Assembly (NCBI GenBank): GCA_903813345.2
Contig: CAIIXF020000001.1
Location: 13,826,001-13,890,000 of the forward strand
Direction: 5' to 3'
DNA length: 64,000 nucleotides
Origin: Owenia fusiformis
Taxonomy: Eukaryota
The notes below the pieces were generated by a model. That model saw nothing but the letters and a program-made list of their open reading frames with translations. It was not told the origin of the DNA and did no database searches. Positions 1 to 64,000 of this stretch are shown here, one piece after another (positions within the stretch are counted from its first letter, which is position 1; every line of letters starts with the position of its first letter). The translations under genes were made by a program, and so were the position numbers.

Positions 1-1006
1 AACTATGTTCACTACCAAGATTGAAAATACGTGTATTTCATTTTAAAACAAGGCAATTATCATGCAAAATGTCACCACCTGCCATTTGTTACAGACACCA
101 CGTTTGGAAAGCCCTCTTTACATTTTACTTCTTATTTAGTTCATGTCCAATTGTGGTTTGCAAGTGAAAAAATTATAACTGTCAAATTCTATTTTCTCCT
201 CTGTCGGCTTCGTCTGACTTAAATATTTCTTAACATGCAATATAACGATTTGTAAAATACGAATTAATGGCTACATTTCTTTTTTTTAGATTATTGATAT
301 CATATTCACACATAGCCAGACATGATATACGTCATGGATTGTCCCTTCCTAAACCTCGACCTTCGGTTTTTGGTTTAAGGAAGGATCAATCCACTTGTGA
401 TATATTTTACAAACAAAGCATTGTGTTTAGTGCTTAAATCCTTAAGTCGATCCCAGACGAAACGATATATTTCCAGACTATACCTCCCTTAAGACGGATT
501 AGTGTCAATTAACTAATCGGTGGATTAAGTGCGAACAATCCTCATCGACTTTTACAATTTAGATATACCTGACGTTTGCCAATTTATCACGGCACTATTA
601 AAACTAAGCGGAATACCAGAGATGATCTTGAAGGCTCAAAACAGCAAGAACGAGGCAGAACCTTGCAAGATTCATGCGGAAACGCAATTCACGTAACCGC
701 CTGCAGGGAAACACACATTCTTATCACACCAGCAGCAGTTTTCGTAACCATATACAAAATATGATACATGTTTTCTATTTTTGTGTCCAAGAACATAAGT
801 TTATCAACACATATAAGTAAGATAGATAGATATGGAAGATATAGTTAATTAAAAATTGATGTTCTCTATTGCCGCTGAGTATGGTATCCCCATGTGGCTA
901 CTGATTGCCGCCATACTGGCATAAAGAGGGGCAGTGAACGGACCATACTTTATGCCACTAATAGCTGAGCAAAATAGGCAAAGCGAAAATGTTTTATGAT
1001 TTGAAT

Positions 1007-1488
1007 CACTGCTACCCACCTAGTTACACAGACGTATCGTCAGTGTATCATGGCTGAACTACTTCCGGGATTTGAATTTGGTAAGATATTTTTATTTCTC
1101 GATTTACATCTACTTATAAGTCACGATGTGGATTATAATTTGGCTCCAAGTTATGGGAGATAGTCTAGTTTGAGAATGTGTCGATGGTTTTAGGTTTGGT
1201 ACGTTAACGAAGACGCATTTCACATATTTAGTCCCTCGCTTTTGTTACACTGACGATCGGCATTACACTGATATTGGTCGTTCGTCAGTGTAACAAAAGC
1301 GAAAAAACCATCGACACATTCTCAAACTAGACTATCTTCCTTAACTTCGAGCCAAATTATTATCCACAACGTGACTTATAAGTAGGTGTAAATCGGGAAA
1401 TAAAAAAATCTTACCGAAACCTAGTCCCGGAAGTAGTTCCGCCATGATACACTGACGATACGTCTGTGTAACTAGGTGGGTAGCAGTG
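1007..1488. mobile_element. Foldback MITE with ~180-bp TIRs
   Basis: CACTGCTACCCACCTAGTTACACAGACGTATCGTCAGTGTATCATGG at 1007 is inverted at 1442-1488; the inverted match extends to ~1190/1306; internal hairpin at 1237-1301. Confidence 0.8.
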
Positions 1489-4400
1489 TAGAATATTACC
1501 ACTACTGTGAATGAAAATATGTCCTGGTGAGAATCCTTTACCATTAAATCATGGACTTTTGCCAGTTATAAATTGATGACATGGATGACAATTTTTCATA
1601 AAAATCCACATTGAAGAAGATTTTGCATGTATTGTTTACGTCAATTTTATTTGACTAAAACTTTGTACATCCTATTTTTTCATTTGTAGTACTAAAATAG
1701 TTATGACTGAATTATCAAAGTTTTACAAAATATCAAGCATTAATTTTTTGCCCACGACATTCCTTGTCATATCTGTCTTCGAAATAGGTTCACAAGTTCT
1801 GACTTTATTTAATAAATATTCCTTGATTAATAAGATTATTTGACATTAATTCTGAAAAGTGGACGTTGGCCAGATACCGTGACGTCAACCTTTTTCAGAT
1901 ATTAAATTTGGGATAGTAAGTGACACAATTTTGTTGAAAACACCTATATTCGTTAATGCTTCTTATGAGGAAATTAGAAGGGTGCAGAATGTTGGAAACA
2001 ATCTATTCAAAGACCATACCCGAAGTCCTTATTCTATTTTTGACAAGAGAATTGTGATATCTGATCCAATATAAGAGTCATTGTTGATGAGTTAAGATGC
2101 AGAGATGTCCAGTTTCATCACAATTGAAAATGGGACGCCCAGTCAGAACTGTTGAACCTTTTAGATAAAGGGCAGTGATGCCTTTGGATACCCTTTGCAT
2201 TCGTTCGACTTTGCTTCTCAAAAGAGAGCTTCGTTATAACTAAACTCTGCGCACAGGGTAGCCATGGAATGGTGTAAGGAAAAACGTATAATTGTGACAA
2301 TTTTCTGAGCGTACGCTGGACTTATCTCAAACGTTTCTTTTCCATTTAGAGTTATACGTCAACTTTCTAATAGGTAAAACCCAATAAATAACAGAGTTAA
2401 GAAACCATACTATTTATTTTAAAGAAAAATTAAACGTCAGAAAATGGGTAAAAATCTTGGATCCGAGAAAAATAAACTTTTGTGAATTTTAGATCTCTCT
2501 TCATGAACGGGCTAAAAAGGTCTGACTGATCACTTGAAATCATTTTACCCTGTGATGACAGATCCTTGTGTTGGTTCTCCCATCTTTCCATCGGTGTATA
2601 AAAGCCATTTGTGAAGAAGGCATCATCTTTTTTCGAATCTTTACTTTGCTGTGAAAACACAGATTGAAATTCTGCGCTAAGGACTGATGTGAAAAGGTCA
2701 GTCTACCCCAATGAGATCGAACCCGCTACCCCTCGTTTTTACTTAGGTATTATATTCAGGTTTGATTATTGTGATAGTACAAGAAAAATATTAGTTTTTA
2801 TGGTTACGCATCTTCCAGCACATACTACTCATAATTTCATTACGTACAGTTGTTCCTAAATGTTAGCATGTTATATGCAATATTTCATGTTTATTTTCAA
2901 ATGTGACACTAATTAAGTTCGTGTAAAAAATCGAAAGAAATATTACGGCAGGTCGAGGGCAACTAAACGTTTGGAAATCTAGCACAGAAAAACAAACAAA
3001 ATAGACGATCACATGTGCCGTTGGTCAATATCAGAAATATTGCGATTTTGATATTTGTTTTACAGGGAGGAGGGGGCGGTAGACGATGGGGTATAAAGAG
3101 TGTCGGAAACACAGGTCAATACGCTCAAGGAGCGGATGTGAAACGAGAGGAGCCCACATTTCGAGTCTGAAAACAAATTTCCGCAAAAAATATTTTTGGG
3201 CCCCTAAAACCAAATATTTGGACTATTGACAATTTAACGTCCATTTTGTTGATAATTTAAAATTATATCTGAAATAAGGCCCAAATGGCCCAGTAATGCC
3301 CAAAGAGGCCGACAAATTGTTCCCCTCAAAAACATTTTGGGCCAATTTTTCTGAAACCATCCTAGAGGGGGGCAGATCCGCCATTGCGCTCATGAAGTCG
3401 TTCCTCTCTGAAAAATTACATACAGGGAGCCCAAATATAGATAGGATTTGTTTTAAATTATTGTGAATGTGTGAATACTCGCCGTGGAATGTTAATTTTG
3501 AACCAGATAGAGCTAAAAGTGCAAGATTACTGAACCGAGTAAAGTACGAAATGGATAATTTCCGCAGGCGATTTACTAGATCCTGCTATACACGCATGAC
3601 TTATAAATGTACATATAATACGTTATTTTGACTCGTAAACTAACGAAACGTTTCTAAAATAATGATGTATCTTCGAACCATTACGCGGCATGCTCTTCCA
3701 AACAATTAGTCCAACAAAAGATCGAATCTACAACTAATAGCCCCAACCAGGCGCGCATACTTATACCACTGCAAACAAAACCATTTCCCTATTTCAAATT
3801 GTTTTCCAATCGTGGTGGAAATTTTATTTCATGACGATACATATTTACAATGTATATTCATTTGCAAACATCTAGTTGTTTCTTGGAAAGGAGAAGCTAT
3901 GAATCTTTTTCCAGCAGGAAAGATCTGACCTTGTTGTAAGAATGTTGTGTAGGTCACATGTTGCTGTCAATCAAACACCTTTGATTGGAGGTGGGCCTGT
4001 ATCATTCCCTCGATATCAGTAGGCATCTAGAAGGCTAGATTTCAAGATTATGCTCCAAAGAACAATCTTTTGAGAGGCCTTCACTTTCAGAACATTTTCA
4101 AACTGGTATTCGCATGATTTGATTCAAAGTGTTTTGGAGGGCCGCTTTCAGTTTAAATAACAGACCCGTCTCAAACCCCAATCATAATCTGAGTATTCTA
4201 AAGTCCTAATAAATATGTTTTTACTTTAAGGAGCTGAAACATACAAATGATTACCCTGAAAACAATAGACTAGTAGTGATTACTACCCTCTAGGATGGAC
4301 AACTGTATATATCGCTTTGGATGTTGACGAGATCTTAATGGCCCCAAATGTAGATGGCATGCCCTTTAATGAGAATATAAAACAAAATGATGTTTCTGGT

Positions 4401-4699
4401 GCTTATTTAGGCATAAAATTCTTTGACTATTATTCTGATCAGATCGGATAGTTTATAATTTTGATAACTTATTCTGGCTAAATCTAACGATTATTTCTAA
4501 GATTCAAAGAATGTGGACGAAACGTTCTCAAAAATAAGTGGAAACATACCATTAACACAACCTGCCATTTGTTACAGACGCTCAACCGCGGAACACCGTT
4601 CGCAAGAAAGTTGGAGACAACAATGTCACTGCTTGTGGTGGTGACATAAAAAGGGAAGCCAATGACATGCGATATCTCAAATATGTATATCCTCTTAGT

Positions 4700-5150
4700 C
4701 TATTATTATTCAATGCTTTATTGTACTAAAAATCCCTTTCGGGTGAGTGTACAGCAAATAAACATGATAAAATAAAACTAAAACTATACATACAATTACA
4801 ATAACATACAATGCAAATTTTACATGGCATATAATGACAATATAATGTGATTGACTGATCATTAGATATATACCAACAACTACTATTAGCCTACACCTAC
4901 ATGTATATATTTATATTGATAATATAGTTGTTGATCTCTTTTCAATTATTTCATAAAGGTATTTTGCAAAGGTGATACACATGTTACCCTCAGCATTAAA
5001 CATATAATTAGCCTTTTCTTCGGTAGTCAATACAGTTAGATTTGGGCAAATCGAGTTAAACGTATCAAAGTATTCATATCTCATTTTTTCCAATTGTTAT
5101 TATGTAGTACGGATATTCAACAAACAATTAAGAACATGGACAGTGTATAG
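4700..5150 (-). mobile_element. 3' remnant of a LINE
   Basis: Peptide EKMRYEYF...NLTVLTTEEKANYMFN...FAKYLYEIIEKR resembles the ORF2 C-terminal end of the element at 45.7 kb, followed on the minus strand by AATAAA and a short (AAT)n tail near 4700-4722. Confidence 0.55.
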
Positions 5151-5540
5151 GCTTTCTTACCTTTTTCAAGTATTTCGATTTCGTATCTTTAAAACAGAGC
5201 TGTTTCTAAATAATACAAGCAGCTGGACCTAAGGGAAGGTCCTTATGCTATATGGAGTTTTGATGTCCTCTCTTCATATTCCAAATTCCATATGTTGAAA
5301 CAGGTAGTCCAAGGATGATAGCTACCTCCAGACCAACTCCATTTAATTCATATCAGGCGATATTACCCTAGACAGTAGTTCACATGCTTCATTAAGGCCA
5401 AAAATTAAATATAGATATCAGCTAAACTAATGCTGCCTCCAAAGGGAATCATATCAGACTATGAACTCCATAACCCTTGTTATTGAATTTCTTCATGTTC
5501 AAACTTCTATGAAAGACCATCACAGCAAGTTTGGTTGTCA

Positions 5541-5779
5541 TTAAGAGGCTTATAACCTTGTTTATTTTTTTGTGAAGCCACTCAGTCGAATGTTGTCTTC
5601 CCGATTTCAGTCACAATATAGGGTGCACACTTTAGGTAGACTTTGTCATTCCCGGATGCCCAAATGTCTCATGAACACATAGGTACTCGACTGATCTTGA
5701 TTGGACATCATGGTGCAGAAAAATCGTAATTTTATTGAGGGGCTCAACAAAAAATTAACAAGGTTATAGGCCACCTTAA
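5541..5779. mobile_element. Small TTAA-flanked MITE (Kolobok/piggyBac-like)
   Basis: TTAAGAGGCTTATAACCTTGTT ... AACAAGGTTATAGGCCACCTTAA. Confidence 0.55.
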
Positions 5780-5820
5780 GATTTTATCAGTATGGAAACT
5801 GTAGGATTATCTCTTAGTTA

Positions 5821-6628
5821 CCCTACTATCACACCAAACTAGTTCTCACTACGTTCTCGAAAACGGGCTTCAACTGTGTACGGACGGACTGGACGTACTA
5901 AGAACCGTTTGGGATCCATTTAGAAACTTCATCGAACGTACTCGAACGGGTAGGTCCTCTAGAACTTAGACAATGCTCAAAATGTTCTCGTGGTCGTCAC
6001 GTTCTACAATTAGAACGAGTGACAACGTACTAACGACGAGCGGGACGTACTACGAACGGAACCGTCGTACTTCAATCCTACTAGGGACGTTTTAACAACG
6101 AGTTGAACTGTCCGAGGACGTGTTGAGAACGAGGTAGAACTCATTGCAAACGGGTTTAAACTGATTAAGAACGTATTTAACACTGCTTATGAACGAGTTA
6201 GCAAAAATATAGCTATCACACCAAACAAGTTGCCCCTGCGTTCTTCAAAACTGGTTTTAAACTGTGTGCGAACGGAATGAACGTACCTGCAACTTTCTAA
6301 GGTCTATTTACGAACTTCATGAACGTTCTCAGACGGGAATGTGATTTTAGAATTTTGAATCGATTCAAAATTCGATTGCGACCATACCGTTCTGTTATCA
6401 GGTCATGATGACCTTCTAGACTAAGGGACGCGTTCTACGGCGTTGCACACCGACGTGGTGCGACCTGAACGAACTGCGAACGAGATGGACGTATTGAAGA
6501 CTGTTTAAGAACGAAGAAGCTAATTATTTCAGACATATTTCCCGACCACAGCCAGATTGAGCCCGTTTTACGACGTTTTCGTAGGACTGGCAAGAACGGG
6601 TAAGAACGAGTTTGGTGTGATAGGGGGG
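5821..6628. mobile_element. PIF/Harbinger-like MITE
   Basis: TIR CCCTACTATCACACCAAACTAGTTCT / AGAACGAGTTTGGTGTGATAGGGGGG; TTA on both flanks (5818-5820, 6629-6631); internal second copy of the left end at ~6212; GAACG-rich interior. Confidence 0.7.
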
Positions 6629-7722
6629 TTAGAGCGTATACGCTACTCTGTACCAACTTCTAAGTCTCAGGGTGGAAGTAGATGAGGTTGGATCTAAATG
6701 CTAGTAATGATGGTGATGATGCGAGGTATGTTCTATACAATAAATCCTCAGATGTAGCTTAACCATGCATGGAGATTAGATATCTAGAGATTACCTGTCA
6801 GAAAGAACTGAAGTGAGGTCTTATTTATTGGGTCTATTAGCCTATAATGTTAGTTTGATACGGAAAACTAGTTGTAAGTTGTAAATATTCAGTTATTTTT
6901 TTCTTTTAATTGGTAGATAGTATCAGAAACTACCATCTTAAAATGTTATTTTACTGCATTTGTGTAATTTACATTGTGAGACCTATCCCATATGAAAGTC
7001 GGCTCCTCTCCAGTTTATTATAGGAACTAATGTGTCACTAATTTTGAAAAATTTCCAAATTTTGAAAATCAATGACAATTACATAGCCTGCCACTTTTTA
7101 TCGTGTATATCAAGATCAAATCAAAGCCAGGGATAAAATTGATGTTTTAGTTCTACTGGAATAATCAAAAAGATCATTTTAATTTCCTCAGATTTCTGAA
7201 GTATGATTCAGATTGATCTCCCGAGAGCTCGTGTGTGTTAGGATGCTCTGACCCTTATGCGTTAAATATTAGACAAGTTTTTCCTATCACAAACTACTTA
7301 CATATTTCACTAATGCTGACAGTGATCTTGTGATAAGGTCAGATTAAGGAAAGCATTTACGAGAACATCAGGGTGGTTCTGCTTCTGAAAATAGGGCTTA
7401 CTGATTTACTAATATGGGAAATGTTAAGTAGAAGGAAATCAAATATATTTCAATTGAAGATTTCATTTTGATAAATGGGTAGGTTTGGATAGGGACAATT
7501 ATACTGCCTCCAAGGCTCATGCAAACTTGGCCCCCACTGCATTCATACGGGAGCCGAATGCACGAAGATTTCTCAGACTAACATTTCAAAAAGATTCTGT
7601 ATTTGAACATAGTGGTCAATATACCAGGGTGCATTTTCCTTTTCCTTTTTTGGCTGAAAAGATCACGGTCGAGATGAAAACTATCTGGCTCCATATTAAC
7701 CCACCCACACATGAAATAGCAG

Positions 7723-7878
7723 CTAATAGGTGAGAAGAGGCCTTGACTTCATAAAGGGAATTAATCAAAAAACTGTATGATTAAGTATTTACAAAATCAT
7801 TCACACTAATAGGTAAGAGCCCTTACCTTCATAAAAAGAATTAATCAAAAAACTGTATTTACAAAACCATTCACACTT
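7723..7878. repeat. ~80-bp imperfect tandem duplication downstream of the KDM1B stop
   Basis: CTAATAGGT...CTTCATAAA..GAATTAATCAAAAAACTGTAT...TTTACAAAA.CATTCACACT occurs twice. Confidence 0.7.
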
Positions 7879-8075
7879 TCTATCTATTTCAATTTGTGTT
7901 GTATTATATTACATCTGTTAAAAACCATTTGATATATTTACATAACACGTGTATACAATATACATGTACATACAATAATTTCTATAAAGAATATTAAACA
8001 AAGCTATGAAAGATGGATCGCCATTCTGTAAGAGTATTCTATGGATCCAGCCACCACAACACTGAATACATTAAG

Positions 8076-8332
8076 TAGTAAAACCTGTCTAATCTGAACA
8101 CCACTGGGACTGGTTAAGTGTTTGAAATAGCATGTTTTCTTTCAAGTTTTTCTTAAAATGAGAGTCTTTGGCTTTGGGAGATAAAAATTGGGACCAAAAG
8201 TGTTCACATTGGCAGGTGTTTACATTTCAAGTTTTTCTTAATATGCGAGTCTATAGGAGATAACAAATTGGGACCAAAAAAGTGTTATTTGGAGGTTCCA
8301 AGAGGTATTCAGATATACAGGTTTCACTGTAA
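8076..8332. mobile_element. Tc1/pogo(Tigger)-like MITE family (other copies ~11180-11365 and ~39520-39732)
   Basis: (C/T)AGTAAAACCTGTCT ... ACAGGTTTCACTG-TA termini with TA flanks; internal short duplications. Confidence 0.6.
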
Positions 8333-8590
8333 TAGTATTCATCATATCATTTTCTAGTAGAGTCAATATAAACCAGGAGTGTATGAAGACTGATGTGGTG
8401 CAACATTATGAAATATCAATACTAAAATGTCGATGTATGCCCAACCAGTTATTTCATTCTGAAGAGATGGTAGATCATTGTAGTTTTCATGCGATTCAGT
8501 CTAAAATATTATTAAACATTCTCCTGGTATCTCCACAATCTCAATTATGGGATTTGTAAAGCTTAGAATCATGCATATTAATGTTAATAT

Positions 8591-11500
8591 TCAAGTTGTA
8601 TCCATACTTTCTTCTTCATCACCACACTCAGTGTCCTTTGTTCTTTCTGTTGCTGATGTATTCGGATCATCTGCAGTCTTTAATTTTGGTTCACATACAT
8701 TTGGTTCCTTTATACTGTCATCCATTTGGTTGTCATCATCACAATTTCTCTCAGCATTTTCCTCCATGCTGTCAATTTTAGATTTGATAAGACCATCTTC
8801 TCGAGTGACAGTTTCGTCCATTTTGTTTACATTATCTTCTAATTCATTGCTATTTTCATTATCATCAACAGTATTTCCTTCCATTTTGTCACCATTTTGA
8901 GATCCATCATCCTCAACATTTTCTTTGACAATGTTTAATTCAGCTTGATCACTGGCCTTGAGATCATTACCCAATGGTTCATTCTCATCTTTGTGAATGC
9001 CTTCTTTATGTTCATCCTTTCCTGTTGCAGTCTCATTTTGTGATTCAATTTCCTCTTCCTTTGATGAATCTTCAGATGCAGTCTCATTTTCACACTCTTT
9101 ACTCTCTGTACTTTCAGAATGTTCTTCCTTAGCTTCAGTTTCTTTGTCAGAGTTCTCAGTGTGTTCTCCATTAGAAACATTTGAACTATTTAAAGATTCT
9201 TTTTCCTGAGTGTTTCTGCTTTCATGTGCTTCATCCCCATTTGCCAACACTTTGTCAGGCGCTTCGGTTATAATGTCCTTGTAGTCATCTTGGGTTTCAT
9301 CTTCCTTTGTACTTGAAAGGTATTCTCCCACAATATCAAGACCTATAGAGCCTAGCAAAGCTTGAGTATTTGAGGGAGATATATGTTTAACATCAGTCTT
9401 TTCTTCAGTGCTGTCATCTTTTGATGCCTTTGTTTTCCGTTTCTTCACTACAGATTCATTTTTAAGAGTGTCTGATTTCTTTTTCTTTGCCACTTGGCTT
9501 TTGTTTGTTTCAGGTTTTGGACTTTCGGATTTAGTTTTCTTTGATTTTAAAGTTGAAATTGATTCTGCTTTGGGGATATCGGATTTCTCTTTCTTTGATT
9601 TTGGGGTAGCTTCAGGTTTTGGGGTATCAGATTTCTTTTTTCTCTTAGCAGGATTTGATTCATTATTTGGAGTTTCAGTTTTAGGACTTCTGTCCTTTGT
9701 TCTTGATTTTGATTTAGGAGTTTCTTTGATAGCAGGTATTTCTGGTTTTGCTGGTCTTCCTTCTACAAGTGAATCTATGATTTTGTTGGCTTCTCGTATA
9801 CCACTAAGATAGGCCCCAGTCACTGTCTGTGGATGCTGTCTGTTTGTTGCCTGCAAAAATAACATGAAAATGGTTTTGTTACATAATATGTGTGTTGTAC
9901 TTAACATTTTAAATTCATTGAATAAAATAATTTTAAGGGGGTTCAGAACATTTAGAACATTTAATAGATGCTGATCTGATAGGTTCTGATCTGAAGATCA
10001 TTCAAAACAATCCAATACTGTTAGATTATCTAAATTTAACCTCTGGTGTCCAGGTAGCCAAACTCGTCTGGCCCAGTTATCTACTCGCCGATTCTGAAAT
10101 GTCGTACGACGTCAGGAGTAGATAACTGTGCCAGACGGTTTTGGTTAGTGTCCAGGCAGTTAAAGATTAGCATATCTTCAAAATTACATGCTGTTCATTT
10201 GTTAAAGAACATCTGTAAAATTCAAGTAAGAATGTTCTCACCAACTTGAATTTTGACTAAAAACATAGCTCAGCAAAATAACCACTTATGTAATATATTG
10301 TTTACCTCGCCTGCGAAGTACAACTTGTCAGCTACAGATCGAGCAATCTGGTCAAAGACACTCGCATCACAGCCAACTGGCACATAACTATAGGCCATCT
10401 TGGAGTATGGGTCACTGCTCCAGTGGCTCACATAGTACTTTGTTGGCTTGGGAACATCCTACAAATATGGGAACATGTTTAATGCTTGAATTTCAAATAC
10501 AAGAAGCACTAATATTATGATACATGGATGGACAATATCCACAAATGTATAGTTTGCAAATGATACAGACTTCAGTCTACAGTAATGTAGATACAACTAT
10601 TTACGATTAAAATGGCTTATGTTTTCTTTTCAAATGACAATCTTGATTCAATGGACTTCAAAATTGGTATCATTAAGTGGGTTTACTGATTCCTCCATAA
10701 TAAGCAAAAAGTAGGAGCTGAGACCAATTGTGTAAAGTATCAGCATTTCCATTCAAAAGTTGTTGCCAGATGGAGTGATACAGACAGTGTGAATGCCTCC
10801 ATAAGCACACCATGTGAGCCAAAAATGACTGATAGGGAGTCCAGTTATCATCGCAGGCAGTCAATGAAAGCAAAATGAACAACTGACTTGATATCAAACC
10901 ATCTTATAAATGGATCACCTGGGACAATACCTCCTTTGCTACACTAGGGAAGCTTAACATACCTCCTCAGGGAAGAGTTCATTGAGAATCTTCATTGCCA
11001 TGTCAACCACCTGCTTGTCTGACTTCTGCTGCAGATTACTCAGGGCTTCTCCACATATATGAGTACTCAGAATATAGCTAGCACCTTCCTCATTCTAAAT
11101 ATAAAAGATTGATACATGCAACAGTTTCAAATGTGTGGGCCTGCTGGCTGAATATTATATACAAGATATTTCTAATCTATAGTAAAACATATATATCTGA
11201 TCACCTCTATAATCTAAACACCTCTGAATGTCTGAATGTGAACACCTTTTCAGTCACATCATTGCAATCAGGAATTAGCATATTAAAACCTTGAAATGTG
11301 AACACCTGCCAATCCGAACACTTTAGCTAGTCCAAGTGGCAATAGGATTAGACAGGTTTTACTATACACAAAGTACACCGTTTTGACATGTTCTCAGTGT
11401 GTTTCTTCTCTTATTTCAGTCTATGCATTTATTAAATTCTATACTCTAAGTAGTAAAGAAGTTGATTGATATGAATCATTACCTGTGTTGACAAATCAGT

Positions 11501-14500
11501 GAACACTGAGAAGAGTCCCCTGTCTTTCTCTTTGCTTACAACACGTCCAAAGTAGCTGTTCCCATTCAACTTGGATTTCCAGAAACAACGAGGGAACAAC
11601 AAGGTCACCTAGAAACAGAGTCATCAGAAAAATGAGTTTGTATAAATTGAGATCAAATCACTCTTGTTTAAATCCCTATCATTGAAGCATTGTTAATCAT
11701 CACCGTTAAATTATACCTGATCACCTATTATAAGAACAGGATCACTAAATGGTTTGCAATAATGAAGAGATTGCAGATTGCCAAACAGGTGGCTTAAAAA
11801 TATAAAAATATTCCTATTTATCTTCCAAAGGATGAAGTACAATACAATGCAATACAATACAATACAGTGAATTCAATCATATAAATAACAACTAGAAATA
11901 GAGAAAAATATGAAACAGATTCAATTTAGCTTTACCTTTTCTACATGGCCAGTAGCTAAGCTGTTGAAGGCTGCTATCTTTTCTGCATTCAGCTTGGGTG
12001 TGAACTTGATCTGTTCTCCTTGTAATATGGCTAGAGGTACAGTTATAACAACCTAAAACATACAACATATTGTATCGAACAAAGTAAATAAGGCATTAAC
12101 TTGCTAAATGTCACCACCTGCCATTTGTTACAGCAGCTGAACTCAGATCATCTACACCAACCACCTAACAGCAACCACTCCACAAAACAGTTAGAGACAA
12201 TAACAATACGTCAGATGTGGTTTCGACATAAAAAGAACAATTTTTATTTCTGATCCCAAATTGTTTCATCAAAGGGGAGTCATTATTTTCATTATATTGA
12301 AAAGACTGTACAAACATCTTTGCATCTTTTTGATTATATGGTACATGCTTTGAGATGAAGTGCATTTTTGAAATATCTTTGATGTACTTTTGTCTATGTT
12401 TGTTATTTGTACATAGAGAGCATATCACATGGAGGATTTTAATACTCACTTTATCAGCAGTCCACTTCCTCTTGCCACTGTCAGACACTATCACTTGGTC
12501 ACCACTATAATCAACACTATATACCTGAAACAGAATATTCAATTCAGATGACATATTCAAAATTAAAGAATGGTGCAGTTAACAATAATCCAGTTAAACA
12601 TGACAAAATGTTAACATTGTTACCACTTGGTAAGGTATTACAGAGCTACACAAGTGTAACATTTCGTTACAGATGCTGAAAAGCCTGATTGCTTATGCCA
12701 ACTTGTCACGAAAAGTGGCTGAATAAGATGTCACTGCTTTTAGATGGTAACTTAGAAAAACAAAGACAGAGCTTGTTTCAGGGTTCTTCTAGAATTTTTT
12801 TTAATTGTAAATCTTTTTAATTCAAATCTTTTGCTTAAAAAACATGATTAACTTACGATTGTATTATACTCTATATTCAGGTCTTTCGCAAGCTTTTGCA
12901 GAATTTCACCATAACCATTTTTCAATATTGCATGTTTGCCACCAAACTGTGGAAATGCTTCATTTTGATCCCAGTTTGTTGCGGAGATCTTATCCAGAGT
13001 TGCACCACATACATACTCCAGGTTACCAACATGGAAGTCTAACATTTTGAGCTCTTTTTCAGAAAACTGCATGCCTGACTCCTCAATAAACTGATTGTGC
13101 ATCTCTTTGAATTTAGCTGGAAGTAAAAGGATCTATATGCATTCACGTACAACCAGTCGTTAAAAACAAATCCCCAGCATTAGGGTGTAAAAGTAAACTT
13201 GGCATTAACATGCAAATGTGAAGGAAAGTAAACAAAACACAGAGAGAAAAGAAACATTTCAAAGTATATCTGGTACATTTCCCACTATTTAGAAACCATT
13301 ACCACAATCCCAAAACCCCAAGACCATAGGACATTTTATTTTCTGAAGTATAATAACAATAAGATTTATCACTCAATAGGCTTGCAATGTTTTTCACAAC
13401 CTAAACCTGAACGGATAATATTTAAGTGGTGCATTTGTATGGGCGATTGGTCATACATATAGGTTGGCGTTTCGAGTTAATATGCAAGCTTTAACTCCCT
13501 TATATCTAAAGTCTCATAAGCCCAGGTAAGGCTGGCTATTTTAGATAGGTGACACTTAAATAAATGAATGAATAAATAAATATCTTGGAATACTTACCCA
13601 TAAGATTTGTGTCCTTTTTATTCTTATTTTTCTTTCTCCACTCAGCAATGTTATCCAGCATGGCATTAAAGTGGAATTCTATGGTATGGTCTGTATATGA
13701 GTCAACTGTAGCACCACCAGGCTCTATCAACCTACAGTTCTCAGATAGTTCACTCAGAGGCCTGTCTTTCTACAATAGAAATATTTCAACAATTCTTCAT
13801 TACTGTAGACTTTATCTGTGTCCTCCTTCCCCAGTGATCTTCAAATATTTTTTTCTGAGCAAGGGGCTTAATCTTATTTATCCTGGTAAAAATATTTCAG
13901 GGTGCAAACATATTTTCAGCATATTTGCATGTAATTTCCGACTACTCAACATGTACTTTCATTGTAACATCCATCACAACTGTTCTGATTTGATAAATAA
14001 TTCGCTATGGTGTCTATACCTGTTGACAGATGAGAGCAAATGGATTGTTGAGACTTCCACTAAGGACCTGGGCTCCCTCTCCTACAGTTGCTTGACCCAG
14101 GGGTCTGTCCCACACCCTACCCCCAAGCCTATCCCTGGCCTCTAGGACTGTCACTTCCAGGCCAAGAAGCTGGAGAAGCCGAGCTGCTGCTATTCCCGAG
14201 GCACCTGCTCCAATTACAAGCACCTTGGCCTAAAAGTATGTATTTACTAATTTTAAATGGCTCAAAACAAAACAAGGCGTTAACGTGCAAAATGTCACCA
14301 AATGCTATTTGTTACAGATGTCAACTGTCAAACATTAACCACCAAATGCCAAACATTAGCCACCGAACATTGTCCACAAAAAGTTGCAGACTATAGCAAT
14401 ATGTCACCACAAGTGGTGGTGACATAGAAACACCATAGCAACTATGAATGAACTCAGATGCAAACATTCTTTTCTTTGAATACCAGAGCTTGAAAATTAC

Positions 14501-17500
14501 TTAAGACTAGCCCTTCATAAAAAGTACAAGATTACAACAGCTTTACAAGCAAAATTCTTCAAGTGTATTTTCTGAATTCAAATGAGTCAAAATAATTTTG
14601 AGTTGCACTTTCATGCTTTTCCAAAGTAGCTGACTTTAGTTCATACCTGTTTTAGCTGTTCATCTGAATCAAAGTAGATCTCTTTTGGTAGATTTCTTAA
14701 TATGCCTGTGTTTATGGCACCCTTCTGTGTGAGATATCTAATGATGCGATCTATCTCATAGTGACATCTTATCCTCACAAGACCTCGACAGATTAAGTAT
14801 GGCACACAACGATCCACTGTTAAATACTCCTAAATGATAAAATATGATGTTTTAACACTGGAACTCTGGGCTATATATTAGTGCATATTTACAGGTCAAT
14901 GATACTTTACCAATTTTTATTAAATCTATGAAAATAATCTTTGATCATTAGCTCAAGAACTGCATTTAAAATTGTTACAAAAACTGTGGAGGTCTTAATA
15001 TTAAAACGTATCAGTGTAAGTTATTTTCCATGATGTGTTGTCCAACTGACCAACTGATTACAACTTCAGACGGTACGCTTTAGACTTAGGCTTCATGGTA
15101 TCAGAACTTTCAATGTAAAGACTTACCTTATAATTTAAGCACCAGAGTGACAGCACCAGATTTCTAAGTGAGAGGTACATGTGTTGTGCACTGAAACAAA
15201 CACAGTGTTATGCAATGCATTATTTATTAATTAGTAAACATTAATAAATATATTTAAAACAACTATATATGTCTCTGTTCATTTATTATCAGGAATGAGT
15301 TCTGGCACTAGATATAAAGTGCTTATAGTACAGGTCATATGAATGTTGCCAGATTCTTTAATTTATCAACTTTATAGAAAAACTTTATAGATATCCCCTA
15401 GATTATCATTCTATGGATACTGAATATAGCAATTAGCTCTTACTGGGCATATTCTGAGAATGTCTCCACTTCATCGCTGTCCATCACCTCTGGCTTGTAG
15501 CACATTGCCATGGCAACATCAGTGGGTTCAGCAAACATGTGCATAAATCGACTCGTCCCTGACACATGTGGAGGCCCAGCATCAAAATTATTTTCTTTAT
15601 CTGATAATAAGAGCAAATACATACAAATACATTGACATCAATACAATCAGCATGGGGAAGAGGCATGTGAAATGCCATTGCATACCAGTTGCTACATATC
15701 AGTGACAAGCACTGTAGCTACTTTTACTTTAAAGTTAGTGATCGAGTATCTGGATTAATACCATTTCGTAATTAATTTCAAGCTGCATTTTCATTTCAAG
15801 AAAAGAAAAAAAGAGTATATGGTCCATACAACAATCTGAAATCTCCATAATGCAAGAACAATCCAGCTAAATCCAAGAAATAGTAACTGAAAGGTTTAGA
15901 AAACACTTCCTCTCCAACTAGAATTAACCAAGCAGAATTTTAATTTAATGTACATGTACCTGCTTTAAGGTGTGCCATGTTTGTAGGTAGTTCATTATCA
16001 ACAGCACTGAGGCCCACACAGTCAGGATAATAGGAGGCAAGGAAGGGGGTGGAGGGGGAGAACTTGAGGTATGGAGGCAGGATCAAACTAGTAATCCAGT
16101 TCTCATCTAACACTTCCTCAGCTCTCTAAAACAATCAATGCTTTATTCATTTACTAATATGACTTGACCTCTAACTGATAAAAACATTTTGATCCTATTG
16201 ATTTTTTAAACGAACCTTATTTATTTCTTGAAGTAAAATGGTTCTACTAACAAACATTTAAAGTTATATTCATGGATTCAACTTTATTGTCAAACTAAAG
16301 AGAGGCGGTCCTCATAAACACAACAATGATAATGCCGACTATAATGATTGTACATTATAATGAAAAAATATATAATGTTAAACATTGATTGTATAATTAA
16401 TGGAAATAAATATTTTACCTTGTCCATGGGTTTGGCACATTCTGTCTCTGAAGGGGATCCAGTTTCTTCTTCATCCTCTGACATCCCACACACAAACTTG
16501 CGTATAAATTCAGGTGTCAGCTGGAAATTAGCTGACATCTCTCGCCATTTCCTACACTCATTGCATTGAACCCAGTAAAATAGCACCTGGAATTACACAT
16601 TTTAATTTAACTTTGAAGAGATCTCAAAATTGATGCAAATTAACTTTTTGGCTCCTGGGGTTGGGCTGGGAAAATTAGAACATGGTATATGCTACCAAAA
16701 TTGCATACAGTAATATTTATTTCTAAAATAATCTGATGGTTGAACTAAGTCAAAAAAAGCATTCTAAAAATACAGGCAAATGATGGAAACAGCATCTTTT
16801 ACATGGCATGTCAACTGCAGGTAGGTAAAGAAAGCAACCACATAGCTTGGTCCACTGACAAATTGGCAAAATTCAAGAAATAATTTCTCAAAGGGGATTC
16901 CCCATACTTTGTAAAGAATTCTACTATGTTCACCGACACAAAAGCAAAATAAAACAATTATAGAAACACAATATACTTTTTACCTTTAAATCAATGATAT
17001 ATCAGGGATCATGGCAAACAATATAACAAAAAATATATTCAAATGTACTATAAACACAACTAACTAATCAAAACCAAGCCACAATTTCTTCACCTCATGT
17101 GTGTGTACATAGTATAAATGCCACTTCTCAGAACTGAAACTCAAGCTGAAAGTGAAACTCAAGTAAATTCCATTAACAAAGAAAAGCTGACGTAAATATT
17201 TACATGATTCATAAACATACTTTGATCGTTAGAATCAGGGATGTAATTTTGATTTGACAACAGAAAATTCAGAATAAAGAACTTCAGATCTACACAACAA
17301 GCATTATACTTTACAGATTAAAAGTCAGCCTGAATTTATACCGCTGTGTGGATAACGGTGGTTTATAAAAATCAAGTTTATGATGGACAAGCATTGAAGC
17401 AAGTAGCTCCTTAACTAGGATTATTCATTAAACATCAAAATGGGACAAAAACCTAGTAAAGCATCAGCACAACTTGCTTCAAGTTCACAAAGCAGAGGAC

Positions 17501-20500
17501 GTAGGAGTTGCATGCAGTTTACAGACTGTGAGAACAAGACACTGAAACATAGAAGTCAGTACATCCACAGTACAGATATACCTCCCTACATAGACTGCAG
17601 GTAGGAGTTACGTAATACGTACAGTGGGGTTGTCTAATTGGGAAATACCCTTTTCTTTCTTTTCATACCCCACCCTACTTAGTTTCAGAGGCACAACATC
17701 TTTAGTAGCTTTGCTTTTCATACTAAAAAGAGGTGTTCCTAGGGTTATTAAATTGGGTTACCCTTTCCTGTCTTTTCATACCACACCCTGCTTAGATATT
17801 TTAATTTCTGAGGTACAACAGTCATGTCCTTATTATCTGATGGTTGAACTAAGTCAAAAGGGTTCTTACATGTCTTTAATTTTGCCTTAATTTTCATAAT
17901 GTCATCTAAATACCTGACTAGCCAGCACAGCCAAGTTGAGTATTACTTAGTTTACACAAAGCTATCTCCTGAGAGATAGCTTGCAAAATTCTATATTCCC
18001 AGCCCATGTTAAAGGTCTTTTACAGAAATGTTAGAAATTGTGGGAACACTTACACTTCTTAAATCGATGTATAACATCATAAAGTATCGTTGTAATAATC
18101 GTAGAACGCTAACTGGAGTCGGGAGACAGTGTAATTGACGAAAATGAATTTGGAACTTGTTATTTTCCGTGGCGTCTGAACAGGAAGTCTTGCCAATGCG
18201 CATGCGTGTAATCGGAAGCGGAAATCTCATGACATGGAAGCGCAATGCACATTACTCAACTTCCTGAGAAGCCATCTTGAAAATTATCATCTCTTCAACA
18301 TTTTTTCCACATTTTTCGTCAATTACACTGTTTCCCAAGTGAGCACAGTGACTTATGCTTTTCATACTAAAAAGATGTGTTTCTAAAAAGCTTGAGTTCA
18401 CTAAGGCAGTAGATAACTGCACGTCAGAACAATGAATCAGCAATAAAAATAGACAGTAGGCTATTATTCACAAAAACAAAACATTAGCATCTTGAAAGCC
18501 CATGCTTCTAGGCATTAGTGTCAAGTCCTTTTGTTTGGTTGTTTGGTTAAAAGCAGCTCAATCAATATAAACCACATTGTTTAAAAAAGTACCCTTTCTT
18601 TTTTCACAACGATATTCAGAATACAAAAACTATCCAACTTGTAATTTTTGTCCGATTTCTTCTGAAAGATTTAGGTTGCCAACAAAAAATAGTATGCCTT
18701 CATCGGCCTTCCAATTTTAACATGTACCAGGTACACTTAGTACTGGAAGTTATTATATTCAACCATTCAGAGACAGCAATTAATGCCTTTATACATTTGT
18801 ATTTTAGTGATCGTCCCCCATGCTGGTACTGGGAGACTTGTAAGAGACAGGATGGCTATGAACATATGGCCAAGTACCTCCATCCATGGGAACTAGCCGG
18901 TGAGTTGAAACGTTACAATAATAGGCCTGATAGTACAACCCCCCTTATCATACCCATAATAGATTCTTATCTCATTATGTACAGGGGTCAATCACACAGT
19001 AATTGGTTCATGGGGGACACTGTTCAAGGATCCCCCTGAATTTTTTTTTTCTTTCCTGATAAAGCCAAAAATATATTTCTCAAGATTCTACCTTAAAACC
19101 AAAACATTTTTCTAACAGTGTTCAGGTACAGAATATTTTACAGCTGATGAAGGTCATCTTGACTTCAGTTTGTACTAAATGATAAATTACCAACAACACA
19201 CAAGAGTTATTTTAAGGTGAACATATGTTAGCGCACTGACTCTAACAGTCATATTACTTCACTGTTTTTGTCTGTCATGTAAATAAAATAAAACACTCCA
19301 CCCTTTAAATAATAAATAGCACTTGTGATAATGGATTAATGGGTTTGATAATTATTAACTTTGAATTAAAATCACCCTATCATAACTTTCATTCAACTGT
19401 CTGATGTCAAATTCAAGAGCTTACACATGAGTATTTGGCAGCAATGCATTTTTAAAATTTTTATTCCTCTTCCAAACTATATGCTTTAAATAGTAATTTT
19501 CCTTATGTTCTACATGAAGAATTTCTGTTCAGTTAATACACATTTTTACATAATAAGGGTCATTAAAACTTGTTTCTTTGTTAGATGTTAGACTGGGATA
19601 TTGTAGTTTTTTTGACCATTTAAACTTCAAGCATCAAATTAACACATTTTCCTCTTTAAGACACATTTTGATGGTCTGAAATAGCAAACGTGCTTAAACA
19701 CCATTTCACATATTATGACAATATGAAAGTTAGACTGTATATAGCATTTGGTATGTTAAATTGCTACATAAAATTTAGGTAAAATTGCAATTTGACTTGA
19801 TTTGGTTTGACAAAAGATGGTGTATTTAATCAGACAGGGTGATATGGTTTCATCATGATTTATTTATGTTCACCTTCAATCTCATTTTTGATTCAGATGA
19901 AGTGCGGACAGTCCTGATTGGTAAAACAGGGGCGGGCAAAAGTCTCTCATGCAATACCCTACTGGGCAAAGAGAAGTTTCAGAGTGTCCTTGGTTTCCAG
20001 TCAGACACAAGTTCTTGTCAGTATGACTATGTCAACTATCAAGGGACGAAATATATGATCGTCGACACTCCAGGAATATTTGACACGAGAGTCAAAAAGG
20101 ATCAGAATGCTATCGAACTGTTGAAGTGTCTGAGTATATGTGCCCCAGGGCCTCATGTTTTCCTCATCACTATAGCGATAGGACATGGACGGTATACAGT
20201 TGAAGATGAGACAACGGTTGAGCTATGCCGTAAAGTATTAGGAGATGGTATGTTAAATCATGCAGTTGTGTTGTTCACTTGTGGTGATAAACTGATTGAA
20301 GAGAATATGACTGAGGAAGAGCTGATGAACAATTCCCCAGAAACACTGAAGAAACTGATCAAAGATTGTGGTGGACGTACATTTATTATAAACAATAAAA
20401 CCAGCCGTGAACACAGAACCAACCAAGCGAAAGACTTGATGATGAAAATCAGTACATGGGGCCTTGATAAAACTGCATATGAAGACAAACATGGACTTTT

Positions 20501-23500
20501 CAAGAAAATAGAAGGAATATTTATGAAAGAACAACTGGAAAATAACACTTCACGAGACGAAATTAAGCAATCTATAATAAGAAACCTGCGTAAGGCAAAG
20601 CCTATCATGAAAACAATTATAACAGCTATTGGCCCAATGATGGGCGAGATACCACACCAATATGCACAAGGAATTTCCAAAGTAATGACAGTAGTTACAC
20701 CAATGCTGATTATTCCATTGCTAGATCACTGGGTAGATGATGACATAAAAGAAACTCCTGATGGTTAGTGGAATAGCAAGAGTATACATGCCCTGAACTA
20801 TTATGCAAGTATGGACATAAAGGATGAATCAGGAAATATGCACATAATTGGCCCTTGCTTAAATGTATTCGAAATATTGATTATTTTATTGTGAAATAAA
20901 ATACACCTTTTATGAATACTGATGCATAATTGACCTTCTGCTGTAAATCAAATAAAGATAAATTGTTTTCATAGTTCAATGTATTTTTTAATGTTTTAAA
21001 TCATGATGTACAACAATATATTAGTACAACATCAAAGTACTAGCATTTCAATGTTAAAAAAATGTTACAGCACTTGTGAAAGACTTAGATGACTTTTTGT
21101 TGTTGTTGGGCATTGAAATGGAGGGAATTGGTTTATGAAATGCTTCAACTGAAACAGAACTTTTTTTACTCCACTTTGATCAGCCACATTTAATTTAGCA
21201 AACAGATTCTATATTTTTTTAACTTCAGTTAAATACCAAACACTTAGATTCTTTTGGTGTTGGTAAATCATACTTACAGCATGGAACATTTTTTTTGTCC
21301 AAATTAGTCAATATAACAATAGTTATACTAATGGTGCACAGCATATTTGTATACAGGGTGTCCCGAAAAGTATGGGGCCACCCCTAGGTAGACATGTACC
21401 TGAGATGGCACGAGAGGACACATTGACTAGTGATTTGGTGTAAAATTAAACTTAATTTTGACCAAACACTAAATTTTTAAATGCCTGTAACTTTTTCCCA
21501 TTTGAGAGTTGAACCATGATACTTGGCAAATCAATGTAAGTTTGGATAAACTTTAAAATGATATATGACACATACTATTACAACACTGGTATATGTCTGC
21601 CTAGGGGGGGGGGGGCATACTTTCGGGACACCCTGTACATGAAAAGAAAACTTCGAAGACTGACAAAAGCTTAAGTAATGACCAATAATGAAGTTCTAAG
21701 TCAAAGAATGAAACACCACTGGCCAACAGCTATTACCCATCAATATACAATAATACACCTCTTTGAAATATTTTACATACCTGATCGATCATGAATGTTT
21801 TAATTGTAGGTTCTGTTTTTCCATTCTCTGACCACTCTTTCTTCCACTGTTCCAGCATGGGAAATCCTGCCTTCTGACTGAAACAAACAATTGAGAACTT
21901 TCACTTGATCTCTTGTGGTTTACTCTATTTCTTAAAATATTAATGAAAAGCTTTCCACATGAATCCATGAAATGGTTTGGCTGGAAACCTGTTGACATTC
22001 CTTGACAGACAAGATTTTAGGAAAAAAATCCAAAATAGACGGTAAAGATTAAAAGGTGGATTGGATCGAGTGGATTGGGTTCATGTAAAAGGTGGATTGG
22101 ATTGGCTATCTTCAAAATATGGATTTTCCTTTAAAAAATTCTATTGATCTCCCTTTAGGAAGATTGGTGCTCTCTTCACTTGCACAGTGTCAAATAATAG
22201 ATGTAATATTATTTTGCTTGGGTGGGCTAGAAGGTTGACCTGGTACCTGCTTTCTGATACACGATCTTATTCATTCCAAGTGTAATTTGAGACATTTCAT
22301 AAATCATAAGGCAGACTGGTTTGAAGATCCATATCTGTTTTCAATCCAAACTGAACATACCAAAAATGTTTTGTGAACATTCACACATTAATTTGAATGA
22401 CAGGTTTTCTTTTTCTAAAGATCTATGTCTTACAAAAGTTGATTTACAAGGGAAAGCAAGAGTGTCCCTGAACTAATTGGAGTATGTATTTGTCATTGCT
22501 TTGTTCTGATTTCTCAAAAGGGACCTGTAAAACTGTAGAGGGAAATCAACAGAATTTTTTTTATAAGAAATTCCACATTTTGAAGATTCCCGATCCAATC
22601 CACCTTTTACATGAATCCAATCCACTCGATCCAATCCACCTTTTAATCTCTACCAAATAGACACCCTAACATTTATCCAGACTGCCTAAAAACTAATCAG
22701 CTTTAAACTTTCGTATGTAATAATATCCATAAAAATTTCAATACAACATTTACCTAGCATTTACCTTACATTTAACATTTACCTAACATTTACCCAGACT
22801 GCCCAAAAACTAATCAGTTTTAAACTTTCTTACGTAATAACATCCCTAAAGATTTCAGATGAATCCATGAAACGGTTTGACTGGAAACCTGTAGGCAAGC
22901 CTCGACACACAAGATTTCCTTAATATTTAACCAGAATGCCTCAAATATAATCAGTTCTAAACTTTCGTAGGTAGTAACATCTTCAGGAGACAAGGGGATA
23001 TGAGGGTTAGACACACCCCTAGGGGTTGCCTTTTTATGTACAGTGTTTGTAATCATGAATGAGAAATGAGAAATAAACTGAACAGAATTGAATTGAAATG
23101 TGAATTTACTTATATCTATAGTAGGCTAGGCAAATGGAAGTTTAACATCCCAAAAATTGCAACAGTTTTTAAATTAGGCTTATATTGTATATTGATACCA
23201 GTTGAAAAACATATCAAAAATATAGAAAAATATATGCAGTGGACAAATATGAAATGTCACATTCCAGGTACCCCCCTCCAAATTTGAGTATGGGATTGTA
23301 AATATTTTTTTATTTCAAAATGGAATACTCTTGTCAACTAAACGAGTAATATTATGATAGTTTACTGACATAAGAGCAACTAAAAATTGTTAACCAACTA
23401 TTTGAGTGCAATAATTGGCATTTCTAGCGCCAAATATCTGAAAATAGGCCATCAAATAGCCCGAATTTAATATAACAATGTATTTATTTCTGTATCAATT

Positions 23501-26500
23501 CATCAGAATTGCATGAAAAATATCTAGGAGGGTATTGTACACCTGAACATTGTCTTTGATAAGTATCAGGGTCATTAAATGAATATTGAGCGTGAAAATA
23601 ATATTTGAAATTTCAATATTTTACCACACCCACTTTTGGGGTGACCTTACTTTTGTTTAATTACTTCCAAGATATGTCATATTTGAACTCAATAGCACAA
23701 CTAAATTATTTGTAAAGGCTTATTTTGTCCCGAAAACAGTTTTTTGAGGTTTTCAGAAAAGGATTATGCAAAAAAAGTAGAAAAACAGCAAATGCCAGGT
23801 GAAATATAGGGGAAGCCCTACTTTTAGTTGATAACTGTTAAATTATCAAATGTTTTCTCCTTTTAAATTCAATTTGATATATAATATACCTTTTCTGATA
23901 AAACAGAGAACGATTTGTTACAATCAGTGGTCAAAAAATGTCCTTGAAAAGGCAACAAAATGTTAAATATCCCTGTCACTGACATCAGTTTATTAATATG
24001 AGCCAAAAAAGGTAACCCAACCAAATGTTTGTTAATAACCCAGTCATTCAGCATGGGTTTGACATCATATTTAGCACAATTACCTTGTTCAATGTTCTTT
24101 CATTCTACTAAGTGTCATTGATCTATCCTTAATAGTCACGATTTTATGGCCATTTACAAAATGTGCTCAAAATATCGAAATGTGCCTAACTGACTGGACA
24201 TCAATACCACCAGTTTTTTTTTTTATCTGTGGACCTTTTTTCGATACTAACAACACTTGAAACATTAAAACAAGAGATAAGAATGAAGATGAGAGTCATA
24301 ACACATGATTTTTATGCTCCTGATTTGAACAACACGATACGTACAAGTTGGCCTCCAGGAATGACACCCATATTTCATGGCATGGTATAAAATGGCCATA
24401 AAATCTTGACCACTAGAGACCACTGAGACTGGGTAGATTGATAATACATTGACCAAGACTCAATTCTGCCAAATATGACACTAAATCCATGCAGGATGAT
24501 TGGACTGGATTATTAAGATTTGTTTGGGTTACCTTTTTGGCTCGCCCTGTATTAAGGAAAAATTGTTACTTTTGAATAAGGTGTTCTTAACCACACAGTG
24601 ATATTGAGAAATGAAATGAAGAAGTTCAACTGAAGAATGTTCGATTTCAAGATGAACTTAAATAAAAAATGAGCCAAAGGTTTTTACATTAATAAATCCT
24701 CTTGAGTTAACTAGTGTAACGCAAAGTAAATCCCTGGTCTTTATACAGGGCCTGGTTCGATTATGTTATGTTCATTATCGAAAATGCTGCCTTAATTTTG
24801 TAATCTTAACCTTCATATATGTGTCTTACTTATAGAGAGCAAAAAAGAATGCTGATTAAATAAGCTTAATACTATTATGTTTTAACAACAATCAGTTACA
24901 ACCTTGTCTATCACCAGCCTTCATCAGGGGCGGATATGGGAACCAACAAGGGGGGGGGGGCAAATGTCAGGTCTGAGAAAAAACTTCCGCGGAAAAAATT
25001 TTGGGCCCCTAAAACCCTGAAGTGGGCCCAAATTTTGAAATATTGAGACCCATTTTCTTCAATTAAAAAATAAGGCTTTAAATGGCCCATTTATGACCAA
25101 AAAGGCCTACTTTTCGGGGCCTTAAGGCCTTTTTTGGGCCCAATTTTTTTTTAGTCATCATTATTCTCATGATCAGTAATGGAGGTATTTGCACAAATGC
25201 CTTTGCATACCTTTTTCATTTTTCTACAAGAACATCTCATAGAAATACAATCTGCCTTACACACACAATGGATGATCTCTGAGAAAGGGGAGCTGCATTT
25301 AGGCAATTGGTTAGGTACATAGTTTCGTTGCCTATTTCCCAGCCCAATTATAATGGAGGCAGTTTATTTCCCTCCCACTCCTGGATCTGATGGTACACTC
25401 TGTAACTGTGGTATTCCGCAGCATCAGAAAATGGAGGAAGAGCTGCAATAATTCAGATCCTGCTGCTCTCTTTTAATAGAATTTTAGAAGCCTAAGATAA
25501 TTTAGGGTTTCACCATTTTTCCACCATAAATTGACAAAAGAGCATGTTCCTCTGCAATGACAGAGTTGCTTGCATTTCACTGGTTTTCTACTTGTTTACG
25601 TTGTAACAAAATGTCGGAACATCGAAGGTTTGATTTTTCTTTTTTCTTTATTTCACACATTGTAGGCAGAATTCCCACAACATTGTTATCACAAACATGT
25701 ATCAGTATTATATGTTTAAAAATGTACATATTTGCGAACAAATAGTTCAGAAGACAACAGAATCTTCGATTTAATTCCTCACTTAAGTTACATAAACGGT
25801 ATTTCGATAAACAATTAAGATCTGCACTTTTAACCCAAACTGTTTATTTAACTTAAATAAGGAATAAAATCAACAATTCTGTGAGAAAAAAACATCGTGG
25901 GGATTCTGCCTACAACGCGTGAAAAAAAAGGAAAAAAGAAATATCGTACTTTCGACGTTTAGACATTTTGTTACCGAAACGACAAGCGTAATCGAGCGGA
26001 TCACCAGTGCTTTTGGTAATTTAAAAACAACCGCTTGTTTTCTCAAGAACTCACTCTTTTTTATCTGCCTCAATGATAGACTCTTGTCTATGCCATATAT
26101 AACCTGAATGCGATGTCACACCCCAGAAAAGAAACAAAATATCGTCACAGACCACTTTTCCCAAAGACAATCTTATTTCATTTATATTCCAACATTTTGT
26201 TTCTTGGGTTGCTGCTTTTGGTTCAGGTTTGAAGAAAATGTTGAAGTTTGTGTTTTGTGCATGATAAATGAGAAGCACAAGGAGATCTGTATGAGTACTG
26301 TATTTGAGGTTTGGACACTTTGGATTGCAGTTTTCACAATCACAATATCTGCATCCGATTCTGAATGCAGCGCATGTACACTCAATGTTTTCCAACCTGA
26401 CAGACAGAATTACCATCATTCCTATGCACTGAAATTATATTAATGAAAGACTCCCCAGATATCTGAGATTTTAATGTTCTCTGTCGGTTTAAATTCCGTT

Positions 26501-29500
26501 TAATAACCATAAATTCGTTTCTACAGCATTATACATCCAATTGATAGTTCCATAGTAATGTACTCTTATGTAATGATTTATTTATCTGATGAATTTAAAT
26601 ATATGCAAATTTAGTAATTGCGGATTGTAATTAATAATTTAAACAATATTAAATTCCACAAAAACTACAACTTACATTATTTAGATAAGCCTAGTATAGA
26701 GCAGTTATCAAATACCCTAATATCAGAGTGGTGATATGTAATTATTCATCAAATAAAAGTGAGGTCACCTTAACATTTCACCTGGTGCAACTAATAATTC
26801 CTATTTTTCATACTAATAAGGTATAAACCTTCACAAAACTTGTATTTTAGATGATGACAAGCCTATATAAATGATTTAGATGTCAACTCTAATACAAATG
26901 TGATGCATTGTGGGAGTTAATCATCAAAACTATAGTCTCCCTTATAGTGGGCGGGGCAAAACTATGAAAATGAAATAATTTTTTTCTTCCTAAGTATACA
27001 CCTTAGAATTCTGACACTCACCAAATATGAAGTTCATATGAATATGTAACACCATAATTTTTTTCATGCTTTTCTGACTAACTGATCCTAAAATATCTAA
27101 ATAGATATGTGATAACATGCCTGTTTTGTGGCCTATTTTGTTATACTTTGGAGTCAAATGACCAATTACTGGTCTCAAAATTGATTAAAATGATATTTTA
27201 ATTATTTGTGAATGTGTGATCTATCATAATAAAGCTTGAATACTTGACTAAAGTATTCCATTTGGGAAGAAAAAATTGTTTCCTACCAATACTCAATTTT
27301 GGGGTAGGGTTGTAGGGGGTAACTAGGAAGTGAAATTTCATATTTGTCCACTGCATACATTTTTCTATATTTTTGATATGTTTTTCAACTGATATTAATA
27401 CATAATATAAGACTAATTTAAAAACTGTTGCAATTTTTGGGATGTTTGGGCCTTTTATGAGCCCATTTGCTTGGCCTATAGCATCACATAACTTTATCAG
27501 GCTTCAAATACACTATAAAACTATTAACAGTCAATACTTGACCTTGTTAAAGCCAAACATAATTTTATCAGGTGTCAGATACATAAGTACACAGTGATAT
27601 TGCAGAAATACATGTAAAAACACATGGTCTAGACATTTTATAATGGCTCCTTTTAAACTATATGGGGACTATAAGTCCCAGCCAGTTAGGGCAGTAGCAT
27701 TAATGCTGAGGACAAACAACATTGACTTTGACTTTGTATCCTGCCCTTTGGAACCAAAGGCTGGCCGTAAGTATACATATATTATTACCTGTACATATAT
27801 TAATTTGTACATTAATTTTGTATTGTAATAGTTGAATCACTGACTGAACTTAATTTCATCCATATCTTTATTTTTCATATACAATATACATTTTCTTAAA
27901 TAAATGACCCCTCCTTTTAACTATAAACCATCACCACTTTTTAACCTATGTGCAAGTATACAGGTAAAATAAGGGGGGGGGGGGGGGGGTTGGTGACTTA
28001 CCCCTGCAACTGAAAACTGCTAATATAAATTCAAAGTTTCAAGATGGCTACCTCAACTCTAGGTCATAACAAGAATTTAAGGAATATATAGAGAATGCCA
28101 AGTTCATTATGACCAACTGATGAATCATATAATTTCAATTTCTAAATCACATTTCAACTTAATTAAACTAATTGACTCTTCAAAACGAGTAGCTATTTAA
28201 AATAAGAGATCAAGACAATGCTTCCAGGTCAAGTCGACCCAAAGTCATCTCAAACCATGTCAACATAATTGTTTTGTCACTATTTTTTTGTTTTCATTAC
28301 ACAATATAATAAGGTCTAATAAGGTATAAGGACCCTTAAACCAAAAAGTGGAAGATATGAGACATAAAAAAGTTTACATTTACAGATATCTTTGATACTT
28401 CACTAGTTATTAAATTCATCCATCATGTAGTTTCATTTCATTAATTTTATCATTGTTTTACAGGTAGAATTGGGACAGAAGAATATGCGACAAATGTTAA
28501 CCCATTTAAAAGAGTCCCGACACTTGTTGTAGAAGGAGTAGCACATATCTGTGAGAGGTACACATTTTCCATATTTTCTCTGTCAGTATGTAATCAAATT
28601 AATTTATTATGTTCAAAAAGCCTATCTTGTCACTGTCCACATATTTGCCTTTTCTTTGGATGATGTACATTATAAATGTATAACTTCACATCTTCTTTAT
28701 ATCAAGCTCTGCAGCCCTGCAGTACCTAGCTGAGCTGGAAGGGGTATCTCCTCACTGGTACCCAAGGAGTGGGAAGGAGAGGATCCTTGTGAACACATAC
28801 CTGGCCTGGCATGGTCCTGATGTGAGAAAATATGCATCAGGATACTTTGTCTCCACAGTAAGTCTCACATTTCTACAAGTATTTCACTGAGAACACTAAG
28901 ACAAAACCTTGCATTAATCTCTATATAATAATAACAATTCCCCTATATGTGATTGCAATGAAAAAATTTGTGTTAACCACAAGTCACAATGTGTCAGATC
29001 AGATCAATTGGGAATTAAATTAACAAAAATAACTATATCTAGTAGATCAAATAAACTGAGATTAACTTCACCGTTAAATAAAATAAAACACAGATCTAAA
29101 TCAATAGTGATAACATTACAAACAAGCATATCATGTAAATTTAATAACTTGTCATTTGTTCTACAGTTCTATGGGCCTTTGTTCCTTGACAGACATTTCA
29201 CAGATACACAGGTGAAAGAATTTAGAGATGGATTTGAGGCTCTCCTGGACAAACTTGAAAAAATCTGGCTGAAGGAAACCCCATATCTTGCTGGGAATGA
29301 CATCACAATAGCTGACTTACAACTAATCACAGAACTCACACAGGTTGAGTCAACTGGCTATGATATGGTGAAAGGTAGGCCCAAGTTGGAGGCTTGGATG
29401 CAGCTAGTTAAGGACATACTACAGCCACATTATGATGCAATCAGTGAGGAGCCTTTGACTGGATTTGCAGACCAATATAAGGAATACAAAGCATCAAAAT

Positions 29501-32500
29501 AACATTTATGTGACTTATGTATTCCAAAGACAGTTTTAAATACTACCATTTCATTATGCCAGGCTTAATTTCCATTAAAAGCCAAACATTGCAAAATATG
29601 CTGCCTGATCCTATAATACCCAAATTGGTGACTGACAACCTCTTTTGTATATAGGAAATTGTAATTGAAAAATAAATATTGATTATTAATAAAAATAGTT
29701 TGATTTTGCTCCTCTAAAAGAGAACTTCATGTACACTCTGACTGAGCGGTGATGCTTTGATCTAACCTTAACTGATTAGAATACTTGGAAGATCAAATCC
29801 AGAGCCCGATCAGAATAGAATTCATTTAATCTTATGTTTTTGTAAGTACATGGCAATCATTTCACAACAGAACACTCATTTAAGGCCATAACAGCTATTT
29901 TTGAGGCGATTTAAAATCAAACGGTTATATTCACTAGTACTCCACACAAGTAAAAGGTTTACCTTCTATAATAGTACTCGAAGCAGTCATTGCAGTAGTG
30001 CTCTCCAGCTGATAGATGGTACCATCGTGATGTCATGCCATCTCCACAGCAACTAAATATTAATATACAAAATATTTAGTCTATCAATTCAATTTGTATT
30101 TACGCTGTTCAAAATGTATCTTTATGCCAACTATAATCTCAATGTATCAAACCAATATGAGACAAGGCATTAACATGCAAAATGTCACCACCTGCCATTT
30201 GTTACAGATGCCAACCACCAAACACCAACTGCAAAACACCATCCACAAAAAAGTTGGAGACTTTAACAATATGTCACTACTTGTCACTATGCGTATATGT
30301 GCAAATATTCAATGGGGAAGGTGTTCAGTTTGTAAAAAGACAAAGTTATTTCATTATGGTTTAACCCTCCCTTTCCCTCATAAAACAAAATTAGAAAATG
30401 TTGATTTGCCTTTCAGTTGTTTTTTCAAAAGATCATTTTTACACTCTCATTTGCTTAACCCCCATCCAGTTATATGGACTTTGTTAAAATCATAATAAGA
30501 GAACGTAAAATATTTATGTATTGATCAGTATATATTTGTGATGGGTAGAGAGTAAATCTTGTTTAAGAACATCGCAAATCAGCCCCCACCCTCTTAGCTA
30601 CTTTCAATTACAAACAGATACAGGTAAATAGAGAGGATGTAATGCTAGTAGCCTAGTAGTTAAAGAAATCTGCTAATGCAAACTCACCGTGCAGCACAAC
30701 GTATGGCACAGATAGGAATATCAGAAGTACAGCGAGACATCCCACACTTTCTATACATAGATCCATCTGGTCTCTCCAAAATCACATCTCTCTTCTTCAC
30801 CTTCTTATCTTCAGATTGGCCTGGGCCTCTATTATATGCAACAAAATATATGATCACAAACTCACAAATTCACGAAATGTTTAACGTTTTAAATACTGTA
30901 CATGAAGTAATAGTGTTTTCAACCAAATATGTAATCTAAATCATATCAAAGATTTTTCTAGTTTATACCTATGACCATGTGCAATGTTCTTTTTCATCAA
31001 TTTCTTATAATGGGTTAAAAATTCTCATTTAGATACAAATGGATTCACCTTGGTGAAATTTTATTTCCAAATTCTAAACTAAGTGTTGCACACACATGAA
31101 TGCCTTTCATTAACTTATATTGATTTAACATACTTTGGAGACTGAACTGCAGCAGCAGACTTTGGTGTACTTGGTGCTGACTTGATGACTTTAACTTTCT
31201 TTGGTCGAATCTTATCTTGTATGTTCTTAAAATTTATTGTCCCCTCTGCCGGTGCAGGCTTGGATTTCTTCTTTGGTGATTCAACAATTGGCTTTGATTT
31301 CTTCTTTGGTGACTCTACAATGGGTGTATTTTCTGCAGCGGCCCTCGCTTTATCTTCAGCTGATTTTTTCTGACTCCTTGGACTCTTAGCGTCTTCTTTT
31401 ACTGCCTTATCCTCGACTCTAGGGCTTTTTGATGAAGAGTTGGGCGATGAGATTTCTTTTGGTGATATGTATTCTTCTTCATCGTAACGTTTTTTAGGTT
31501 TACGGGCACGCTTGCCTTCAACAATTATCGGTTGATGGAATAAGGGGAGATATTCAGCATCAACTCCCATGTTCTCTTGTGGAATAGGGACAGCAAGTTC
31601 TTTCGGAACATTTTGGCTGATAGGTTTTTGACTCCTAGAGGTTTTCTCAACCTTCAATGTATCCTCACTTGGTACTTGAGATCCATTTTCTGGTTCTAGA
31701 GTTTGTGCTATTTGACTACCAGTGTTATCATTTTTATTATCTGGTGTAGTTTCTTTAGGGCTTGTTTTTAAGGAGGTATTGGTATCATCTTCAGCATTAG
31801 GTTTTTCATCAGTTACATTTTCATTACTTGTATTACTGGACACAGAAAATCTCTTCTTTGAAGGGCGACCACGGCCTCGTTTAGGCGATACTAGTGTCTC
31901 AGTCTCTTTTTCCAGTACACTTTTCTCATCTTCTTTGACATCTCCCGCATCATTTAATTTTTGTTCAGTAAGAGCATCTCCTTTTACTCTAATAGTTTCA
32001 GGTTCATCTTCTGGTTTAGCAGGTGTTTCATCATTTATGTTTTCATTACTTCCATTACTTGACACAGATAACCTCTTCTTTGAAGGGCGACCACGTCCTC
32101 TTTTAGGCGATACTAATGTCTCAGTCTCCTTTTCCAGTTTAACTTTCTCATTATTGGGTACAATTTTTTCATCTCCTTTAACATCCCCTTCATCATTTTG
32201 TTGTATTACAGCATCTCCTTTCGCTTCAACAGTTTCAACAATAGCGTCATCTTCAGTGTTAGGTTTTTCATCAGTAATGTTTTCATTACTTACATTACTT
32301 GATACAGATAACCTCTTCTTTGAAGGCCGACCACGTCCTCTTTTAGGCGATACTAATGTCTCAGCCCCCTTTTCCAGTATAGTATTCTCATTTTCAGGTA
32401 CAATTTCCTCATCTTCTTTATCATTTCCTGCATCATTTGACTTTTGTTCTGTTAGAGTACCTTCCTTTTCTCCAATAGTTTCCTGTTCATCTTCCAGTTT

Positions 32501-32608
32501 AGCACGTTTACTCGTTGGTGTACTAGTGATGCTATCATTGTTGTCATCTCCTATAGATTGTAAACTTTTCCTTGGACGTCCTCGTTTTCTCGTGCTTGCT
32601 TCTTCCAT
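8591..32608 (-). CDS. KDM1B: Lysine-specific histone demethylase 1B (LSD2/AOF1), 18 coding exons, ~1681 aa, with long N- and C-terminal extensions
   Basis: Phase-consistent GT-AG exons (minus): 32608-31134, 30828-30688, 30052-29963, 21877-21781, 16586-16419, 16125-15960, 15600-15444, 15190-15127, 14829-14647, 14229-14020, 13769-13598, 13116-12857, 12524-12450, 12052-11936, 11608-11483, 11094-10963, 10458-10306, 9850-8591 (sum 5046 nt). Domains: LSD2 C4H2C2 finger ([12 protein letters not shown]...[31 protein letters not shown]), CW finger ([12 protein letters not shown]), SWIRM ([12 protein letters not shown]...LICRGLVRI...[12 protein letters not shown]), and amine oxidase ([53 protein letters not shown]). 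Confidence 0.93.
10055..10147. mobile_element. 93-bp hairpin MITE with 9-bp TSD
   Basis: TAGCCAAACTCGTCTGGCCCAGTTATCTACTC ... GAGTAGATAACTGTGCCAGACGGTTTTGGTTA flanked by GTGTCCAGG at 10046-10054 and 10148-10156. Confidence 0.8.
16893..17159 (+). promoter_or_regulatory. Putative immune-inducible promoter of the PBZ-GIMAP gene
   Basis: GGGGATTCCCC (kB palindrome) 16893-16903, TATAAAT 17113-17119, TTCTCAGAA (GAS/STAT) 17125-17133, GAACTGAAACT 17131-17141 and GAAAGTGAAACT (ISRE/IRF-E) 17148-17159, lying 280-550 bp upstream of ATG 17440. Confidence 0.5.
17440..20768 (+). CDS. AIG1/GIMAP-family GTPase with N-terminal myristoylation motif and two PBZ-like CCHH zinc fingers (3 coding exons, ~374 aa), nested antisense in a KDM1B intron
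   Basis: Exons 17440-17600 (ends phase 2, ag|GTAGG), 18808-18899 (TTTTAG| ... g|GTGAGT) and 19897-20768 (TTCAG|) join in frame. GTPase motifs: G1 GKTGAGKS, G3 DTPG, GIMAP conserved box [14 protein letters not shown]4 FTCGD, G5 INNK. AATAAA at ~20896 and ~20951. The GTPase exon is very secure; the two upstream exons are my inference from splice phase and motifs. Confidence 0.85.
21354..21635. mobile_element. Tc1/mariner MITE
   Basis: TA-CAGGGTGTCCCGAAA(A)GTATG ... CATACTTTCGGGACACCCTG-TA. Confidence 0.85.
22041..22654. mobile_element. MITE with ~60-bp TIRs and 8-bp TSD (hAT/MULE-like)
   Basis: GGTAAAGATTAAAAGGTGGATTGGATCGAGTGGATTGG ... CCAATCCACTCGATCCAATCCACCTTTTAATCTCTACC; AAATAGAC at 22033-22040 and 22655-22662. 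Confidence 0.85.
23122..27478 (-). mobile_element. Academ-like (AcademX) DNA transposon relic
   Basis: ~200-bp imperfect TIRs (TAGGCTAGGCAAATGG...CCATTTGCTTGGCCTA) and a 3-bp TSD TAG (23119-23121 / 27479-27481). Degenerate minus-strand fragments: [14 protein letters not shown] / [11 protein letters not shown] (XPG/PIN-like, ~26190-26390), [20 protein letters not shown] (~25380-25445), and Cys-rich [25 protein letters not shown] (~25190-25275). Confidence 0.8.
24000..24551. mobile_element. Tc1/mariner-like MITE nested in the Academ relic (left end eroded)
   Basis: GAGCCAAAAAAGGTAACCCAA ... TTGGGTTACCTTTTTGGCTCGCCCTG-TA. Confidence 0.6.
27643..29502 (+). CDS. Glutathione S-transferase, theta class (4 exons), nested antisense in a KDM1B intron
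   Basis: Exons 27643-27766, 28464-28557, 28707-28857, 29167-29502 join in frame: [18 protein letters not shown] (theta SQP motif), [63 protein letters not shown]. Confidence 0.92.
30162..30290 (-). repeat. Short dispersed HINE-like repeat family (ACAAGGCATTAACATGCAAAATGTCACCACCTGCCATTTGTTACAGA)
   Basis: Copies at ~49-100, 4555-4650, 12088-12232, 12600-12755, 14272-14430 and 30162-30290, and inverted at ~48900-49037 and 52027-52132. ATGTCACC/GGTGACAT subterminal IR and terminal GCAT..ATGC hairpin. Confidence 0.75.
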
Positions 32609-33851
32609 TCCTGAAAATAAAACTTCTGGTCTTAAGTACAAATGATGATATTATAGCAGTACTTTGAACTTGATTATTTTAAACTTGCTATATATTAGCA
32701 GCAACCCTGTAATATTCGCAAAAATTGTGCAGCATTTAACAAGTAGCTAAATACATACATGATCAAGGTTGAAGCCAGGGACTGGTGAAGGCATTTTCTT
32801 AAAATAGGTGATGCAAATTTAAACAGAAGAAGCAAAACTTAAGCAAAAAAGGATTTTATACTCCTATGTGACATAATTTTCACAAGTATTGTGTAGAACT
32901 GTCTACAATTTGAAACTACTTCTGAAATTACAAGTACCTCGTAGTTGAGTCGAAATACTGTACCCTCTATTTTTACATGCACCTTACTATTTAATGGATC
33001 GGATGGTCTGCCTTTATTATCTTTTCACTTATTGAAACATATAGAGTACATGTACATTTGAATGCTTTTTAGCTTGTTTTTAGTCAAACAAGTTCATAGT
33101 ACCACCAGAGCTTATATAGGGAGACTCATGGCTCAATAAAATTCTAGTACCTCTGATACATGACATACATATCGGTTAAAGTGCCAGCTGTAAAATTATC
33201 AGTGTATGGAGTTAAGAATAGCTAGAAAGTAGAGGCTTGGTTCATTTTGGGTGTATTTTGAGGTATATAATACATTTTCAGTGAAGATTTCCAAAGGTGT
33301 ATTGAAAATCTTTGGGTAATAACTGTAACAATTTGATAATTAACCTTCACAGTTTAGGTGAGTACATTCATTTGGTATCATTAAGAAATCAATTAATTTC
33401 ACTGCCAAAAAAACATTTAGCCTGCAAAAACATAAGCAGAAAGTCATACTGATTGCTTCATATCGACAAGCGAAAACACTTTTACAGGGAAAACATATCC
33501 AAAAACACCATTTCAAATGAAACTGAAAATTAATTGTGTCAGAAATATTTTACTTATTTTAAAATTGGACTAATCTTGACTTGCCTATCTTACAAGATCT
33601 ATTATTTTTCATTTATCAATTTATTCATATTCATTTCTCAACTACAATTAATTGCAGGTTAATCTGTGCCTACAAGCTTGTTTCGGTTTGTTCTTAATAC
33701 AATTATACTACCATGTATTGTACCAAAAAGCATTAAATACAAACCTACAATATACAGAAAAGTAATATCGGCCTAAACAATTTTTCTGAACTCATATTTT
33801 TGAAATTGTAATGGTAGGTCGTAGATTATAGTAAACAAATATGTCAAGACT

Positions 33852-34107
33852 CACTGGCGGATTAGGGGGGGGGGCCTGGGGGCCCGGGCCCCCCCCCCTT
33901 GGGTGGGCCCAGAAAAAAAAATTGGGCCCAAAAAAGCCTTAAGGCCCCAAAAAGTCGGCCTTTTTGGTCATAACTGGGCCTTTTAAGGCCTTATTTTTTT
34001 AATTCAGGCCAAATTTTGAAGAAAATGGGCCTCAAAATTTCAAAACGTTTTTTCACTGACCTAAAATTTGGGCCCCCCCCCCTTGTTGGTTGCCAGATCC
34101 GCCCCTG
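33852..34107. mobile_element. GC-rich MITE with 5-bp TSD; partial copies at ~3180-3390, 24925-25150 and 39147-39210
   Basis: CACTGGCGGAT ... ATCCGCCCCTG termini; AGACT at 33847-33851 and 34108-34112; poly-G/GGGCCC interior shared with the other copies. Confidence 0.8.
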
Positions 34108-34899
34108 AGACTGCTTTCTATTTTCAATGTAAAATTTGACCAAACTAACATGTTCTGCTGCTGTTGTTTACTTCCAGATTTCCCAGAATTCTTATGACCT
34201 CCATCCGGGCCAGGTATCGTAAAAAATTAAAACCACAAAATAAGTGATTATCAGCGTTTTAGGTGAGAAATTGTTATATTCCTTTATTTCTAGACTTTTT
34301 TACAATGTCCATTTTAATTGTCCAGGCATAGAATCATATGATTATTTAGAATGAAAATGGGCTGGGATATTAGAGTCTCTAACTGAACTCGGCCACATTT
34401 GCACCCAAGTTGCCACTCGCGATATCCAGTACGAGCCTTAATGTATAGAATGGGATGAGACAACAACCCAAAGTGATTTATACTTTATTTGGTGCTTTTA
34501 TAAATTGTCTATTACTTCTCATCAATGTATTTCATGTATCAAACTCAAAAACTGATGATTGACATTCTTTAGTCGAAATAACTTTAATTTATGTTTGCTA
34601 ATTTGTCTGTCAATTACTTTGTTTTTCCAATGTCTCTTAAAGGTGGCAAGCAGAAATATGTGTTAAGAGTCACACATAAAAATTTTCAGGACAATGCACA
34701 TTGTGTAATGTCTTTCTGTACAATAGGTTTCGATGTAATGCAGAACCCCTTTTATCCAAGGTCTTTTATAACATAGGTCTAGTAGGTCAAGTAGGGTGAA
34801 GGGGTATAATGTAGACAGCATTTTGTGGTAACTTTGACAAATGGGGTAACTTCAACACCTTGTTGTTTATTTGCTCTAATTTCCAATCTAGGGGGAAGC

Positions 34900-35470
34900 T
34901 TACTTAGTTTGCACAAAGCTATCTCCTGAGAGATAGCTTTGCATATGCTGATATTCCCAGTCCTTTATTAAGGTCTTTTGTAAAAATGTAAGAAATCTTG
35001 GAAACATTTACCCTACTTCAATTGATGCATAACATTCTAAAGTATCGTTTTTCTAACCATATCTGGCTCTCCGTAGTGGAAGAGGAAATATATTGACGAA
35101 AAATGTTGAAGAGTTGATCATTTTCAAGATGGCTTTTCAGGAAGTTGGGTAATGCGCATGCGCCTCCATGCCATGAGATTTCCGCTTCCGGTTACACGCA
35201 TGTGCACTGGCAAGACTTCCTGGTCAGACGACATGGAAAATAACAAGTTCCAAATACATTTTTCGTCAATTACACTGTCTCCCGACTCCGGATCGCGTGA
35301 TATGGTCAGGAAAACAATACTTTAGAATGTTCTGCATAGATTGAAATAGAGTAAATGTTTCTAAGATTTCTTACATTTTTGTAAAAGACCTTTAACGTGG
35401 GCTGGGAATATCAACATATGCATAGCCATCTATCTAAAGATGGCTATGTGCAAATACTTGTATATAGTAA
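34900..35470. mobile_element. Foldback element (~550 bp); half copy at ~17944-18250
   Basis: TTTGCACAAAGCTATC...GATATTCCCAG...AAGGTCTTTTGTAAAAATGTAAGAAATCTT is mirrored at the right end; centre carries GCGCATGCGC; 17944-18250 matches one arm. Confidence 0.75.
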
Positions 35471-35766
35471 GGGAAAGCCATGTTTTTTTTATGCATGAAT
35501 CGAGATTTCGCAGGGTCTTGACTCTTAATTTTTCCAGAAATCAAACTTGACAGTAAACGGAAATTCTACTTCTAATAAGTAAGTGTCGAAGTAGCCCCAT
35601 TTCTCATGTCGACATTACCCCACATGTCGACGTTAGGGCCCTACACCCCTTTGCCCTAGTTTGCCATTGTGATGGCTACTTTATCAGATGATGATAAGAA
35701 GACAACTAGGATCACCGAGTCCACCTCGAAAAAAGTTATTGACATACTATCTGCCTACAGATATTA

Positions 35767-37143
35767 GCCAGATCGTTTTGTAGTAGGATCTCATAGGCTC
35801 AAAGAATAATACAGAAGATGCGTCACTTAAATTGGAAAATTCCCAAAAAAGTGACCACCTTTCAAAATGTTCTTTATACAAAATGGTACCTGTTTCCCCA
35901 ATGACAGATTTTGCACTTAATTTATAGCTGAGATCTTCATCTTTCTATTTCTACTTGTTTGGTTCAAGTAAATAACCTATTGACGCAGTAATTTGACTTT
36001 TAATACGGCAAATATTTTTCACTCGATCCAGACTCTTGTGTATCCAAATATCATTGTTAAGCTGACGTCACACTTCCGAATATACACGACGTGAAACGAA
36101 ACTCCTTCGGATTTGGACAGACAAGAGTCCGGCAATAAAATATCACTGTTTTTGGCCTCTTATCAATGCAGTATTGCTTGAATATCGGTCATAGGTGATA
36201 AAAAAGTTAAAAAATAATGAGACACTTCGAATGAGGTATGATTTGTCTCATATTTTTCAGAAATGGCTCCACAATCGTCATTTTAAAATTTGAAATTTTC
36301 TGAGGTGTCTCATCTGGGGCCGTGAATTTGTACGATCCACGTCTAATCTGGATAAATTTTGTCATGGTAATGATGCATTGTGGGATTAATCCAAGAATTA
36401 CTCAGATGCGAGTAGGTAGTTACCAGTTCCGCCACCAGGTGGCTGATTCGGGGGAAATAACATGGCAGGGTATTACAAAATTCCCGTAAACTTGAATATT
36501 TATCAGTTTTAGTGGTTCACTTTTCGACCCTTATGTATGTGATAGTTATACAAATTAAAATATGTCCAGTAAAAGAAAATATTATCTGCCCAACACAAGA
36601 AAAGATATTTCACTTTTTTTGATTTTCCAACATGGGGGCTATGGGGAATCTCCCCGACCTAGAAGTCACATTTTCAAAGAAAATTAAATTTTCAAGGTTG
36701 ATAAACTCTTTTCAAAACCATATTTCTAGATGTAATTTTACATGTAGATTCCAAATATGACATCAGTTTGACTGAATTTTGAATTTTTAATGACGTAAAT
36801 CAAGAGTATTTCTACTCGCATCTAGGATATTTATCCAAAAATCGGTGAATTTGTACGATCCTGGGATTAATCTCAGGATAAATCTCAATCCACCTCTTGA
36901 GGTGGATTACGTGTACTTTTTGGATAAATTTTATCCGAATTCCAATGCAAATTGGATAAATCTTGGGGATTCCCCCTCATAATCCTCGGATCGTACGAAT
37001 TCACCAAATATTTATCGGATTAGTAATCCAAGATTTATCCCAAAAGATAAAATTTATCTGGATTGGATTGGGGATCGTACGAATTCACGGCCCAAGGAGG
37101 AATATTTACTGAGCTACTGATCCTACTACAAAAGAATCTGGCC
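35767..37143. repeat. Nested inverted-repeat (MITE) stack upstream of VPS13B
   Basis: Outer IR GCCAGATCGTTTTGTAGTAGGATC / GATCCTACTACAAAAGAATCTGGC; inner IR GGGCCGTGAATTTGTACGATCC (~36317) / GGATCGTACGAATTCACGGCCC (~37093); further inner IRs at ~36405-36823 and ~36844-37005. Confidence 0.7.
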
Positions 37144-39413
37144 GGGATCTATGTATCTGCCCGGGATTTATTGTCAAGATGGCCGACAGAGTTCAAAACG
37201 AAGTCGAAAAGTCAGTTTGCAAGTGGAAGTGATCGATGCTGAAAAAGTTGAGCATTCAATGACACATTGTCATAACTATTGGTAGATTAAAAATTTGTGA
37301 TTAAAATGCACTTACTTTTAGTATTGACAAACGGCTAATTGAGGCTAAAATTTCAAATGATTGATAGAAACTTTTCAGATCACAAAAAAGCATGAATCTC
37401 GTTTTGAAAATTTTCCTCGACAGGTGGCGCAAATCATCAAAACACGAAAAGCGCCAGAGTGGCAAAACTTCAACTTTATGGTAAGTTTTTGCATGATCTA
37501 TGTAAAAATTTCACTTGATTTGATTCTTACCTACTTGTAAAAGTATTGGACAAAATATATATCGAAAACAGTGGGGTAAGAAGGTGTAGTCTTCAAATGA
37601 ATATTTTTTGTAGATGTTCGAATTTTTTTTCACAAACAACACACTCACCTTTGGGTTATCGAATCCTACGACCACTTTAGATTGTAGACGACAACGTAGT
37701 GGCGGTCGTAGGATGCGATAAGGGACAGCATCTTTTCCAATCAATCGAGATTGTGCCATGCAGCCGAAGGTAAGCCATACAACCGAAGGTAAGCCATACA
37801 ACCGAATTTTGCCGATTCAATCTGACGGAGAATGCGGAGCCTCTATTTTTGACCAATTAGAGAAGTCCTCTTCACATTCATGGTACCTTGGCCAACTTCG
37901 TTTGCAAAGAAAAGCTTCGGCAATCTCCGGCTTTTGAGGCTATCTTTGGTTGCTTGCAAAAAGTCAACACCCGATGCGATATCGATCTTCATTATTCAGT
38001 TATAAGACTATTATATTCTATGGATTGTCTCCCGTACCGACAATTGTCTGTACTGGAGACTGCCCAGTGAGTATTTGCTTGGGTACCGACAATTGTCGTC
38101 ATTCTATCGTCTCCTAGTAGGGCAAGACAGAGGACCGACATTTGAAGTAAATCTTCTACTCCTTGTTACAGTGTTAAAAAGGCAAGAACTTAACTTCGAC
38201 ATATAAGTGTTACCTGATGAATGGGACCCTCACCTGCCTTCCAAATGGTAGTAAACGAACTCCAATGTTACTACATCAGCTTATCTTTCCGTCCGATCAA
38301 CAATAAGTACAGTTATACAAGAAATGTTACGAACTGAAAATATTCCCAAAAATTTTCCGAATGGCTTGTTATTTCCAGAAGTTATGATACGTTATATTAC
38401 CGAACGTGTGTGAAAATCTCTCATAAAATGAACGAACAAACATTCCATTTTCCGTCCGTCAACATTGGCCGCACAAATTAAAACTGCTATTTGGATTGAG
38501 TCATATCCACATTCATTTTATGCATATCCATAATGAAATGCCTATTTGACCTATCATCATCATTTCCCAAGTTCGCCCAGTTTCCGAGAAATTGCTGATT
38601 TTGACGTCAAAAAGTCAAATTTTCTGTAAATACTAGACACTTTGTTGAAGTAGAACTTTCAAATAACTTGTAGTAGTTGCTGTTTATGCAACTTATGTTC
38701 TCTGAAGATTTCAAAGCTCTTGGCTACAGTTTTTGGTGTTTACTCTATAAAATTTGACAAAAAGTAGGACTTAGTCATTTTCAGGAAACTTTCTCATGTA
38801 TAAAGACAATGGCAGGTTTTGTGATTGACAAGTTTCTTGCCTTATACTTGATCATTTCTTGCAATGAATTACATCATTACTAGATTTAAGCATTGCCTAC
38901 ATATTGCTCAGTATTTATCAGCATCAATTTTTTACCGTTTTTGAGATATTTGACGTCAAAAAACAGTAAGAATAAGTTATTTTTCAACTTGCTTCAATTT
39001 GACCAAATTTTTTTCAAAATCATCTACAAGTTGCCAGGAGTTCAAATCTGACATTAGTTTTAGGATTTGACCTTTACTTCACCTTCAGTGACCTTCGAAG
39101 GGTCAAAAAAGTTGATTTTTCAAATTGATTTTTGGATGTAAATTTTCAGGGGCGGATCTGGGAAGCAACAAGGGGGGGGGGGGGCCAAATTTCAGGTCAG
39201 AGAAAAAAAACATCCACGCTTGTAGACTATGGTTACTTGACAGAGTAGACTTTTACACAGATCAGAGTAGGCTACAGTGTATAAATGAATTAAATCTTGT
39301 TTTTCATTCCAGATAGTGTGTAGCTATAAGTTGGACAATATCAGAATATTCTGTTGCTGTGACGCTATGTGGTTGTATTTCAGTATGGTGGAACATCCTT
39401 AAAGTTAAACATA

Positions 39414-42400
39414 ATGTTTAAGATAGAGTCATACATTACTCCCCTGTTGATGGGCTATGTGGATAGGTAAGGACATTTGGATTTAGAGCATGCATGTTCC
39501 TGGTCACACCCTTGCAAACTTGAAACCTGTAAAAGTGGAACACTGAAATTTTCAGAGTCCCGAGATCAAATGTTAAATGAACCTCTATAACTGGAACTCC
39601 TCCCAAGTGGAACACTTTTCAGAGTCCCGAGACCAAATGTTTAAAATGAACCTCTATAAGTGGAACTCCTCCCAAGTGGAACATTTTTAGAGGTACCAGA
39701 GGTGTTCCACTTACTAGACAGATTTTACTGTATGTGAGCTGAAATTGTTCCACCCTCATTCCAATAATTGAAGTCTTTACATTGATCACAGTTTTTATGT
39801 GGTACAAGGTACATAGACATACTGTACTGTGTTTATAAATGTCAGAGATGTGGATGTTTTCTGTGTATCATTCAGTTTAAACCTCCTGGACAAGAGTTTT
39901 TAGATGAACATAGTGAAGTTATTTTATTTGTCAGGTTTATAAAAATATGTATGCTCTATTGCAAAAATTAGATAAAATTTTGAATAATTTTGTAACTCCT
40001 TTTTAGGTATGTCAAACTGCGACATGAAGACTTCCAGTTATCTCTGTGGGGAGGAGATGCAGTGCTTAACCAATTAGATCTCCGTCTAGACGCCATTGAG
40101 CATGCCATCAATCTACCAATAACCATCAAGAGTGGTCATATCCATGAGCTAAGAATCCATGTGCCATGGACAAAGCTTGGTTCAGAGCCAGTTGTGATAA
40201 CAATCAATACCATTGAGTGTATATTGAAGCTGCGAGACTCAGCTTACAATGATAGGGACAGTTCCAGTAGCAAATCATCAAAGACTATACCGAAAAGTTC
40301 TTCTACGCAATCTTTGAAGAAATCACGCAGTAGATCAGATGAGAATCTCCCTCCTGGGTACATTCAGAGTATTACAAATCGTATCGTCAACAATGTCAAT
40401 ATTGTCATCAACAATCTTATTCTGAAGTTTGTAGAGGATGATATCGTGTTATCTCTGAATGTGAAATCTGCGGAATGTTATGCAGTGAACTCTGATTGGG
40501 CCAGATCATTTATAGACCTAACCCCTGAAGATCTTGTTTTACGCAGAATGTTCAACTTCCATGATCTCACGGTTTGTTTAGATAAACGAAATGCTAGTGG
40601 GAAAATTGAGACGTATCAGGATCCCTTATTATATAGGTGCTCTTTGTCGTGTAGAATTCATATGATGTTCGACTCTCTCAATGCAAAGATTCCAAGTGCA
40701 ATTAAATTCAATGTACTTTGTGAAAAACTAGACCTTTCCATGACTGATACTCAACTACCAATGTTCTGCCGTCTGCTGGAACTTGTTATTGCATTGTATT
40801 ATGGGACATTAGAACTTCCTGGATTGGATTCTCAAACTGAGGCTGATACAACCATGACAACAGAAACTGATGTAGATACTGGACAACCTGTAGGTATGTA
40901 CGTGTAAATAAGGAATGGTTAAAGAATTAGAAAAAAATCCGTCTTTCTAAATAAGACCTTCAATTTGTTATTTTGTCTTTCAGAAGCTGACACTCCCGAA
41001 GGTGAAGAGGGTGAGGGATGGGGATCTTGGGCATGGTCTTATGTGCCTGCTATCCTACCCCCGGGAGAGGAAGAACAAGATGACCAATCTGTGAGAAAGA
41101 AACCTCAACCTTTGATTCTGGAAATAGGTGGCTATATCACCAAAGCTGAAGTGGTTTTCAAGGTGAGCAGGTGTTCAATAATGTCATTTGTGTATAGAAA
41201 TTACTTCAAATAATGTCATGCATTTTCTAATAATAAATTGTTATATTTTTCAGCTATCTGAGATAGTCCAAGAGACAACATACTTTGGTCCACAAAAGAC
41301 AATATTTCGTCCATTTGCTTGTATGGAGGGGGAAGCCATAACAGTAGAGATACTGCTAAAGGGGCTAGAGTTCTTCAATGCACATTTTGGCATCACTGGT
41401 TTGAGGATTTTCAGTCAAGGAGAATGTGTTTGTGGCGTGCAGGATGGAGAAAATGTCCCTGTAAGTATGCAATAGGGAAGCCATCCGTCTGTCCATTCGT
41501 CCATCCATATGTCTGTCCTGATGTTTAACTAAATATCGGTTGATGGATTTAGTTCCAGTTTGCTATTTTTGCTTGAAAAAGAATTAACAATTATGGGTGT
41601 TCATTTCAAAATGGCTGCCATTGTTTTGTAAAAACATCATCTGATGACTCAAATACCAGCTGTCGGATTTGGTTCCGAAGGCTGATACCTTAGGACATAG
41701 AAGATTTGACAAAGAAAGATGGTTGCACACATTTTATTATGTTATTGTTTTGCACATGAACTTTACTAGATTAGTATTATTTAAAATGATTTTGTTTCTC
41801 TTTCAAGGATCCATACTTCTTCAATGGAGGAGTGAAGTTTGAAGAAACAAAACCAGTGAATTATCTTTCAAACTCACTCTTTGATCCAAATGGGGCAGAA
41901 AACCAGATGACAAAACATGACTATATCTTTGATACCGAGAAACATTTAGAGAAGTACACTGAACACTTTGCGCTACAAAGATTTGGTGCCTTTTGGTTAG
42001 ATTACCTGTATACCATGGAACAAGTGGAAGACAGATCAAGTAAGAATTCATTTTGCATTTTCTAGTTTGTTAATTGAAAAAGATGGCGTTCTTGTACGAG
42101 AAATGACACTATATTCATCATTATTATATAGACAGCAGAATGCTCAAAGTAACGATGAGTTAAAATATACATACAGTATAACAGTCTAATATTGTGGTCT
42201 AATACTTCTTTCTCCATTCACATTTGTACTTTTCAGTGAGTAGCAGATCATCGACTACTAGCGTGGATGACCCAAATGTCAAAGAGGCATCACAGAACAA
42301 GTTCTTAATAGGCCCCGCCCACTTGAAAGTTACAAGCAGCATGATGCATCGCTTGAAAACTTTCCTTTATTTCGCCAACAATCATGAGTATGAACCATAC

Positions 42401-45400
42401 AGCAAAGTCAAGGAAGGTACACCACCCATTTACTGCTTTCATAAATTACCTCATTTGTGTGCTTTCAATAAAAGTGAGGTTGATAATACAATAGAGGCAT
42501 TAAATTGGCATTACATTTTTGTTGTTGATGATTATAGGGATGGAAGGGAAACATTTGGTACTAAATTCCTACTATAATTTTTGCCAAATTACCATTAAAT
42601 TGATTCGAATGGATGCGAGGATTCGATGGACTGAGATTTGAGAAATTATAATTTGAACGTTGTCAATTTAACATGTATCTCAATTATTTAGTGTCAAAAA
42701 TCAATGACATCCCCATCATTAAAAACACTGACGTTAATTTATCTGTTTGTGTATATAAATCTCAAATAATTGCACATTTCCAGAAATTGTTGATGAATCT
42801 CGGCAACCACCTTCTATAGAGGAAGTGAAATCACTGGAAGAGTTTATTCCTACGAGGACGTTACATGTAACTTTTCTCAACTCTACCATCAGCTATGTGG
42901 CAGCTGACCATAAACAGTGTAATGTGAATGTTGCTAGAACCACCACACCTAGAAAGTCAAGAAAGGTAATTAATTCAAACCTCACAATGTACCAGGTACA
43001 GTGTTATATTTAAGATTTTGACATATTTTTCAAAGAACTCAATTGTATATTGAATCTCCGAACGTTGAGCATCACATTGTGGAATAATCCTCTGATGTTT
43101 AAAATATGAAAAAACAATTATTTTACAGCGACATAAACAATAAAATAATTGATCTCATTTAGGTGTGAAGTTTTGAACGTAGAAGAAGTAGCTGACCAGT
43201 TCAGTTACTGCCATACAAACACTTAATGGTTTCAGTAACAGTGTCTTATACAAATGTGCCATAAACATACTGTTTCTTGCAGTACACACTATTTATTTTG
43301 AGGATCTGTACTATGTTGACTTAAACTGTAACTGTTTGAATTATTTCTTATTCCATATTATTACAGGGTAAAAAGGTTCGTATCGAGGAACCAGCCAAGC
43401 CTGCCTTACATGTCCTACCTGCCCTAGTGCTTCAAGCAGAGAGGCTAGACCTCCAGACCACCTCGGCTATGTATGCACGTAAATTGGTACGCATGGTCAG
43501 TAAGATCAGCACACCATCTGGAAACCTGCTGCATCATTGTCACAAGCACATATATCTGAAGGTAAATGTTATGGGATTAAAGTTACAGTCAGAGGATACT
43601 CATACAGACTGACCCAGGCCTTAAGGCTGAACCCATCCCAAAATTCTTTCAAAAGCAATGTGATTTTTCAGTTTTTCATCATTCGGAGCAATTTTCAAAT
43701 GATTTTGACGTTGGCAAATGCAAACTCCCCCTGGAAATTTTTGAAAAGTAAACCCATTTTGGCAAAAGTTGACTTATAATAGGATTTGGTTTTTGGAATT
43801 AAAGAATCAATAATGAGGGTCATATTGGTGAGTGTTTAATATTGTGACACTTCATTGCAGGTATTTGGGCTACAAGTAGGACTGGCCTGTATGGATACTG
43901 GTGGTCAGATGTCTCCAGCTCTAAACCTGCTGCAGCCATGCAGCTTTGCTATCTATTGGAAAACATTGGTTCTTCCAATGTACTGGTGAGAAGAATATTT
44001 ATCATTATTTGATCAATTTACATGAAATGTGGGCATTCATTATAATTACATCGTTACATACATAAGATGTACAAAATTGCTTAAAAACTGTAAAAAAGGA
44101 AGACCTTGTGTCATTACTTGAACAATCCAACTTTGTGGTCTTCTATTTTATTGACCTAGTTTTGAAATATGACTTCATTTGCAATCTGATCTGTTATTGC
44201 AACTTGACCTTTTAGATTTATTTCACAATTCCTCATACTCCTTTCGTACTCCTCACAAGTCCTCAAATCTTTCAGAAATAAATGTCAAAAACAAATTTTT
44301 GATTAAATGTCTAATCTAATCTCATCCAGGAAAAATCCCCACCAAACCAAATCAGAAGTGATGTATGAGGTCTTGAAGCTGCAGGTGAACATGACTCGAG
44401 CCCAGGCCATGTTGGCACATTACATCATTCATACATGGTCTCTACCCAACCCATACCCACAAAAACTTCTCCAGTCATCCCTTCTAGAAGATGTCTTCCA
44501 GCCTTCAGGTATGAAATACTTTTTTTAAATATCGTTAGCACTTGGTCATTTCATTTATTTGTATCGAAGCAAAATAAAAATTGCATATACTTCTAGTACT
44601 CGTATTTTACATTTATAGTATATGACAAGTCATTACATGTTCAGCCATTATCTTTTGCAGCTAAGAATTTCCCTAATGGTCAGCCTATTCTGGAGGCTCA
44701 GATTCTGGGCATAGATATTAAACAAGCCAAGACAAAGGTGGTCAGATCTTACAATGGCACAGTGGCCTCCATTTATGTGGCACTCAGGTCACTTGGTGAG
44801 TAGCATTTAATGAAATCTAGATCAATATATGATTTTGTTGTGTATTACAATTGTGTGTCAGTACAGTGTCTCAAAATGCCCTCTAGAGTCCAGTGTTAAC
44901 ATTAAAGAGCGGGCTGTTTTTGCTCCTTAATGACAACACTGCTAGAGTCCAAATTGATGAGGGTGAGAGCTGACTAGGGATGAAATTGACTAGAGTTTGA
45001 GTTGACCCGGGGCTGAGTTGACCAGGGACAGAGTTGACTTGAGAGTTCACCAATTACTGTTAGATTAATGTTGATCTCTGAATCTGACAGATAGTCTAAG
45101 AGTAGTAAATGAGGCTAATCAAATTAAATCAAACAGAACTCCTTGTAAACTTTCCCCATCAAAATAGGAACTCATTAACAAGAGAAAGATATTTCAAGTT
45201 GAGAAACTACTATAAATATTATAGGTTGTATTCATTTTCCAGAATCCAAATCGGAAACAGTTACTCCAATATTCATGGGACCAGTGAAGACAACTGGTGT
45301 GAGCTCCAAGGACTATTCAATATCGACAGAAGTGAGGCCAGATGTAACCCAACGGCAAAATGAACTTTTGAACTTTACTGCACAAATTACAAGAGAGAAC

Positions 45401-48400
45401 ACACTTGAAGGTAATAATGCCATGATACTGATTTGCTGCGCAAAATATCTGTCATTGAAGTCATATAAATCAACATTATTTTTTGGACAAGATAATTATT
45501 AAGATACAGTAAGTAAGTAAGTAAGTAAGGTATTTATTAGAGTCTCACGCTGTACAATTTAAAATACATGTTGATACAATTGATTAAAACAACAGCTCAG
45601 CCGGCTCCGGCTTATGAGAGACTTAAAGATCGAATAGTTCTATGAGTATAAAATGTCTAAAAATGTAAATCTAATATTGCACCTTGTATTATATTACACT
45701 TCATAGCATCTTCGTGTTATCATGATTTTATTTATTGTTTTCGCTATTAGTCTTTGTACTGATATAGTGTTCATCATTGTGCAATATTTGCCCATGCTCG
45801 ATAAGTTGTTAAAGTCCGGTATTTGAAGAGCACATGCTTCTATAAGGGTTTGTCTATTGTCATCGTGTAGGGGGCAATCAATTAGGATATGGATTTCGTC
45901 TTCAACACTTTGGTTGCATAAGCATACTCTGTCGTGTAATTCGACACCTGTGAATCGCCCGGTTTCAATTCTTATAGGGAGGGTTCCTGATCGAATTCGT
46001 GCCAAGTAACTACGTTCATATTTATGCATAGGTAATTGAACGTACGGCTCAGGGGTTGTCGCATGCGGTTTATGTAGTCTATATGTTCTTAGTTTATTGC
46101 CATGTTCTTGGTTTCTGCGATCGTTCCACAATGAATGATGCCAAATTTCATGTTCAGTAGAGCTCAAACGATGTCCTAGTTGTTTCAAATGTTGTTTCAC
46201 ATTAGAAATTTTATCCTGCGTTATTAGCATTTCAGCTCCATTGTCTGATAGCAGAGTTTTTACTTTTGATTCCCAGGAACCGCGTAGGCTAAGTGACCAA
46301 ACATGTATTTTCTTAAGTGTTCGCTGAGGGGACATGTTTTTAATGCGGCACCACATCCGTGCTGATTCGATATTGTGTCGTGTATCAATGCTTGTCCAGC
46401 ACATGTCTCCTTGTACTGCCAGTTTGGGGGCATGTTGGCCCACACCAAGAAAGAATCGTTGTGCCTTGTTTTGTACAACGGTCGCAGGCGCAGTTGTCGC
46501 TTTATTAATGCCCCAAATTCCAGAGCCATACGTCAGCACCGGTGCTACGAGTGAGTCATAGACATGAGTAAATACGTCGTACGATAATCCTCCTGTTGCT
46601 CTTGACTTGGCCATTATTGCACCAAGTGCCCGTGAACCGGACTTGGCCAGCACTGTGGCGGTTGCCACCATATCCATGTGCTCGTTGAGTGTAATTCCCA
46701 GGTATTTGTAAGTCGATGTATAGTCCAAATCGATATCACCACAGTGAAATTGGAAACGTGAGCGTTATGTTGTACGTGGGCGATGGTGAATCACGTTGGT
46801 CTTAAGACCGTTAACAGTCATACGCCATTTACTGCACCAAAGATTCATAGTGTCCAGCATACGTTGCAGGTTGTTTTCATTTTCAGCGATTAGCACAATA
46901 TCGTCGGCGTATAATAATATCCCAACGCGCGTGGCACCTACTGGTACGCCACATGACATTGCGTCAATTTCATCGGCCAGGTCGTTTACGTAGACGGCGA
47001 ACAGCGTCGTGGAAATCTTGCAGCCTTGTTTCAAACCAGAGTTGACGTTAAACCATGACGTTAGAGTTCCGTTTATGCGTACAGCGTATTTCACTCCAAC
47101 ATAAAGTGATTGGATTGCATTTAAAATACGTCCTTTTACTCCAGCCAGAGTTAACTTGTAGTACATACACTGTCGATTTATGGTATCAAATTCACGTTTT
47201 GCGTCAACGTACGCGACGTACGTCGACTGCTTAGCACACTTACGGTTATTAATAATTGACGTTAAAGAGTATATATGATCCATGCAGCTTCGGTCGCCTC
47301 TAAATCCGTTCTGGTGATCACTTAGTTTTCGGTTAATCTCAAGCCATTGGATGAGTCTTGAATTGAGCACAGTGCAGTATATTTTGCATGGGATAGACAT
47401 AAGACAAATGCCACGATAATTCATTGGTACTTTACGATCCCCAGATTTAAAAATGGGGTGGATAATTCCTTGATTCCATATCGAGGGTACCTTTCCAAGG
47501 GCAAAACATACAGACGTTATTTTATGGAGGATGCCAATACATTGTGGGTTTTTGAGTGTTTCAGCTGAGATGTCGTCAACGCCAGAAGCTTTACGTAATT
47601 TGGCTGCATACACTGCTTTAGCGACTTCATCAATTGTTATGTCTTGGTTTAGCTGGGGATTCACGTTATCATCTTCCGATGTGTCAGTATTTGCCATTTG
47701 TTCGTTTATACTGTCCAAGTGCTGCTGGTCGAATGAAGGATTTTGTACAGTGATTATATTATTTGTGATATTAATATTACATATTGGTAATATTTTACAT
47801 TTTATTGATATTACTGTTTGTTTGTTTGTTTGTTTGTTTGTTTCATTTGTTTGTTTTCTATTAATCAAACCTGGGACTTACTAAAGCTAAAGTCTGATAT
47901 GACAAAATTGTACAATGTGTTTCCTTGTTTTCAGTGCCAGCAGTGTTCCTGGTTAACGTACAGGGAGTATGTGCCTCATTGGACCCGTTGCTATATACTT
48001 GGTTGGCCTACATCCCCCACACATTATTGGTTACACCACCCCCAGAAAGGGCAAACATTTCAATAGATGCAGCACTTGCTAGAGCTGCAACTCCATTGAA
48101 AAATGGTACTTCTCAGGGTAGGAAGTTAGATCTTGTTCGTTTGAGGTCGGCCAAGTATTTGAATTCAAAATTAGTCTTGTTAGTAGTCGAAGGATTAGTA
48201 TAATTCTGCTGAGACAAAACTATGGTGGCCTATGTTTGGTATTGTTTGGTATTGGTGTAGAGAATTTATTGTCATGGTAACACTTTTGGGAAAACCATCA
48301 AAGACTTTGACTTTTATTGAAATTGATTCACTGGCAAGCACAATATTGTGTCTTGTCATAATACTTATACAATGTTTGTTCTAACATGTCATTTTAGAAC

Positions 48401-51400
48401 TTAGCATTCAATCACAAAATCGTATTAAACTAGGCAAGTCTACAACTTGTGTTATATGCTTACATATAAATTTTAGAATCAGTGAAGTCCAGTAGCAATC
48501 TTACAAGTAAGACCCCCAGCCAGACTCCCACCCAGACTGCCACCAAGTCTGTCCCCAAGACCACCAGTCAACCTACTGCAGAGAAGACTGAAGGGGTGAC
48601 AAACAGGCCTATATCTAGACTACTAGCAGACTGGTTCCCCACCCTTAGAATGCTAGAAGTACAGGTAATATACAGTGAAACCATATACCAAATTACAATA
48701 TATTTGCACAAATGTCAGATGTGTAGAGAGCAATAAAACTAAAAAAAATTTTTTAAATATAAAGAATCCTAAACAATTATCTAACATATAAGGAAAATTG
48801 ATTTACACCTATCTCATTGAGTTGCATATTGCCATTTCCCTATATGATAACAATAAGGGTTTGAGTCCTTGCAGATAAAGATGGAGTGACACACAAGGAG
48901 TGATGTAATGTCACTACCACAAGTGGTGATATATTGTTGTAAGTCTCCAACCTTTTGTGGATAGTGTTCAGTGGTGGGCATTCGGCAGTGGGCATCTGTA
49001 AGAAATGGCAGGTGGTGACATTTTGGTTAATGCCTTGGATATCAATTGCATTTTTATAACTCAGAAACTGCCCAACTTTAATACATATATGACTAAAGAT
49101 TGATGTCATTTCAGATTGAGATCCAGCCATGTTGCATCATAGCCCCCACCCAGCACATACGTCTGCCAGGGGTGGCGCCATCTATTCCTATCGACATGCA
49201 GGCTGTGTTCAAGACTGGGGAGATGCTCAACACACTTGTGGTGGCTCTACCATATATTACAGTGGTCAGTAATGGACATAAGGGTCTCGATGCTCTACAG
49301 GAGATCCCTATGAGGAATTTGGGGCATTCTATAGCTGGTAAATGAACTAACAATTATGTTATTATCAAAAAATGAAGATACAGTGAATAATTTAGAATTT
49401 TCCCTGAATGATGGAAATTCTCAAATTCTTTGAGTTTCAATAGCTGTTATTGACCAATATGTGCCAGATGTCTAGTGTCAAGGAAACAATGATGAAAACA
49501 TGTGTTACAATTTCACACATATGGTTCACATACTGTACATATCTTGAATAGAATATACATGTATGTGAGTGTCCCATATTTTGGGCCACCAATATTATGT
49601 ATACGATAATGATTTTTTTACCTAAAGGTGATAGACTTCCATGGACAATTAAACTACAGGATGCCAGCATCTACTCTCTTCACTCTCAAACTGTCAGTCA
49701 CTTTGTTGTCAAGCCTGTCTCTGTTACATCAACAGTGGCTGTTACAACAAAGTACCTTCCTCCCACTTCAGAGAATCTTGCTGCTCTTGGATTATGTGTG
49801 CATTCCCACATGGAGGGTGTGTATGGAGGTGTAGGGAAATTGCAGGTAATTTTTAAAACTATATTCTAATTGTTGCAATATCTATGTTTTTCTTAAGTTA
49901 TTTGTTTTTTGTTCTTTTTTCTTTAACACGCCAAGTGCTCTTTTAATTTACAGATTGAGACAGTAGCAGACTTAGTGACACAGTTCACAAGCACAGCATT
50001 CGCATTCCAAAAGTCTCTCTCGGCCATCTATAAACTGACAGCGTCATCAAAACCTGATACAGCTTCATCAGAGCCAGAGGCTCCATCTATTCAATATCCA
50101 CAGATAAGTGCTAACTCGTCCAGCCAAGTTGAGCATATTGATGTTGTCATCACAGATACCTCGCTCACTGAAACATCTCGTGCCGGTTCGCCGACTAAAG
50201 ATATAGATGGTGCTGTAGATGATGCTGGGAAAATCAAACTGTCGCTATGGTTACAATGGACACTACCAAAGCTGAAATGGAAGATTTATAGTCTTGATAA
50301 TAGTAAAAGAGGTACTGAAGATTATTCATGTTCCTATCCTTGTTTATATATGCATGTAATTTCTTGATTTTTCCTACAATTTTTTATGTAATGTTCAGTC
50401 AGTCAGGATCCTCTTTCATCCAACCAATATACTCATTTATTTAGCCACATTTTATAATGATCTTGGTTGTCTTTCTCAGGCTAAACTGTGTGTTTTTCTC
50501 TTGGACACCAGGTAGCAAAAACGAAGGAAAGCAACTGGACATATGATACTTTTGCAGGTGATGTGATTTCAAATTCATGTTCTTGTTTCAGAGATGCATA
50601 TAGCTGTGTGTTTAGAAGATGTTACACTCTCCCTTGATGCCCAGTATATTTACACAAAGTGTCACTCAAAGTTTGGCACAATCAACATATCACACTTTGT
50701 CAAAAGGTATATGAATATCTTACATTTCTTGGAAGTCTGAGTAGAAAATAATCTTGGAAAATAATCTTCAGATTCATTCTTTCAGAAGAGCATATGCAAA
50801 TGATGTTTTTTAATAAAGTATACATGAAAAATTCTGAGTTGTAGTTTGCATAAAACAAGCGATAAAAATTGGATTTGTTTTAAAACTTTTCCACCATTTT
50901 GGCTTTGTACCATATCCCGTATTTATCTAAAGGACGTCATACCAGGAGGATGATAGCATAAGTATCCATAAGCAGAATAAATGGTCGTTGGTTCAAAAAT
51001 TTCAATTTGTATAATGTAAACCTATTATACGAGAAAATACCTGTAATTGTATTTTATTTCATATCTGTTCATGCTTTACCTTGAGTTCTAATATTTCAGT
51101 GGAGATACTTGGTGTTGTGGCCAGTATGAAGGCACCATTCTGTCATGTGATGGTAAACTATCCAGGGATGTAGAGATAGTCACTAATAAACTTTGGTCAA
51201 GCAGCCACCAGCCAATGCCAAATATCTTCATGGCTGATTCTAAACCAAGAGACAAGGCACATGGCTTTATGTCATGTACCTTCACTAGAGCGCTGCAGAG
51301 AGATGTCCATAAAAAGCAGAAGAAATTGAACCTCATCCCAGATGAAACTGATGAAGCCAGTGCTGAAGGGGAGAAGAAATATCTTATGGAACTTGTAGTG

Positions 51401-54400
51401 AACACCCAGCCATGTGATATTGTGCTCTACACACCAGCTGTTATCAATGCATTAAAGATCTTCAACATCAAGGCAAATTCGGGGAATTCCAGTCCAATTC
51501 CTAAAGACACCCACCACCAGGAATCTCAAACCAGATCTGATCTTCCCATTTTGACATCGTCCAACATTCCATTGTTTTTCTTGAACTCCTCAAATATCCG
51601 TGTATTCATACCCAAATGTGAACCTAATAGCAAAGAAAATGCAGATGAGCCAACTATGGAATCAGAAAGTGTCGATTCAGGGATTAAATCAATGAGTTCA
51701 ACGCGACCAATCGTCAAAGTGACAACAGAGCACGACATGTGTGTTATGCAGCTTAACACGGTGTCAGTGGTGCCCCAGGCTGATAACCCTCTCCCTAGGG
51801 TTATAGTGAACAAAGATGTTTACAGGAGAGCTCTCCATGCAGGGTTAACAATACAGAATGGATCCGATGTAGAAGACAGACAATACCAGCTAGATATCTC
51901 AGGGCTCAGTCTTTGTACTGGTAAGTTGAAGCAGTAGTATTGTATCAGCCCTGCTACATGCCTGTCGATACAAAACTGAGGCCTCACATTTCAAAATCAC
52001 TTGAAAATTGGGTGCCCCGATGAGCCACTTATTGTGTCTCCAACTTTTTTTGGTTGGCGATTTGTGTTTGGCAGTCGGCGATCAGCAACTGTAACAAATG
52101 ACAGGTTGTGGCATTTGCATGTTAATACCTTGCTTATGATAGATTTCCCTGTAATTTCTAATAAAATAATGTTAAAAATCTTAGATTAGAAGTTCCTGTT
52201 TCAACATCATCTTGGATTATTCAGAGAATCAGAGACTTAAGACATCCATGTACTCAATTGATAATGTGCTTCATTTCTCTTTCTATCGTAGGCTGTTGGT
52301 GTGATTTTGTGCTACTTAGCAACAAGACAACCAATGAGGTGTCTGGGATTGTAGTACAAAACCCAGCCTTGGAGTGGAATACAAGGATAGCTAGAGAGTA
52401 TGTATACTAAATGATTAAAATCACTTAATTTTAAGTATTTCCATTTTGTTTTAACTTTAAAGTTTAGAGGTATAGTGTATCATTATAACATAGATAAAAA
52501 CCCAAAAGTCATTAATGAGGTAGTTTAAGGTGATTTAGTATTAGTGTGGAATATCAGATCAAGACTCTGTGCCCCTCTTGCCTCTTATTTGGTAAGATAG
52601 AGAAGGGGGAGGGTACTGGGTCCCCGAGTACAAGAAATCCATTTTCTGACCTTTAATGAACATTTTTTAAACAAACTTTGGACGAGCATGATACAGAAAG
52701 GATGAGTCTGGGAATGAGTCTGGGTATCGACTTAGAAAATATTGAAAATTGTAATGTCTGAAAAGCCAACTCAATCACACATATTATTAAACTTCAATAT
52801 CTTATCCTTCTTCTGAGATTACAAAAATATCAATTTGTATCACAATTGATGAAGAATATTGGCATCGAAGACAGTGCATATCACTTTGTCAGAATTGAAA
52901 AAAAATCAATGCCAAATATGAAATGAATTATTTATGCAAAAAGTTTGAAACATATCTTCCAAAACATTGGTTACTTTCTTTAAATAGACATTGAATGGTA
53001 TTTCTGGATAAGTGAATTGGTGTTTATCTGGGTAATCAAGGGATTATAGTCACTCAAAGTTACTGAGCATCCAGTTTTGAGACTTCAATTGTGTTGGTGA
53101 TGTTACCCATATTGCAGTCAAATTCATGCTGAGCACAACATTTTGGTTTCAATTTTATAATCTCTATACATGACCCTGGTGATGAAGAGTCAGAATCAGT
53201 CAAAAAATCTAAACCGGAAAACTGTGCTCATTGTGAAAACTAAAAGTGAAGCAACTTTTTTTCTGATATTTCTTACAACAAATGGCAACCATTTTGTTTT
53301 TCCCCCTTCAAATTAAACTGGCGGGAAATTCAAAAATTTGAAAAAAATTTTAATCCTTAAATATATTTCAAAAATATGATTTTCTTTTTAATTCTTCATC
53401 GGTCTTAAGTTATTTCTTCTTTGTATGTCATACATGTTGCCATTGGTGTTTTTTTCTATGATAATGACTATTTTTTTGTTTGTTAAGATACTTATTCTGA
53501 CTCTCAGCAGGGGGTTAATTATGCATCAAAATTCGTGAAAAAGTAAATACACTTATTAAATATAACTAGGACAGTAATAAAAACCATATTTCAGATACAT
53601 TTGACCGAGGGACCAAAAGGGCATATACCCAGACACATCCTTTGCAAGTGCATCACACATACTCAGGCATTACAATTACAATGTCCTGTATAATCTTAGA
53701 ATTTGTCCAGAACATAGAAAATTGTCTGATTGTTAAAATTAAATTAAGAAGCAGTTACCATCTTATACATTAATATAATCAAGTATGACCCTCGACTTAT
53801 TCCTACTGTGCTCAAGTTATCATAACCTATTTCAGAGAGAGAGAAGCATGTCGTCTGATCCCAATAGCTGCAGCATTTGACCTCAGAGTGGTTGCAGCCC
53901 CACCTATAGTGTATCAACCACCAGTTGGGCCAGATAAACCCAAACAGCAAGTGAGTACCATTTGATCATAATCATGACAGTATCACATTGACACATACTA
54001 GTTTTCTGCATGAAAAAAATTGAATTCTGCAAAATATGGATGAATATCTGAAAAACAGGAAAATATGGCCACAGCCAAGAAAACAAGAAAACAAAACTGG
54101 ACATGAATATTCTAAGAGAATTCCTCTGATTGAAATTTTCTGAACTCGTGCCAATTGAACAACATGACAATGTGAACTAGATGAGGAAGATTGGTATGGA
54201 CAAACAGATCATCCTATCCTTGGTTCAGGATATTGGGATTATCCCAAGGGGGACCTACACCCTCAGGCAGATATATTATATTTGCCCTAGGATAATTCCA
54301 ATATCCTGAACCTCTTATAGGATAATCTTTATAAACAAAATGAGATCCATACATTTCTAACCAAATTTGTGAGCATTTTTGTTGTTTTATTCTTTCAGCC

Positions 54401-56909
54401 AATATTGGTTTGTGGTTACTCTTTAGAAATGAATGCCACAAGTGACCTTGATTTCTACATCAGTACTAACCAGCTTCATCTATTACACACTACTCTCATG
54501 AACAACATACAATGTGTTACCTCAGTTCAACCCAAAGCTGACATAGACACTGTCGATCCCCAGGAAGATACTGTTACTGATTGGGTAATGATTGAAGAGA
54601 GTACAACAGGTGGTGACAGTACGCCAAGACGATCAAGTCAGGAAACTATGGCAAGCCAACCCAGCAATAAAACAACTCTAGCATCCATGCTACATTCACA
54701 CAATTTCACACCATTTAATGTGCTGCTAACTGCTGGTAAAATCAGCTTCATGGTATACAAGCATAAAAAATGTGTACAGCAAAGTGGGGCCTCTAGTCCA
54801 ATCAGTGATGACTTAGAGACAACAATATGTGAGTTGGAGCGCAATTTTGGTGGACAATCCATGGGTGATGTCCTTAAAGATAATACAAAATCACAACTGG
54901 ATCATGAAACTGTTCCATATATGTATGCCTACTTCTCACAACCTCACAGTGTCATATCATGCCAGACAAACTGTCAAAAGGTGGAGCTCTCATGTTATGA
55001 TATCACTATACGTGGCCCAGATGCAGGACATAAGTTTTCAGGTAATTCTCAACAATCGTTCTCCATTCAGGTTTTCAAATATGTCTGTTCGTATAGATGT
55101 ACTTGTATATCATTTCAGCTCAATTCCTCTACTGCTATCATATCACACTTTGAAAAATGCCATATTTATTTGTTAAGATGAAACTCAGTGGAAGAGTAAT
55201 CTATGTGAGATGCTGGTTCTTAATGACCTCCAAATAACAAATATCTTTTGAGAATGTCAATTACATGTATTCTCAATTTTTTTACTTCAATTAATATTGC
55301 TGTTGCACAAGGTACTAAATCATAAAAAATTGGAAATGACCAATTTCTTTGTCTGAATAGGTAACATCTTGTTTACAGGTGTGATAATGTATACATACAG
55401 GTCATTAATTTTACTGTACTGTATATGTTTAAGATGAGAGTAAGTTGATCCCAGAGGCACTGGACTTCCCAATACATTGGATAGAGACGAGACCCGGGGA
55501 AGTTGACAGTAAAACAGGGGTCCCACCTAGTCTATACACTCTCACACTCACTGGCTTCTTCAATGGGGCAGGTATATCATTGAATCATTTTGAAAGCTGA
55601 ATATTCAATTGTTCTTATTCTTTACCAACCACTAAACTAATGGAATTCAAATCATCAATTTTGGTCATAAAAATAATTAATGATTTGCCGCTAATGTTTT
55701 TTATTAAACTTTTGTGATCGATTATTTGTTGTTTTTTTGTTAACTAATATGGAATAATAAACTCATGTATAAAAATTAAAAAAATGAATAATGAATGAAC
55801 CATATAATTATGAATATGAGGTGTTCGATAATATTCGCTTAACTTTCAGCTGAAATACAACTAGATATTGGCAGGCCACTTAAGTTACTTCTAAGTTCTG
55901 CCAGACTGGATCATATGTCAGATATTGTAGCAGATATATTCCCAGAGCCTGTAGTTAGGAGGCCTACACGACAACCCAAACCAGAATCTCATTCATCAGC
56001 CCATCAAAGCAGTGAGTATCAAGTACAAAATGTAGTTTGTAATTTAGTAATGTCCTCAATATGTGATATTTTTACTAGCAGTTTAAACAATTTGCTTTGG
56101 ATTTACTATTAGTTATAGCACTTATAGCGTTTTTGTGCTGTATTTGTCATTGTTTTGACCAGAAACAATTCCACATATTTTTGTAAATATGGATAATTGA
56201 CTATACCAATTATCAAAACAGAAATTTGCATATTGCTGATTATGGCTTTTAATTAGAGGTGTCACGGATACCCGATTTTGTTCTGACCCACAGAATTACA
56301 TTCTCGGAACGCAACACGGAACAAAAATTAAGCATTTCGGTTTGGTTCCGGAACAGGAAAATCTTACCCTTTCACAGCTTGTGGCCCATAAGTCGGCACA
56401 AAACAGTATTTTTCTTTCAATATTTTGCATTCATTCTTTTCACTCCTTCTCATTGAAGAGTTTTGAAGAGCTTTTCCCTTCCGAATAGACCTAGACGATC
56501 AACTTATTTTAATCTTATACATGCAGTCACTCTGTTTCGAACCATTCCGAAATTGTTCTGTTCTGAAACAAAATGTCCCAAACCGAACCGTTACGATTTT
56601 TTTGTTCTGTGACATCTCTACCTTTAATGTGTATTGAAATTACACAAAGCTCACATTACAGTATATCGCTAATATGTAAAGATGTATACATTTTCTACGT
56701 GATTAGTAAACCCATTTTTGAATGTGTAATTTTATTTCATTGTTTGTTTTCAGGTAGACCTATGTACATGCAGTTATTTGAACTAATTAGTAGTGTAAAA
56801 GTGAATACTGTTCAACTAGTTGCTGCATATGACACAATATCAGCACTAGGGAATGCTGCAGGCGTACAATGTGGCCTTTCTGAACTATGTGGATCTTTCA
56901 ACCTAACAG
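39414..56909 (+). CDS. VPS13B: Vacuolar protein sorting 13B (COH1) lipid-transfer protein, 5' part; gene continues beyond the window
   Basis: N-terminus MFKIESYITPLLMGYVDR|YVKLRHEDFQLSLWGGDAVL...SGHIHELRIHVPWTKLGSEPVVITINTIECILKL matches the VPS13B chorein-N sequence; later WGSWAWSYVP, QADNPLPR, VEDRQYQLDI and VQNPALEWN motifs. Approximate exons: 39414-39466, 40007-40893, 40984-41162, 41254-41460, 41808-42039, 42237-42416, 42784-42965, 43367-43561, 43861-43986, 44329-44508, 44661-44795, 45243-45410, 47934-48117, 48477-48664, 49114-49336, 49628-49845, 49954-50311, 50592-50706, 51100-51920, 52292-52396, 53834-53949, 54398-55041, 55434-55571, 55850-56011, 56754-56909 (some internal boundaries may be off by a few nt). 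No stop codon reached. Confidence 0.92.
45511..47745 (-). mobile_element. 5'-truncated non-LTR retrotransposon (LINE; RTE-X/L2-like) in a VPS13B intron
   Basis: RT motifs NYRGICL, QNGFR, GLKQGC, LLYADD, YKYLG and C-terminal IETGR...C..C...H...C. ORFs 46765-47868 and 45694-46728 are the same frame separated by one TAA. AATAAA plus (TTAC)n 3' tail at ~45511-45538. Candidate TSD TACAGT at 45505-45510 and 47746-47751. No endonuclease domain present. Confidence 0.9.
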
Positions 56910-57049
56910 GTACATTTATATACTGTACATAAGATATACAGGACAGCATGAAAAAACCAACCCCAAAAAATAAATACAAGTCTCTCTCAAGGATATATAT
57001 GAAGCTTCCTGGTCATCTCAACCCCAAGTCAACTCAACCCAGTAAAACG

Positions 57050-57845
57050 ATAGTGGCACGTTTTAAAACCTCTGTCGATAGGATTCCCGTTTTAAGTTAT
57101 TTTTGTTCAACATCGATACAGAAAAATCCTCTATGACTCCTGGTTCAAAAGCACGCCTATTTTCAAGATTGCCGCCATTTTCGTCTCGTGAAATTCATTT
57201 TTGACCCATTTCCTAGCTTTACAAATAATGTCAGGTGTCCTGCATTGTTAAAATCCATGGCTATGTGAAGAGTAGTTGTATGAAATAATTTTGTTTCAAA
57301 AAATCAGCAAAAAATTATATCCGTTTTTTTTTATTTTCAGCCATTTTAGTTAACATTGATTTGTTCATCTGTCTTGCGAAATCCACTTTTGGACCAACAA
57401 CCCAGTAAAACTCAACCCCAGGTCAAGTTAACCCCAAGTCAAGTCAACCCCAGTAAAACTCAACCCCTATATTTTTATTGTTAGCTCACATGGTGAGCTT
57501 TTGCAATTACTCACTTGTCCATCTGTCTGTCCGTGCATGCGTGCGTCCGTCCGTGCATCCGTCTATCAACAAAAGTGGCACGTTTTAAAACCTCTGTCGA
57601 TAGGATTCCCGTTTTAAGTAATCTTTGTTCAACATCAATACAGAAAACTCCCCTATGACTCCTGGTTCAAAAGCTCACCTATGTTCAAGATGGCCGCCAT
57701 TTTTGTCCCGCGAAATTCACTTTTGACCCATTTCCTAGCTTTACAAATAAATTCAGGTGTCCTGTATTGTAAAAGCCATGTCAATGTGAAGAGTATTTGT
57801 ATGAAATAATTTTGTTACAAAATATCCGCAAAAAATTATTTCATT
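57050..57845 (+). repeat. Two further units of the same ~330-bp repeat plus a 5' end of the same Helentron-like family
   Basis: AGTGGCACGTTTTAAAACCTCTGTCGATAGGATTCCCG units at ~57052 and ~57574; TTAGCTCACATGGTGAGC 5' end plus GTCC microsatellite at ~57481-57565. Confidence 0.8.
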
Positions 57846-58596
57846 TGTTATTTCATTATTCCATCTGTCAAGAGTGAAAAATATTCAGTTGTTTCAGATA
57901 AACAACATCTGGTAAATATATAAAAAGTGATAAATAATGATACATGTATTATATATTTAAATTCATTTCAATTCATTTTATTGTCTTTATATATATCTTT
58001 CATTGACTCTAGATGTCATGACATGACATATTATCGTAGTTAGTACTCACTGCATGCACAAAAATAAATTACACTACACTACACTATCATTATATAATAC
58101 AGTTTGTGCAAAACATGTTATTTACATGTACATATACAGTATTATATAATACCTGAAGAAATGTGATGAACCCAGAATGCTTTTTTACACTCAGGCAAGT
58201 TCATTTTTTGAATGCTTTATTAATGGATTGGCCTACTTTTTTTACACACAAATACTCCATTCCTGGGGATAATCTCCCTTTAATCAAAGAAGTCAAATGT
58301 CAGTGCTTTATGTATTAAACAGTTGTTAACATGGGAGGGATGGAATTGGAATTTCATCCCAAGGAAAAATATGATATTGACCAAGGCAAATATCATATTG
58401 ATTGATAAAGGATTTTGTTTGATACAGGATCTGATATGGATTTTTTGAATATCAATTCTATTCCTTGTTTATTTCCCAGGGAAAACATATTATCGTGGAA
58501 TAAATTGTAATATATAGTGATATATGATAACAGATGCTTGTCAAGTGAAAGGAATGCTCCATGCAGGTGTAAAGTCATAGTTCTCCTGATTTCATT

Positions 58597-59754
58597 TTAA
58601 TCAAGTTTAAACCATTTTTCAAATCCAAACATTTCATAGTCTGTGGCATATCTTGCATATATTCCATTAATTGTTTGAGAGGTAAGGTTGCTATAGTAAC
58701 TTTGAAGTCTTGCTGTTGTTTTAGGCTGACTGAAAGGGAAAATGTATTTATCAAGATTTGCATGTGCTAAGGTAAAGTTGGCATCTGTGTTAAGAGTCCT
58801 AAAATCTCCAATGGCATCATAGTGGATGGTACATGGGGTGCATAATTCATTAAAAGATAGCCAATGTGGATCTTGTGGACGATTTCTTCGGTCAGTTACA
58901 TATTTTACAAACTCTTCAAAAGTAGGTATTCCTTGTACAATCTCAGCATATGTAGGGTTATGACGATATCTTTTAACCATATTTGATCCAAAGTGTTTTC
59001 TGTAATAACCTCCCTTGACATCTATGAACTTTGATTTCCAGGCAGATGGAAGTCTTTCTATTGGATCGCGCACAAACATGAATTTGAAAAATTCCCCTTG
59101 AATTTTTTTCTGCCTCTTGCTATCGAGAAAATTCAGATGTGTAAGGATCCTCCCTTCGTACCATTTGCTCCAATTTGGTCCTCTTTGACTCAACTGTATA
59201 TTAGTCTCATTTAAATCATATTTGCTAGCAGTTAGAATCTCTCTCCATGTGGTGCTGGCGACTTTAGGTGTATAGCAATATAGAATCTTTTTCTTCAAAT
59301 CAACATAAATGTTACCATTTGATATTTCCTTTCTAATCTGGGCTTTCTTTTTTCTCAGTTTCTCCAGTCTTTGACAAGTATTTTCAATCCTTTTTTGTCT
59401 CATTTTCATGTATGTTTCAACATCATTCTCAATTATCGCAGCTTGGGTTTGAAGAATATCACCATCCCCGACCTTGACTTTCTCATCCCTGACCTTTGCT
59501 TGATTGTTAAGATCACCATTTTCATGATATCTATATGCCTCTTGTGTCAACTTTCCCATTGACAGTTTTACATCCCCATCAATAACAGATTCCAGTTCAT
59601 CAATTTCTTTTGAACTTTCCTCCCAAAGGTGCAGTTCTTTGACACCATGGAAACAAAAGCACATAATTATAAAGGAAGTAATTACATGTAGTATAATCAG
59701 TATTGTGATTAACTCTGAAATGTATTTACGTTTGAGGTTTTTGAGGAGAAGCAT
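58597..59754 (-). CDS. Golgi carbohydrate sulfotransferase (Sulfotransfer_2; CHST8-14/HNK-1ST family), single coding exon, nested antisense in a VPS13B intron
   Basis: 385-aa ORF with a type II N-terminal TM helix (ISELITILIILHVITSFIIMCFCF), 5'-PSB CYTPKVASTTW, 3'-PB FMFVRDPIERLPSAW, DPHW...LCTPC..HYDAIG, and C-terminal YATDYEMFGF. Candidate acceptor for an upstream UTR intron near 59926. Confidence 0.92.
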   Translation of the reverse strand: MLLLKNLKRKYISELITILIILHVITSFIIMCFCFHGVKELHLWEESSKEIDELESVIDGDVKLSMGKLTQEAYRYHENGDLNNQAKVRDEKVKVGDGDILQTQAAIIENDVETYMKMRQKRIENTCQRLEKLRKKKAQIRKEISNGNIYVDLKKKILYCYTPKVASTTWREILTASKYDLNETNIQLSQRGPNWSKWYEGRILTHLNFLDSKRQKKIQGEFFKFMFVRDPIERLPSAWKSKFIDVKGGYYRKHFGSNMVKRYRHNPTYAEIVQGIPTFEEFVKYVTDRRNRPQDPHWLSFNELCTPCTIHYDAIGDFRTLNTDANFTLAHANLDKYIFPFSQPKTTARLQSYYSNLTSQTINGIYARYATDYEMFGFEKWFKLD

Positions 59755-59951
59755 ATTGTTGTTGTTTTCTGTGTAACAATGTCTTTCTTTGTGATATTAA
59801 GGTGGGCCAAATTATCACACTCTGCCTTTCTAAATGTTAAATCTCAGTTAGTATGTGAGCAGCATTATGAAGACAAATCAATGTAGACAAATTCTCCTCT
59901 TTGCAAAGTCTTTTTTCGGTGACAATCTGAAACATATGTGAAAGTTTGTCA

Positions 59952-60682
59952 TTATTACCCAACAAACGAAGTTCGGTAGGGATATAGTGAAGCCCTCCGT
60001 CCGTCAGTCAGTCAGTCAGTCCGTCCGTCCGTCCGGAAGATAACTCAAATATTAGTCAACAGATTTTCTTCATATTTGGTGGAAAGATGTATATTGATGA
60101 ATAGTTTTACGCAAAAAATATTTTTTCAAGATGGCTGCCACTTTAAAAATGATGGGACTTTTTCCCAAAAATCATAAATTTTTCATTACCAAAGTAGTTA
60201 ATATTATTGTTTGTAGTTTTGGTAGTATATTCACAACATCTGTCTATTTCAAATATATTCCGTGTTTTTCATCCTGACCCCCAGGGGCCGTGCATAACCA
60301 GGAAAACAAAAATTTTCGCTAATTTTTTGATCCTCCTGAAGTATAGCTTTATTATACTCAAATGAAAGGCAATTAAGAGTAGATTGCAAATATTCTATCT
60401 TTTTCTGATTCAAGCCTTGTAAAATTCGCAATAATTTTTCGATCCTTTCAAAGTATGGCTATATTATATACTCAAATTGAAGGAATTTTGGAGTAGATCA
60501 CAATTATGGTATTATTTTTCAGATTTGTACCTCAGAAAATTCAAAACGGCTGCTTTGCAGGAATTCCCAATTCTAAAATCTGAATTTTTCAATTTTAACC
60601 AGAGTATAATTGATTGGAATTCGGTAATTGATATTTTGTTCGTTGGAATTTGCTACTCCGCGGAGTTGCCGTTATCTAGTTG
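59952..60682 (+). mobile_element. Second DINE-1/HINE-like element family
   Basis: Starts TTATTACCCAAC...hairpin followed by (CCGT)/(CAGT)n microsatellite at 59995-60035; ends GTTGG...ACTCCGCGGAGT hairpin...CTAGTT. Confidence 0.6.
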
Positions 60683-61446
60683 TTAACAGTAACAAGTTGA
60701 TTTCAAAATTAGGCACCACATGTTTTCCAATTGTACTGAATTCATCCATATGTTGTGACTGTATCTTGAACTTTCGGCTCAATTTTGACTGCCTACCAAA
60801 ATAAAAATAAATCATACTTATTCATAAAAATAATATGTAGTTATTCATGAATTTTGTAAGTTCTTTTATAACAGAAGTAAAAGTATGCATTGCAAAATAT
60901 TTTTTTTGCTTATTGGAAAGTTTCAAAAAACTTACGGAAACTGTCCAAAATCTTATGTTATACTCATACCTTTTACCAATGTCCATAAACTAAAATATTG
61001 TTTCCGGCTATCAAGAAAAAATTCTCAAAGGAATTGAAATAATTGTTTAATGATGGAAACAGAGCAGTGTTGTCTCCCTGTGGACAGTTCTAGGAACATA
61101 AATCAATCAACAGATCCATAAAACTAATACAACTAATAAAGATACATGTATATGTCAATCACTCAATTTCCACTCATGGTCATCTTTCCATTGAGGCTGA
61201 TTCGAAAATTGGTCAAATGTGATCAAAAATTCTAGAAATTTGATTTTTAGTTTTCATTAGTAAAGCATACTTACCTAACATTGTCACTAAGTGTCTAATA
61301 GTAACATGTTTCAGATTATAACATTTTAAAATTATTTTACATCATTAACATTTTTATTTTATTCTTTATCTACTATACAGTTTTTGAGAACTTACTATGT
61401 CACCATTACTGTATAAAGCCATTGAAATTTTGACTCTTGTACATTG

Positions 61447-62980
61447 TTTTTAGCTCACATGGTGAGCTTTTGCAATCACTCACTTGTCCATCTGTCTGTC
61501 CGTACGTGCGTGGGTCTGTCCGTGCATCCGTCCGTCAACAATAGTGGCACGTTTTAAAACCTCTGTCGATGGGATTCCCGTTTTAAGTTATTTCTGTTCA
61601 ACACCAGTACAGAAAACTCCCCTATGACTCCTGGCTTAAAAGCTCGCCTAATTTCAAAATGGCCGCCATTTTTGTCTCACGAAATTTACTTTTGACCCAT
61701 TTCCTAGCTTTACAGATAATTTCAGGTGTCCTACAACGTAAAAATCCATGTCAATGTAAAGAGTAGATATGAAATAATTTTGTAACAAAAAATCAGCGAA
61801 AAATTATATCCATTTTTTTATTTTCAGCCATTTTAGTTAACATTGATTTGTCCATCTGACTCGCGAAATCCACTTTTCCGTCAGCAACAGTGGCACGTTT
61901 TAAAACCTCTGTTGATATAATTCCTGTTTTAAGTTATTTCTGCTCAACATCAATACAGAAAACTCCCCTATGACTCCTGGTTCAAAAGCTTGTCTATTTT
62001 CAAAATGGCCACCATTTTTGTCTCGCGAAATTTACTTTTGACCCATTTCCTAGCTTTACAAATAATTTCAAGTGTCCTATCGAAAAATCCATGTCAATGT
62101 AAAGAGTAGATGTATGAAATAATTTTGTTCCCAAAATCAGCAAAAAATTATTGATTTGTCCATCTGTCTCACAAAATCCAATTTTGGATCATTTGCCTTG
62201 AACCCTCTGTCAATAGGATTCCCGTTTTAAGTTAATTTTGTTCAACATCAATACAAAAAAAAACTCTCCTATGACTCTTGGTTCAAAAGCTCGCCTTTTT
62301 CAAAATGGTCGCCATTTTTGTCTTGCGAAATTCACTTTTGGCCCATTTCCTAGCTTTACAAGTAATTTCAGCTGTCCTGCATTGTAAAAAGCCATGTCAC
62401 TGTAAAGAGTAGTTGTATGAAATAAAATCGGCAAAATATTATATCCGTTTTTTTATTTTCAGCCATTTTAGTTAACATTGATTTGTCCATCTGTCTCGCA
62501 AAATCCTCTTTTTATACCATTTGCCTTAAAACCTCTGTCGATAGGATTCCAGTTTCAAGTATTTTCATTCAACATCAATACAAAAAATTCCTCTATGACT
62601 CCTGGTTCAAAAGCTTACCTACTTTCATAATGGTTGCCATTTTTGTCTCGCGAAATTCAATTTTGGCCCATTTCCTAGCTTTACAAATAATTTCTGGTGT
62701 CCTGCATTGCAAAAAGCCATGTCACTGTAAAGAGTAGTTGTATGATATAATTTTGTTACAAACAATTTGCAAAAAATTATATCCGTTTTTTTCAGCCATT
62801 TTACTTAACATGGATTTGTCCATCTGTCTCTCAGTCAGTCCAAATAGTGGCAAGTGGCTTGAAATTTTGTTACAAAAAATCAGCAAAAAATTATATTGTT
62901 TTCTTATTTTCTGTCATTTTAGCCATCATTCACTTTTGAGCAACACCATGTGAGCCCAGTACCCACAGTACTATTTTATT
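61447..62980 (+). mobile_element. Helentron-like non-autonomous element (HINE/DINE-1 type) carrying a ~4.5-unit tandem array of ~310-345 bp
   Basis: Inserted in a T-run; 5' subTIR GCTCACATGGTG (61453-61464), (GTCY)n-like microsatellite, repeat units starting near 61543, 61890, 62200 and 62525, 3' subTIR CACCATGTGAGC (62944-62955), then short hairpin AGTAC-CCACA-GTACT. Confidence 0.8.
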
Positions 62981-63419
62981 TATTCATGGATAAACCTATG
63001 TTCCCCATGATATGAAAGTTTATTTCATTAAAAAGTTCTGATAATTCACCTTTCCACAAAGTAAAGAAAATCGATAATTTCTGGTGCGCTGATTGGTTGT
63101 ATGCAAATGAGTCAAATAAATGACATCAATGCCTGAAAGTTTTGAAGATTTGAGTACAGCCAGCATTGGCATATTTTGAATTAACTGCAATAAAAAGGAT
63201 TCTATTTGCCTAATGCACTAATTGTTTTTAATCAAATATGAAATATGGACGGGGCACTTTCATTCTGAACCTTATGTAATTTAATTTAATCATTTTTTGA
63301 CAGAACTATTGTTTATTAAGACTTCTTACATAAGCCTCACATACCTGGGCTCACATGTCTCATGCGACTGGTATTACTTGGGACTCAAACATCCCAAACT
63401 AAAGTGAAAATGTAATATT

Positions 63420-63885
63420 ATGATTAAGTTACTATGTGGTATACATAATTTAGAAATTAACAACTATGCTTTACCTAGAGAAAATAGGGAGTGTAAGAAA
63501 TGTAATAATAACTCATTAGAGAATCTTTACCATTTTATTATTATGGGTTGTTATAATTATGTTGATATCAGAAAGGTGATGATTGAAAATCCTACATTTA
63601 TGTTTATATAACATTATTTTAGGCATTTACTTCCCAATGGAAAATTGGGATAATGTTTTGATTATTTCATGTAAGAATGTCTCAATTATGTACCAAAGAT
63701 GTTTTGGCTGATTTATCAATGTATCCATTGTTATTTTGGGTCTAAATTTGCTTATGTATACATGTATAATTCATGATATTGTAATTGTTTAATTAGCATA
63801 AGGTATAGTGTAAGATTGTTTTAATTGTCAAACTATTCTTCAGTATTGAAGGCTAAATAAATAAATAAATAAATGAATAAATAAC
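63420..63885 (+). mobile_element. 3' remnant of a LINE
   Basis: LCGIHNLEI...RENRECKKC...ENLYHFIIMGCYNY..IR is the same C-terminal CCHC-type motif as the 45.7-kb LINE; (TAAA)n tail at ~63855-63885. Confidence 0.65.
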
Positions 63886-64000
63886 TAAATCCTATGATAA
63901 CTAGATTAACTTAAAATAGATTTATTTTTATGCATGAGAGACATGTTTAAATGTTGGTGAACTAATGATTATGGTAATTTCACCTGTTCGCATCCAGTTC

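Follow-up and report, generated by a model that had tools for sequence, protein, structure and literature searches.

Gene structure

The window (the whole 64-kb stretch of Owenia fusiformis DNA analysed here) carries a gene of three coding exons at 17440-20768 on the forward strand, in which a pair of PBZ-type fingers precedes a GIMAP GTPase domain. The gene is real and spliced, and its features are as follows.

17367..17439, +, 5' leader; the transcript-like contigs X2 record 9 and X3 record 17 begin at 17367
17440..17600, +, coding exon 1, 53 codons plus 2 nt, with the start codon, MGQKPSK, a variable Ser/Ala-rich stretch and finger 1
17440..17460, +, N-myristoylation-type motif M-G-x-x-x-S-K (pattern match)
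17509..17568, +, finger 1, C-x5-C-x6-H-x5-H, with the spacing of a PBZ finger but degenerate where such fingers contact ADP-ribose
17601..18807, +, intron 1, 1207 nt, GT..AG, phase 2
18808..18899, +, coding exon 2, 92 nt, encoding finger 2
18821..18883, +, finger 2, PBZ-type zinc finger C-x5-C-x7-H-x5-H (Pfam PF10283, hhalign, paralogue conservation)
18900..19896, +, intron 2, 997 nt, GT..AG, phase 1
19897..20768, +, coding exon 3, with the AIG1/GIMAP GTPase domain (PF04548), a helical C-terminal extension and the stop codon
19920..19943, +, P-loop (G1) GKTGAGKS, read directly from the sequence, in near-invariant columns of alignment A3
20496..20747, +, C-terminal helices beyond the G domain in the predicted structure, the last one hydrophobic but below the usual transmembrane value
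20769..21084, +, 3' untranslated region, minimum extent; X3 record 23 spans 19992-21084

Joining the three exons by their coordinates with a script gave 1125 nt containing 374 codons and a single terminal stop, with the ATG at 17440 and the stop codon at 20766-20768 as read from the sequence. Exon 1 ends at 17600, directly before GTAGGA, and exon 2 ends at 18899, directly before GTGAGT; the acceptors TTTTAG and ATTCAG lie just before 18808 and 19897 respectively. These results confirm the gene model of the initial annotation, which had placed two small upstream exons in frame with the AIG1 exon (GT..AG introns of phases 2 and 1, a product of 374 aa). The main ATG stands in the context ATCAAAATGG and is preceded in the covered leader by in-frame TGA and TAG codons and by a 5-codon upstream ORF (17380-17397). 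The locus stands alone, outside any GIMAP array, and a multi-copy repeat occupies approximately positions 17855-18378 inside intron 1.

Transcript and protein support

Four public runs (X1, X2, X3 and X9), which are RNA by presumption and not on record as RNA, were compared. Joint 17600^18808 is carried by intron-skipping contigs in two of the four (X3 and X9, from two studies), and joint 18899^19897 is found exactly in one (X9); X3 also carries it, with three altered letters where exon 2 ends. No splice joint was found in X1 or X2, where the contigs read from exon 1 into intron 1. Intron bins outside the repeat have zero depth in X3 and X9, and exon depth is approximately 3-15 in X9 and 34-105 in X3. 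At the protein level, the NCBI entry P0121 (143 aa, 'unnamed protein product, partial [Owenia fusiformis]') crosses both splice joints and is identical to residues 1-143 at 143 of 143 positions.

The partial state of this public model, the continuation of X1 and X2 contigs into intron 1 and the presumed nature of the runs could be read as signs of a prediction artefact or of a pseudogene in decay, whose fingers would be motifs that arose by chance within introns or UTRs. We consider this very improbable in view of the open frame of 374 codons, the contigs that skip both introns at GT..AG and an order of parts that is common to two paralogues. The 35 coding differences listed (21 synonymous and 14 nonsynonymous, with 41 further differences lying outside the list) give a pN/pS of about 0.18, which argues in the same direction, and they leave all eight zinc ligands unaffected. 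A six-frame search of the window for C-x5-C-x6-9-H-x5-H also returned only two stop-free matches, namely fingers 1 and 2, against a mean of 0.07 and a maximum of 2 in 100 shuffles.

The GTPase domain

Exon 3 is, on profile and model evidence, an AIG1/GIMAP GTPase domain and GTPase activity is predicted for it. It matches PF04548 (AIG1) with 163.6 bits against a cut-off of 27 (E 5.4e-48), in agreement with the initial annotation, and sequence matches to GIMAP7, 2, 5, 4 and 1 range from E 2e-35 to 5e-26. The G motifs and the conserved box (P-loop, DTPG, APGPH...GRYT, FTxGD and NNK) occupy columns that are invariant or nearly so in alignment A3 (67 sequences), and the Arg of GRYT aligns with an Arg of GIMAP7 that we take to be the catalytic arginine finger of that protein. 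A model of exon 3 (pLDDT 80, pTM 0.80) retrieved GIMAP7 (3zjc) first in Foldseek, with E 1.2e-18 and a TM by target of 0.79, followed by GIMAP2, 5, 1 and 4 and then Toc34. Its C-terminal helices are predicted at residues 200-215, 219-244 and 267-283, the last at low confidence, and the hydrophobicity of the tail peaks at a Kyte-Doolittle mean of 1.48 over 19 residues.

The domain thus shares its G motifs and its helical C-terminal extension with the vertebrate GIMAPs (GIMAP7 3zjc, GIMAP2 2xto, GIMAP5, GIMAP4 and GIMAP1), although identity to the GIMAP7, GIMAP2 and GIMAP5 chains is only about 28-31%. Unlike them, the Owenia protein has an N-terminal lipid motif and zinc fingers and lacks a clear C-terminal transmembrane anchor. 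Accessory domains joined to an invertebrate AIG1 domain are also found in multi-domain proteins of Biomphalaria glabrata, where the sections of PMC7053062 consulted report Death, CARD, kinase, ARM-type and Hint domains; 'zinc finger' has no occurrence in the main text of that paper.

The closest relatives are two O. fusiformis proteins, P0001 and P0002, both encoded on a different chromosome-sized contig and both with MGxxxS, finger 1, finger 2 and AIG1 in that order. Across the 374 residues P0001 is 69% and P0002 50% identical to the window product. They differ from it in that P0001 has 28 additional residues separating finger 2 from AIG1 and in that the tail of P0002 is more hydrophobic, with a Kyte-Doolittle value of 1.71.

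The N-terminal lipid motif

The PROSITE-style N-myristoylation pattern begins with M-G, has an allowed residue at position 3 and a small residue at position 6 and excludes Pro from position 7. The window product agrees with it throughout, its first Met being the true one, and it carries Lys at positions 4 and 7. The MGxxxS start is present in all three AIG1 paralogues (the window product, P0001 and, from an internal Met, P0002) and is absent from P0122, another bearer of the two fingers. Residues 1-19 are just 37% and 26% identical to the paralogues and MGxxxS is nonetheless kept. The N-myristoylation consensus that had been seen in MGQKPSK therefore holds up as a conserved motif behind a leader with in-frame stops, and lipidation itself is predicted.

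Finger 2

Finger 2 is, by profile comparison, a true PBZ-family zinc finger, as was claimed from its spacing. It matches Pfam PF10283 (zf-CCHH) with 30.3 bits and E 4.1e-7, the gathering cut-off being 22.7, and its hhalign comparison with 16 PBZ fingers from outside Owenia yields a probability of 94%. Its sole match in the PDB is APLF (two distinct chain sequences, both of APLF). Finger 2 is furthermore the most conserved segment of the protein, with 93% and 80% identity to the paralogues, the corresponding values of the G domain being 75% and 57%. Five O. fusiformis proteins carry the two-finger cassette: three GIMAPs, a partial protein of 128 aa and one protein of 3952 aa. The PF10283 scores of the other bearers are 31.8 (P0001), 27.9 (P0002) and 37.1 bits (P0122), whereas P0123 remains under the cut-off with 15.4 bits.

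PMC6264785 gives the ADP-ribose contacts of APLF as Y381/Y386/R387 and Y423/Y428/R429, with Y423 contacting the adenine and R429 the phosphate. Finger 2 retains two of the three contacts, the residues at these positions being Tyr, Lys and Arg, and P0001 and P0122 keep all three. The contact pattern noted by the initial annotation is thus present as C-x-Y and C-x-R, with Lys at the second adenine-contact Tyr. The first contact Tyr occurs in all six Owenia finger-2-type fingers and the contact Arg in four of them. The residue aligned to APLF Y428 varies: it is Lys here, P0001 and P0122 have Tyr, P0002 has His, and the second and third fingers of P0123 have Asp and His respectively. The Gly of the C-x-Y-G consensus, which is present in 14 of the 16 comparison PBZ fingers (P0124, P0126 and P0127), is replaced by Trp in 6/6 of the Owenia fingers. 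Because of this Trp and of the Lys at the Y428 position, the ligand of finger 2 may differ from PAR or may have been lost.

Both the Trp and the variable second Tyr position, as well as the low score of P0123, favour an alternative in which the PBZ-derived cassette no longer reads ADP-ribose and instead serves as a lineage-specific zinc adaptor, joined to several scaffolds in Owenia, for another ligand (a protein, a nucleic acid or the head group of a lipid) that controls the GIMAP. We treat this as a serious though doubtful alternative. It has to contend with the curated PBZ threshold passed by finger 2 in four of the five bearers and with the retention of the first Tyr and, in most fingers, of the Arg, while the extreme conservation of finger 2 would equally suit a small fixed ligand or a protein partner.

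Finger 1 and the tandem cassette

Finger 1 is, from its alignment, a conserved, degenerate partner of finger 2. The ends of the two fingers, Y-I-H (finger 1, x6) and Y-L-H (finger 2, x7), both fit [FY]-x-H and the ligand spacing, and the sequences and spacings of both fingers agree with those given in the initial annotation. Finger 1 alone gave no Pfam match at E<=10, and hhalign against PBZ gave a probability of 10% (P 7.6e-4). Against an ad hoc PBZ HMM it scores 10.8 bits, around the 99th percentile of the CCHH controls (10.1 bits for 1000 random CCHH sequences; the 95th and 99th percentiles of 1000 shuffled sequences are 8.5 and 12.7 bits). Among the five cassette bearers, finger 1 scores 10-14 bits in four and -0.4 bits in the remaining one. 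The claim that finger 1 is a PBZ finger stands for its ligand spacing, and beyond this its likeness to the family is borderline. Its contact positions hold Gln, Glu and Asn (none of the three ADP-ribose contacts), which agrees with the degeneracy described earlier.

Lacking the three contacts and a Pfam match, finger 1 leaves the protein with at most one competent finger. The residues R, C, F, C, H, R, I, H and S of this finger, together with a D-I-P linker, are nevertheless invariant among the bearers, and such conservation in the absence of contacts suggests that finger 1 has a function of its own, as the adaptor alternative would expect.

A profile of the cassette ranks APLF first among PDB entries, in one alignment across both fingers that sets the finger 2 Tyr on Y423 and the Arg on R429. 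The cassette resembles the APLF tandem PBZ (PDB 2kqb and 2kuo) in its two consecutive CCHH fingers and short linker, and differs in having a linker that the alignment shows to be shorter by 7 residues, a finger 1 without contacts and a Trp in place of the consensus Gly. The proposed APLF-like tandem is hence collinear with APLF, but the match is weak (E 0.03), a further point for the zinc adaptor. The host proteins also differ, APLF being a nuclear repair factor and the Owenia protein a GTPase with a lipid motif. An AlphaFold model of P0121 built from four aligned sequences had a mean pLDDT of 40.9, which is too low for use.

Exon shuffling had been suggested by the presence of one finger per exon. 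That arrangement is confirmed, whereas exon 2, with phases 2 and 1, is not a symmetric shuffling unit, and it is the whole cassette that recurs (P0122 and P0123).

Distribution of the architecture

CHFR and SNM1A are single-PBZ proteins. Together with the multi-PBZ protein P0126 of the rotifer Adineta steineri they belong to the same Pfam family as finger 2; none of the multi-PBZ matches has AIG1, and their fingers are of the C-x-Y-G form. Public protein searches found the two-finger cassette in no organism besides O. fusiformis, to which the combination of lipid motif, PBZ-type finger pair and GIMAP is so far confined.

A literature search for PBZ (or its Pfam name) together with GIMAP/AIG1 returned no paper. 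The fusion was claimed to be undescribed, and this holds for the literature searched; the architecture is already present without a name in public database entries of the same species (P0001, P0002 and the partial model P0121). In the PBZ literature examined, including PMC6264785, PBZ fingers are described as poly(ADP-ribose) readers that act in the nucleus, and PBZ proteins are assigned to DNA repair, and a membrane-bound cytoplasmic PBZ reader would therefore be without precedent there.

Possible function

Little is understood of the signals that act upstream of GIMAP GTPases, which are immune-associated scaffolds. The reading that we tentatively favour, at something close to an even chance, is that the locus expresses a 374-aa GIMAP GTPase with a lipidated, ADP-ribose-reading N-terminal module, where lipidation, ligand, avidity and immune role are inferred. 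The myristoylated N-terminus would anchor the GTPase on the cytoplasmic face of a membrane, and finger 2 would recognise an ADP-ribose polymer or an ADP-ribosylated protein of extranuclear origin. In PMC6264785, single PBZ domains are described as binding PAR about 1000-fold more weakly than tandem ones. Whereas APLF gets avidity from two fingers, GTP-dependent self-assembly of the GIMAP might supply it to a single competent finger. ADP-ribosylation, by host PARPs under stress or infection or by a pathogen enzyme, could then recruit or trigger the GIMAP scaffold. The solitary position of the gene, outside a GIMAP array, counts against this reading; nothing found here links the gene to infection, and its immune role is putative.

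According to PMC6264785 and a further PBZ paper, what a PBZ finger binds is the adenine and the phosphates of a single ADP-ribose unit or of two such units. This might suit a cassette that senses a small ADP-ribose-derived nucleotide, e.g., from NAD-cleaving immune enzymes, and not protein-bound PAR, which would make the GIMAP a second-messenger effector. The predicted position of the protein at cytoplasmic membranes and the presence of the cassette on unrelated large proteins of the same genome would be compatible with such sensing. It is nonetheless improbable, as no analysis result indicates such a ligand and the P0122 tail has no family match.

In a broader version of the ADP-ribose reading, which we regard as unlikely, the cassette would be a movable module that reads ADP-ribose or a derived signal and that the Owenia lineage has placed on at least three unrelated scaffolds (the three GIMAPs, the 3952-aa protein and one more). 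These would jointly form a cytoplasmic, membrane-proximal defence network, separate from DNA repair, that senses ADP-ribosylation and has the assembly of GIMAPs among its outputs.

The weight of the fusion is limited by its being known from one annelid species and by its function being so far a proposal. It suggests a concrete input for GIMAPs, namely ADP-ribosylation, as well as a non-nuclear role for a PBZ finger, and it extends the invertebrate joining of accessory domains to AIG1 to readers of the ADP-ribose type.

Gene structure and splicing

The gene under study consists of three exons on the forward strand, which encode a first zinc finger, a second zinc finger and a GIMAP-type GTPase domain respectively. 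Its boundaries carry the following signals:

17440, forward strand: start codon ATG, in the context ATCAAAATGG
17600, forward strand: 3' end of exon 1, followed by a GTAGGA donor
18808, forward strand: start of exon 2, preceded by a pyrimidine-rich acceptor ending in TAG
18899, forward strand: 3' end of exon 2, followed by a GTGAGT donor
19897, forward strand: start of exon 3, preceded by an acceptor ending in CAG

Splicing the three exons by coordinate gives 1125 nt and 374 codons with one stop, at the end. Computed from the coordinates, intron 1 is 1207 nt long and in phase 2 and intron 2 is 997 nt long and in phase 1. The in-frame three-exon model of the initial annotation, with phases 2 and 1, is thus upheld, and both joints are also crossed by a public protein, P0121 (143 aa; NCBI 'unnamed protein product, partial [Owenia fusiformis]'), which equals residues 1-143 of the product letter for letter. 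Covering residues 1-143 only, this public gene model stops short of the full product.

Twelve public sequencing runs from one organism, guessed to be RNA, were found to share 0.08-0.20 of sampled words with the window, and contigs from four of them (X1, X2, X3 and X9, from three studies) were compared with it. The predicted joint 17600^18808 was recovered in two of these four presumed RNA runs, where one X3 contig and one X9 contig skip 17601-18807 with GT..AG ends, and is absent from X1 and X2. The second predicted joint, 18899^19897, is exact in the same X9 contig, which skips 18900-19896 with GT..AG ends; the X3 contig has the same joint and differs by three letters in the final codons of exon 2, as an allele might. 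Exons are covered in both X3 and X9, and depth is zero in the intron bins except at a repeat, which is a cDNA pattern. No joint was observed in X1 and X2, whose contigs continue from exon 1 into intron 1 and represent either unspliced RNA or DNA; the reading frame of this form would end two codons past exon 1.

Between contigs and window, 35 coding differences were listed (41 more differences exist), 21 synonymous and 14 nonsynonymous (pN/pS ~0.18). None of the 35 affects a zinc ligand, and one of the 14 nonsynonymous differences falls in the G domain. An Rfam search of 16500-21500 gave no match.

Intron 1 contains a multi-copy repeat (17855-18378) with a summed contig depth of 1772 in X1 and 1167 in X2, compared to ~10-100 on exons, and with many loose contig ends at 17943 and 17974-17982. 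It resembles a small transposable element of the inverted-repeat type, with 24-nt inverted arms (18121-18144 and 18313-18336) that are 96% complementary. Direct repeats of 30 nt occur at 17712 and 18356.

GTPase domain

Profile search bore out the AIG1 identity proposed for exon 3 (PF04548, 163.6 bits, E 5.4e-48). Among solved structures its best relatives are GIMAP7, 2, 5, 4 and 1 (E 2.3e-35 to 4.8e-26), and a structural model built from 67 aligned sequences (pLDDT 80, pTM 0.80), with long helices C-terminal to the G domain, was matched by Foldseek to GIMAP7, GIMAP2, GIMAP5, GIMAP1, GIMAP4 and then Toc34. The P-loop, DTPG, the APGPH...GRYT box, FTxGD and NNK all lie on invariant or near-invariant columns of the 67-sequence alignment.

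Identity of the zinc fingers

The finger strings and spacings of the initial annotation match the sequence exactly. Across all six frames of the window, the stop-free motif C-x5-C-x6-9-H-x5-H occurs twice, as finger 1 and finger 2 only, compared to an average of 0.07, and at most 2, in 100 shuffled windows. A tblastn search of the 64-kb window with the 374-aa product found no further AIG1 or finger copy.

The tandem-PBZ assignment holds by profile for the second finger only. Finger 2 scores 30.3 bits against the Pfam PBZ model (cut-off 22.7), and a profile of six Owenia finger-2-type fingers matched, at a probability of 94%, one built on 16 PBZ fingers of three proteins from outside Owenia. 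Finger 1 has no Pfam match at E<=10. Against an HMM of the 16 non-Owenia PBZ fingers it scores 10-14 bits in four of its five bearers and -0.4 in the fifth, compared to controls (99th percentile of 10.1 bits for 1000 random peptides with the same Cys/His positions; 95th and 99th percentiles of 8.5 and 12.7 bits for 1000 shuffles of finger 1), and hhalign against PBZ gave P 7.6e-4 with a probability of 10%. Because of these three results finger 1 is judged PBZ-like chiefly in its spacing, with at best a faint extra signal.

When the PDB was searched with a profile of the whole cassette of two fingers, the tandem PBZ of APLF ranked first; this match is weak (E 0.03), with a single alignment placing finger 1 on the first PBZ and finger 2 on the second. 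An AlphaFold model of P0121 (4 aligned rows) had a pLDDT of 40.9, too low for a fold comparison with APLF.

Contact residues for ADP-ribose

In APLF, Y381/Y386 and Y423/Y428 touch the adenine and R387/R429 touch the phosphate, and tandem PBZ domains bind poly(ADP-ribose) (PAR) ~1000 times better than single ones, as reported in PMC6264785; branched PAR is read by both APLF fingers together, as reported in PMC6089979. In our alignment the three contact positions are occupied by Tyr, Lys and Arg in finger 2 of the gene under study, by Tyr, Tyr and Arg in the GIMAP paralogue P0001 and the 128-aa partial protein P0122, and by Gln, Glu and Asn in finger 1. In addition, all six Owenia finger-2-type fingers have Trp at a position that is Gly in 14 of the 16 comparison PBZ fingers. 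The contact residues and the Trp in place of Gly together suggest that one finger at most would be canonically competent for PAR, with an altered pocket. In the main rival explanation, the altered fingers may now bind something other than ADP-ribose.

Distribution and history of the cassette

Among the best 120 of 205 AIG1 relatives, PF10283 was found in just two proteins, P0001 and P0002, both O. fusiformis GIMAP paralogues. An exhaustive phmmer search of 1.84 billion representatives with finger 2 gave nine matches at E<=0.001:

P0121, P0122, P0002 and P0123: O. fusiformis proteins (four of nine)
P0124, P0126 (from a rotifer) and P0127: multi-PBZ proteins without AIG1 (three of nine)
P0125 and P0128: false matches, low-complexity repeats with no Pfam family (two of nine), excluded from every finger count

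Including P0001, the cassette is borne by five O. fusiformis proteins, namely three GIMAPs, the 128-aa P0122 and the 3952-aa P0123. P0123 carries the cassette with its linker and a third, finger-2-type, finger at its C-terminal end (residues ~3800-3900), and a Pfam search of it found no family save one PBZ match under threshold. In P0122 the MG start is missing, and the cassette continues into a helical tail (residues 74-128) with no Pfam family beyond noise, no relative among longer proteins at E<=10 (308 candidates) and all Atlas structural neighbours below the bar. A likeness of this tail to a nucleotidyltransferase N-terminal helix was considered and dropped, as no search supports it.

No part of the GIMAP paralogues is better conserved than finger 2, which is 93% and 80% identical to that of the gene under study; their G domains reach 75% and 57%. 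The three cassette GIMAPs are mutual closest relatives and the next are 35-42% identical among the matches listed, which would fit a single fusion followed by duplication. The initial annotation had seen one finger per exon as a sign of exon shuffling; exon 2 is flanked by a phase-2 and a phase-1 intron, which makes a single-finger exon an asymmetric unit for shuffling. It is the cassette as a whole that moved. Queried with residues 1-95 of P0001, a word-based search recovered P0001 alone (one match from eight candidates) and is uninformative on spread. In P0001, 28 additional residues (~93-120) separate finger 2 from the AIG1 domain, possibly encoded by another small exon.

N-terminus and C-terminal tail

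The start MGQKPSK fits the N-myristoylation pattern, as proposed, and this putative signal is found in all three AIG1 forms (the gene under study, P0001 and an internal Met of the partial model P0002). It is kept even though residues 1-19 are just 37% and 26% identical among the GIMAP paralogues; the start of P0122 does not fit the pattern. The transcribed leader has in-frame stops 5' of the main ATG, so a longer N-terminus is not likely.

The same leader contains a five-codon upstream ORF (17380-17397) that is in frame with the main ATG and ends at a stop. One X2 contig skips 58 bases at 17308-17367 with non-canonical CT..AT ends; an intron is less likely here than an indel allele of the leader or promoter.

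A transmembrane hydropathy value is usually taken as ~1.6. The C-terminal tail of the product is hydrophobic. Its best 19-residue stretch reaches 1.48, and a transmembrane tail anchor is not claimed; the P0002 tail has a value of 1.71.

Proposed reading

Literature searches on PBZ/zf-CCHH with GIMAP/AIG1, on PBZ-GTPases of invertebrates and on annelid or O. fusiformis GIMAPs found nothing, in agreement with the earlier remark that no PBZ-GIMAP fusion was described. Snail AIG1 is joined to death, CARD, kinase, ARM-type and Hint domains (PMC7053062), and 'zinc finger' has no occurrence in the main text of that paper. Judged from its sequence, the architecture appears to be a new accessory-domain addition to a known GTPase family, so far in O. 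fusiformis alone.

For the observed gene, with its domains, their conservation and the reuse of the cassette, the best explanation would be a GIMAP tethered at the membrane by a putative lipid, whose PBZ-type finger would link it to ADP-ribosylation outside the nucleus through a presumed ligand. Avidity might come from a presumed self-assembly of the GIMAP, and the protein may have an immune role.

Other features of the window

The following further features were annotated:

16293-16592 and 8591-9997, reverse strand: head-to-head gene upstream of the GIMAP gene, with a CW-type zinc-finger exon (PF07496, E 2.6e-9)
28918-29502, forward strand: glutathione S-transferase C-terminal exon (PF00043, E 2.6e-9)
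31115-32650, reverse strand: 511-codon ORF containing an RGRGRP core in each of three long repeats
39996-40907, forward strand: VPS13-like gene (VPS13_N, E 4.1e-54), with more long ORFs at 49927-55181
45694-47877, reverse strand: reverse-transcriptase ORF pair of a non-LTR-type retroelement (RVT_1, E 1.2e-30)
58597-59796, reverse strand: single-exon sulfotransferase (PF03567, E 8.8e-41)

The head-to-head gene also has a long Lys/Glu/Ser-rich exon with no Pfam family. No Pfam family matches the 511-codon ORF at E<=0.001, and its RGRGRP core is AT-hook-like. The retroelement lies on the strand opposite to the VPS13-like gene, presumably inside an intron.

Follow-up and report, generated by a model that had tools for sequence, protein, structure and literature searches.

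The window analysed is a stretch of 64,000 nucleotides of the Owenia fusiformis genome, and all positions given here are those of the window. An open reading frame on its minus strand almost certainly represents the first coding exon of a single kdm1b (LSD2) gene, the remaining exons of which lie downstream in the same window:

31134..32610, minus strand: first coding exon of KDM1B, with a further exon ahead of it in the transcript (open reading frame and RNA-seq)
32606..32608, minus strand: likely start codon, the exon's first ATG, which lies 2 nt past the acceptor (boundary sequence)
30829..31133, minus strand: GT..AG intron of 305 nt that separates the extension exon from the zinc-finger exon (spliced reads and contigs)
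30688..30828, minus strand: zinc-finger exon of KDM1B, GPGQSEDKK...YRKCGMSRC... (tblastn, RNA joints and alignment to human LSD2 chains)
8594..30052, minus strand: other KDM1B exons, encoding the second part of the zinc finger, zf-CW, SWIRM and the amine oxidase (tblastn of the public protein model P0001, RNA joints and Pfam)
8594..9850, minus strand: final KDM1B exon (tblastn of P0001 on the window)

The original prediction described a 508-aa frame that looks like a separate gene and splices in phase onto the zinc-finger exon of LSD2. The frame is present, with a different length: it runs from 32650 to 31118 on the minus strand (511 codons from stop to stop), and the exon, 32610-31134 (1,477 nt), uses 491 codons plus 2 nt of it, counted from the ATG (32608) up to the donor. 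The upstream boundary reads polypyrimidine-AG|GA ATG, the match of an RNA contig stops at 32610 with 40 further letters of the contig that do not adjoin there, and the RNA depth is 14-26 over the exon compared with about zero upstream (32675-33341). The ATG at 32608 is thus the likely start codon of Owenia KDM1B, with an upstream in-frame start conceivable. The predicted full-length protein has about 1,681 residues. An Rfam scan of positions 8000-36000 gave no matches.

The splice to the zinc-finger exon was examined in raw RNA-seq runs chosen by their species label, Owenia fusiformis. The donor is AA|GTATGT, with 31134 as the final exon base, and the acceptor is aatAG|A, with 30828 as the first base of the next exon; the join keeps the phase and reads through into the zinc-finger sequence. 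The joint 30828->31134 (CT..AC on the plus strand) is found in nine reads of X17, six reads of X19 and one contig of X13, and a second-allele version of the same junction, listed as 30824->31133, in ten reads of X17, eight of X19 and a contig of X1. The totals for the junction are therefore 19 reads in X17 and 14 in X19 (stranded RNA-seq), with 14-32 at neighbouring KDM1B junctions, and all of the reads are first-mate-on-plus. Further KDM1B joints are seen at 30052->30688, 21877->29963, 16584->21779 and 16125->16419. Transcription of the extension exon is from the minus strand, and its splicing is about as frequent as that of the other KDM1B exons. The public Owenia fusiformis protein model (P0001; 1,644 aa) has the same join at the same junction with 100% identity, so that the predicted in-phase splice from 31134 to 30828 is borne out by junction reads, contigs and a public model alike. 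P0001 begins at the CTG of codon 38 (32497) and lacks the first of the AT-hooks described below; it looks like a 5'-truncated model, which wants 37 more N-terminal residues, the first hook among them.

The sequence allows us to place the downstream part of the protein in the LSD2 subfamily. A single stretch, 478-1249, matches residues 22-793 of the human LSD2 chain (PDB entries 4fwe and 4gu0) with 804 bits, compared with 239 bits for LSD1 chains. Residues 821-1250 of P0001 match the amine oxidase family PF01593 with 249.5 bits, NAD_binding_8 reaches 41.3 bits, and the FAD-binding Rossmann motif GAGASG aligns with GAGPAG of human LSD2. Both SWIRM, at 32.1 bits against a cut-off of 28.6, and zf-CW, at 33 bits against 27.5, precede the oxidase in the chain, and a Tower insertion is absent. 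The Cys and His residues of the N-terminal finger, which we take to be the C4H2C2 zinc ligands, are conserved with human LSD2 at YRKC..C..C..C..H..H.C..C. The core is complete at the level of its domains (C4H2C2-type finger, zf-CW, SWIRM and FAD amine oxidase) and the protein is a predicted demethylase. It also carries a C-terminal tail of 391 aa, which is basic and then acidic.

The 491-residue N-terminal tail encoded by the extension exon is rich in Lys, Glu, Ser and Pro, with six aromatic residues and no Cys. Its mean normalised hydropathy (0.356) falls below the boundary of 0.414, on the disorder side, and its net charge is neutral (91 Lys + Arg versus 92 Asp + Glu). The following features were located in it:

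32567..32590, minus strand: AT-hook 1, RKRGRPRK, aa 7-14 (motif and Pfam AT_hook)
32312..32350, minus strand: AT-hook 2 with the adjoining CDK-consensus site, 13 residues, aa 87-99 (motif and Pfam fragment score)
32072..32110, minus strand: AT-hook 3, 13 residues, aa 167-179 (motif and repeat alignment)
31850..31888, minus strand: AT-hook 4, 13 residues, aa 241-253 (motif and repeat alignment)
31785..32502, minus strand: triplicated unit of 74-80 aa, period of about 240 nt (Tandem Repeats Finder, protein and codon alignment)
31487..31513, minus strand: basic patch KRARKPKKR, aa 366-374 (motif)
31256..31315, minus strand: ESPKKKSKP twice in tandem, basic motifs of the SPKK type (Tandem Repeats Finder, period 33, two copies)

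Four AT-hooks had been predicted, and all four have the RGRP core (at aa 9, 92, 172 and 246) within basic flanks: the G-R-P is preceded by Arg and has Lys or Arg on both sides, as RKRGRPRK once and as an identical 11-residue sequence three times. A 30-aa fragment around hook 1 scores 18.0 bits against Pfam AT_hook (PF02178; cut-off 17.4), and a fragment with a single repeat hook scores 14.5 bits, which is under the cut-off; with the entire 491-aa product of the exon as query, hmmscan reported no Pfam family. When the 491 residues were shuffled 200,000 times, the mean number of RGRP cores per shuffle was 0.005 and none contained as many as three; after reduction of the triplication to a single unit, which leaves two observed hooks, one shuffle of 200,000 reached two. 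The hooks are not explained by chance. An S-P-K-R directly before each hook had also been claimed. It abuts hooks 2-4, where it forms the full S/T-P-x-K/R CDK consensus; hook 1 follows STRK instead, a sequence without proline and hence without a CDK site. The KRARKPKKR patch resembles a nuclear-localisation signal and may act as one.

Tandem Repeats Finder reported a 240-nt period with 2.5-2.7 copies and 75-76% matches, and the protein alignment resolves three units of 74-80 aa with one hook in each, in agreement with the internally triplicated unit of about 75 aa that had been predicted. A 17-aa hook core is identical across the three copies, although five of its codon columns differ synonymously. 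Between copies, the hook segment has 87% amino-acid identity and codon-pair differences of 19 synonymous to 15 non-synonymous, whereas the unit flank has 57% identity and 12 synonymous to 43 non-synonymous differences (Fisher p = 0.0014 for segment versus flank, with pairs that are not independent and that all come from three repeat copies within one Owenia protein). We infer that the hook segment has probably been kept by purifying selection after the triplication.

The comparison set comprised 53 further KDM1B-like proteins and ranged from sponges to vertebrates. More than one hook was seen in none of them, an absence that may partly come from truncated gene models: the set includes several fragments, and the public model of Owenia itself is 5'-truncated. 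A single hook-like GRP stands at the N-terminus of two of the proteins. That of Tropilaelaps mercedesae (P0082) begins MVKRGRPSSK, and in the fragment P0112 the corresponding place reads KSGRPGKRK. Unlike in Owenia, the motif in these two proteins stands alone directly before the finger, with neither the triplicated array nor the extension of about 465 aa. Vertebrate orthologues have about 50 aa ahead of the zinc finger and no hook, in line with the short vertebrate tail in the original prediction. Among invertebrates (tunicates, Limulus, Elysia and others), hook-free and non-homologous N-terminal extensions of 100-280 aa are common, and length by itself therefore calls for no functional explanation. 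A long extension is thus not peculiar to Owenia; a multi-hook one is, within this set. No description of a multi-hook LSD2 tail was found in the literature searched, and the titles retrieved for an N-terminal nuclear-localisation signal of LSD2 included nothing relevant.

Searches with the tail returned only Owenia's own model among proteins of 861-2,455 aa and no match among those of 270-860 aa; the search began at 270 aa, above the size of HMGA proteins, so that a small donor gene is conceivable. The PDB gave no phmmer hits. The ESM Atlas, queried with the complete tail and with residues 76-272, gave no usable match, and when the N-terminal and the C-terminal tail were compared by BLAST with every other protein fetched, no hit fell below E = 0.5. 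Many KDM1B orthologues share an N-terminal SGRxxKRK motif, the position of which is occupied in Owenia by hook 1. This suggests that the tail is probably an internal expansion and not a fused gene: the extension would have arisen inside the gene, between the ancestral N-terminal basic motif and the zinc finger, with part of it derived from triplication of the 74-80-aa unit. The prediction of a KDM1B fused to an AT-hook N-terminus thus holds for the joining, which the spliced reads demonstrate, and probably not for the fusion; a separate gene as the source of the tail is disfavoured by the position of hook 1.

Several known systems combine a FAD demethylase with DNA-binding elements. Vertebrate LSD2 is described as being helped on nucleosomes by a partner with a PWWP domain and a putative AT-hook (PMC5453194, PMC11118440, PMC6004073). 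In that NPAC/GLYR1 system the hooks are in the partner, whereas in Owenia they are in cis on the enzyme; the catalytic architecture is alike. Residues Y273, E277 and R285 of human LSD2 are reported to make a pocket with NPAC F217 (PMC5453194). The corresponding positions in Owenia are Ala, Asp and Lys in a fast MAFFT alignment of a variable linker; we considered these residues as a sign of cofactor loss and found them uninformative, as they vary in molluscs, a nemertean and another annelid too. The fission-yeast proteins Lsd1 and Lsd2 are, like Owenia LSD2, FAD amine-oxidase demethylases with a DNA-binding module of their own, an HMG box that is described as essential for Lsd2 and important for Lsd1 (PMC7226997). 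An HMG box (PF00505) is also listed on the Pneumocystis matches P0040 and P0041, and a Mortierella LSD1-like protein (P0048) has three PGRP hook-like motifs beyond the oxidase domain. These fungal proteins belong to another subfamily, which lacks zf-CW and the N-terminal finger, and their module, a folded HMG box or hooks, is C-terminal, whereas the Owenia hooks are N-terminal; the origins are independent.

Chromatin proteins commonly gain AT-hooks, and phosphorylation of HMGA1 by Cdc2 lowers its DNA affinity. HMGA1 and HMGA2 share with the Owenia tail several RGRP hooks, a disordered chain, acidic stretches and an S/T-P-K-R abutting a hook; they are stand-alone proteins of about 100 aa, whereas the Owenia hooks belong to an enzyme of about 1,681 aa. 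The description of the tail as HMGA-like therefore applies to motif and not to family, as the PDB phmmer and Atlas searches gave no similarity; judged by its sequence the tail is HMGA-like in motif and logic, not a family member.

The reading that we somewhat favour is that the hooks tether Owenia LSD2 to DNA. Hooks 1-4, aided by the SPKK-type basic patches, would grip AT-rich or linker DNA in its minor groove and so would keep the H3K4me1/2 demethylase on chromatin in cis. By analogy with HMGA1, CDK phosphorylation of the SPKR sites by hooks 2-4 could cut the DNA affinity at mitosis. AT-rich targeting, CDK control and a link to NPAC/GLYR1 are putative features of the enzyme. The RGRP cores with their basic flanks, the constraint on the hook segment, the predicted disorder and the restriction of a multi-hook tail to Owenia within the set speak for tethering; the empty Pfam result for the entire exon product, the repeat-hook score under the cut-off and the long hook-free tails of other invertebrates speak against it.

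A less probable but serious reading is that the tail is a generic disordered basic and acidic extension, which would serve nuclear import or an unspecific affinity for chromatin, with no AT targeting, cell-cycle switch or relation to NPAC. The hook-free extensions of other invertebrates and the presence of a second long charged tail at the C-terminus of the same protein fit this, as does the neutral net charge, and the KRK-type motif that opens many orthologues could simply be a nuclear-localisation signal. The hooks are nevertheless canonical RGRP with basic flanks on either side, and a 17-aa core that stays intact in three copies despite synonymous divergence exceeds what a nuclear-localisation signal would need. 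We consider it unlikely that the tail is a recent, effectively neutral low-complexity expansion that arose by replication slippage or unequal crossing-over and has no function. The tandem triplication with its 75-76% nucleotide matches, the fast-evolving flanks and the lack of homologues (among proteins of 270-2,455 aa, the PDB, the Atlas and the fetched set) are what such an expansion would leave; against it, the frame has stayed open for 1,473 nt in a stretch of 31-42% G+C, the hook segment is depleted in non-synonymous change and the exon is included at the level of the core exons. It is very improbable that the exon mainly makes a stand-alone 497-aa HMGA-like protein by retention of the 305-nt intron, with the fused form minor: the frame does run 17 nt beyond the donor and ends six codons past it (...SPKYVKSI stop), and the X17 depth bin 30674-31340 (22.5), half of which is intron, is not obviously under the exon bins, so that some intron signal is possible, but the spliced reads are as frequent as at other junctions, the X1 contig, with its high depth of 403.8, has the intron spliced out and, among the rows listed, no molecule end or poly(A)-type loose end lies near 31100.

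Tethering by the hooks leads to a wider proposal, which we put forward as speculative. Owenia LSD2 may hold in its own chain the DNA- or nucleosome-tethering role that NPAC/GLYR1 plays in trans for vertebrate LSD2, with a hook array released by CDK at mitosis through SPKR, and hook 1 may mark the short basic SGRxxKRK peptide of most animal KDM1Bs as an element that contacts DNA or the nucleosome. The significance is limited, as a single species is concerned and its disordered tail is specific to the lineage; the four-hook tail adds a real, if modest, variant to a chromatin enzyme that is well known. Of the two FAD histone demethylases LSD2 is understood less well, and the recurrent N-terminal basic motif of animal KDM1Bs is noteworthy for study. 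As LSD2 acts on nucleosomes through the chromatin contacts of NPAC/GLYR1, a natural LSD2 with four hooks offers a ready comparison; it bears on how much of the nucleosome activity is simple DNA tethering, and on whether tethering may move between cofactor and enzyme in evolution, as the HMG boxes of fission-yeast Lsd1 and Lsd2 suggest.

The window is AT-rich (G+C 0.31–0.42) and has many introns. On its minus strand, an ORF running from 32650 down to 31118 comprises 511 codons between stops, and the ORFs below 30828 on this strand read as KDM1B/LSD2 exons. The first coding exon and its junction with the next are marked by the following signals.

32610, minus strand: first exon base, after a polypyrimidine-AG acceptor, ttttattttcag/GA ATG
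32608–32606, minus strand: probable start ATG of the extension exon, shortly after the acceptor
31134, minus strand: last exon base, donor AA/GTATGT
30828, minus strand: first base of the next exon, acceptor aatAG/A

Its coding part, between the ATG and the donor, comprises 491 codons and two bases of a lysine codon. Joining 31134 to 30828 keeps the frame, which reads on into ...YRKCGMSRC; with the 305-nt intron retained, it would stop six codons past the donor. Two raw stranded RNA-seq runs (X17 and X19) and two RNA contig sets (X1 and X13) were mapped to 16000–35999. The 30828→31134 junction, which skips 305 nt and is bordered by CT..AC on the plus strand (GT..AG on the minus), was found in nine reads of X17, six of X19 and one X13 contig. 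Another ten reads of X17, eight of X19 and one X1 contig (1,262 nt, depth 403.8) give 30824→31133 with 'ACC' in between; this is the identical splice on a second allele, two synonymous changes apart. Support is similar to that for other KDM1B junctions: 30052→30688 (27 and 29 reads), 21877→29963 (14 and 25), 16584→21779 (32 and 25) and 16125→16419 (24 and 16). The junction reads are all first-mate-on-plus, as minus-strand RNA gives in the usual stranded libraries. RNA depth is 14–26 over the extension exon and ∼0 at 32675–33341; the match of one X1 contig ends at 32610 and is followed by 40 letters that do not adjoin in the window, which fits a spliced 5′ exon located elsewhere. Within an intron, ∼50 nt at 30162–30213 attract thousands of partly matching reads, loose-ended on either side (bin depth 227–289 versus ∼20 for exons); this stretch, without a match in Rfam, is probably a piece of a dispersed repeat that is transcribed.

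Among longer proteins, the sole match to the 491-residue product is P0001, a public O. fusiformis model of 1,644 residues (100% identical across the aligned 92% of the query), labelled 'unnamed protein product [Owenia fusiformis]' at NCBI and lysine-specific histone demethylase 1B in UniRef. By tblastn it falls on the window as 19 blocks between 32497 and 8594. It contains the zf-CW (33 bits), SWIRM (32.1 bits) and Amino_oxidase (249.5 bits) domains of Pfam and aligns with the human LSD2 crystal chains in a single 804-bit stretch, with the Cys and His residues of the N-terminal finger kept. The in-phase splice of the AT-hook ORF onto the zinc-finger exon is thus borne out by the frame, by the junction reads and by P0001, whose junction is exactly the one first proposed; ORF, reads and model together confirm the original prediction of an AT-hook exon joined to KDM1B. 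P0001 begins (MEDEQ) at a CTG, codon 38 (32497, minus strand), and therefore looks 5′-truncated; it lacks the first 37 residues (32497–32608, minus strand), the first AT-hook among them, and both reads and RNA contigs extend over the exon beyond this start, as far as 32610. Use of the ATG at 32608 would give a protein of 1,681 residues. The gene structure is thus already present in a public, slightly truncated model.

Other coding features were found around or within the gene.

28445–29502, plus strand: glutathione S-transferase-like exons (GST_C, 37.7 bits), antisense, nested in an 8.1-kb KDM1B intron
19830–20768, plus strand: AIG1/GIMAP-type GTPase ORF of 312 codons (163 bits), antisense, nested in a 5.2-kb KDM1B intron
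39996–40907, plus strand: VPS13-like N-terminal exon (184 bits)
46765–47877, minus strand: reverse-transcriptase ORF of a retroelement (RVT_1, 107 bits)
58597–59796, minus strand: Sulfotransfer_2 ORF (141 bits)

RNA depth over the GST-like exons is ∼0 in both raw runs, and the AIG1/GIMAP-type ORF has a low signal of opposite read orientation (depth 2.4–3.3). In the last KDM1B exon the frame stays open beyond the point where conservation of the oxidase domain ends, which adds a 391-residue C-terminal tail (8594–9766, minus strand), basic over its first 150 residues (39 K/R versus 22 D/E) and strongly acidic over the remainder (25 versus 78). Among the orthologues, C-terminal extensions of >200 residues occur only in two neogastropods and one catfish model, and the Owenia tail has no sequence similarity to these.

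The four predicted AT-hooks are present in the exon product, with RGRP at residues 9, 92, 172 and 246. Hook 1 is RKRGRPRK, and hooks 2–4 share one 13-residue sequence. In 200,000 shuffles of the 491 residues, RGRP averaged 0.005 occurrences and never reached three. Against the Pfam AT_hook cut-off of 17.4 bits, a 30-residue fragment with hook 1 scored 18.0 and a fragment with one repeat hook 14.5; no family matched the whole product. The internal triplication also holds, both in the alignment of the three units and by Tandem Repeats Finder (period 240 nt, 2.5–2.7 copies). Between units, identity is 87% in the 38-column hook segment, with 19 synonymous versus 15 non-synonymous codon-pair differences, compared with 57% and 12 versus 43 differences in the 5′ flank (Fisher p = 0.0014, the pairs not being independent). 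A 17-residue hook core is identical in all three copies despite synonymous differences in five of its codon columns, a pattern that favours selection on the peptide over recent copying; the hook peptides thus appear, from these codon patterns, to be under selection. Further basic elements are the patch KRARKPKKR and a pair of ESPKKKSKP repeats. The extension is probably disordered, as it has no cysteine, six aromatic residues and a mean hydropathy below the charge–hydropathy boundary.

Relatives were taken from a word-indexed search of proteins of 904–2,877 residues (57 matches) and from an exhaustive HMMER search of 1.84 billion representatives (best 150 of 17,840). Fetched proteins aligning into the first 130 core residues were called KDM1B-like; 54 qualify, Owenia included, and those with a species name come from a sponge, a cnidarian, echinoderms, vertebrates, hagfish, tunicates, chelicerates, a millipede, nematodes, molluscs, a nemertean, a flatworm and another annelid, Ridgeia. 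None of the other 53 carries two or more hooks; several of these proteins are fragments or may be truncated models. The pattern [RKPG]GRP occurs in one (the mite Tropilaelaps, MVKRGRPSSK), one fragment has KSGRPGKRK, and a third GRP lies within the core and is not hook-like. The multi-hook array is thus unusual, but a long N-terminal tail as such is not: 100–280-residue N-terminal extensions are common in invertebrate orthologues. The Owenia tails have no homologue beyond Owenia among proteins of 270–2,455 residues, and BLAST against the other fetched proteins gave no match. Outside the subfamily, three PGRP motifs occur C-terminally in an LSD1-like protein of Mortierella, and HMG boxes are present in Lsd1/2 of Pneumocystis and of fission yeast (PMC7226997). 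An annelid chromatin-toolkit paper reports a single kdm1b in O. fusiformis and, by its term counts and passages, never mentions AT-hooks (PMC12153100); in full texts combining LSD2/KDM1B with AT-hooks, titles and passages assign the hooks to other proteins (PMC6004073, PMC12582028).

In many orthologues the chain opens with the basic motif S-G-R-x-x-K-R-K, followed by one hydrophobic residue and then by acidic ones (Tubulanus SSGRIKRKSLKLLEAE; Ciona SGRKAKRKTFDD; Clytia SKRVPKRKVLYDDE). An ad hoc pattern finds it in 15 of the 52 Met-started proteins, Owenia counted, with several near-misses besides. Such N-termini (P0002, P0058, P0060, P0062, P0063, P0012, P0016, P0234 and others) are spread across animal phyla; the human crystal chains used in the alignment begin at about residue 27 and lack this region, and our literature search found no stated function for it. 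Owenia hook 1 occupies the same place. Capture of a separate HMGA-like gene is disfavoured by this position; we therefore read the extension, from the sequence comparison, as a probable internal expansion between the ancestral N-terminal motif and the zinc finger. Descent of hooks 2–4 from hook 1 is possible.

In reviews, NPAC residues 214–225 are reported to bind LSD2, with NPAC F217 and LSD2 Y273, E277 and R285 forming a pocket for H3 L20 (PMC5453194), and LSD2–NPAC to act on nucleosomes (PMC11118440). Fei et al. describe a putative AT-hook in human GLYR1, and Drosophila NDF as being without the AT-hook and the LSD2-binding region (PMC6004073). With a chain offset of 26, Owenia has A, D and K at the three LSD2 pocket positions. 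Variation at these sites extends to molluscs, Tubulanus and Ridgeia, so the residues are uninformative about Owenia in particular.

With its AT-hook array, Owenia KDM1B represents a known enzyme in a lineage-specific variant. The most likely role of the array would be DNA tethering in cis, a reading that we favour with moderate confidence. Candidate CDK control of the array, and an extension that might substitute for the LSD2 cofactor, are attractive further possibilities.
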